In this document: one piece after another, positions 1-32,000 of the stretch
How positions within the stretch are numbered: the stretch's first letter is position 1
Layout of the letters: the number at the start of each line of letters is the position of its first letter
Assembly: GCF_000019345.1 (NCBI RefSeq)
Contig: NC_010503.1
Location: 570,001 to 602,000 of the forward strand
Reading direction: 5' to 3'
DNA: 32,000 nucleotides
DNA from: Ureaplasma parvum serovar 3 str. ATCC 27815
GTDB lineage: Bacteria > Bacillota_I > Bacilli_A > Mycoplasmatales > Mycoplasmoidaceae
Translations under genes and position numbers: made by a program
Notes under the pieces: model-generated
The model's input: the letters and a program-made list of their open reading frames with translations, nothing else
The model's database searches: none
Told to the model about the DNA's origin: nothing

Positions 1-2858
1 ACGTTAGAAACTGCTGGTGCTTTTAAAACAAGCTTACGAGCTTGATCGACACCATCATTAATTGCACTAACATCTTTGTTAATACTATTTCTATCTAATA
101 TTGTTTTGTTTGGATATTCATTTAAATCTACAATCTTATCAAAATCATAGATTTTGTTAGGATCAAATAAATTATTGTTTGGATTAACAATAACTTTTCC
201 CTTATCATCAGTTTTGATTGGAACATGAATTTCATTGTTATTTTTATCTTTATAAACAGCAGTTAAATCTTTATTTTTTTGATCTGGTATTTTAAACTCA
301 TGCTTATTATCAGCATTAACATTACCATTTTTTTGTTTATTAACTATTCGATCTAATGGTGAAATTTCATCAATATTAGCAACTTTTTTATTATCAGCTT
401 CAATTTTTGTTAGTGTATATTTATGATCTGGTGCAAAAATTGCATCATCACTTGTTTTAAAAATAGCTTTTCCATCTAAACCAATACTAGCTTCAACCGT
501 TTTTGTATTAGTATTATTATCATCGGTTTTAAATGTTAATTTAATTTTTTTATTTGCTAAACTAGGATTTGAAAAACTAATTTCATAATCATCATTTTCT
601 TTAGTTTTAGCAGTTATTGTTGGTTTTTTAAATGAAATATGATTATCACCACTTAATTGCTCTTCACTAATTAGATCAATATTTGGTTGATTATTTTGTT
701 TTAAAACGACTTTTTTAAGTGTGTATATATTAGGTTTAGTTGGGTCATTATTTGCTAAATTTTTTGTTGGAATAATAACCTTGCCATTAGCATCAATACT
801 TACATCTATCTCATGTTCTATACCATCTTGATCAACAACAATTCCTTTGACATTTGCATTATTTAAAGCTTTTTGTTTTAAATCATCATTTAAATCATTT
901 GCTAATTGAGTGTGAATTTCTAAATTTCCATCATTATCGTACGTAAAATCTGGATGTGAATCTAATAAATTCAAATCTCGTTTATCAATTATTTTATCTT
1001 TTAGTTCAAAATCATTAAGATTAATGACTTTATTTAAATCGTTATTTTCAACTTTAGCTAAATGATAAATATATCCTTTTGGTAAATCATTACTATCAAA
1101 AATAATTTTATTATTTTGATCCACATTAGCAACTACTTTATATTCTTTATCATTATTATCAACAAAAGTTGCTACTAATTTCTGATTAATTAAATCATTA
1201 TTTAAATTTTCTAAAATTTGGGTTTTTTTAGTTGAATCAACACTTGCATTAGCAGCTGGCTTTTTAATTAATTGTTTTTGTTTTGAAGTTAAATCAAAAT
1301 TTGAAACCAAAACATTTTGTGGGTTTGAAACTGAAACAATTTTGTCTAGTGAATAATTACTGTTATTATTTAATGCACCTGTATCAAATGCTATGGTTCC
1401 ATCTTTTTTAACTTTTGCTAAAATTTGGTGTTCTTGATTATTTTGATCTTTAAAAATTCCATATACTTGTTGGTTAACATAATATGGCGCTACTTTAGCA
1501 ATTAAATTAATATCACCATTTTTTGTATATTGATATGGGGTATTTAATGCGTTTGAATTTAAATTATTAATTGATCGATTATGGTATGGAATCTGTTTAA
1601 GATTAACAACATCAACTTCATTAGTTTTTTTAATACCAATAACTTCATATAAATTATTATCACCTAAAGATGAAATATCAAAAACAGCTCGTCCTTTTTC
1701 ATCTGTTTTTGCATTAATTTTATATGTTTGATGATTTAGATCTTCTAAGGTAAGTTCAAGAGGAGTGTTTTTTAATTGAACACCTAAATCAACTTCATAT
1801 ACTTTTTTGTTATCAATAAAATTAACTTTAGCTTTTGTTGGTTTATTTACACTAACTTTATGTTCAAGCATTAATTCATTATTTGGCACTAAAACATCAT
1901 TTAATTCATTATTGTTAACAATTCGGTTTAATTCATATTTGTGATTTAAAGGTAGTTTTTTAGTATTAAAATACCCAACATTATTTTTTACACTCAACGC
2001 TGGTATTAAATATTCTTTATTATTTTCATCTTTAAAAACTGCTGTTGGCAAGGCTTGGTTTTTAGTTTTATTTGTTAAATCAACTTTTAAAACAAGATTA
2101 CCTTCATTATCATAAGTATGTGTTTTATCAATTTTTTTAAACTGTTCATCAATATCATTAACATTTACAACTTTTGTTAATGGATTTGAATCTTTTAAAA
2201 TTAGATCTTTTAAATAATAAACATTGCCATCTTTTAAACTACTTGTATCAATATCAATTTTTTGATCTAATCCAACATGTGCTTCAATACTATAAACTTC
2301 ATTATTTTGATTTACAAATTTTGCGACTAAAATTTTATTAGCAAGTATTTTATTTACCTTTAATTGAATGTGCTTTTCGTTTTTTTGATCCTCATATACA
2401 TTAGTTGGAACTGGTTTTAAAACTTCAATTTTCTGTTCAGGTTTTAGCTTCTCATTTTCACGAACAATGTTATTATTTAAATCAATAATTCGATTTAGCT
2501 TATATTTACCTGTTTTTGGTAAATACTTAGTATCAAATTCAAATTTTGCATAAGAATCAATTTGAGTTTTTATTTTATATTCTTGATTGTTTTCATCAAC
2601 AAAAACACCATAAACATCTTTGTTAATATAAGTTTTTGGTAATTGACCTTTAATGATTAAGTCACCATCATCATTAAAACTATAAAAATCATTATTACTT
2701 AATTCATTATTGTTTTTTGAATGTAAAACAATCCCAATAATTGCTCCTGCTCACGCTAAATTTAGCGTTGCAAGCAATAAGAAAAGACGTTGCTTACGAC
2801 TTTTTTTATTATTATCGTTTTTTATTGTTTGGATTTTTTTACTTTTTTTATTATTCAT
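1..2858 (-). CDS. Membrane-anchored modular repeat surface protein; N-terminal ~952 codons are in the window and the C-terminus lies beyond position 1
   Basis: Hand check of the frame found no in-frame TAA/TAG from 2858 down to 1 and a single TGA. The ATG at 2858-2856 has AAGGAAG just upstream. The N-terminus MNNKKSKKIQTIKNDNNKKSRKQRLFLLLATLNLAWAGAIIGIVL is a basic stretch plus one TM helix with no lipobox Cys. About ten ~90-100 aa modules follow, each with F.D.NN.EY.I and ending ..Y.L..I (GKYKLNRI, NVYYLKDL, HKYELNRI, NLYEVIGI, SNYSLDKI, YIYHLAKV, NIYTLKKV, HKYTLTKI, KIYDFDKI). It is absent from the ORF track because it runs off the window edge. Confidence 0.8.
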
Positions 2859-2939
2859 AAACGCTTCCTTTATGTACTATAAAAAATACTATTTTATAGC
2901 ATTAATAACTGCAACTAAAAATGCTCATAAAATGATAGC

Positions 2940-2973
2940 AAAAAAAAAAAAAAAAGACCATTGATTGGCCTTT
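2940..2973 (-). terminator. Intrinsic terminator downstream of the 3085..6396 lipoprotein gene, with an unusually long T16 tail (A16 on the + strand, 2940..2955)
   Basis: The minus-strand RNA reads AAAGGCCA-aucaa-UGGUCUUU (8 bp including one G-U, 5-nt loop, 2953..2973) and runs directly into the U tract. It lies 112 nt after the TAA at 3087-3085 and 81 nt before the next ATG at 2858. Confidence 0.6.
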
Positions 2974-3046
2974 GTACTTATAAAACCCACTAAAACGTAT
3001 ACAAATTTTAGTAAAATGAAAAAACTTAAATTTTTATAAAAACTAG

Positions 3047-3071
3047 TTTGTGTAAAATCTTTGTGTAAAAT
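3047..3071 (+). repeat. Tandem direct repeat of the 12-mer TTTGTGTAAAAT (3047..3058 and 3060..3071, 1-nt spacer)
   Basis: Read directly from the sequence: tttgtgtaaaat c tttgtgtaaaat. It sits 14 nt outside the stop codon of the 3085..6396 gene. A third exact copy lies on the opposite strand at 6422..6433. Confidence 0.9.
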
Positions 3072-3084
3072 ATACTCTCATATC

Positions 3085-6000
3085 TTAGTTTACTTTAGGA
3101 ATTTTATGACCATTAATTTTAATACTCTTTAAAAATTGTGTAGAGATCTGATTTGAATCAAGATTTGAGCATATATCTTTTAAATCATTTAATCAATAAC
3201 AATTTTCATTAGTTAGTGTAATTTCAACACTTTTATTATTATTTTTATTAATTTTTGCAACTATTTTTGACTCTAAAGTATCCCCATCGCTATTGTTATA
3301 TACATAATTTAATTCAATATTACATTCTTTATCTTGGGATAAATTACTTAAAAATATATCTTGATCAAAAGTAATATTAATTTTTGGATCAGATCCATTA
3401 ACTTCATATTTAATATTATCTACTTTTCATTTTAAATTGGGATTTAAGATTCCAGGAAAATTAAAATAGCGTTGGTTATCTACTCAAGTTAAATCTAAAT
3501 TTTTATCATTCAATTGAATTGAATTAATTCGATATTTAATATCAGGCTTTAAATATTTTAATTCAAATTCAATTGTTTGGTGCTCATAGTCGATTTTTAA
3601 TTGGTTATGAGCATTTAAATCAATACATTCTTGTTGGTTGTTTTCATCTTCTAACACTAATGACATTTTATGGGCGTTTTTATCTTTAAAGATGAAATCG
3701 CTAAAATGCAACTTGAATTTAATGTTTTTTTGTTGTTGGTTAATTTCATGATCAATTTTATCTAAGTAAAATTGATCAAAGCCGTAATCTAAAGTTTTAA
3801 AAGTCTTATTATTGATATTTTTTAAATTAATCTGTTGCTTATCAATAAAAAGTTCACTAATTTCATAATCAGTATTAATGTTTAAGTTATCTAATTTAGT
3901 TGAGATTTGGTGTGTTTTTTTATCAAAATAAAAATCTGTTTTAAATAAATACAACAGCTTGTTTGTTTTTTTATTTTTTAAAATAACATCAACTCTTTTT
4001 GGCATATTTATAACTGCTTGGTTTAGTGTTAATTTTAAAGTACTATTTGTATTTTTAATATCATTAAATTCTAAATTTAATAATAAATGTGGAGATGATT
4101 CATTAAGTGTTTTAACTGTAATATTATTAGTTAAATAATTGTCATCATCTATTTCAAAAGAAATAAGTTTAAATGTTTGATTTTTATCTAAAGCAAAAAG
4201 ATGTAAAATAATGTTTTTTGTTGCATTAAGTTGAGTAGTTTCTGATTTTGATAAGTTTTTAACAAACTTATATTTATTATGATTTTCATCTTCTAAAGTA
4301 TATTTTATTTTATGCTCAATACTATCAGCATATTGATTGTCTTGTAAATCAACATTTAGATCGGTTGAAGTTGATTTTGTATTTGTGAATGAAAAAACAG
4401 CTTTTTTGAACTCATTTGTTTTAAATTTAAGAAATGAAAGATCCAAGTGAAATGGATGAGAATCAAAAAAATCTCCTATATAAACATTTACATTAAAATT
4501 ATCACTATGGTAATTACCATCAACATCTTCTAAGATAAAACTTACAAATTCATAATTAATATGATTATCTAAATTTAATAATTTAATTTTAATTGTTTTT
4601 TGATCTTCATCAATACTCATGAAGCAATTTTTATCTTCAAAACTAAACTCCTTATATGCTCATTCATTTGGATTATTTAATGGATGATATCTTAATTTAA
4701 TTTTGGGTTTTAAAGAATTTTCTTTTCTTAAAAGTAATTTTTCACATTTAATATTAATAATCGCACTATTTTTAGTAATATCCGAAATGAAAAGGTGTTC
4801 TTTATAATCTTTTTTTACTTCTTTTGATCTTTCATTATCATCTTTTTTAGAAACTGATAAATATCAAAACCAACTATTAAAAGCACTATAGTAAGAATTA
4901 TAGAATGATTTATCTTTAAAAATTTCAATACTTGATCGATCAGGACGTATTTTAAATGTTTTGTTAATAGGTCCATAATATCCACCTGCATAGTCATCAT
5001 CATTAGGGAAAGATACTGGTTTACCGTTTAGTAAAATATTATCAATTTCATAAGTTTTGTCAACATCTAAACCATTAATTACAGCAGTTAATAAACGTTC
5101 TTGTTCATCGTATTTAACTTCTGAGAATTCAATTGGGTTTTGATCATTTTCTTTTCTAATTAAAAATTTAAAATTATGAATATTAGGATTGTAGAAAGCA
5201 AGATCTTCAGATAATTTTACTTTAATTGTAACTGCTTTTGTAATTTTATCAACAGCTGTTTCATAATCAATAGCTTCAACTTTAGCATAATCGCCTTTTG
5301 TTGTAAAATCATGTGTTTGATTATTTAAATTTAAAACTTGATCATTAATCTTAATTTGTTTAATATCATAATGAGTTCCTCTTTCTAATTCATCAACATA
5401 AACAATAATTCTCTTGTTTAATTTATCAATAAAAAAATGCTTCTTATTAAGCTCTAATTGACCTTTTTTATAAACTCTATTATATGCTAAACTAATGTGG
5501 ATATTATTTAAAGCTTCATCACTATCATCTTTTATTTTTAACTCTTTAAAATTTAAAGTTAAATTAGCACCATTATCATTAATCTTTGTAATTTCTAGAT
5601 TTTTTAAAAGATTATCACTATCATCAAGGGTTTTAAAAGTGTGGTTTGGAATTGAAGTTAATTGAATTTTTTGATTATTAAAATTAAGTTTATCTAATAA
5701 ATATTCACAATCAGATGTTAAATTATAAACGGTAGCATCAATTTCATTTTTTTGCTTATTGAAAACAGCATCACTAGTAATGATTTGGTGATTAGTTTTT
5801 TTGATAATTTTTAAACTAAAATTATGAATAGCATCGTCTTTAAAAGAAACTGTTTTTAACTTAATCTTTATATCAACTTGGTTTTGTTTAATATTTGTAA
5901 ACGAAATATTATTAATTTCTAAATGATCAATCTTTGGTGTATTAGGAAGTGATGGTTGTAAATTTAAATCTTCATTAATATCTTGTTCGATAAAATTTAA

Positions 6001-6396
6001 ATTATGATCAAAAATTAAATGTAGTGCAGGAAATGCATCATTTGAAAAATTAGTGATAAAATGATCATTAATTTTTGGTTTACGAGCTAGTCTTAAATAA
6101 ATTTTGTTATTAATAATCAAAGGATGAATATTTTCTAAACGGTCAACTTTTTTATTTAACAATGGATTAAAAAGATTGGTGTTTAAAGTTAAATTCTTAT
6201 AAATACCTTGCGAAGTATTTAGTTCATTAACTTCATAAACAACATAATAATGGTCACTCTTGGTATGAATTATATCTTTCATTAAAACATTAACATTTAA
6301 CTTTGATTTATTGCTACAAGATGCAAGTGCTGTAGCAACAATAGGAACTAAAGCAGCTGTAAATAAAAATAATAACTTTTTCTTAATTAATTTCAT
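3085..6396 (-). CDS. Large modular surface lipoprotein, 1103 aa (paralog of 11592..14333)
   Basis: ORF-track pieces 4864..6396 and 3484..4620 are in the same frame and are joined by TGA codons. I found no in-frame TAA/TAG until the TAA at 3087-3085. The signal peptide MKLIKKKLLFLFTAALVPIVATALAS-C has lipobox LASC. AAGGA lies upstream of the ATG. Module-end signatures include CEYLLDKLNFNNQKIQL, THYDIKQIKINDQVLNL, KTYEIDNILLNGKPVSF, TDYEISELFIDKQQINL and IKYRINSIQLNDKNLDL. Confidence 0.85.
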
Positions 6397-6421
6397 AATT
6401 TTATATCCTTAATAATAACTA

Positions 6422-6433
6422 ATTTTACACAAA
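6422..6433 (-). promoter_or_regulatory. Inverted third copy of TTTGTGTAAAAT; contains a -10-like TAAAAT 25 nt upstream of the lipoprotein ATG at 6396
   Basis: The + strand reads attttacacaaa, which is the reverse complement of the 12-mer. A second candidate -10, a perfect TATAAT, is on the minus strand at 6452..6447. No transcript mapping is possible from sequence alone. Confidence 0.3.
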
Positions 6434-6470
6434 ACAATACGACATCATTATAACCCATAAACATCAATTC

Positions 6471-6518
6471 AAAAAAAAAAAAAAAACACTGCTTTTAATA
6501 CCTTAATAAAAGCGGTGT
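6471..6518 (-). promoter_or_regulatory. Orphan hairpin plus 16-nt homopolymer (A16 on +, T16 on -) 74 nt upstream of the lipoprotein gene start
   Basis: A16 spans 6471..6486. The adjacent 11-12 bp stem pairs 6486..6497 with 6507..6518 (ACACTGCTTTT / AAAAGCGGTGT). The one imperfect position is a G-U on the + transcript and a C-A mismatch on the - transcript. It is terminator-like, but no upstream gene on either strand needs terminating here, since ackA diverges from 6667. Confidence 0.35.
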
Positions 6519-6666
6519 TTAAATAAGTGAATAAATAAAAAATAATTGAATTTAGATTATTAAAAAAGCATATGCACATATAGTAAAATAATAAATAAAG
6601 TGCTGATCAAAAGCCAGAATTGTTTATTTTTGGTTTTAAAGTTTAGTTAATAAGTGGTGGTTAATT

Positions 6667-7830
6667 ATGATGTTAATAATTAATATTGGTAGTAGTAGTT
6701 GAAAATTTTGCTTGTTTGATATGAATTTAAAACAAATATTTAGTGGCAAAATTCGCTTAGACGTTAGCCCACACCAACTAAAATATATCTTTGATAAAAA
6801 TGAATATGTTTATTTACTTGATGATGATCACAACAATCACGTTGATTTAATCATTAAATTTTTAATTAACAAAAAAATTATTAAAAAATTAGAAGATATC
6901 ACTTATTTTGGAATTCGAGCTGTTTATGTTAAAAATTTTTATGGAGCAAGTGCTTTTTTAAATAATGAAATTTATAATGATCTTAACCAACACACAGATT
7001 TATGTCCTATTCACAACCAAAATACTATCATGTTAATTAATGACATTAAGCATTTAAACACCTCTGCAAAAATTATTATTATTTTTGATAATTGGTTTCA
7101 TCGTAGTATTAATAAAAATAAATACACTATTGCTATTGATCAAACAATAGCAATAAAACATAAAATTCGTAAATATGGTTTTCATGGAATTTCTTTTAGT
7201 TATAGTAATAAAATAATGCAAAATTATTTAGGAAAACAAGATGTTAATTTAATTATTTTACACTTAGGTTCTGGATCGTCAGTTTGTGCAATTAAAAATG
7301 GAAAATCATTTGATACCTCAATGTCTTACTCTCCTCTTTCAGGAATTATTATGAATACAAGAAGTGGTGATATAGACCCTAGTGTTTTACTTACTTTAAA
7401 AAAAGTAAAAAACCAATCACTGAAGCAATTGATCTTATTTTTAAATCAGCAATCAGGTCTTTATGGATTAACAAAACATCATAGTATTAGTGAAGTTGCT
7501 AATAATTTGCACAATAAAAATAATGAACTTGCCCTTGAGATGTACACTGATAGCATTGTTGATTATTTTATTAAGTATTTAAACCATTTACAAAAGATTG
7601 ATGCAATTGTATTTTCGGGAGGAATTAGTGAATTTGAGCATCTTGTTTTAGAAAAAATTATTAGTAAAATTCATCTAATAAACCTTGAAATTAACGATCA
7701 TTTAATACTAACAAACACGTTAAATAAAATTTCAACATCTAAATCACAAATTCCTATATATTTATGTTTAGTGAATGAAGAGCACGAAATTGCTTATGAA
7801 ATGCTAAATTTAATTAATAAGACAAAATAA
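6667..7830 (+). CDS. ackA: Acetate kinase (divergent)
   Basis: Extending ORF 6712..7830 upstream across one TGA to the ATG at 6667 gives MMLIINIGSSSWKFCLF, the N.GSSS.K phosphate-binding motif. Other AckA blocks are present: PIHNQ (PLHNP), FDNWFH, YGFHGISFSY, HLGSGSSVCAIKNGKSFDTSMSYSPLSGIIMNTRSGDIDP and a C-terminal VNEEHEIA. Several blocks are degenerate, for example GISEF where GIGEN is usual. Confidence 0.85.
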
Positions 7831-7833
7831 AAA

Positions 7834-9951
7834 TTATTCATGATAGTCAGCACTATGAATAATAGAAAAATACTTATCTAATGATTTGTTAAATTCAATA
7901 TTTTGATTATTTACTTTAACATCAACAAAATCATAAACAATTTGGTCCTCAATATTTTCAAATTTTGCTATTAAAGTTTTCTTATTTACATCATATTCCA
8001 AAGTTTTTGGGCTTATCAGATTAGTAGTGTATCCTGTTCGTTTTTTAATTGTAAATGTAAAATTATTAGATGAAGTGGGATTTGTGGGAATATTATCAAA
8101 TTTTAATTTGATTGTTGTTAATTTAGTTTCTTTATTATAAGATTTACTAATTTCATTTACATTAAATTTAGTTTTATAATCACTATTTTTAGTATCAAAA
8201 TCAAGCGGGATATTAAAAGGATGGTTATGATGATTTGTATTTTTTTTTAAAAATTCAGGTTTGTTTAATAATTGTTTATTTTTATAATCATTAATAACAA
8301 AGTCAATAACTTCATATGATTTATTTGATTCTAAATCATTAATTGTTACATTCAATATGTGGTTATGAACCAAACCCTCAACAGTATTATTAGTAGTATC
8401 AATACTATTAGATGATGGTTTTAGTCTATATTTGACACTAACTTTATCACCATCAACTAAATCAAAATCATCTTCTAAATGAAACTCTAATTTAGCGGAT
8501 TTATCGGTTGAACTATAAGAAATCTTTTTGATTTTAATTTTTGCTTGAGGTGTATTAAAACTACCATTTAATCCTTGAGTATTTACTTCTAAAGCTTGTT
8601 TTTCACTAAAATCTTGTAGATCATCAAAAACTAGTTTAGAAAAAGTGTATTTTCGGTTTGATAAAACTTTATCGAAACTAAATTCGTACTCTTTTTTTGT
8701 GGGATCAAATAAAACAGGTTTTGATACAATGATGTTATTTGCATTATCCATGTATACTAATTTTAAATATTTATTTTTTAAATAATTAACGTTATTTTCA
8801 AAATATAATTTAATCTTAACACTCAAATTTTCATCATTAAATCAAAAATCACTGCTTTCATGTTCTAAGTTCTCTAATCTTTGAACAGTAGTTAATTTTG
8901 TAGAGGTTAAAATATTTAAATCTAAATTAGCTAATGATATTGGCTGTCCATTAAGAGTTAATGAATTTAATGAGTATTTTGTACTAGTTTGTAAACCCGT
9001 TAAATTAAATGATAAGGTCTTTTTAGAGTTATTGTAAACATAATTTTCAAAACTAAAAGTATTTGATGGTTGGTGTGCTGAAACTAATTTTAAAACAAAT
9101 TTTTGATTATTTAAATCACCTAACTTATTATCTTTAAAATAAAAAATCAATTTTGCACTAGTATCATAAATTTCTTTTTCAATTTTGGTGATGTTTAAAT
9201 CTTTAATAATCGGGTTTGAGTTTTGCTTATTAGTATTAGATAATACTAAATTTTGGTTACTAAAAACTAACTCTTTATTATTTAAAACAATCCTATGAAT
9301 TTGGTATTTAGCGTTGTTTTCTAATTGAGTAAAATTAAATGTTATCGATGGCGAATTTGGTTGATAATTAAACTTAAATTTTGTAATTTGTTGGGTTTGT
9401 AAATTTAATAAACTAATCTCAAAAATATTTTGGTTTTCGTTCGCTAAAAAATATTTTGTAAATTCTAAATTTAAATCAGCACTATTATTAGTAATATTTT
9501 TTCAATCAATTTTTTTTATACTAAATTGATCTACATTTTCTTGTGTTAATGTACTTGTTATAAAATCTAGTTTAGTTATTAGCTGTTTTTGATTATTAAT
9601 TAATAAATCTACTAATTCATAACCCATATTTGGTTTTAATTCATTAATAATTAATTTATTAAGATCATTATCCTTAACTAATTTTAAATTATTAATTGTT
9701 TTTAAATCACCAGTTGCTTTTTCTTTTAAAACAACACTGTATGAATGTGATGCTAAAACTGCACTACCTTCTAAAAATAACTCAATACTATTAGTAGTTG
9801 TTTTAAATTTTTTTATTTTAAAAAGCACTTGTTTATCATCAACCTTACTTTTTGATTTAGTGCATGCACCAATTAAGCAAGATAAACCAATAATTAAAGT
9901 ACTACAAGTTAAAATTGTAATTATTTTAGTTAAATGTTTTTTAGTTATCAT
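7834..9951 (-). CDS. Modular surface lipoprotein, 705 aa
   Basis: ORF-track pieces 9502..9951, 8842..9150 and 7834..8826 share one frame. The gaps contain only TGA codons and no TAA/TAG (hand checked). The true stop is TAA at 7836-7834. The signal peptide MITKKHLTKIITILTCSTLIIGLSCLIGA-C has lipobox IGAC. AAGGA lies upstream. There are six modules of ~105-110 aa, ending MGYELVDLLINNQKQL, TKYSLNSLTLNGQPISL, RKYTFSKLVFDD, KSYEVIDFVINDYKNK and IVYDFVDVKVNNQNIEF. Confidence 0.85.
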
Positions 9952-10135
9952 CTTTTATAAATCCTTTTTTGAAATTATCTATTAAAAAGCAAATTGAGCT
10001 TTTATATCATACAATAAATAATCTATTTTTAAAACTTTATTGTTAATCTACGATAAATTTAAAAAGGTACTTGGATGTTAAGTATAATAACTTTTGTGCT
10101 CTTTTTTTATAAATTTATGTATTTAAATCTCTTTA

Positions 10136-11440
10136 TTAATTTTCATCAATAATATCATTTTCATCGATTTTAATATTAACAGCAACTAAAGTATGATCTG
10201 AGATAATAGAAGTAGCTTTTTTAATGTATACATCATTTGATTTTGCTATTTCATCCCAATTATCAACAATATTTTGCATTTGTTGATTACTTAAAGAACG
10301 AAAATAGGTTTTTAAAAAAGCTAATTTTCAGTTTTTATCTAATAATGTATTTGTTAAAGAAACTGATCATAAATCATACTTATAAGTATTTAAAACTTTA
10401 ATTGATGGTGAAGTAAAAATTTTGTCATAGTGTTGTGCGTATTTTAAATAAGTTTTTGCTAATGTAGTTTTGTTATTTTCATTATCATCCTTAAAATTGG
10501 ATAAATAATTACGTTTATAAAGTGAAGCAAAGGCTCCTAATTCGTTTTTTGTTTTAATATTAGTATCACCAACAAAAATTAAATCATCATTATTTCCATC
10601 TAATCTATCAATATAGTCCATCACATTTCCTAATTGATATGCCTCATTTAATTCCTTTGAGCCTTGTTTAATATTAATTTTTAAATTTTTATTACCATAA
10701 GTATGATCATGTTTGCTAGTTTTATGTTCGTTTGCTCCTGGTGAATCTAAATGACTAGCGACAATTGTAAAATTAAATTTGTTATCTAAAGTTTGAAATT
10801 CATAGGCATAAGGCGGACGTGAATAAGTAATTTTAGTATTATCATTCCAGTTCTTAAAATATTGTTCAAACAAAATATCTTTATTATCATTGTTTTTGTA
10901 AATATATTCTTGAACTGGTTTTATTATATTAGCTTTATAAAAGAAGCCAATTCGTTCAGTTTGTGATTCATTGCCTTTTGAAAATAAGTTTTTTGATAGC
11001 ACATAATTTCAATTAGCTGTTTGATCAAATTGATTTTTGTGTAAATTTAATTCTTTTAAGATGGCACGCATTGGTAAATCATCGTGTTCATTATTTTTTG
11101 CACTATTAATTTCTGTTAAAGCAATTACATCAACATTACTTTTTAGAATCACCTTTGCTAAAGCTTCATTTTTTAACTGGTTTATTCCACCTTGATTTAA
11201 AACATTTCAATGACCTACACAAATTGTTTTTTGGTTTAAAAATGATCTTGTTGAGTTAGGTTGTTCTTTTAAAGAATTATTATTATTTTGAATTATATAA
11301 CTATCATTATTTACACTTGTATCATTCTTTTTTTTATTTTTTAAATAAAAAACAACGCCAATAACTGCACTTGCTATTAAAATGATTAACAACGTTAACG
11401 AAATAGTAATTACTCATTTCCGGCTTTTATTATTCTTCAT
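10136..11440 (-). CDS. Membrane-anchored endonuclease/exonuclease/phosphatase (EEP) family nuclease, MnuA-like, 434 aa
   Basis: Pieces 11207..11392 and 10367..11002 are in the same frame and joined across TGA. The ATG at 11440 has AAGGA upstream, and the stop is TAA at 10138-10136. The N-terminus MKNNKSRKWVITISLTLLIILIASAVIGVVFY is a TM anchor with no lipobox Cys. EEP motifs appear in the correct order: GHWNVLN, DVIALTEI, ASHLDSPG, FVGDTN, YDKIF and SDHTLVAV near the C-terminus. Confidence 0.8.
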
Positions 11441-11591
11441 AAATTTCCTTAATTTTGTTCATAGTTATTAAATTTTAAACAATAATTTAATCCTTTTTTA
11501 ATCTTTTAAACAAGGCAAAGCAAATGAATAATATAGAATTCATTTATTTATTTATTTATAAAAAATAAGTTTTTTTAAAAAAATTTTATCG

Positions 11592-14333
11592 TTAAGAATT
11601 AATTTTGTTTGGTAGTTTAATAGTTAAATTTTGATCATCTTTAGAAAAAGGACTAATATCATTTGTTGTTAAATCATTATAAATGATTGTTACTTTATTA
11701 AGTACTAAATCATCATAATACCAATCAAATGACTCATGATCATTTTGATCTTTATAGTCAATATTTGCATAATTTATTACATATGTTAAAGTTTTAGTTG
11801 CTTTATCTAAAACAAAATCTTTGTCCTTGTTTGAATTAATTGCTTCAGGATTGCTAAACGTTCTAGATAATGAAAATGTTCAATTAGCATTTTTATTATT
11901 TTTAGGCTTTAAAGACGAAATAATGGCAAACAGTTTATGATCCGCATTTTTGTTATATCATCAATTATTAGAAAACTGCAATGATATTTTTGTTTTTTTG
12001 GTTACTGAATCATAACTAGCAACAATTTTTTCTACCTTAGAAGCTGAAGCGTTAGTTTGAACCATTGTTATAGAAGTATTAATAATCACTGGTTTAGCAT
12101 TTATCATTAACGAACTAATTTGATAAGTGCTCTCAGGTTCTAAACCTCCATAAATATTTTCATCATTATCTAAATCATAAATTAATTCAATTACATTTGA
12201 ATTATTAACTTTTGAAGATAAAACAGTTTGGGGACTAAGTGTAAATTTTCGGTTAATAATATTAGTATCAAGATTATAAAAATTTAAAGCATAATCTGAT
12301 GGATTTAAGCTTTGATGTAAACTTAAACTATCTAATTTCATTTTAATTTTTAATATATTATGGATTTTGTCATATTCTCAAGTATCAAGAGATGCTGTAA
12401 TAGGAATCTCAAAAATAGCTTCATGATTGTGTTTTGATAATAACTCAATCACAGACTGATCATCGTTTATTAAACTAATACTTTTAATTACATATTGATG
12501 TTGTTTTAAATAATTTGGAAATGTGTTTTGGTTAATTTTTAATTTAAATCCTGCTTGTTGGAAACTAAATTCATTATTTAAACGATTAAAAATAATTTGC
12601 TTACCGTCTTTTAAAGTCAATTTAATTTTATTAATTTTTGTAAGATTAAGTTGTTTAAAATGTTTGATATTAAGATGTAATTCAGGATCATTCTTAGCAT
12701 TAAATTTAATTACATTTGATTGGTATTCAGCAAATTTTAACGTAAATTGTTTATTTTGTAAATCATCAATTTCAATTGGTATTTCATTGATTGATGCTTC
12801 ATTATTAACCACAGTTAATTTAGTAATTATATAATTAGAATCATTTTCAAGAATTTGACCTATCGATTTAGCATTCAAAGTTTTATTTAGATTTAATAGA
12901 AAATACTTATTTTTTACATCATAAAAAGAACCTGTTGTTATTTTGTTTTCTAAAATATCAAAACTAAAGGTCTTTATATCTTCTTGCTGATCTGTATTTA
13001 TTTTTTTAATTGTTAATAAAACTTTTTTAGTATTTTGCACTATTGGCGAATCACTATCTAATTGAAATTTCATAAGCATATTTTGTGGATCAGTATCATC
13101 AAATGTAAATTTAATGATTTTAGAAAGATGTTTATTAGTTAAATCAAGCTGTTTTTCTCTAATACTTAATGGCAAAGTTTGCTTATCATTCATTATTGTT
13201 AATGATTTAATTTTAAAAAAAGGAGTTTTTAAAATAAGAGTTTGTAATTCTAAATTATTGACTAAATCAAAAACAATATTGTTTTTATCGTGATTAAACT
13301 TTAATGATTTTAAAATAATAGTTTTATTATTTTTAGTTGATATAAGTTCAATATCTGCACTTAACATATTATCTTTAAAATTATATGGGTTAATAAAATG
13401 ATCATATGAAAGTTGTAATTGTTGTGGAATTCCATCATTTTTAATCACTTTAGTATCTAAAACATTTATTTTTGTTCATTTTGAAAAAACAGATGGAATT
13501 AATAAATAAGTTGGTCTTTGATTATTAATACTTCCATCTAACTGTAACCCACTTGGTTTATAAACGCTTTGGTTAATTTCAAGTTTTTTTTGGTCTAAAA
13601 CTAATTTAGAAATAAAATATTCGCCATCATCTAATTGGTTATTTGCATCAGCATTTAAATTAGCAGTAATAGTTAATACTGGTTTTTTATTTTGTTGTGT
13701 TAAGTGATTAAATTGATATTTTAGAAAATGCAATTTAAAGGTTTTATTTGTTTTTTTATTTGTTAATTCAATTTCAATATTTTTATCTTTAATATCATTA
13801 AGATTTAAATTTAAAAGCTTAATTTCGAATTCAACTTCTGTTTTTTTAATGTTAGTAAATCGGGCACTCTGGTCAACAACTTTAATTAAATGATCTTCTT
13901 TATTAAAATTAAAATTAATGGATCTAGTCAACATTTTATTAGTTTGAATCACTTGAACGCCAACAAATTCTTGACTTGAATTTATAATAATTTTTTCATT
14001 GGGTTTAGGACGTTGGGGTAAGCGAATATAAATACGATTATTTATAATAATTGGTTTTATATCAACATAAAAAGCAATTTTTTGGTTTGAACTATTAATA
14101 ATACTTGTTGAAAAAATAACTTTTGGCATTTTTTGCATATCTTCATTTGTTAATTTATTAAATTCATAAGCAATATAATAATCGTCATTTTCTGTTTTTA
14201 AAAAATAATCTAAAACTTTTAATTTATATCTGGTTTCACTAAAACTACATGCAGAAATGGTGCTGATAATAGGTATTGATATTAATGAAGCAATAAGTAA
14301 GTTTCAGTATTTATTTTTATTTTTTAATCTCAT
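11592..14333 (-). CDS. Large modular surface lipoprotein, 913 aa (paralog of 3085..6396)
   Basis: Pieces 13476..14138, 12378..13448 and 11961..12341 are in the same frame. All gaps were checked and hold only TGA codons. The ATG is at 14333 and the stop is TAA at 11594-11592. The signal peptide MRLKNKNKYWNLLIASLISIPIISTISA-C has lipobox ISAC. The N-terminal domain is colinear with gene 3085..6396: DDYYIAYEFNKL vs DHYYVVYEVNEL, and KPIIINNRIYIRLPQRPKPNE vs HPLIINNKIYLRLARKPKIND. Module ends include GEYFISKLVLDQKKLEI, SNYIITKLTVVNNE, HQYVIKSISLINDDQSV and STYQISSLMINAKPVII. Confidence 0.85.
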
Positions 14334-14486
14334 AGTTTATTCAATCCACTAAACAAATAAATATTTATATTTTATACCGGTTGTAATTAAGTTAAATTTA
14401 AATAAAAATTAATGCTATTTTTAGTTAAATTAAAAAATAATTTTTGGAACATTATATTGTGTAAATTTCCTATATTATTATAATAT

Positions 14487-14524
14487 AAAAAAATACTTTA
14501 AGAACATTGGGAGGTTCTTAAAGT
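14487..14524 (-). terminator. Intrinsic terminator after apt (end of the secDF-like/apt unit)
   Basis: A perfect 11-bp stem ACTTTAAGAAC / GTTCTTAAAGT (14495..14505 with 14514..14524) has an 8-nt loop. On the minus strand it is followed by A + T7 (14494..14487). It lies 23 nt after the apt stop. Confidence 0.7.
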
Positions 14525-14546
14525 AAGAATTTAATTTTTATAAAAA

Positions 14547-15068
14547 TTAATAATTAATTAAAGCATGAACTTTTCCACTTAGTTTTTCTTCACCTTTTAG
14601 AAATCCTAAACGAATTAAATAAACACTCCCTGCTACAATTCCTTTAGCTTGACGAACAAGATTTTCAATCGCAGCAACAGTCCCTCCTGTTGCTAATAAA
14701 TCATCAACAATTAAAACGCGTTGGTTTGGTTTTAGTGCATCTTTGTGCATCTCCACACGAGAACTACCATATTCTAATGTGTACTCAGCACTATAAACAT
14801 CATTTGGTAACTTATTTGGTTTACGTACCAAAATAAATGGCTTATTTAATTTGATTGATAATGGTGCTGCAAACAAAAAACCACGCGACTCCGCACCTAT
14901 TATAGCATCTATATTTAATGATTTAGCAAAGTCAGCAAAATCATCAACAATCTTTTCAATAATTTTTGGTTCTAAAAATAAAGGAGTAATATCCTTAAAA
15001 ACGATTCCTTTTTTAGGGAAGTCTGGTACATCCCTGATTTTTGATTTAATGTAATCAATATTGATCAT
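14547..15068 (-). CDS. apt: Adenine phosphoribosyltransferase
   Basis: This is an intact 173-aa ORF. It carries IRDVPDFPKKGIVFKDITPL, AESRGFLFAAPLS and the PRPP-binding loop VLIVDDLLATGGT. Confidence 0.95.
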   Translation of the reverse strand: MINIDYIKSKIRDVPDFPKKGIVFKDITPLFLEPKIIEKIVDDFADFAKSLNIDAIIGAESRGFLFAAPLSIKLNKPFILVRKPNKLPNDVYSAEYTLEYGSSRVEMHKDALKPNQRVLIVDDLLATGGTVAAIENLVRQAKGIVAGSVYLIRLGFLKGEEKLSGKVHALINY

Positions 15069-15088
15069 AATCGTTATAAATCTTTCTT

Positions 15089-18000
15089 TTAAAATTTATT
15101 TATATTCATAATTTCTTGTTCATCAAATTTATCATAAACATTATCTGCATTATCATCCTTAGCTAATAAACCTTTACTAATATAAACCATTTTCATTCAT
15201 AAATAATGAATAATTATGATTGATAAATAATGAGTAGATATTAAACTAAATAAAATAATTGCATTAAAACTAATTAAAACAAATGGTGTAAAAATCATTA
15301 ATCACAATAATGCAAATAATATCACAATGTATATTATATTATAAGTATTAAAGTATTTAATTAAAGAATCTTGAATTTGAAATTGTAATTGTTTTTTTGT
15401 TACATGCTTCATTAAATCCAAAGTTCGTTTTAAATTTAAACAAATATGTAAACTAAAACTAGTCATTAAAACAAAACTCGTGTTAATTGCAATAATTGAT
15501 ATTTGATTATTAAATAAACGTAATAATCCAGCAATACCAAAGCTAATTAACGATGTACAAATGAGATTAATTATTATGGGGATTATTGATTGGGGTTTTA
15601 GTCAAATGCTTGATCAAATTAAAATAATAGCAAAGATAATAAAATACGCAGCAATTGAATTTGTAATATTATTAATTAAATGATATTGACTACTTCTATA
15701 AACAATTGCATCACTAAACCGGTGATTTAAACTGATCAAATCTATTTCACTTAAAACATTTGGTTTTTTAGCATCAAATTGCATTGATACTACTCCATCA
15801 TTAATCTTATAATCTAAAATAGTTTTGAACTCGTGAGAATTAAAGTCTTTTAAATCACTTTTCATAATTAACTCATATACAGAACCAAAACTAAAACTAT
15901 GGTTTGGAACAATAAAACCTAAAATAAATAAGCCAATAAAAGCTAAAATAAAGATAAAAATTAAAAAACTAATTCTATAAACCTTTTGATTCATGATTTT
16001 AAAAATCAATCGTTGGTATTTTTGTTGATCGTTTCATTCAAATTTATCATCAAAACGATTTTGGTTAATTGCATTAGTTGCAACTAAATATTTTCTTCAT
16101 AGATGTAGTTTTGGAAGATGATGAGCAAGTGATCACAACATATACATCATTACAATAAATAATATATAAGATATTAACAAACAAGAAAAAGTTATTAAAA
16201 TCAAATTAAAACCAAAAATACTAATGTTATTTTTACCAAAATACATAAAAACTAAACTGATAAAAATCATTAATAAATAAAACATTCCTTGATTAACAAT
16301 CGTTTTATTTAAACTAATTCTTAAAGCGTTTTTATAAGAAAATTTTTGTTGAATTAAATGTTTTATATGGTTATTGAAATCAACTAAATTTAATAATGGC
16401 CAACAAATACCAATAATTAATGCACTATAAGTTTCTGTACTAAATCCTAAATTACTTGATTTTATTAATAATAAACTAATAACAAAACTAAAAGCCATTA
16501 ACAAACTATAAATTAAACCTGGAATTTTATATAAAAGACTAATAATAATAGCGATGATTAAGATTAAAACTGCAATTCCAATCAAAATCGCATCCATAGG
16601 ATTAATTGTTTTAATTACTGCACGTTTTAAATTAGATGGTTTTGTACTAAAATTATTTAATAAGTCATAAAAAGTTTTAGCGTAATCCTTTTTAATATTA
16701 TTTTCACTAAAAACTGATTGTGCAAAATAAGTTGGTAAATAGTATTGTTTTAGATTATGAGCTGTATTAATAAAAGATTGAGTTGTATTATCTTTATTTA
16801 AAACTAGCTTGTCAGAGGTATATTTAACAATGCTTTGTTGGGCAGGAGTTAATTTATCATCTTTTTTTGGTGCTAGAAAGTAGTTAAAAAAATTATTATA
16901 ATCAATTGCGTAAACAAAACCTCTTACTAAAGATAACTTATTAATGTTTCATGAATAAAACATTTCATTATCTTTAAAATTTTGTGTTTCATCTTGATTA
17001 TTTGCATTTTTAATTTTTACTTTATGTGATGAAGATTGATAAAAAGCGCGAATTATATTCAATAATTGATCTGTTTGAACATTGATTGGTTCAATAATAG
17101 AGTTTGTATTAATAAAATATTTATCAAAATCTTGTTTTGCTAATCAATCAACAAAAGCTTTTTCCTCGCTGTTTGTATTTAAATTTTTATAAACAGTATC
17201 AACATAATCTCAACTTTTAGGATCAACATATTTTTGTTTTTGAGCATGCGCTAATGTCAATAACATATTAAATCTTGCAATTAATCCATCACGATTAACT
17301 CATAACAATCAAGAATTAACTGGAGCTTTTCGTTTTTGTTTTGTTCTATCAAAAGTCGCTACAGCTTGAGCTCTTGTTTTATTACCCATTGGATTGAAAT
17401 TAAAATTAGCATCAAACTCTTTAGCAAAAAAATCTAAATTAAATTTTTGATGATCAAAACTAGTTTTTGGCAATAAAATTTCAACTTGCTGACCATTATT
17501 AGTTGTTTTAACACTAATTTTTTTAGGATCATTATTTAAAGTTAATCAATTTGTATTATCAAAATCCCTGTTTTGTGAAAGTTCAGGTTTTGGTGAAAAA
17601 AGTGAAGAAATGTTTTGTAATTCTAAACGGTTAGCGGTAGTAAATAAGCTTAAAAGTTGGATTTTTGAATTAATTTTTTCGTATGGCTTTGTTTTAGTTA
17701 GAAAATTAACGATATCTAATTTTGAATTTGTAGGATAAAATTGATAAACAATTTCCCCAAATTTTTCATGTTTTTTTGTATTTTTATTAATACGTTCATA
17801 AATAGCATATTTAGCACTAACATTATTTACACCCAATGCTTGTAAGTGTTTTTGACTTAGATTCGCTGTGGTTTTTAATAAATTTAACTGCTCTGCTTCT
17901 GTTTGAAAATCATTCAATAAAACTTGTGTTCTTGCTGATATTTTATCACCAAAATCACCAGTTTTTATATTCTTATTAGCATAATTAGCAGCCCCAATAC

Positions 18001-18100
18001 CAGTGCCTACAATTGCTGCAATTGTTAATGTACTAATTCCAAAAAATGCTAAAACTTTTTTTCATTTCTGTTTGAATTTTATTTTTGTTTTAAATGACAT
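15089..18100 (-). CDS. secDF: SecDF-like polytopic membrane protein (degenerate), 1003 aa
   Basis: Pieces 17546..17917, 16133..16597 and 15614..16009 are in the same frame. All gaps were hand checked and are free of TAA/TAG. The ATG is at 18100 and the stop is TAA at 15091-15089, 20 nt before the apt start. The architecture is an N-terminal TM helix, a ~480 aa extracytoplasmic domain, a TM bundle, a second loop (~90 aa) and a second TM bundle. The first bundle aligns by eye with the SecD core (YKIPG.., ALIIGICWPLLNLVDFNNHIKHL.., SIFGFNLILITF), but canonical residues such as GLDL.GG and the D.N of MAVDANV are not conserved. secDF upstream of apt is also the Bacillus arrangement. Confidence 0.6.
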
Positions 18101-18368
18101 TGTAAAACCAACTAACCTTGAATCATATTTTTAGAAATACTATAAACTCATAAAAACATTCATATTAACTAATTAATAATTATATATTAATTGTCATGAT
18201 ATCACTTATTAAATTCCTAATTATTTTTAAACTTGTACAAAAATTGTGTTTTTAACCTTAATATTTTTTATTTGCACTAATTTATTATTAAAAGAACCTT
18301 TATAAATTAATAACTAAAAACGTTTTAGATTATTTTAGAAAATAAATAATGGAGTAATATGTTAAGGT

Positions 18369-18374
18369 TATAAT
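18369..18374 (+). promoter_or_regulatory. Candidate -10 box (TATAAT) for the ybeY-era-recO-glyQS-dnaG unit
   Basis: A perfect TATAAT lies 47 nt upstream of the ybeY ATG, inside the 321-nt divergent intergenic region. A GGA Shine-Dalgarno remnant lies 4 nt before the ATG. This is a sequence pattern only. Confidence 0.3.
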
Positions 18375-18421
18375 TATTTATAATTTAATTATATTAGAAA
18401 AAACAATTTAATAAGGATGTT

Positions 18422-18889
18422 ATGCATTTTTTAATAACGAATGAAGTTAAAAAAATCTTTAATGATAAATTATATTCACAGCGTTTTAAACAAATAACCG
18501 ATTTGGTCTCCACAAAATTAAATATTGATAAAAAGCGATTTTTTGAATGTCATTTTGTTGATGAAAAAACGATACAAGAAATTAATAAAAACTATCGTAA
18601 TAAAGACTATATTACAGATGTTATTAGTTTTGCATTTGATGATGGCGAAATTATTACTCCTTTATTGGGAGAAATGTACATTTGCTATCAAAAGGTTGTT
18701 GATCAAGCAAGTCAATTTGCTCATTCATTCGAACGTGAACTATGCTTTTTATTTACACATGGTTTACTTCATTTATTAGGTTATGATCATATAAAAATTG
18801 AAGATGAAAAAATTATGTTTGCTTTACAAGATGAAATTTTAAATGAATTAAAAATTACAAGAAATATAAATGGTGCTAGAAATGATTAA
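18422..18889 (+). CDS. ybeY: Endoribonuclease YbeY (rRNA maturation factor)
   Basis: This 155-aa ORF carries the metal-binding signature HGLLHLLGYDH and the upstream DVISFAF block. Confidence 0.9.
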   Translation: MHFLITNEVKKIFNDKLYSQRFKQITDLVSTKLNIDKKRFFECHFVDEKTIQEINKNYRNKDYITDVISFAFDDGEIITPLLGEMYICYQKVVDQASQFAHSFERELCFLFTHGLLHLLGYDHIKIEDEKIMFALQDEILNELKITRNINGARND

Positions 18890-19784
18890 AAAATACGGAA
18901 TCGTAGCTATTGTTGGAAAACCAAATGTTGGTAAATCAACATTAATCAATGCGATTATGAAAAAAAAAGTCTCAATCATTTCAAATAAGCCGCAAACAAC
19001 ACGCAATGCTGTTAAAGAGATTTATGAAGATGATGAATCAGCAATTATTTTTACTGATACGCCTGGTTTTCATGAACCATCAAATAAACTAGATTTATTT
19101 TTAAATCATGAAATTGAAATTTCATATAAAGAAGCAAATGTAATCTTATTCGTGACAACTATGGACAAGGAATTAGATGCCAATGATTTTGAAATTATTA
19201 ATTTAATTAAAGAAGCAAATAAAGAAAATATTATTTTAGTCATTTCAAAAGCTGAAATGGCTAAAAATCAAGATCAAATTGATGAAAGAATCCACTTTTT
19301 AAAAAAACATATAGCATTTAAGGATGTTGTTCAAATAAGTGCTTTACATGTTATTAACATTGATAAATTAATTAATACAATCAAAAATTACCTTCACAAA
19401 GATGTGGTAACCGATTATTTTCGTCAAAAAGCCGAAAAAGAAGATAAATTTGTTATTACTGAAATTATTCGTGAACAATGCTTATTAAATTTAAACCATG
19501 AAGTTCCTCACGGTGTTGGTGTAGAAATTGATGAAAGTAAATACAACCAAGAAGCAAATCATTGGATAATTAAAGCTTCAATAATAATTGAAAAAAATTC
19601 TCATAAACCTATTATTATTGGCCAAAATGGTACGATGATTAAAAAAATTAGCATGGGGGCAAGAAAGCAGTTGCATGAAATTTATGATTGTCATATTTCA
19701 TTAACAATTTTTGTTAAAGTTGAAAACAATTGACGTGATAATAATAATATTATTAAATCATTAGGGTATAAAATTAAAAAATAA
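18882..19784 (+). CDS. era: GTPase Era
   Basis: The protein begins MIKKYGIVAIVGKPNVGKSTL (G1), followed by DTPG (G3) and a C-terminal KH region (IIIGQNGTMIKKI). The ORF-track end at 19733 is a TGA. Reading through gives WRDNNNIIKSLGYKIKK and a TAA at 19782-19784. An alternative start is the ATG at 18870. The chosen start overlaps ybeY by 8 nt (ATGATTAA). Confidence 0.92.
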
Positions 19785-20500
19785 TGGCTGAAATAATAAC
19801 TAGAGGATATTTAGTTGCGCGCCAGGATTATGATGTTTTTGATGAAATATTAACATTTATTAATGAATATGGTAATCGTTTTATTATGTTTGCACCTGGA
19901 ACAAAAAGAATTACTTCTAAGAACGCAAGAGCTTTGTTTTTTGGTAATTTTTTAGAAATACAATTTTTTTATGCAAGAAATGATACAAAACTTTCAAAAT
20001 TAAAAAAAGTTATTTCTCTAGATCAAATTGATTATAAGTACGAAAATACATATTCAATGCTAATATTAAGCGAATTAATGACTAAAGTTGTTAATTTTAA
20101 TGTTGAATTCTACCAATTCTATCAGCTAATACTAGAATATATCATTTTAGAATATAATGATTATTATATAAGCTGTTTTTTATTGGTAAAATTTTTAATA
20201 ATGAATGGAGTTAATTTTAATTTTCAAGCATGTGTTCATTGTAATAGCTCAAAAAATATTAAAACTTTTTCTTTGGCTGATCATGGTCTTATATGTATTA
20301 ACTGTGAATCTAAAATTATTAATAAAATAGATTATGAACCAAAGGCGTTACAATTATGGCAGAAACTTTATTTTGCAACACAGATAAAAAAAGACGAGGA
20401 TAAAGATAATGAAATTATATATAAGGGGTTATTAAAAATATTAAATTCTGTTCTTTATGATCAATTAGGAATTTATTTAACGATAATAAAAAATATTTAA
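19784..20500 (+). CDS. recO: DNA repair protein RecO
   Basis: The product is 238 aa and sits immediately after era (1-nt overlap, TAATG). It has a zinc-finger pair, CVHC...(17)...CINC. Its size and position match the conserved era-recO pairing. Confidence 0.8.
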   Translation: MAEIITRGYLVARQDYDVFDEILTFINEYGNRFIMFAPGTKRITSKNARALFFGNFLEIQFFYARNDTKLSKLKKVISLDQIDYKYENTYSMLILSELMTKVVNFNVEFYQFYQLILEYIILEYNDYYISCFLLVKFLIMNGVNFNFQACVHCNSSKNIKTFSLADHGLICINCESKIINKIDYEPKALQLWQKLYFATQIKKDEDKDNEIIYKGLLKILNSVLYDQLGIYLTIIKNI

Positions 20501-20533
20501 ATAAAAAAGGATTTTAAAAAATAGGCAATAATT

Positions 20534-21955
20534 ATGAGATATAAATTTAAAACACAAGAAGACTTAGTAAATCATTTAAAATCTGTTGGTTTTGTTTTTG
20601 CAAATTCAGAAATATATAATGGATTAGCTAACGCATGAGATTATGGACCATTAGGTGTATTATTAAAAAATAATTTAAAAAATTTGTGGTGGAAGGAATT
20701 TGTTACTAAACAAAAAAACATTGTAGGTTTAGATAGTGCCATCATTTTAAACCCCTTAGTATGAAAAGCAAGTGGACATTTAGATAATTTTTCAGACCCA
20801 TTAATTGATTGTAAAAGTTGTAAAACAAGATATCGTGCTGACAAATTGATTGAATCTTTTAATAAAGATATTCATATTGCTGAAAATTCTACTAATGAAG
20901 AATTTATGAAAGTTTTAAATGATCATAAGATCTTCTGTCCTACATGCAAACAATTTAATTGAACTGATATTCGTCATTTTAACCTTATGTTTAAAACACA
21001 CCAAGGAGTAATTGAAGATCCTAAAAACATCGTTTATTTAAGACCAGAAACCGCTCAAGGTATTTTTGTTAACTTTAAAAATGTTCAGCGATCAATGCGT
21101 TTACACTTACCATTTGGGATTGCACAAATAGGTAAATCATTTAGAAATGAAATAACTCCTGGTAATTTTATTTTTAGAACTCGTGAATTTGAACAAATGG
21201 AAATTGAATTTTTCTTAAAAGAAGAAATTGCATATGATGTTTTTGATAAATATTTAAACCAAATTCAAAATTGATTAGTTACTTGTTGCGGATTAGATTT
21301 GAATAATTTAAGAAAACATGAACATCCCAAAGAAGAATTATCACACTATTCAAAAAAAACAATTGATTTTGAATATAATTTCTTACATGGTTTTTCTGAA
21401 TTATATGGAATTGCATACCGAACTAATTATGATTTATCTGTGCATATGAATTTATCAAAAAAAGATTTAACATATTTTGATGAAGAAACTAAGCAAAAAT
21501 ATATTCCTCATGTTATTGAACCATCAGTTGGTGTAGAAAGATTATTGTATGCTATTTTAACTGAGGCTACATTTATTGAAAAACTAGCAAATGATGAAGA
21601 CCGAATTTTAATGAATTTAAAATATGATCTAGCCCCTTATAAAATTGCTGTAATGCCATTAGTTAATAAATTAAAAGAAAAAGCAGAAGCAGTTTATAAT
21701 AAAATTTTGGATTTAAATATTTCAGTAACTTTTGATAATAGCGGAAGTATAGGCAAACGCTATCGCCGTCAAGATGCTATAGGAACAATTTATTGTATAA
21801 CAATTGATTATGATTCATTTGGTGATGAACACGATCCTACTTTTACTATTCGTGAACGAAACACAATGGCTCAAAAAAGAATTAAATTATCAGAGTTATC
21901 TTTATATTTAAGCCAAAAAGCTCATGAAGATTTTCAAAAGCAATGTCAAAAATAA
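20534..21955 (+). CDS. glyQS: Glycine--tRNA ligase (class II, single-chain GlyQS type), 473 aa
   Basis: From the ATG at 20534 the read runs through five TGA codons and joins pieces 20987..21274 and 21299..21955. Motifs present: [62 protein letters not shown], and the anticodon-binding domain [12 protein letters not shown]. Confidence 0.95.
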
Positions 21956-23868
21956 CTAACAATGTTTTTTTAACAATTCGTAATGCTATAAATATTTCCG
22001 ATGTTATTCAAAATTACATTAAAGTAATTAAAAAGGGTAATAATTATTGAGCTATTTGTCCATTTCACAATGATACAAATGAATCATTGTCAATCAATGA
22101 TAAAAAACAAATCTTTAAATGTTTTGCTTGTAATCATGCTGGTGATGTGATTAAATTTGTTGCTGAATATAAAAAGATCTCCTATGCTTTAGCAGCACAA
22201 GAGATTGTTCAATTAATGAATTTAGATTTAAACTTATTGAATCATTTACAAAAAATTTCTCCACAAGAAATTAAAAAAAATAAGGTTTTTGATTTAAACA
22301 AACAAATTCAAAAATGATTTATTAATTTTTTAAATAATAAAAATAACATTCATGTTATTGATTATTTAACTAAACGAAATTTAAATAAAAATGATTTAGC
22401 ATATTTTAAAATCGGTTATGCTCCAAATAATGATGAATTATTAAATTTAATAAAATCTAATTATAATAATCTGATACAAGAAAATGACGAGTTTGAATTA
22501 AATAAATTAATAGAAAATTCCTTTTTAGTAATTGATAAGAATGGTAATTACCATGATTTTTTTAATGATCGTATTATTTTTAGTATTTATGATCATCTCA
22601 ATAACGTTGTTGGTTTTAGCGGACGTATAATTACAAATGAGAAAACACCAAAATATTTAAATACTAAAACCACTGCTGTATTTAAAAAAGATGAAGTTCT
22701 TTATAATTTTCATAATGTTATCACCATTGAAAATAATCATCAATTATTTATAGTTGAAGGTTTTATGGATGTTATTACAATTCATAAATCTAACAAACCA
22801 AACGTTGTAGCAACAATGGGTGTTGAATTAACTAATAAACATTTAGAATTAATTAAAAGCTATGGAATTAAAGATTTAATTTTATGTTTTGATAACGATC
22901 AAGCAGGTTTTTTAGCTACTAAAAAACAAATTATGAAATTAATTAATTCCCCATTCAACATTTTTATTGTTAATCATAAAGATAATGATTGCAAAGACAT
23001 GGATGAATATGCAAATAAGCACGGTTATAGTGCAACAAGTAAGCTATTAGACCAACAACTTCATATTAGTGAATTTTTATTATTAGAAATTAGTAATACA
23101 AACAAATCTACCCCCTCACTAAAACACAGTTATAAACAAGAGTGTTTTACAATCATTAAAAAATATGGTGATATTTTTTATGTAGATAAATATGTTGATT
23201 TCATGAAACAAACATTTTCAATTGAAGAAAATTTATTAAAAAAAGTTATTGAAGAATTATTAATTAACAAACAATGTAATTCTATTCAAAACAAAAAGAA
23301 CATTCAATCATATCAAAAACAAACACAACTAACTAATAAACTTACTACTTCAAACCCAAAAGTTATCCTAACAAAAATTGATAAACATTTTAACCACTTA
23401 GTAGTAATTATATTAATGAATCGGGTTTTCTTAAACCGTCTTGATACGCAAGTTCGTAACCGGTTAACTAAAGAGCAAAGTTTAGTGATTAATATTATAG
23501 AAGACTTTTATTTGTACCATTTTAAGATTAATAATATTTTAAAAAACACTGATTCTTTTATTGAATTTATTAATAAAAACTACAGTAAATATACTAATGT
23601 TATTAACCAACTTACAAAAATGGTGCAGATTATTAAATATAACCCTAAGTTTGATAATATAGTGGCATTTGAACTAGCTAAAAATAATTTTATATATGAA
23701 TGATTAAACAACCAAATTAAACGTTTAAAACTCATCAATCTAAATTTAAATATGAATAATAACCAAGAACAAATCATAAATAATGAAAAATTAATAAAGC
23801 AATATAATGATGAAAAAATTTTATTAGACAATTTAATCAATGCTTCTTTATTTCATAAAAATCAATAA
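21943..23868 (+). CDS. dnaG: DNA primase DnaG, 641 aa
   Basis: The ATG at 21943 overlaps glyQS by 13 nt. A CHC2 zinc finger is present ([28 protein letters not shown]). The RNA-polymerase core reads [25 protein letters not shown], and the TOPRIM block reads EGFMDV...CFDNDQAG. Pieces 22087..22317 and 22765..23703 are joined across TGA codons. The true stop is TAA at 23866-23868. Confidence 0.93.
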
Positions 23869-23875
23869 TGAATAC

Positions 23876-23919
23876 AAAAAAGCTTTTTAGTAATGTTTGT
23901 TTACTAGAAAGCTTTTTTT
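23876..23919. terminator. Bidirectional intrinsic terminator between convergent dnaG and the giant surface-protein gene
   Basis: An 18-bp stem AAAAAAGCTTTTTAGTAA / TTACTAGAAAGCTTTTTT (23876..23893 with 23901..23918) has one T-G position and a 7-nt loop. It is flanked by an A run upstream and a T run downstream, so it reads as hairpin plus U tract on both strands. Confidence 0.75.
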
Positions 23920-23946
23920 ATTATTAATCAATTAGTTTAAATGTAA

Positions 23947-26900
23947 TTAAAATTGGTTTTCGTTATTTGTATCCATAGCATCATTATTCGTTGTACCAAA
24001 ACTATCAGTGTAGTGTTTGTGTTGATCATCAATTTTAAAGATTGATGCTTTTGGTTCTCCTGAATAATATGTAGCGTTTGAACTATTTGGAAGATTTGGA
24101 TTAATTCGTGGTTCATATCACACTTTACCAATATCAATTGTATTTTTTAAACTATCTGAATTTCTTCGAAGGTAATTTGCTAATGTACAACTGCTTGATA
24201 ACACGTTAGCACTTGTTGGTCGTGAAGCTCTTTCAAAATCTGTTAGTAATGAAGTATCTTCACCTTCATTAATACCATCAATATCATAGCCTTTAAAAGC
24301 TAAATTATTTGTATTATGTTGATAAATTCGAGCATAAACACCAAGTGATTTAGCTAATCCTAAATCAAAGATTGTTTTACGATAACCACCAAAACCTGTA
24401 AATGGTCCTTTAAGGGATAAAGCAACTTGATATCTTCAAGTAAAGTTATTTCTTCCATGACCAAATTTTCATACTTTTCAATCGACTGATTTGGTACTAA
24501 ATGCATTTTTTAAACTATAGCCCATATCTTTAGCTGAAATTGTATTTGATGCTTGATAGTGTAAGACTTTAACTATATTATAATTTTGGTTTGGAATTAA
24601 TTGAATATTTTTAAATTCTAAACAATTATTATGTGCAACAATTGAAACAATCACGTAATCTTTTTTAATATCATAGTTTAGATGATTATCAATCTTATTT
24701 TCATAATCACGTGTATTAAATGGATCATCTCATGTTGATAAAACTACATTATAAGTTTGTCCTTCAACAAAAGTATTTGCTTCTTTACCTTTTAATTTAA
24801 AATTAACCACTGATGCTGGGTAACCACCAGAATCACCTTTTGTAAAGACAATATCGTTTTTAACAACTGTAGTTTGATCAAATTCAATTTGAGCCCCTAC
24901 GGTTTTAATGTGATATTTTGATGAATTATAATTATTAGTTGTGTAAATAATTTGATTATCAGCATTATTTATTGATCCAATAATTCTATTAATACCTTTA
25001 TTAACAAATGAAATACTTTTAATATAATAATCTTGATTAAAATTTAAATTGTTAAAATCTGCATTGAAATATCAAAATGGGTCATTATTATTTTTCTTAA
25101 ATAATTTACATGCTCCAGTACTAAAACTAGCTTCATTATCAGGTTGATCTTTTCGTTTGTATTCAATATTTATAGAAAAATCACCATTTAAAATTTGGTT
25201 TAAAACTGTACTATCATTTTTTCCAACTAATTTAAATTGTTTTGAAATTCCATCTTTAAATTGCGCAAGATTTTGCACTTCATTAACATCAATATGAATA
25301 CCTGTTTTAATAGTTTTTGTTATGCGATTATCAATATTAATTATTTTGAGATTATCGATCATATAAATTTGCTTTTCAATCTCATTTTTATTTGGATGAG
25401 TTTGCTTTTCATTATAATAAACACCTAAAAATTGATATTCACTATTTTCTTCTAAAGCCCCATTATTAGGTAAATCAAATTCTAATTTTGAATAATTATT
25501 AGTATTTAATTGAATTGGTTTAGATCAAACTTCTGCATTTGTTTTAGTGTTAGTAAATAAAGCAAACATGTATTTATTATAAAGATGTTCATCTTTATTG
25601 TTAAATGTCACAGTTGATTTTAGTGTTAGATTTTTATTATCTAATTTATTTTTCACACTTTTTACTTCATAAGGATTTTGGTTTTCTTCAATTTTAATAC
25701 TTGAGTATTGACTATTGTCTAATTCAAAAGTTACTTTATCCTTATACATTTTTGTTTGTGGATTTTCATACATTAATTTATTTAAATCCTTATGGGATAG
25801 TGTCTTAGGTTCATAAACTAAATCAATGCTAATAAGTTGATATAAATTACCTGGTTTAAAATGATCATCATTATTATCAATATTAAATTCAATGATTTTT
25901 TTCTTGTTATCAACTTCACCAACTAATGGAGGGTTCAAAGGTATTTGTTTTCTTTTATTTGGCAGTAAAATTTTTTCTATACCTATTCTTTGCCCCATAA
26001 ATAAACTGTCATCTGGATCGTCATATCGAATTTGAAATGTCATTTTTTTATGATTTTTATTATAAACAATCTTAGGGGTTGCAACATATCATTTAATTGT
26101 TGTTGCGTCAGTACTAAATGATAGTGCATTACTATTTACATTTTTGAATGCTTCACTATCAGTATCTTTAGATATTAGTTTTTTATGGTGTTTATCTTGA
26201 GAAAAACTAGGATCTGCTCATTCAATTCCTAATATTTTATATTCACGATTACCCTTAAAATATTCATTATGATCTTTAATGATTTGAACTAAATAGTCTT
26301 TTTGACCCGCTTTAAAATTTATTGGTTCAGAATAGATTAGTTGTTTATCATTAGATTCTCAATTATTATTCTTTTCATCCCACACATCACTTTTTCTTTT
26401 TGAAGATTCGTAAATTAATCTGAATGGTTTACCAATATAAGTTCCATCATGCTGTAATTTTAAATCAAAACTTATACCATCATTAGTTTGATCTTTTTTA
26501 ACTAAACTAATAATTTTTGGTTCAACAGTTTTAGTTTTGAATGAAATATTAGGTTGTGTCTTATCATTAGTATTTTCATAAATTACATTGTTATTAGCTT
26601 TTGAATTTAAATTAGCATAGGCCTTAGTTGGTTTTTGCTCAAATCACATTTTAGTAATTTTATATTTAATATTAGGCTCTAAATTATTTAAAGATAAAAG
26701 TACAATTGCACTATTAGAATTTCCATTTAATGTGTATGTACGTTCAAATACTGGAATATTTTCTGCTGGAATATCTTTTTTATTAATATCTTCATTAAAT
26801 GGTGTAATTTGAATATGTAATACTTGTTTATCAAATACTTGATCTTTTGATTCTAATTGAAATCAAACTGTTGCAGCATCAGTTGTAGCTGGTGTTTTAA

Positions 26901-29900
26901 TATTTTGAATTCGTACACCATCGGTTGGCACTAATAAATTTGCTGGGTATAAACTTAGTAAATATGTAGCATTACCTTGTTCAAAATCACTTTGTTGATT
27001 TCCAAAATATAAACCATTTAAATTATAATAACGATTTGTAGTTAAATTATCAATCTCAGCTTGATAAAGAATTTGATTATTATCATTAGTTGTTATTAAA
27101 CGGGGTTTAGTTCATTTTGTTTCCCCATTATTATCAACATATGCTGCACTAATTCATTTATTAGCTAATAATTTTGGAGCTTGTGTAATTGTAATATCAA
27201 CCTTACCTTTATTATTAACAACATCACCTGTTTTTGATGGACGTTCCTTAGTTGACAAATCATTATTTTCTAATAGAATTTTAAATTTATATTGATTATC
27301 ATCATTTGTTGAATTTTGATAAATAGATGAATAGTTGTTTTTATCATTATTATTGATGTTTTCACCCATTCTAGCTGGTTTTGTTAACAACATTAGTTCA
27401 CAAACTTTATAATCTTGATTTAGATCAATTCCACTAATATGAAATTTAACTATTTTTTTATTTTCTTTAATTTCAACATGTGCACTAGCTGAAACGCTTT
27501 GTTTTAGATTATTTAACATTGCGTATTTAATACTAAATTGATCTTGATTAGTTAATATATTACTTGGATCATTCAACTCAAAACATAAGTCTAAAGCCCC
27601 TAATGCTTTTTTAACTTTATTTCCATTTTCATTAACTTCTTGTGTTAATAGTGAATAATTAGTTGGAGTTTGCATTTGATTAATACTAATACGTTGAGCA
27701 TTTGGTGTTTTAATATTTCCTTTAGCAGTTTTTTCTAATGCTAATCATGTTCATTTACTATCATCAGTGGCTTTATTATCATCCCCATATCCAATACGTA
27801 ATGTATAAGATGAATTTCATAATAAATCACTACCAAAATCTTTTTTTCAATTTAAATTATTAAGATCTAATGAAGATATTGGAATAGTGTAATAAAGTGG
27901 TTTAGTATTTGGATCACTATTATTTAATTTTCACTCAAAACGAATATATTGACTTTTACTAAATACACTTAAATCCCCATTTAGTTTAAGATCAATTGTA
28001 GCGTTTGGAGTATTATTTACAAAATTAATCGTTGCAGTTTCAACATAAGCACTTTTCATTGTTTTAAACACTATTTGATCAGAATCAACATTTAAATTAT
28101 CAACTGCTGTTACCTTGTTAAATTTCTTCAATTCTTCTTCATTAAATATTAATTTAGCATCTTTTAGTTCATATTGCATATCTTCAGTTAAGTTATCAAA
28201 AACAATTTCATCTAAAACAATTTCATTATTTACTATTTTAGTTTTTAGTTTTTTAGTAATTCATGAATTAGATGATTGATTATTTTTTACTCCAAAACGT
28301 AATTCAAGCTCATAATTTAAATTTTTTAAAACACTATCTTGGTCTTCAAGTTTTAGATTTAGTTTTGCATGATGTGCTTTGATTTCACTAACATTTACTT
28401 GCTTAATTTTTAAAGGTTTACTTGCACGAACTGTAAATTGATCTAAATCATCTGTTTTCTTTGTTAGATAACCCTTTTCTAATTTATATTTTTTAAAATC
28501 AGTATTATCACTCACATTATTTTTTGCTAAACCCACTCATTTAATTGTATATTGCATTCCCCATGTTAAATTATTAAGGTCAAAAGTAAAGTATTTAACA
28601 GCATTATTATCTTGATTTTTATCTGTATCTTTATGTGATTTTGTATAATTAAACTCTTCGTTTTTATTATTTACTAATAATAAACGTAAATACCCTTGTT
28701 TAATAAATTCAGAATAATCACCATCTAAAGTTAATTTTAGGGTATAACTGTTTTCTTGAGCTTTTTTGTTAATCTCAATTTTATTAATAAACAAGTGTTT
28801 TATAGTTGCAAAATGAACATTGTTAATTTCAAAATGAGGTTTTGAAGAAATATAAGTTTCTTTTTGACTTCAATTTTCTTGATTTAAACTAACCGTTTTT
28901 AGTTCATATTCTGTATTTTCACTTAATCCGCTAAGATCTACATCATTTAAAATTACTTCATTATTTTGAATTTCTTTAACGCTAACATGTATGTTTTTTT
29001 GTTTTGGAGTAGTTGGATTTATTTTTGTATTAAACACAAGATCTAATTCATCGCCAACTTTAAAAATATGGTCAGGATCATTAAGTGTTAATTTTAATTT
29101 TGCTGTGTTATCACTAAGATTACTAATCTTATCATTTGCATTAATATAACTTATAGTATTGATTGCATTTGTTAGTACTTTTATTTGTGGTGGATTTAAA
29201 TTTGTGATATTATTAGCAACAAAAACTTCTTTGTTTTGATCATCAACACAATAAACACCAACATAACTATATATGTGATTTTTAGCTAAATTTGTAAATG
29301 TAAAATCTAAATCGTCATGAATATTTTCGTCGATTTTAATTTTAGTTGAAGATCAAACTAATTCGTTAGTATCATTACGTTTATATTTTAATGCTAAATA
29401 TTTACCTTTAAAAGCACTCTTCATGTTATTTTGCATTTTAACATGAACTGTCGTATTACTATCAGTTGGAGTTGAAGGGTGTGCAACATTAATACTATTA
29501 ACTTTAAATATGTTTCCTACAAGATAATTTTGATTTTTAATATCTTTATTATAAATAAAATTATCATAACCGTGATTTGTCTTGTGAATATCAAATTTCG
29601 CTTTTGCTGGTTTTTTATTAACTGATACAGCCCCAACTTCAAATTCTTGGTTATTTAAACTACCAACACTTAATCAAACTTCAGTGTATCATTTATTTTC
29701 TTGTTGGTCAAAATGAATAGGTCAATCATGAGATACTCATACATTGTTTGTATTTGGATAAACTAACTTAACATTAACATTATCATTATCATTAAAGATT
29801 TGATCTTGATTTAAGTCATTAAAATAAATTCTAAATTTAACATCGTTTTGTGTTCTTTTTGAATCATCTTCAACAATTTTTGCAATACTAATTGGTGTAG

Positions 29901-32000
29901 GTTCAACATTAAATTGGTCAACAAGATTATTCTTATTTAATTCACACCATTGGTTATGTTCATTTAAATATAAAATTTTATCTAAATGATATTCACGGTT
30001 ACCAATAATTGAATTTGAAGCGTTTTTATCAAAACTAAACACATAATCATGTGTATTTGTGCTAACTAATAATGGTTGAGTTTCAAAGGTTTCGTTATTA
30101 TTTTGTGATTGATAAACTAATTTTAGTTTTTTAGCATTTAAATATGGATCAATTTTATTAAATTTAGCGTTAACTTTAATTTCTTCTTTATTTGATGCGT
30201 AAGTATTTTTTATAGTTTTAATACTATTAATTTCAAAAATAGGTGTACTTGTTGTAAAAATAATTGAATGTGTTTGATCATTTGAATAAAACTGATCATT
30301 ATATTTGTTATTAATATGTTTATAAGCATTATTTGGTTGTTGTTTAAATTCAACACTAACTAATATATATTTAGTATTTGGTTCTAAATTATTTAACGTA
30401 AAGCTAAGTTTTGTTTGGTTATTTACATTCGCAACAACACCATTAGCTACAAAAGTCTTAGTTAAATCATCACCTTTAGCAAAATGACCTATAATTTGTG
30501 AATTTGGTTTAAAAATATCACCATCATTTGTACTTATAGAACAATTAATATCAGCTGATGTTGAAGTAATATTTTTAACTTCATGTGAACTAATTGTTGT
30601 TGCTGATGGATTTATAACTATTTTTTTATTTGTAATTGATGAATTAATTGGAATTTGATTTGTGTTTGTGCATGCAAAATCATTATTTTGGTCTGAGAAA
30701 TAAATAGCTTGGATTTCATAAGCCTTATTAGCAATTAATTTGTCATGACCAATCTCCACACTAGCTTTATTATTAGTAATTTTAAAAGCACTACTAAATT
30801 GGTCATCTTGTTTAAACTTATGACCACTTACACTATATTTAACACGAATGTACTTATTGTTTAATAAATTAGAACTTAATTCAATCGGTCAACTAATCTT
30901 GGTGTTTTGATCATAATCAAGATCTTGTTTATTAATTGTAACTTTATTAACTTCACAATCTAAAGCAATTTTTTGATTTATATCTTGATTATTAGTACTT
31001 AAAAGAGCTAAAGGATGTTGGGTATCATTAATTTTAGCAAATGCGGCATGAATTGGTTTATTAGCAAAACTAATTTCAAAAATACCATAATCTTGATTTA
31101 AAGTTAAATTATCAATATCAAATTCACAATAGAATTGTTTATTTTGTTGATCATATTTAATTGTAATATTGTTAATTAAATTAGCATTTTGCGTTTGATT
31201 AAATAAAGCATATTTAACATTTAATAATTCTTTTGAGCAATCAGTTGAATTTAAAATACCATCAGGATCATTAATTATATATTTAACATGTGCACTAACA
31301 GATTGATTATCTTGAACTTTTGTAATTGTAATTGTTGGTTTTTGCACATCCATTTTATTTGGCGCTAACCCTAAAGCTAATGATAGATGATTTTCATTTA
31401 AATCTTTTTTAATTTCATTGTTTGCACCCTTGTTTTTAATTGCACAAATTTCACTCAACTCATATTGATGATTAGGTGTAATTTGTGATTTTAACAATTC
31501 AAATTCATAAACTTGATTTGAATTTGAATTAATGTTATTAGAGCTTTTAATTTCAATAGCTGGTTTGTTAGGATTTGTTTTATCTACAAATTTAGCATAA
31601 ATTTCATATCCTTCAAGTTCATGGCCTTCTTTATGTAAACCAACACTAAATTTAACATTTTCGTCTTTTGCACATTCATAAACTCCATTTACTAATTTAG
31701 AGTTTGATGCTAATTTAAAATCTTTAATGAAATTATGAGCAACCTTAGTTGTTAAATCTAGTTTTTCTAATTGTTTTTTAGTAGTTTCATTATATTGAAT
31801 TGGTGATGTTTTTACATTAGGTGAATGAACATGTGTTGTGCTAATAGCACCAATTTCATAAGTTGTATTTGGTGTTAAATCCTTTAATGTAACATTAATT
31901 TTATGATTTTTAACACTAACTTCACCAGCTTTTGAACTTGTTCAAGCTTGTTCACCTTTTTTGCGATATGTAATTGTAATTTGGTCATTATCAACTAAAT
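23947..32000 (-). CDS. Giant modular surface protein, C-terminal >=2683 aa in the window (N-terminus beyond 32000); a module array plus a ~470 aa non-repeat C-terminal domain with a GDSGG motif
   Basis: Eight ORF-track pieces (25072, 25525, 27154, 27931, 28261, 28537, 29737, 30889) share one frame. I checked every line from 23941 to 32000 in that frame and found only TGA codons, with the first TAA at 23949-23947. Module-end signatures run throughout: HQYELSEICAIKNKG, QDYGIFEISFANKP, KAYEIQAIYFSDQNN, TKYILVSVEFKQQP, REYHLDKILYLNEHN, TEYELKTVSLNQEN, MQYTIKWVGLAKNN, MQYELKDAKLIFNE, QDYKVCELMLLTKP, IKYKITKMWFEQKP, REYKILGIEWADPS, NLYQLISIDLVYEP, SEYQFLGVYYNEKQ. The last ~470 aa (about 23947..25362) lack the module pattern. 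Confidence 0.85.

What the first reader, a model, noticed from the sequence alone, without database searches (positions are those of the whole stretch)
1..14333. Multigene family of modular surface proteins interleaved with housekeeping genes; about 60% of the window
Five genes (1..2858, 3085..6396, 7834..9951, 11592..14333 and 23947..32000) total 19,084 nt of 32,000. All are on the minus strand. All are built from tandem ~90-110 aa modules with the same terminal signature (more than 35 instances read by eye). Three have clean lipoboxes (LASC, IGAC, ISAC) and one has a non-cleaved TM anchor. They are not in one island. Instead they are separated by ackA, a nuclease, the secDF-like/apt unit and the era-dnaG string. 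Module sequences are very diverged while the spacing is kept, which suggests an old, structurally constrained family rather than a classical hypervariable antigen locus.
Basis: seen in the sequence. Interest (0 to 1): 0.65.

Follow-up and report, generated by a model that had tools for sequence, protein, structure and literature searches.

The report
Ureaplasma DUF1410/MBA-paralogue surface proteins
The five long minus-strand genes are real, but they are the already annotated Ureaplasma parvum "DUF1410" and "MBA N-terminal paralogue" surface proteins: membrane-anchored chains of very diverged fibronectin-III-like beta-sandwich modules whose function is still unknown.

Summary
The window is Ureaplasma parvum (genetic code 4). 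The five genes, their strands, the lipoboxes (LASC, IGAC, ISAC), one N-terminal TM anchor and the 19,084-nt total are all confirmed.

HMMs built here find 36-37 modules in A, B, C and E, and none in shuffled or housekeeping proteins. There are two module subtypes. A carries the canonical Pfam DUF1410 type. B, C and E share a second type. Profile-profile comparison links the two (E 3.8e-5; column-shuffled null far lower), and they occur together in other Ureaplasma proteins.

AlphaFold2 gives a confident 7-8-strand beta-sandwich for a B/C/E-type module (pLDDT 86). Its best Foldseek matches are Fn3 domains.

D is only partly linked. It shares the MBA N-terminal domain with B. One module-length match and one Fn3-like stretch support it, and the rest is undetectable.

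All of this is existing annotation: Pfam PF07198, NCBIfam NF045871, and the 'MBA N-terminal paralogues' UU483 and UU487. C is the eMLST locus mba-np1 (UU485).

There are no DNA repeats and no mba inversion sites, and dN/dS is 0.16-0.51. The genes are therefore conserved core genes, not a switching antigen locus. I score the finding low: already known, with a modest added fold assignment.

The parts
1..2858 (-). Gene A (UU482-equivalent; the tag is inferred from gene order). It encodes the N-terminal 952 aa of a protein that is about 5,759 aa in a serovar 1 genome.
   Evidence: Table-4 ORF. Pfam DUF1410 312 bits in 9 stretches. Full length from the gene call in L087.
2721..2789 (-). A: single N-terminal hydrophobic segment (aa 24-46), with no lipobox Cys. 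It is a signal-anchor or an uncleaved/cleaved signal peptide.
   Evidence: Kyte-Doolittle scan. Sequence.
72..2684 (-). A: nine tandem A-type (canonical DUF1410) modules, aa 59-929, mean spacing 98 aa.
   Evidence: jackhmmer 49-124 bits each, with no shuffle hits.
3085..6396 (-). Gene B (UU483-type MBA N-terminal paralogue), 1103 aa lipoprotein.
   Evidence: NCBIfam NF045871 124.7 bits, aa 3-134. Pfam DUF1410 28.2 bits against a cutoff of 25.5.
5995..6390 (-). B: signal peptide plus lipobox (LASC, Cys27) and the MBA N-terminal paralogue domain (aa 3-134).
   Evidence: Sequence.
3208..5937 (-). B: 7-8 B/C/E-type modules (aa 154-1063).
7834..9951 (-). Gene C (UU485, the published eMLST locus 'mba-np1'), 705 aa lipoprotein (IGAC, Cys30). 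It has no MBA N-domain.
   Evidence: The eMLST primers map to 8493-8517 and 9065-9087. Pfam DUF1410 32.4 bits. NCBIfam gives no hit.
7885..9822 (-). C: six B/C/E-type modules (aa 44-689). Module 3 (aa 236-350, window 8902-9246) was modelled.
   Evidence: AF2 pLDDT 86.3. Foldseek best matches are Fn3 domains.
11592..14333 (-). Gene D (UU487-type MBA N-terminal paralogue), 913 aa lipoprotein (ISAC, Cys29).
   Evidence: 100% identical to the 'putative lipoprotein / MBA family surface membrane protein' of U. parvum sv6. NF045871 162.1 bits.
13932..14327 (-). D: MBA N-terminal paralogue domain (aa 3-134), homologous to that of B.
   Evidence: blastp D 20-196 against B 17-202, E 4.5e-12.
13578..13862 (-). 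D aa 158-252: the only module-length match of D to the B/C/E profile.
   Evidence: hhalign 83 columns, P 0.0027, score 19.8 against a column-shuffle maximum of 14.6.
12009..12182 (-). D aa 718-775: Fn3-like E-F-G stretch (YGGLEPESTYQISSLMINAKP).
   Evidence: It matches a bona fide four-fold fn3 protein, P0026, at E 1.3e-7 library-wide. blastp gives 36% identity over 59 aa. Pfam fn3 scores 57.5 bits on P0026.
23947..32000 (-). Gene E (UU495-equivalent; the tag is inferred). It encodes the C-terminal 2,683 aa of a 5,783-5,803 aa protein.
   Evidence: Full length and precomputed DUF1410 hits on the full protein.
24988..31989 (-). E: at least 14 B/C/E-type modules (aa 4-2337). Stretches 1292-1469 and 1792-2266 are left unassigned.
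   Evidence: The first partial module scores Pfam Pur_ac_phosph_N 29.9 bits and fn3 22.9 bits, both just under their cutoffs.
23950..24987 (-). E: C-terminal ~346 aa non-modular region with no recognisable domain.
   Evidence: Pfam and PDB sequence searches were empty.

Best explanation
These are five core-genome genes of Ureaplasma parvum. They encode N-terminally anchored cell-surface proteins: three lipoproteins, one TM-anchored protein, and one whose N-terminus lies outside the window.

Their extracellular parts are strings of about 100-120-aa, highly diverged, disulfide-free beta-sandwich modules of the fibronectin-III/Ig-like kind. Pfam already collects these modules as DUF1410. B and D also carry the conserved ~130-aa 'MBA N-terminal paralogue' signal, lipobox and anchor domain.

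Shown here:
- the gene models and the anchors;
- module homology among A, B, C and E;
- the Fn3-like fold of one B/C/E-type module (a prediction);
- purifying selection, somewhat relaxed relative to the neighbours;
- the absence of the DNA features that drive MBA size and phase variation.

Inferred:
- The proteins project as long, flexible multi-domain rods from the wall-less cell surface. A and E are about 5,800 aa, which is roughly 50 modules each.
- They act as non-enzymatic binding or spacing structures, most likely host-cell or matrix adhesins and/or a protective coat.
- The fold is conserved (a buried Leu...Tyr 'tyrosine-corner'-like motif) while exposed residues drift.
For: Organism and gene identity.

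Anchors.

Family assignments: Pfam DUF1410 in A (312 bits), B (28.2) and C (32.4), and in full-length E. NCBIfam MBA_Nterm_para in B and D.

Modules: my own HMMs find 36-37 modules with no shuffle or housekeeping hits.

A-type versus B/C/E-type modules: hhalign gives 70.7% probability, E 3.8e-5 over 65 columns, with no shared sequences. The real score is 29.8 against a column-shuffled maximum of 10.0 and a reversed score of 8.5. Both types occur in one polypeptide in P0018 and P0019, and both profiles hit the same P0019 segments.

Fold: the AF2 module model has pLDDT 86.3 and pTM 0.77. Foldseek top hits are Fn3 domains: PTP-eta fn3 (E 9.7e-4), IFNAR2 D2, Sevenless (TMq 0.60) and insulin receptor FnIII-1. 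A PDB sequence search with the profile returns almost only Fn3 domains, weakly, at E 0.007-0.7.

Link to MBA proteins: a U. urealyticum 'MBA family' protein (P0029) carries the MBA N-domain followed by two B/C/E-type modules.

Selection: dN/dS is 0.16-0.51 against 0.03-0.22 for the neighbours, with similar dS. The published value for C is 0.21.

No switching features: no tandem or long DNA repeats and no inversion or recombinase sites.

Open role: Ureaplasma adhesins remain unidentified according to PMC3511179.
Against: - The function is not tested anywhere. Adhesion is an analogy with other bacterial multi-Fn3/Ig surface proteins.
- D's body is only weakly linked. The B/C/E HMM gives 3.1 bits, which is noise. 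Three of six segments fall within the null. The AF2 model of D was poor (pLDDT 41.8).
- The A-type fold was not modelled. Its PDB profile search gave no Fn3 hits.
- Foldseek TM-scores are moderate (0.5-0.6), and many Ig V domains score similarly. The evidence therefore supports an 'Ig-like sandwich, nearest Fn3' and not strict Fn3 membership.
- Surface exposure is predicted from the anchors only.
Confidence: 0.75

Rival explanations
1. The module 'signature' is an artefact of AT-rich codon bias (N/K/I/Y/F richness), and the genes are unrelated.
For: All five proteins are 11-14% N and 10-13% K. Between-type similarity is low (15-20% identity). The first small hhalign test gave only 9.5% probability.
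Against: There are no HMM hits in residue-shuffled copies or in equally AT-biased housekeeping proteins. The column-shuffled and reversed hhalign nulls are far below the real score. AF2 folds the module confidently from the paralogue alignment. Pfam's independent model hits A, B and C above its threshold.
Confidence: 0.03
2. The window holds not one family but two or three. A-type DUF1410 modules, B/C/E-type Fn3-like modules and D's body would be independent beta-rich inventions that merely share a Leu...Tyr strand motif. B and D would be related only through their N-terminal MBA domain.
For: The A-derived HMM does not find B, C or E, and the B/C/E HMM does not find A. D is at noise level for both. 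A Leu-x-Tyr 'tyrosine corner' recurs in many Greek-key folds (textbook knowledge). The PDB search with the A-type profile shows no Fn3 hits.
Against: hhalign gives E 3.8e-5 over 65 columns (strands B-F, not just the motif), well above the nulls. Bridging modules in P0019 are hit by both profiles. Pfam treats them as one family. D aa 158-252 aligns over 83 columns, and D aa 718-775 matches bona fide fn3.
Confidence: 0.17
3. The genes form a phase- or size-variable antigen system like the mba locus or the UU172 element, or like mycoplasma vsa/vsp/vpma. Variants would be switched on and off to evade antibody.
For: B and D carry the MBA N-terminal domain. MBA paralogue UU172 is phase-variable by inversion (PMC3047005). 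C has a poly(A)8 tract at codon 145-147 that is A9 in one genome, and A7 is implied by a 159-aa truncated product seen in 12 sequences. D carries a nonsense allele in one metagenome assembly, and its orthologue is fragmented in U. urealyticum.
Against: The 36-nt UU172 inversion sequence and the 25-nt mba recombinase site are both absent, even allowing 3 mismatches. There are no tandem repeats. All family genes lie on one strand, separated by essential genes, so recombination between them would be deleterious. dN/dS is below 1. The same genome that has A9 in C also has a +1 in the nuclease poly(A) tract, which points to homopolymer assembly error.
Confidence: 0.05

Closest known systems
Pfam PF07198 (DUF1410), Ureaplasma repeat domain of unknown function
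   Same: A is a textbook member (312 bits, 9 copies). B and C pass the gathering threshold. Full-length E and the paralogues P0015-P0020 are annotated 'DUF1410 domain-containing protein'.
   Different: The 61-position Pfam model covers only the core. The B/C/E-type modules are longer (about 110-120 aa), form a separable subtype and score weakly. D is not detected. Pfam assigns no fold or function, whereas an Fn3-like fold is predicted here.
MBA (multiple banded antigen) family / 'MBA N-terminal paralogues' UU172, UU189, UU483, UU487, UU526 (Glass et al. 2000; NCBIfam NF045871)
   Same: B and D have the conserved signal peptide, lipobox and N-domain, and by gene order they are the UU483/UU487 pair. 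A U. urealyticum MBA-family protein (P0029) has the same N-domain followed by the same B/C/E-type modules.
   Different: There is no C-terminal short tandem-repeat region, no inverted repeats or recombinase site, and no adjacency to the mba locus. A, C and E lack the N-domain altogether, even though C is called 'mba-np1' in the eMLST literature.
Fibronectin type III / Ig-like beta-sandwich domains (Pfam fn3 PF00041 and relatives)
   Same: The predicted module is a 7-8-strand sandwich. Its best Foldseek and PDB-sequence matches are Fn3 domains. It has the Fn3-style 'L-x-P/x-x-T/x-Y' F-strand motif. D aa 718-775 matches a real fn3 repeat protein.
   Different: Sequence scores stay below the Pfam fn3 cutoff (22.9 against 25). 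TM-scores are only 0.5-0.6. The A-type module was not modelled.
Giant multi-repeat bacterial surface adhesins built of Ig/Fn3-like domains (e.g. staphylococcal Ebh/SasG, Salmonella SiiE, Bap/Lap-type proteins). This is recalled knowledge and is an analogy only.
   Same: Very long (about 5,800 aa) N- or C-terminally anchored chains of tens of beta-sandwich modules on the cell surface.
   Different: There is no sequence relationship, no cell wall or secretion-system context, the anchoring is by lipid or a TM helix in a wall-less cell, and no binding function has been demonstrated.
Mycoplasma variable surface lipoprotein systems (vsa, vsp, vpma, vlp)
   Same: Families of lipoproteins with repetitive extracellular parts in Mollicutes.
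   Different: Those systems are clustered, have near-identical DNA repeats and switch by Xer-type inversion or slippage. Here the genes are dispersed among housekeeping genes, have no DNA-level repeats and no inversion sites.

Membership tests
Pfam DUF1410 (PF07198) | Whole-protein score at or above the gathering threshold of 25.5 bits | tested here: met
   A 312.4, B 28.2 and C 32.4 bits. Full-length E carries precomputed DUF1410 hits at E<=1e-5.
Pfam DUF1410 (PF07198) | The same threshold applied to D and to the in-window part of E | tested here: not met
   D gives no hit. The in-window part of E scores 20.2 bits, below 25.5. U. urealyticum fragments of the D orthologue also give no hit.
MBA N-terminal paralogue domain (NCBIfam NF045871) | Score at or above the 55-bit cutoff over the ~132-aa signal, lipobox and N-domain model | tested here: met
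   B 124.7 and D 162.1 bits, aa 3-134. A, C and E give no hit, so they are not members.
MBA phase-variable superfamily (Paralanov et al. 2012) | Location in the mba locus and/or a flanking 25-nt putative recombinase site ACTTT(T/C)TCT(G/C)TTTGATAATT(C/A)AAAT | tested here: not met
   0 matches in the window with up to 3 mismatches. The UU172 36-nt inversion sequence is also absent.
MBA (multiple banded antigen) proper | C-terminal variable domain of tandem repeating units at the DNA level | tested here: not met
   TRF finds only four trivial arrays of 2.5 copies or fewer, and none is a module-scale array. No long direct repeats were found.
Fibronectin type III domain (PF00041) | Sequence score at or above the Pfam gathering threshold (25 bits) | tested here: not met
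   The best score is 22.9 bits, on E aa 8-50. Pur_ac_phosph_N scores 29.9 against a cutoff of 30.
Fibronectin type III / Ig-like fold | Seven-strand Greek-key beta-sandwich that superposes on solved Fn3 domains | tested here: inconclusive
   The AF2 model has pLDDT 86.3 and 7-8 strands. Foldseek top hits are Fn3 domains at E about 1e-3 and TM 0.5-0.6, but Ig V domains score at TM about 0.4-0.5 as well. Only one B/C/E-type module was modelled. The D model is unusable and the A-type module was not modelled.
Bacterial lipoprotein | Signal peptide ending in a lipobox [LVI][ASTVI][GAS]C | tested here: met
   B has LASC (Cys27), C has IGAC (Cys30) and D has ISAC (Cys29). Each is preceded by a basic n-region and one hydrophobic segment. 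Lipid modification itself cannot be tested with these tools.
Adhesin (functional class) | Demonstrated binding to host cells or matrix | not testable with these tools
   No experimental data were found. The reviewed literature states that Ureaplasma adhesins are unidentified.

The most novel reading that the evidence does not exclude
The Fn3-like module may be the common building block of the whole Ureaplasma surface repertoire. That repertoire would include the ~5,800-aa giants A and E, the DUF1410 proteins, the bodies of the MBA N-terminal paralogues, the non-repeat variable domains of the mba locus, and possibly its long 327-336-bp tandem repeat units, which have the same length as one module. 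On this reading the giant rods are the long-sought, still unidentified Ureaplasma adhesins or surface coat. E's unassigned 346-aa C-terminal domain would be the functional tip.
Probability: 0.2. Interest if true: 0.5.

Novelty: already known. Interest (0 to 1): 0.25.

Why it matters
U. parvum is a common urogenital coloniser linked to chorioamnionitis and preterm lung disease, and its adhesins have never been identified (PMC3511179). These five genes belong to a family that takes up a large share of a 0.75-Mb genome. A and E alone are about 17 kb each, and with B, C and D the total is roughly 43 kb, or about 6% (my arithmetic). They are conserved and under purifying selection.

Knowing that the modules are Fn3-like sandwiches, and that the MBA paralogue bodies use the same module, gives domain boundaries for recombinant expression, antisera and binding assays.

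As a discovery it adds little. The genes, the repeat domain (DUF1410) and the MBA N-terminal paralogy are all in public annotation, and one of the genes is already a typing locus.

Tried and rejected
1. Scanning genome contigs with AckA to fetch syntenic loci from other Ureaplasma species returned no Ureaplasma at all (best hit 36% identity).

2. The search for homologous proteins with the B/C/E module profile returned only two fragments of C. With D it returned only U. parvum alleles at 91% identity or more. With A it returned six DUF1410 proteins.

3. The AF2 model of full-length D, built from a shallow alignment (12 sequences at 92% identity or more), was unusable (pLDDT 41.8). It was not sent to fold search.

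4. Sliding-window jackhmmer within D found no internal repeats.

5. Loci L001-L006 are too similar to the window (99% or more) for dN/dS. The serovar 1 locus L087 was used instead.

6. The sigma-70 promoter scan is uninformative in this 23% GC DNA: 105 sites found against 108 expected.

7. The 'GDSGG' motif in E's C-terminal region was considered as a serine-protease catalytic motif, because Ureaplasma's IgA-protease gene is unidentified. I rejected it as unsupported: Pfam and PDB give no similarity, and no upstream His/Asp context was found.

8. The UniRef label 'DUF1410' on U. urealyticum fragments of the D orthologue was not reproduced by Pfam scanning.

9. Poly(A) length variation in C was considered as evidence of phase variation. 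It is left open because the same assembly also has a +1 in the nuclease tract.

Full report
IDENTITY OF THE WINDOW. The DNA is 22-25% GC. Its long ORFs are broken under table 11 but continuous under table 4, which marks a mollicute. The Apt protein is encoded identically in several Ureaplasma parvum assemblies, with the same gene order around it. Protein D is 100% identical to a 'putative lipoprotein / MBA family surface membrane protein' of U. parvum serovar 6 ATCC 27818.

CHECK OF THE OBSERVATION. I label them as follows:
- A, 1..2858, C-terminus cut by the window edge;
- B, 3085..6396;
- C, 7834..9951;
- D, 11592..14333;
- E, 23947..32000, N-terminus cut.

B, C and D have classical lipoboxes: LASC (Cys27), IGAC (Cys30) and ISAC (Cys29). 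A has one N-terminal hydrophobic helix and no Cys. None of the five has any further hydrophobic segment.

The intervening genes are ackA, an EEP-family membrane nuclease, apt, a protein only weakly similar to mollicute SecDF (NF046001, E 1.7e-14, far below its cutoff), ybeY, era, recO, glyS and dnaG. Terminator-like hairpins lie between apt and D and between B and A.

In other strains the full proteins A and E are 5,759 aa and 5,783-5,803 aa. The window therefore shows only a sixth of A and under half of E.

ARE THE MODULES REAL, AND ARE THEY ONE FAMILY? Pfam finds DUF1410 (PF07198) nine times in A (312 bits). B (28.2) and C (32.4) are just above the 25.5-bit threshold. The in-window part of E is below it (20.2), and D gives nothing.

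Iterated HMM searches seeded inside the window were run against a database that also held the nine housekeeping proteins and 100-500 shuffled copies. They converge on two subtypes:
- An A-type module: 9 copies in A, mean spacing 98 aa.
- A B/C/E-type module: 7-8 copies in B, 6 in C and 14 in E, mean spacing 110-121 aa.

There was not a single control hit.

The two subtypes do not find each other at the HMM level, and a first small profile-profile test was weak. Three later results connect them.
- Other Ureaplasma DUF1410 proteins recovered with A (P0017-P0019) carry A-type modules N-terminally and B/C/E-type modules C-terminally.
- Both profiles independently pick up the same P0019 segments.
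- An hhalign of 22 A-type modules against 25 window B/C/E-type modules, with no shared sequences, gives 70.7% probability and E 3.8e-5 over 65 columns. Sixty column-shuffled versions never exceed a score of 10.0, against the real 29.8.

The codon-bias explanation is therefore rejected for A, B, C and E.

D is the weak point. It shares the N-terminal ~180 residues with B (blastp E 4.5e-12). Both carry the NCBIfam 'MBA_Nterm_para' domain (162 and 125 bits). D's body shows no internal repeats and is at noise level for both HMMs.

With its orthologue alignment, three of six D segments beat all 30 column-shuffled nulls against the B/C/E profile: aa 135-258 (83 columns, P 0.0027), aa 526-635 and aa 636-755. 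The other three do not.

An exhaustive phmmer of D against 1.84 billion representative proteins found only ten relatives.
- Several are U. urealyticum fragments at just 50-56% identity, so the orthologue there is split into short ORFs.
- One is an unrelated, non-AT-rich protein with four bona fide fn3 repeats. It matches D aa 718-775 at E 1.3e-7.

So D probably contains the same kind of module, but this is not demonstrated.

FOLD. AlphaFold2 was run on C aa 236-350, using 27 other window modules as the alignment. It gives a confident model (mean pLDDT 86.3, pTM 0.77) of 7-8 beta strands.

Foldseek against the PDB puts Fn3 domains first: PTP-eta fn3-4 (E 9.7e-4), IFNAR2 D2, Sevenless (TMq 0.60) and insulin-receptor FnIII-1. 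The RsgI4 sensor domain and many Ig V domains follow at TM about 0.4-0.5.

A sequence-profile search of the PDB also returns almost only Fn3 domains, weakly, at E 0.007-0.7. The first partial module of E scores just under the Pfam cutoffs for Pur_ac_phosph_N and fn3.

The one nearly invariant residue in both subtypes is a Tyr preceded by a Leu. This resembles the 'tyrosine corner' of Greek-key sandwiches, which is textbook knowledge and not something I tested.

The AF2 model of D was unusable (pLDDT 41.8), though mostly beta. The A-type module was not modelled, and its PDB profile search shows no Fn3 hits.

WHAT IS ALREADY KNOWN. [quoted passage not shown]

The eMLST locus 'mba-np1 (UU485)' maps by its primers to window 8493-8517 and 9065-9087, inside C. 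Counting genes from C gives B = UU483 and D = UU487, which matches the two NF045871 hits. A = UU482 and E = UU495 follow by inference.

The eMLST study reports that C is conserved in all 14 serovars, has dN/dS 0.21 in 283 isolates, and has a phylogeny congruent with the housekeeping genes.

The paralogues are named 'DUF1410 domain-containing protein' in NCBI and UniRef. In the searchable literature I found no description of these proteins as Fn3-like, and DUF1410 is mentioned in only two unrelated papers.

VARIABLE ANTIGEN OR STABLE GENES? There are no tandem repeats or long direct repeats at the DNA level in the five genes. The 36-nt UU172 inversion sequence and the 25-nt putative mba recombinase site are both absent.

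Compared with a serovar 1 genome (L087), dS is about 0.05-0.12 for family and housekeeping genes alike. dN/dS is 0.16 for A, 0.41 for B, 0.17 for C, 0.31 for D and 0.51 for the tail of E. The neighbours range from 0.03 to 0.22. This indicates purifying selection, somewhat relaxed relative to the neighbours. Gene order is the same in all eight loci examined.

Three caveats remain:
- C has a poly(A)8 tract that is A9 in one genome, and A7 is implied by a truncated product, but the same genome also has a +1 in the nuclease tract.
- D has a nonsense allele in one assembly.
- D is fragmented in U. urealyticum.

MECHANISM. Shown: the N-terminal lipid or TM anchors, the extracellular tandem beta-sandwich modules, and the conservation of the fold-determining positions only.

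Inferred: the proteins extend as long multi-domain rods from the wall-less cell and serve as binding or spacing structures (adhesins and/or a coat). This is by analogy with other bacterial proteins built of many Ig/Fn3-like domains, and it fits the fact that Ureaplasma adhesins are unidentified.

A U. urealyticum MBA-family protein (P0029) joins the MBA N-domain to the same B/C/E-type modules. The module is therefore also used in MBA-family proteins. Whether the long (327-336 bp) mba repeat units are the same module was not tested.

VERDICT. However, the feature is the known DUF1410 / MBA-paralogue surface protein set of Ureaplasma. The additions here are modest: an Fn3-like fold prediction, a statistical link between the two module subtypes, and the exclusion of the known switching signals. 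Interest is low to moderate, and novelty is 'already known'.

Noticed in passing
window 9510-9517 (gene C, codons 145-147): The poly(A)8 tract in C is A9 in the complete genome CP021990.1 (L006), which causes a frameshift and leaves C uncalled there. A 159-aa truncated product seen in 12 sequences (P0014) corresponds to A7. This could be slipped-strand phase variation or a homopolymer assembly error.
   Followed up: partly
window 11328-11335 (nuclease gene, codon ~36) and L006: The membrane nuclease also has a poly(A)8 tract that is A9 in L006, plus a 5-nt insertion nearby. The nuclease is not called as a gene in that genome either.
   Followed up: partly
window 12140 (gene D codon 732); L004: A metagenome-assembled U. 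parvum (L004) carries GAA->TAA at D codon 732, which splits D into 731 aa and 171 aa.
   Followed up: yes
gene D, window 11592-14333; P0021-P0023 and cluster members: The U. urealyticum counterpart of D is only 50-56% identical and exists as several short ORFs of about 200-280 aa. It looks like a decaying or rapidly diverging gene, in contrast with the 91-92% identity between U. parvum serovar groups.
   Followed up: partly
window 23950-24987 (E aa 2338-2683); GDSGG at about 24823-24837: The C-terminal ~346 aa of the giant protein E are non-modular and match nothing in Pfam or the PDB. They contain a 'GDSGG' pentapeptide, but nothing supports a serine-protease fold.
   Followed up: partly
window 1-2858 and 23947-32000; L087 and L001-L006: A and E are each about 5,760-5,800 aa in full (about 17 kb per gene). 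In serovar 1 the E gene is called as a 3,642-aa fragment, so it may be interrupted there.
   Followed up: partly
It is a very diverged SecDF at best.
   Followed up: yes
L087 12733-13195 (between D and the nuclease in serovar 1): Two extra small ORFs (41 aa and 71 aa) are called between D and the nuclease in the serovar 1 loci. They are not called in the window-like strains.
   Followed up: no
window 9951 vs NCBIfam result for C: [quoted passage not shown] Its first module starts 14 residues after the lipobox Cys.
   Followed up: yes

What the first reader, a model, noticed from the sequence alone, without database searches (positions are those of the whole stretch)
6471..6518. Orphan hairpin plus exact 16-nt homopolymer in the divergent ackA/lipoprotein promoter region
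A16 (T16 on the gene strand) abuts an 11-12 bp hairpin 74 nt upstream of the lipoprotein ATG. It looks like an intrinsic terminator, but nothing upstream on either strand can be terminated, because ackA diverges from 6667. On the gene strand the T tract ends 18 nt before a perfect TATAAT (6452..6447), so it overlaps the -35/UP-element position. All other homopolymers I saw in the window are 9 nt or shorter, so a 16-mer is a clear outlier and a classic slipped-strand substrate. Poly(A)/poly(T) promoter tracts switch vlp genes in M. hyorhinis. It could be a phase-variation switch, an insulator against read-through, or a 5' attenuator.
Basis: partly seen in the sequence, partly recalled or inferred. 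Interest (0 to 1): 0.6.

Follow-up and report, generated by a model that had tools for sequence, protein, structure and literature searches.

The report
Hypervariable poly(T) tract before lipoprotein promoter
A run of 16 T's with a terminator-like hairpin sits just upstream of a surface lipoprotein promoter in a Ureaplasma genome; its length changes between near-identical strains, and it is one of about ten such tracts clustered before surface-protein genes, so it may tune expression, though this was not measured.

Summary
A16 lies at 6471-6486 (T16 on the gene strand). It abuts a stable hairpin at 6487-6517. TATAAT follows 18 nt downstream, and the ATG of a 1103-aa DUF1410 lipoprotein is 74 nt downstream. 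ackA diverges at 6667. One side claim is wrong: a second hairpin+A16 lies at 2940-2955.

The tract is a true slippage hotspot. Thirteen assemblies carry 8, 14, 15, 16 (x5), 17, 18 (x3) and 19. Six of them are near-clonal (3-9 SNPs per 15 kb) yet carry five different lengths. Runs of 8-9 nt were unchanged in all but one assembly.

It belongs to a class. The genome has no A/T runs of 11-12 nt but ten of 13-18 nt. Seven lie within 120 nt upstream of lipoprotein or MBA-paralogue genes (p about 5e-8). Two congeners show the same pattern.

The tract is not in a -35/-10 spacer, so a vlp-type ON/OFF switch does not fit. Terminator-only tracts vary just as much, so variability alone does not prove a function.

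Best reading: an insulating terminator whose runaway U-tail also forms the -31 to -46 flank of a promoter with a -10 box and no recognisable -35 box. Length changes would then tune expression, as at H. pylori sabA, rather than switch it. Other first readers of this scan had flagged sister tracts in this genome one at a time.

The parts
6471..6486 (-). T16 homopolymer (A16 on + strand). It is hypervariable among strains: 8, 14, 15, 16, 17, 18 and 19 nt were seen.
6487..6517 (-). Terminator-type hairpin abutting the T tract, with arms of about 11 nt and a 9-nt loop. The loop is flipped in the sister species.
   Evidence: (-12.1 kcal/mol, best 0.6% of random 44-mers)
6447..6452 (-). Perfect TATAAT, the likely -10 box, 18 nt downstream of the tract. 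There is no recognisable -35 box.
   Evidence: This stretch is 100% identical in the sister species. The transcription start is not mapped.
6422..6433 (-). TTTGTGTAAAAT motif in the leader. It holds an alternative -10 candidate (TAAAAT). The core TTGTGTAAA recurs next to other long tracts.
6406..6410 (-). Shine-Dalgarno-like AAGGA, 9 nt before the ATG
   Evidence: read from sequence
3085..6396 (-). Gene for the 1103-aa lipoprotein (lipobox ALASC, DUF1410). It is split by frameshifts in some strains.
2940..2973 (-). Second hairpin (2973-2956) plus T16 (2955-2940). It lies 129 nt after the lipoprotein stop codon and 81 nt before the ATG of the giant MBA-paralogue gene. Length is 14-17 nt among strains.
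6667..7830 (+). ackA (acetate kinase), divergent from the lipoprotein gene
7834..9951 (-). Gene for a 705-aa DUF1410 lipoprotein. It converges on ackA with a 3-nt gap and is a possible source of read-through on the - strand.

Best explanation
The element is a slippage-prone poly(T) tract fused to an intrinsic-terminator-type hairpin, placed directly in front of a lipoprotein promoter that has a -10 box and no recognisable -35 box.

Shown: the T run changes length very fast, differing even between near-clonal strains. It is one of ten 13-18-nt A/T runs in this roughly 752-kb Ureaplasma parvum-like genome. Seven of the ten lie 44-95 nt upstream of genes for large surface proteins (lipoproteins and MBA N-terminal paralogues). 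The same association is seen in two other species of the genus.

Inferred: the hairpin plus U-run stops transcription entering from the ackA side. That transcription could be divergent or spurious initiation in the AT-rich spacer, or antisense read-through from the 705-aa gene, which ends 3 nt from ackA. The lipoprotein gene would then be driven only by its own promoter. The gene is closed off downstream by a second hairpin+T16.

Inferred: if transcription starts about 7 nt after TATAAT, the tract occupies about -31 to -46, which is the -35/UP-element position. Gain or loss of T's would then shift and rotate everything upstream relative to the core promoter. Transcription would be tuned in steps, like a rheostat, rather than flipped ON/OFF.
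For: Anatomy: hairpin, T16, 18 nt, TATAAT, SD, ATG.

Hypermutability: 13 assemblies carry 8, 14, 15, 16 x5, 17, 18 x3 and 19. Six near-clonal assemblies (3-9 SNPs per 15.4 kb) carry 16, 8, 15, 19, 18 and 16. Runs of 8-9 nt keep their length in every assembly where the flanks matched, except one T8-to-T9 change in one assembly.

Class: run lengths are bimodal, with ten runs of 13-18 nt. Seven of nine intergenic long runs lie within 120 nt upstream of a surface-protein gene. None of the 51 intergenic runs of 8-9 nt does so, and such positions make up 5.5% of intergenic bases (binomial p 5e-8). The loci share only 15-17-nt matches, so they are not large duplicated copies.

Other species: the sister species G017 has 16 such tracts, most again before membrane or lipoprotein genes, and keeps T16 here with a 100% identical promoter stretch. 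The distant congener G002 has T15, T17 and T25, each 22-24 nt before a TATAAT of a membrane-protein gene. It also has a hairpin+T17 81 nt before a lipoprotein ATG. Of 19 genomes in the genus, 17 have runs of 13 nt or more.

Terminator type: six of the ten tracts abut a stable hairpin, and five of those follow a gene or tRNA on the same strand. Ordinary terminator-like sites in this genome have T-runs of 4-8 nt.

Precedent: T or A tracts next to -35 act as rheostats in H. pylori sabA and other genes (PMC4081817).
Against: No transcript, start-site or expression data could be obtained, so termination, promoter position and any effect of length are all inferred.

The three terminator-only tracts vary over the same range (13-18 nt) as the promoter-proximal ones. 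Variation and the length distribution may therefore simply reflect mutation dynamics.

The distance from tract to the best -10 candidate is not constant across the seven loci (about 5, 18, 22 and 42-46 nt), which argues against one uniform promoter mechanism.

On the gene strand the G000 stem carries an A.C mismatch (-8.7 kcal/mol for the core), while the + strand version is better paired. The reverse holds in G017.

A T tract upstream of the M. agalactiae vpma promoter was shown experimentally to cause no ON/OFF variation (PMC2268961).

Long homopolymers are error-prone in every sequencing technology, so individual lengths, especially the single 8, may be assembly errors.
Confidence: 0.5

Rival explanations
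1. Neutral runaway. The T tract is only the over-expanded U-tail of a terminator, or an AT-rich spacer run, in an organism whose group is generally said to lack mismatch repair. That point is my own knowledge and was not checked here. Length drifts around a mutational equilibrium of about 14-19 nt and has no effect on lipoprotein expression.
For: Terminator-only tracts (genome 612766 and 621449) vary as much as promoter-proximal ones and over the same range. All ten tracts share one length range, 13-20 nt, whatever their context. Spacing to the -10 candidates is inconsistent among loci. The vpma T tract of M. agalactiae has no phase-variation role (PMC2268961).
Against: If long tracts had no effect, they should arise at any intergenic T8-9 seed. 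Yet 0 of 51 such seeds, against 7 of 9 long tracts, lie before surface-protein genes. None was found within 120 nt upstream of the roughly 550 other genes. The association recurs at non-orthologous genes in two other species. The terminator-only tracts are interrupted, ordinary T-rich tails in the sister species.
Confidence: 0.27
2. Classical Mollicute ON/OFF switch of the vlp/maa2/vmm type. Tract length sets the -35/-10 spacer, and only one length permits transcription.
For: The tract is a hypervariable homopolymer before a surface lipoprotein gene. A sister tract in this genome (genome 45227) does sit between TTGTTC and TATAAT. It is T18 here and T13 in the sister species, which would give a 17-nt spacer.
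Against: At this locus the tract ends 18 nt upstream of TATAAT. Its length therefore does not change any -35/-10 spacing. No -10-like hexamer directly follows the tract, and no -35-like hexamer precedes it at a workable distance.
Confidence: 0.08
3. 5' leader attenuator. Transcription starts upstream of the hairpin, in 6519-6666 on the - strand. The hairpin+U16 then prematurely terminates most transcripts before the lipoprotein gene.
For: The architecture is that of a canonical terminator, lying between a possible upstream AT-rich start region and the ATG. At the 5803-aa paralogue, a TGGTATAAT box lies upstream of that locus's hairpin and T18.
Against: The scan found no promoter-like site on the - strand in 6519-6666. 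A perfect TATAAT plus SD lies downstream of the tract and is 100% conserved in the sister species, while the stretch upstream of the hairpin is less conserved. No alternative anti-terminator structure stands out, and the fold z-score for the whole spacer is +1.27. There is no Rfam match.
Confidence: 0.08
4. The palindrome is a protein-binding operator centred about 62 bp upstream of the inferred start. The tract sets its helical phase relative to the promoter, in the way upstream repeats set the spacing of regulator sites at promoters such as N. meningitidis nadA.
For: The arms are kept while the loop is flipped between species. The centre falls near -62 if transcription starts 7 nt after TATAAT (inference).
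Against: Hairpins next to the other long tracts have unrelated sequences, so there is no shared operator. Small Mollicute genomes encode few regulators (own knowledge).
Confidence: 0.04

Closest known systems
H. pylori sabA-type T/A-tract rheostat (Aberg et al. 2014, PMC4081817)
   Same: Both have an intergenic poly(T) tract of about 13-18 nt next to the -35 position of a surface-protein (adhesin) promoter. In both, length is polymorphic among strains through slipped-strand mispairing, several loci in the genome are built alike, and the organism has few transcription factors.
   Different: Here the tract also forms the U-tail of a terminator-type hairpin, and no phased A-box UP-like elements have been defined. 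No footprint, reporter or expression data exist. The organism is a Mollicute whose promoter shows no recognisable -35 box.
M. hyorhinis vlp, M. arthritidis maa2 and M. mycoides vmm promoter-spacer repeats
   Same: Both involve a Mollicute, a surface lipoprotein gene and a hypermutable homopolymer or short repeat in the promoter region (as summarised in PMC2268961).
   Different: In those systems the repeat lies between -35 and -10 and switches transcription ON/OFF. Here it lies upstream of the -35 position.
M. agalactiae vpma promoter T tract (Chopra-Dewasthaly et al. 2008, PMC2268961)
   Same: Both have a homopolymeric T tract just upstream of the -10 region of a surface-lipoprotein promoter in a locus that also carries Rho-independent terminators.
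   Different: In phase-locked mutants that tract produced no ON/OFF variation. This is a caution against assuming a function here. Whether it tunes expression levels was not reported in the passages read.
Known Ureaplasma phase variation (mba locus and UU172 element; Zimmerman et al. 2011, PMC3047005; Paralanov et al. 2012, PMC3511179)
   Same: The organism group and gene superfamily are the same (MBA N-terminal paralogues, DUF1410 surface proteins). A simple repeat, (AT)9 near UU172, had earlier been proposed as a slippage switch.
   Different: The demonstrated mechanism there is site-specific DNA inversion at inverted repeats, not slippage. In the passages returned by my term searches of these two papers, no poly(T) tracts upstream of these genes were described.
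Canonical Rho-independent terminators
   Same: Both have a stable stem-loop followed directly by a U-run. Five sister tracts follow a gene or tRNA on the same strand.
   Different: The U-run is two to three times longer than the 4-8 nt typical of this genome's terminator-like sites. No same-strand gene lies upstream of this one.

Membership tests
Intrinsic (Rho-independent) terminator | Stable stem-loop immediately followed by a U-rich run on the transcribed strand | tested here: met
   The hairpin plus four U folds at -12.1 kcal/mol, in the best 0.6% of random 44-mers, and T16 follows directly. The core stem has one A.C mismatch on the gene strand.
Intrinsic (Rho-independent) terminator | Lies at the 3' end of a transcription unit on the same strand | tested here: not met
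   The neighbouring gene, ackA, diverges. This is the only strong terminator-like site in 58 divergent protein-gene spacers. No Rfam RNA lies upstream.
Intrinsic (Rho-independent) terminator | Transcripts end in the U-run in vivo | not testable with these tools
Mollicute promoter-spacer homopolymer switch (vlp/maa2/vmm type) | Repeat lies between the -35 and -10 hexamers, so its length sets the spacer | tested here: not met
   The tract ends 18 nt upstream of TATAAT. No -10-like hexamer abuts it, and no -35-like hexamer precedes it at a workable distance.
Mollicute promoter-spacer homopolymer switch (vlp/maa2/vmm type) | Downstream gene encodes a surface lipoprotein | tested here: met
   Lipobox ALASC and a DUF1410 domain at 28.2 bits against a cut-off of 25.5.
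Mollicute promoter-spacer homopolymer switch (vlp/maa2/vmm type) | Expression is ON at one tract length and OFF at the others | not testable with these tools
   No expression data were available.
-35-adjacent T/A-tract rheostat (H. pylori sabA type) | Homopolymer directly upstream of, or adjoining, the -35 position of the core promoter | tested here: inconclusive
   The tract spans about -31 to -46 only if transcription starts about 7 nt after TATAAT at 6452-6447. The start is not mapped, and a second -10 candidate (TAAAAT, 6427-6422) exists.
-35-adjacent T/A-tract rheostat (H. pylori sabA type) | Tract length is polymorphic among strains or clones | tested here: met
   Lengths of 8-19 nt in 13 assemblies, with five different lengths among six near-clonal assemblies. 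The caveat is that these are assembly consensus sequences, not reads.
-35-adjacent T/A-tract rheostat (H. pylori sabA type) | Graded, multiphasic promoter output as a function of tract length | not testable with these tools
   This needs reporters or RNA measurements.
Contingency locus (simple-sequence-repeat hypermutable site) | The repeat mutates far faster than the surrounding sequence | tested here: met
   Among six assemblies with 18 SNP sites in 15.4 kb, both long tracts differ in most pairs. All other indels are singletons.
Contingency locus (simple-sequence-repeat hypermutable site) | Repeats are concentrated at genes for surface or host-interaction proteins | tested here: met
   Seven of nine intergenic long tracts against a 5.5% expectation, p 5e-8. 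The pattern recurs in G017 and G002. (TA)8-13 repeats also lie before lipoprotein or MBA genes.
Contingency locus (simple-sequence-repeat hypermutable site) | Reversible change of phenotype within a clonal population | not testable with these tools
   No read-level or phenotype data were available.

The most novel reading that the evidence does not exclude
Ureaplasma may carry a genus-wide set of terminator-coupled poly(T) rheostats. Each large surface-protein gene would be insulated by a hairpin whose hypermutable U-tail doubles as the upstream flank of the next promoter. Replication slippage would then independently and reversibly tune the dose of 7-16 surface proteins. This would be a second, inversion-independent layer of surface variation, beside the recombinase-driven mba and UU172 switches.
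Probability: 0.25. Interest if true: 0.65.

Novelty: new member of a known kind. Interest (0 to 1): 0.52.

Why it matters
Ureaplasma parvum and U. urealyticum colonise the human urogenital tract and are linked to preterm birth and neonatal lung disease. The surface-variation mechanisms described for them in the papers I read are DNA inversion and change in repeat number within the MBA gene.

This work points to ten to sixteen hypervariable poly(T) tracts per genome, placed almost exclusively before lipoprotein and MBA-paralogue genes. That suggests a further, slippage-based layer of control over giant surface proteins that have barely been studied. It also gives concrete, cheap targets for testing: tract-length typing, start-site mapping and reporters.

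There are practical consequences too. These tracts are the fastest-changing sites between near-clonal isolates, so they could serve as fine-scale typing markers. They are also a predictable source of assembly error.

Tried and rejected
- **Read-level and RNA evidence.** I could not measure tract-length heterogeneity in reads or obtain RNA-seq coverage, starts or ends, and read laying could not be used.
- **Rfam.** There was no match in 6300-6760 at E up to 1, so no known riboswitch, leader or sRNA.
- **Whole-spacer RNA fold.** The z-score was +1.27, so nothing beyond the hairpin is structured.
- **The search for related loci with ackA in genome contigs.** It returned only distant acetate kinases from other phyla and no Ureaplasma loci.
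- **Access to whole strain genomes behind the fetched loci.** Strain comparison was therefore limited to 21-kb flanks around ackA and rpsD.
- **Rocha & Blanchard 2002.** This is the earlier survey of simple repeats in Mollicute genomes. It is not held in the library, so I could not check whether it lists these tracts.
- **Tract loci as paralogous copies of one promoter cassette.** Rejected, because they share only 15-17-nt matches.
- **Retention of long tracts in the sister species as evidence of selection.** Six of seven promoter-proximal tracts are retained against none of three terminator-only tracts. I rejected this as decisive. The promoter-proximal loci look far more similar between the species (about 98% identity measured at this locus; near-identical flanks at five others) than the four other tract loci (75-89% identity).
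- **The 42-codon frame running through the tract.** I considered it and dismissed it, because its frame changes with every length variant.

Full report
**1. What is there**

The window is bases 570001-602000 of a single 751,679-bp contig with 25.5% G+C that reads TGA as Trp. Several things point to Ureaplasma parvum:
- genome size and composition;
- DUF1410 surface proteins;
- the MBA-type N-terminal anchors described for U. parvum serovar 3 (PMC3047005);

I did not verify the name with a tool.

A16 occupies exactly 6471-6486. A 31-nt inverted repeat abuts it at 6487-6517. Read on the minus strand, the order is:
- hairpin;
- T16;
- 18 nt;
- a perfect TATAAT (6452-6447);
- a leader with AAGGA (6410-6406);
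- the ATG at 6396.

That ATG opens a 1103-aa protein with a lipobox (ALASC) and a DUF1410 domain. ackA (Pfam Acetate_kinase, E 1.6e-85) starts at 6667 on the other strand. Every coordinate in the finding is correct.

The gene-strand hairpin with its first four U's folds at -12.1 kcal/mol. That is within the best 0.6% of random 44-mers of this genome. No Rfam family matches the spacer. The spacer as a whole is no more structured than shuffles, with a z-score of +1.27.

**2. An outlier, but not a unique one**

Genome-wide, A/T runs fall off steeply. There are 1305 of 7 nt, then 337 of 8 nt, 29 of 9 nt, one of 10 nt and none of 11-12 nt. Ten runs of 13-18 nt then appear.

One of the ten is a second A16 in this same window, at 2940-2955. 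It also directly follows a hairpin on the minus strand. It lies 129 nt past the lipoprotein stop codon and 81 nt before the ATG of a giant MBA-paralogue gene.

The finding's remark that all other homopolymers in the window are 9 nt or shorter is therefore wrong. The same reader did list that tract separately. The lipoprotein gene is thus bracketed by two hairpin+T16 modules.

**3. The tract is hypervariable**

The exact ackA protein occurs on many public contigs. I examined eleven other assemblies plus the sister-species genome G017. Flanks are identical in the eleven assemblies, and G017 differs only within the hairpin.

Tract lengths across all thirteen are 8, 14, 15, 16 (five times, including this genome and G017), 17, 18 (three times) and 19.

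Six of these assemblies, including this genome, are near-clonal. They differ by 3-9 substitutions over 15.4 kb. Even so, they carry 16, 8, 15, 19, 18 and 16 at this tract, and 16, 15, 17, 17, 16 and 17 at the 2940 tract. Every other indel among them is a singleton.

Runs of 8-9 nt keep their length wherever they could be matched. The one exception is a T8-to-T9 change in one assembly.

There is a caveat. These are assembly consensus sequences, and long homopolymers are error-prone. The single value of 8 deserves particular caution.

**4. Variation alone does not prove function**

Around rpsD I measured three further tracts in ten assemblies.

| Tract (genome position) | Context | Lengths seen |
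|---|---|---|
| 611403 | before the 5803-aa MBA paralogue | 10-20 |
| 612766 | between convergent genes | 15-18 |
| 621449 | between tRNA genes | 13-18 |

Tracts with no downstream promoter vary as much as the others, and over the same range. Instability is a property of any long A/T run in this organism.

**5. Where the long tracts sit is far from random**

Of the ten tracts, seven lie 44-95 nt upstream of the ATG of a lipoprotein gene (838, 544 and 1103 aa) or an MBA N-terminal paralogue gene (775, 1025, about 4735-5754 and 5803 aa). The other three are terminator-only.

About 46 of roughly 602 predicted genes are surface-type by my crude rule. Only 5.5% of intergenic bases lie within 120 nt upstream of such a gene. 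Seven of nine intergenic long tracts do so, against none of 51 intergenic runs of 8-9 nt (binomial p 5e-8; Fisher p 9e-8). The tract loci share only 15-17-nt matches, so this is not one duplicated cassette.

The pattern recurs in other species:
- The sister species G017 has 16 tracts of 13-17 nt. Most lie before membrane or lipoprotein genes, some of them absent from this genome.
- The more distant congener G002 has T15, T17 and T25, each 22-24 nt before a TATAAT of a paralogous membrane-protein gene. It also has a hairpin+T17 81 nt before a lipoprotein ATG.
- Of 19 genomes in the genus, 17 have at least one run of 13 nt or more.

Long (TA)n repeats show the same bias. This is the classical genomic signature of contingency loci.

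It also argues against strict neutrality. If long tracts had no effect on expression, they should be tolerated upstream of the other roughly 550 genes as well.

**6. Mechanism: what the geometry allows**

In the vlp, maa2 and vmm switches the repeat lies between -35 and -10 (PMC2268961). Here the tract ends 18 nt upstream of the -10 box. Any length from 8 to 19 therefore leaves the core promoter untouched, and that mechanism is excluded at this locus.

One sister tract, at genome 45227, does have that geometry: TTGTTC, T18, four bases, TATAAT. It is T13 in G017, which gives a 17-nt spacer.

If transcription starts about 7 nt after TATAAT, the tract spans about -31 to -46. That is the -35/UP-element position. 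The closest characterised mechanism is the T-tract rheostat next to -35 in the H. pylori sabA promoter. [quoted passage not shown]

Two points count against a single uniform mechanism. First, the distance from tract to the best -10 candidate differs among the seven loci (about 5, 18, 22 and 42-46 nt). Second, a T tract upstream of the M. agalactiae vpma promoter was shown to give no ON/OFF variation (PMC2268961).

**7. The hairpin**

Six of the ten tracts abut a stable hairpin. Five of those six follow a gene or a tRNA on the same strand and so look like ordinary terminators with oversized tails. Terminator-like sites in this genome normally have T-runs of 4-8 nt.

This one is the exception. 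It is the only strong hairpin+T-run in any of 58 divergent protein-gene spacers. The possible sources of transcripts for it to stop are all inferred:
- divergent or spurious initiation in the AT-rich ackA promoter region;
- read-through from the 705-aa lipoprotein gene (7834-9951, minus strand), which ends 3 nt from the end of ackA with no room for a terminator. A weak terminator-like site lies inside ackA at 7156-7127.

The hairpin persists in G017, but its loop is inverted. The G017 sequence differs from this genome at 7 positions when read directly and at only 3 against the reverse complement. At genome 407521-407546, the hairpin of another tract is the exact reverse complement in G017, with 6 direct differences and 0 flipped.

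Pairing quality swaps strands between the two species at this locus. The comparison therefore does not tell which strand's RNA matters. The stretch from the tract through the ATG (columns 1-98 of the alignment) is 100% identical in G017, while the 150 nt upstream of the hairpin carry about seven changes.

**8. Verdict**

The tract is a genuine slippage hotspot. It belongs to a genus-wide class tied to surface-protein genes. It is not a vlp-type spacer switch.

My best reading (confidence 0.5) is an insulating terminator whose runaway U-tail doubles as the upstream flank of a promoter with a -10 box and no recognisable -35 box. Slippage would then tune expression rather than switch it. The rivals are:

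| Rival | Confidence |
|---|---|
| Neutral runaway tail | 0.27 |
| True ON/OFF switch | 0.08 |
| Leader attenuator | 0.08 |
| Phased operator | 0.04 |

In the two Ureaplasma papers I searched, no passage returned for my search terms describes poly(T) tracts before these genes. The older repeat survey that might list them is not held. I class the finding as a new member of a known kind, namely promoter-proximal simple-repeat contingency loci.

Noticed in passing
window 2940-2973: A second hairpin+A16 (T16 on the minus strand) lies between the stop codon of the 1103-aa lipoprotein gene and the ATG of the giant MBA-paralogue gene. Its length is 14-17 nt among ten assemblies. In the sister species a G.U pair in the stem becomes G-C.
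   Followed up: partly
window 6487-6517; L035:5521-5546 (genome 407521-407546): Two tract-adjacent hairpins have their loops inverted between this genome and the sister species G017. At the second locus the G017 hairpin is the exact reverse complement. This suggests recurrent flipping of small palindromes, similar to the hairpin-loop inversions known from chloroplast DNA.
   Followed up: partly
L033:5227-5244 (genome 45227-45244): A T18 lies between a TTGTTC hexamer and TATAAT, upstream of an 838-aa lipoprotein gene. The sister species has T13 there, which would give a 17-nt spacer. This tract is the better candidate in the genome for a vlp-type ON/OFF switch.
   Followed up: partly
L036:4972-4997 (genome 539972-539997); also genome 210165, 270438, 297433: A (TA)13 repeat directly abuts the ATG of a 1313-aa MBA paralogue. 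(TA)8-10 repeats lie upstream of three lipoprotein genes. Dinucleotide repeats therefore share the surface-gene bias of the long homopolymers.
   Followed up: no
window 6422-6433 and 3047-3071; genome 45174, 537478, 553408, 611431: The motif TTGTGTAAA occurs 24 times in the genome, and 7 copies lie within 140 nt of a long tract (expected 0.09). It may be a shared promoter or regulator element of these surface-protein genes.
   Followed up: partly
window 4464 (L029); L024; L030:8029-9728: The 1103-aa lipoprotein gene is split in two assemblies. In one the cause is an A7-to-A8 frameshift. In a third assembly most of the gene is replaced by restriction-modification-like genes (N6_N4_Mtase, ResIII), while the promoter and its T18 remain.
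   Followed up: partly
window 7830-7834 and 7127-7156: ackA and the 705-aa lipoprotein gene converge with only a 3-nt gap. The only terminator-like hairpin for the minus strand lies 680 nt further on, inside ackA, so antisense transcription across ackA seems likely.
   Followed up: no
L037:7403-7420 and L036:18382-18398 (genome 611403 and 553382): Two divergent spacers between an MBA paralogue and a lipoprotein gene share the flank AATTTATTTTGTGTAAA next to their homopolymer. On the same strand the homopolymer is A18 in one and T17 in the other. In the sister species the first of these tracts is absent.
   Followed up: partly
L154, L156, L157 (genome G002): A distant congener has three paralogous promoters built as T15, T17 or T25, then 22-24 nt, then TATAAT, before genes for membrane-anchored proteins. 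One of them begins T17-GAATTGATG, the same nine bases that follow the tract in this window.
   Followed up: no

What the first reader, a model, noticed from the sequence alone, without database searches (positions are those of the whole stretch)
23947..32000. Giant (>2680 aa, still incomplete) single ORF hidden behind eight ORF-track fragments
In the frame shared by all eight fragments there is no TAA/TAG anywhere between 32000 and 23950, only TGA. This is therefore one gene of more than 8 kb whose start lies outside the window. The body is a chain of roughly twenty diverged ~100-110 aa modules (my estimate from signature spacing). Each module ends in an aromatic-aliphatic beta-strand-like signature, ..Y.(L/I)..(I/L/V).(L/I/F). 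The modules are too diverged at DNA level to be recent duplications, which argues for a long, selectively maintained stalk or fibril rather than a size-variable antigen. A standard-code pipeline would miss it or call it a pseudogene string.
Basis: seen in the sequence. Interest (0 to 1): 0.7.

Follow-up and report, generated by a model that had tools for sequence, protein, structure and literature searches.

The report
Giant Ureaplasma surface-fibril gene, already annotated
The eight ORF fragments are one real gene of Ureaplasma parvum, which reads TGA as tryptophan; it encodes the last 2,683 residues of a ~5,800-residue protein built from fibronectin-type-III-like domains, a gene already in public genome records but never studied experimentally as far as I could find.

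Summary
Window 23947-31998 (minus strand) is a single frame of 2,684 codons with 29 TGA, 3 TGG and no TAA or TAG (chance about 1e-93). TGA means Trp here: all four TGA codons in the neighbouring glyS align to Trp in a solved GlyRS.

[quoted passage not shown] Public gene calls already give this gene as one product: 5,005 aa in AF222894.1 and 5,783-5,803 aa in other assemblies, with DUF1410 hits. It is therefore not hidden or new.

What I added:
- There are about 21 modules spaced 126±9 aa, not 100-110 aa.
- The modules alternate between two classes, forming ~250-aa two-module units, and carry the trace of an old 10-module duplication.
- An AlphaFold model of one unit (pLDDT 88) is two beta-sandwiches, best matched by tandem FN3 pairs.
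- The last ~340 aa are a different region with no detectable relatives except in one other giant.
- Only six related clusters exist among 1.84 billion representatives, all mollicute-type and mostly giants with an N-terminal membrane anchor.

Most likely it is a membrane-anchored extracellular fibril, possibly an adhesin. The function is inferred, not shown.

The parts
23947..31998 (-). C-terminal 2,683 codons plus the TAA stop (23947-23949) of one giant code-4 gene. The start codon lies about 9.4 kb beyond the window end, because the full product is 5,803 aa in other assemblies.
   Evidence: Open frame with 29 TGA and no TAA/TAG. 100% identical to AF222894.1. Called as one gene of 5,005-5,803 aa in public assemblies.
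24970..31998 (-). Array of about 20 FN3-like modules (aa 1-2343; the first is cut by the window end). Spacing is 126±9 aa. Two module classes alternate, forming two-module units of ~250 aa.
   Evidence: Module HMM and leave-one-out test. Even-versus-odd lag permutation p<5e-5. In-register tiling by a two-module profile.
29899..30711 (-). The two-module unit that was modelled (aa 430-700): two seven-stranded beta-sandwiches.
   Evidence: AlphaFold2 with a 36-row alignment gave pLDDT 87.9 and pTM 0.79. Foldseek against PDB found 61 hits at E<=1e-3; the listed top 50 are almost all tandem FN3 pairs (NCAM 2vkx E 1.2e-5, sDscam 7y6e, PTPRD 6x3a, neogenin, cytokine receptors).
29212..31404 (-). Modules 2-7 (aa 199-929), the older copy of a 10-module block duplication. 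They pair with modules 12-17.
   Evidence: Best partners lie at lag 10 (2-12, 3-13, 4-14, 5-15, 7-17). Lag-10 excess has permutation p=0.0016.
25378..27708 (-). Modules 12-17 (aa 1431-2207), the second copy of the block duplication.
23950..24969 (-). C-terminal ~340 aa (aa 2344-2683), not recognised as a module of this kind. It is an orphan region shared only with the 7,969-aa relative P0002. If the protein is anchored at its N-terminus, this is the distal tip.
   Evidence: Leave-one-out profile fails here. 31% identity over 340 aa to the P0002 C-terminus; blastp E 4.6e-16. No Pfam, PDB or NCBIfam match. The AlphaFold model is unusable, pLDDT 34.
23876..23918 (.). An 18-bp hairpin flanked by an A-run and a T-run, lying between the convergent dnaG and giant genes. 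It is a terminator-like site that could serve both genes.
   Evidence: One site found, against 0.0 expected in shuffles.
26221..26223 (-). Codon 1926 (GAA, Glu). It is TAA in sample SRR23994389, where the gene is called as 1,950 aa plus 689 aa.
3..2858 (-). Paralogue: the N-terminal 952 aa of a second gene of the same kind, made of a basic stretch, a TM helix and nine canonical DUF1410 repeats. It runs off the window start. It serves as a model for the unseen N-terminus of the target gene.
   Evidence: Pfam DUF1410 E 4.4e-95 with nine stretches. Hydrophobic segment at aa 27-45, KD 2.2.
7834..9951 (-). Paralogue: a 705-aa predicted lipoprotein (lipobox ..IGAC) carrying six copies of the same module.
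   Evidence: Module HMM E 8.6e-18. Pfam DUF1410 32.4 bits.
3085..6396 (-). Paralogue: a 1,103-aa predicted lipoprotein (lipobox ..LASC) carrying about eight weaker copies of the module.
   Evidence: Module HMM E 2.5e-7. Pfam DUF1410 28.2 bits.

Best explanation
This is the distal 46% of one intact protein-coding gene of Ureaplasma parvum serovar 3, translated with TGA as Trp. The full product is about 5,800 aa, which is 2.3% of the 752-kb genome.

Shown here:
- It is one reading frame.
- It contains about 20 FN3-like beta-sandwich modules arranged as alternating two-module units.
- It ends in a ~340-aa orphan region.
- The same architecture occurs in a handful of other mollicute giants.

Inferred:
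- The protein is held in the cell membrane by an N-terminal basic-plus-TM signal anchor followed by canonical DUF1410 repeats, as in its in-window paralogue and its relatives.
- The FN3-like array forms a long extracellular stalk. At about 3.5 nm per FN3 domain (textbook value), the window part alone would span roughly 70 nm and the whole protein well over 100 nm.
- The C-terminal orphan region is presented at the tip.

Most likely role: a surface fibril that mediates contact with host cells or mucosal surfaces, that is, an adhesin. The adhesin step is the weakest; I put it at about 0.35.
For: One gene and code 4. Identity with AF222894.1 and existing single-gene calls of 5,005-5,803 aa. Gene intact over aa 480-2684 in five other samples, with indels that are small and in-frame overall. 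Modules and two-module units. FN3-like fold: plus near-threshold Pfam hits to fn3 (22.9 bits, cutoff 25) and Pur_ac_phosph_N (29.9 bits, cutoff 30).

Extracellular location:
- The same module occurs in two lipobox-bearing proteins of the window.
- The relatives P0002, P0004, P0006 and P0008 and the paralogue ORF 3-2858 all start with a basic stretch and a TM helix.
- The fragment itself has no hydrophobic segment.
- Non-synonymous change is elevated, as is typical of exposed proteins.

Canonical DUF1410 repeats must lie in the unseen N-terminal part. The full product carries strong DUF1410 hits on record, while the window part reaches only 20 bits.

Tip domain: the C-terminal region is conserved with P0002, while the M. 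canis, P0004 and P0006 group shares a different C-terminal domain. That fits a common stalk with exchangeable ends.

Ureaplasma adhesins are stated to be unidentified in Paralanov et al. 2012 (PMC3511179).
Against: - The N-terminus of this protein was never seen, so the anchor is inferred from a paralogue and from relatives at 25-29% identity.
- I found no expression, localisation or binding data in the open literature.
- The C-terminal fold could not be predicted, so nothing points to a ligand.
- pN/pS is about 0.5. Among near-identical strains there are 16 non-synonymous differences (summed over three strain comparisons, some shared between strains) and no synonymous ones.
- One sample has a premature stop at codon 1926 and another has a 2,252-aa call. 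The distal half is therefore dispensable at least sometimes.
- AF222894.1 annotates 5,005 aa rather than 5,803 aa, and I could not explain the difference.
Confidence: 0.75

Rival explanations
1. It is a surface coat, spacer or immune decoy rather than a specific adhesin. A dense layer of long FN3-like fibrils would keep antibodies, complement or phagocyte membranes away from the wall-less cell, and the orphan C-terminus would have no specific ligand.
For: Several paralogues with the same module are clustered in the window. Non-synonymous change is elevated and truncating alleles are tolerated. No recognisable binding domain was found.
Against: The C-terminal 340 aa are conserved at 31% identity with a relative whose modules are only 25-29% identical. 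That argues the end is under its own constraint. In L006 the last ~460 aa carry no amino-acid change.
Confidence: 0.2
2. It is a decaying gene, a pseudogene in the making, whose long open frame is a remnant.
For: A nonsense allele in L007. A shortened call in L006. pN/pS of about 0.5 and a 16:0 ratio of non-synonymous to synonymous differences among close strains.
Against: In a 24% GC genome a random frame meets TAA or TAG every ~13 codons, yet 2,684 codons are open here (5,803 in full-length calls). Five other samples are intact over aa 480-2684, and their indels are in-frame overall. pN/pS is below 1. The modules fold confidently. The architecture is conserved in distant relatives.
Confidence: 0.03
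3. It is a size- or phase-variable antigen of the multiple-banded-antigen type, varying by gain and loss of repeat units.
For: It is a repetitive, presumably surface-exposed protein in a genus known for MBA size variation (PMC3637154, listed).
Against: There are no DNA-level tandem repeats beyond 29-32-nt chance-size arrays, and no homopolymer of 8 or more. Modules average 15% identity. Strains differ by 18-20 aa of small loop indels, not by whole modules.
Confidence: 0.02

Closest known systems
Pfam PF07198 (DUF1410) proteins of mollicutes, e.g. Mycoplasmopsis canis 'DUF1410 domain-containing protein' WP_004796560.1 / WP_223212159.1 (3,631-3,911 aa)
   Same: Same overall plan in the relatives: an N-terminal basic stretch plus TM helix, a block of ~95-aa canonical DUF1410 repeats, then a long run of ~250-aa two-module units that align in register with the window protein. 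The full-length U. parvum product carries DUF1410 hits on record.
   Different: Only 25-29% identity. The M. canis group has a different C-terminal domain. The window part itself is below the DUF1410 threshold (20.2 versus 25.5 bits). The link between the 126-aa modules and canonical DUF1410 repeats is weak (hhalign E 1e-3 for one class and none for the other). The family has no known function.
Tandem fibronectin type III domains (Pfam PF00041; e.g. NCAM FN3 1-2, PDB 2vkx)
   Same: The predicted fold of each module is a seven-stranded beta-sandwich. The conserved L..N..Y.(I/L/V) signature lies on the long sixth strand (F strand by FN3 convention), like the FN3 tyrosine-corner motif. Foldseek probability is 1.0.
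   Different: Sequence similarity is below the Pfam cutoff (22.9 versus 25 bits, one module only). Modules are ~126 aa rather than ~90 aa. The profile finds no PDB chain by sequence (best E 0.67). Whole-pair TM-scores are low (0.3-0.4) because the inter-domain geometry differs.
Giant repeat adhesins of walled bacteria: SiiE of Salmonella and LapA/MpIBP-type RTX adhesins (from my own knowledge), and Ebh of S. aureus (Clarke et al. 2002, cited in PMC11573180)
   Same: A protein of thousands of residues made of tens of Ig-like or FN3-like domains, forming a stalk that presents a terminal region away from the cell. This is what the window protein most plausibly works like.
   Different: There are no RTX repeats and no LPxTG motif. 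Mollicutes have neither an outer membrane nor a cell wall, so anchoring must be by a membrane helix. There is no sequence relationship.
Ureaplasma multiple banded antigen (MBA)
   Same: A repetitive surface protein of the same organism.
   Different: MBA is a lipoprotein with near-identical tandem units that change in number (PMC3637154 abstract). Here the repeats are ancient (15% identity) and their number is stable between strains.

Membership tests
Mollicute code-4 protein-coding gene | TGA codons in conserved genes of the same DNA align to Trp in homologues | tested here: met
   All four glyS TGA codons align to Trp in PDB 8u2q. TGA outnumbers TGG 70 to 13, and all 13 genes stop at TAA.
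Pfam PF07198 DUF1410 | Whole-protein score at or above the gathering threshold of 25.5 bits, for the window part only | tested here: not met
   20.2 bits, E 7.9e-4, three weak stretches.
Pfam PF07198 DUF1410 | Full-length product hits the family | tested here: met
   Precomputed hits (E<=1e-5 class) are recorded on the 5,803- and 5,783-aa products in L001-L004. The hit must lie in the N-terminal part outside the window. I did not see that sequence myself.
Pfam PF00041 fn3 | Sequence score at or above the gathering threshold of 25 bits | tested here: not met
   22.9 bits, E 1e-4, at aa 8-50 only.
FN3 / Ig-like beta-sandwich fold | Seven-stranded sandwich that superposes on solved FN3 domains | tested here: met
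   Model pLDDT 87.9, with seven or eight strands per domain. Foldseek found 61 PDB hits at E<=1e-3; the listed top 50 are almost all tandem FN3 pairs. This is a prediction, not a solved structure.
N-terminally membrane-anchored surface protein | N-terminal signal anchor or signal peptide | not testable with these tools
   The N-terminus lies about 9.4 kb outside the window and could not be fetched. The paralogue ORF 3-2858 and the relatives have such an anchor.
RTX / T1SS giant adhesins | GGxGxD nonapeptide repeats near the C-terminus | tested here: not met
   No GGxGxD motif in the 2,683 aa.
Sortase-anchored giant adhesins | C-terminal LPxTG followed by a hydrophobic tail | tested here: not met
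   No LPxTG. The highest 19-aa hydropathy in the fragment is 0.83.
MBA-type size-variable antigen | Near-identical tandem DNA repeats whose number varies between strains | tested here: not met
   TRF finds only 29-32-nt arrays. Strain differences are small loop indels.

The most novel reading that the evidence does not exclude
This protein, perhaps together with its DUF1410 paralogues, is the long-sought cytadhesin of human ureaplasmas. It would be a membrane-anchored FN3-like fibril more than 100 nm long, whose orphan C-terminal ~340 aa bind the sialylated or sulphated host receptors reported for Ureaplasma. The family would be a mollicute-specific class of giant adhesins with exchangeable tip domains.
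Probability: 0.2. Interest if true: 0.65.

Novelty: already known. Interest (0 to 1): 0.3.

Why it matters
As a discovery it does not matter much. The gene is in a reference genome, public gene calls give it as one product, and it belongs to a named Pfam family of unknown function.

It does matter as a lead. A minimal 752-kb genome spends 2.3% of its DNA on this one gene, and the same window holds at least three paralogues. The adhesins of Ureaplasma, a common agent of chorioamnionitis and preterm birth, are still unidentified (PMC3511179). I found no paper on this protein.

The analysis gives concrete handles for experiments:
- an FN3-like two-module stalk unit that models confidently;
- a conserved orphan C-terminal region to express and test for binding;
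- natural truncation alleles to compare.

Tried and rejected
1. Reaching the N-terminus. All of these failed:
- a homology search with the whole fragment;
- two genome-contig scans, the second using 35 aa from just outside the window taken from L007;
- one metagenome scan;
- an exact look-up of six possible table-11 fragment products;
The organism's own full-length protein never appears in the search tools, although look-up of encoding contigs lists it as a called gene.

2. Fold of the C-terminal region. The AlphaFold run with a 5-row alignment gave pLDDT 33.9, which is unusable. Pfam at E<=10, a PDB profile search and NCBIfam all found nothing.

4. Size-variable antigen, RTX adhesin and sortase substrate were each rejected on absent defining features.

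5. Pseudogene was rejected on open-frame statistics and on intactness across strains.

6. A simple four-type (A-B-C-D) super-repeat that I suspected by eye was not what the lag analysis showed. The signal is a two-class alternation plus a lag-10 block.

7. Literature searches for DUF1410, for Ureaplasma proteomes and for giant proteins found nothing specific to this protein.
Full report
**Observation**

The window is 23.7% G+C. With only TAA and TAG as stops, the minus strand from 31998 down to 23947 is one open frame of 2,684 codons. It runs off the window end and contains 29 TGA, 3 TGG and no TAA or TAG. From the base composition, 7.6% of random codons would be TAA or TAG, so the probability of such a stretch is about 1e-93. 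The eight table-11 ORFs of at least 80 aa in the region all share this frame.

The code-4 reading is confirmed independently. In the adjacent glyS gene the four TGA codons (aa 35, 77, 143, 247) align to Trp in the solved glycyl-tRNA synthetase 8u2q. Over 13 genes of the window, TGA outnumbers TGG 70 to 13, and every gene ends in TAA.

**Source and prior annotation**

The RecO protein of the window occurs exactly in Ureaplasma parvum genomes. The window is 100% identical over 20.7 kb to AF222894.1, serovar 3 ATCC 700970.

In those public records the gene next to dnaG is already called as one product: 5,803 aa in three metagenome assemblies, 5,783 aa in CP021990.1 and 5,005 aa in AF222894.1, with Pfam DUF1410 hits. 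The finding is therefore real but not hidden. The window holds the C-terminal 46% of an annotated gene that takes 2.3% of the genome. I could not determine why AF222894.1 has 5,005 aa rather than 5,803 aa.

**Anatomy of the protein**

- *Statistical support.* A profile built from the other modules recognises 17 of 19 full modules far above shuffled controls. The exceptions are aa 1953-2072 and aa 2344-2492.
- *Age of the repeats.* Modules average 15% identity. DNA self-matches are limited to 41-76 nt at 71-80% identity.
- *Two classes.* Similarity between modules depends on their distance. Even lags score higher than odd lags (permutation p<5e-5). Lag 10 is the strongest, with modules 2-7 pairing with 12-17 (p=0.0016). 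There are therefore two alternating module classes and the trace of a 10-module block duplication.
- *Two-module unit.* A two-module profile tiles the protein in register nine times. It does the same 22 times in the relative P0002. The two classes are related to each other (hhalign probability 89%, E 2.5e-6).

**Fold**

I modelled one two-module unit (aa 430-700, a TGA-free stretch) with an alignment of 36 in-register units from the window and its relatives. The model has pLDDT 87.9 and pTM 0.79, and shows two all-beta domains of seven to eight strands.

Foldseek against the PDB returns 61 hits at E<=1e-3. The listed top 50 are almost all tandem FN3 pairs: NCAM 2vkx, sDscam 7y6e, PTPRD 6x3a, neogenin and cytokine receptors.

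By sequence alone the link is sub-threshold: fn3 22.9 bits against a cutoff of 25, and Pur_ac_phosph_N 29.9 against 30. The best PDB profile hit is a tenascin FN3 at E 0.67.

**C-terminal region**

The last ~340 aa are not recognised as a module of this kind. They are 31% identical over their whole length to the C-terminus of P0002. They match nothing in Pfam, PDB or NCBIfam. AlphaFold with the shallow alignment available failed, with pLDDT 34. The M. canis, P0004 and P0006 group shares a different C-terminal domain.

**Relatives**

An exhaustive HMMER scan of 1.84 billion cluster representatives with aa 371-753 found only six proteins. Five are giants of 2,279-7,969 aa at 25-29% identity:
- Mycoplasmopsis canis 'DUF1410 domain-containing protein';
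- a 'Candidatus Tyloplasma litorale' MAG protein;
- three unnamed Logan assemblies.

Those with a complete N-terminus start with a basic stretch and a hydrophobic helix. In P0002, P0004, P0006 and the M. canis proteins this is followed by ~95-aa repeats of the canonical DUF1410 type (14 strong Pfam stretches in the M. canis protein P0008) and then by the two-module units.

The window itself contains the N-terminus of a second gene of this kind, ORF 3-2858 (minus strand): a TM helix plus nine DUF1410 repeats, E 4e-95. It also contains two lipobox proteins carrying the 126-aa module.

The target's full product has strong DUF1410 hits on record, but its window part scores only 20 bits. The canonical repeats must therefore lie in the unseen N-terminal 3,120 aa.

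**Variation between strains**

- Over aa 480-2684, five other samples have no stop codon. Their indels are small and in-frame overall, at aa 1736-1745 and about aa 2214-2226, with L003 having two further small ones. The 60 nt missing in L003 equal the 20-aa difference between 5,803 and 5,783.
- pN/pS is 0.45-0.53, against 0.03-0.16 for glyS and dnaG.
- The three nearly identical strains carry 16 non-synonymous differences (summed over the three comparisons, some shared between strains) and no synonymous ones.
- There is no tandem DNA repeat and no homopolymer that would drive size or phase variation.
- One sample (L007, 96.8% identical) has GAA to TAA at codon 1926, which splits the gene call into 1,950 and 689 aa.
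- L006 has a 2,252-aa call, implying a break near aa 432 that I could not inspect.

**Interpretation**

Shown: one intact gene read with code 4; an FN3-like two-module array; an orphan C-terminal region; a narrow mollicute family of giants.

Inferred: an N-terminal membrane anchor, extracellular display, a stalk-and-tip arrangement, and a role in host contact. The same module in lipoproteins, the anchors of the relatives and the paralogue, and the elevated protein-level change all fit an exposed protein.

The adhesin role is plausible because ureaplasma adhesins are unidentified (PMC3511179), but nothing here tests it. A coat or shield role is the main rival. Pseudogene and MBA-like variable antigen are rejected.

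**Novelty and score**

The gene and its family are already in public records. I found no paper on this protein. What is added here is descriptive: the fold, the two-class unit, the block duplication, the orphan tip and the truncation alleles. Interest is modest at 0.3. If the adhesin reading proved true it would deserve about 0.65.

Noticed in passing
window 3-2858 (-): A second gene of the giant DUF1410 type. Its N-terminus (basic stretch, TM helix, nine canonical DUF1410 repeats, Pfam E 4.4e-95) lies in the window, and the frame runs off the window start. U. parvum therefore has at least two such genes within 32 kb.
   Followed up: partly
window 11592-14333 (-), compared with L001 and L006: This 913-aa lipobox protein has no Pfam hit. 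It is interrupted by single nonsense SNPs in other samples: window 12140 C>A in L001 (called as 731 + 171 aa) and 14237 C>A in L006 (848 aa). Together with the TAA in the giant gene of L007, this suggests that surface-protein genes here are sporadically knocked out by point mutations.
   Followed up: partly
window 11542-11560: An (ATTT)n microsatellite in the intergenic region between the lipoprotein gene and the start of the nuclease-like gene 10136-11440 (-). It differs by one unit (4 nt; a 5-nt gap as aligned in L006) between strains. It might change promoter spacing.
   Followed up: no
window 10136-11440 (-): A 434-aa protein with an N-terminal TM helix and an Exo_endo_phos domain, scoring 24.5 bits, exactly at the Pfam cutoff. 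It is a candidate membrane-bound nuclease or phosphatase sitting among the surface-protein genes.
   Followed up: no
window 21943-23868 (dnaG) compared with its flanks, in L001-L006: Divergence is mosaic. dnaG differs from L001, L002, L004 and L006 at pS 0.07 while the neighbouring giant gene is almost identical in L001, L002 and L004. The reverse holds for L003. This looks like recombination tracts between U. parvum lineages.
   Followed up: no
giant gene, L001, L002 and L004 versus the window (aa 500-2684): 16 non-synonymous differences (summed over the three comparisons, some shared between strains) and no synonymous ones, where about 19% synonymous would be expected by site count. This could reflect diversifying selection or relaxed constraint, but the numbers are small.
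   Followed up: partly
outside the window (upstream of 32000); L005: AF222894.1 annotates the product as 5,005 aa, while nearly identical assemblies give 5,803 aa. The 798-aa difference (start choice, frameshift or sequencing error) is unexplained.
   Followed up: no
L006 (SRR13622618), upstream of locus position 20717: The gene is called as only 2,252 aa although the contig continues for ~15 kb. This implies a break near window aa 432 that lies just outside the fetched DNA.
   Followed up: no
window 23876-23918: An 18-bp hairpin with an A-run on one side and a T-run on the other, between the convergent dnaG and giant genes. It is a likely bidirectional terminator (one found, 0.0 expected in shuffles).
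   Followed up: partly
search tools: The organism's own 5,803-aa protein, and P0002 in the word-based search, never appear among search hits although they are in the collection. Very long proteins, or this cluster, seem not to be returned, so 'no homologue' results for giant proteins should be read with care.
   Followed up: no
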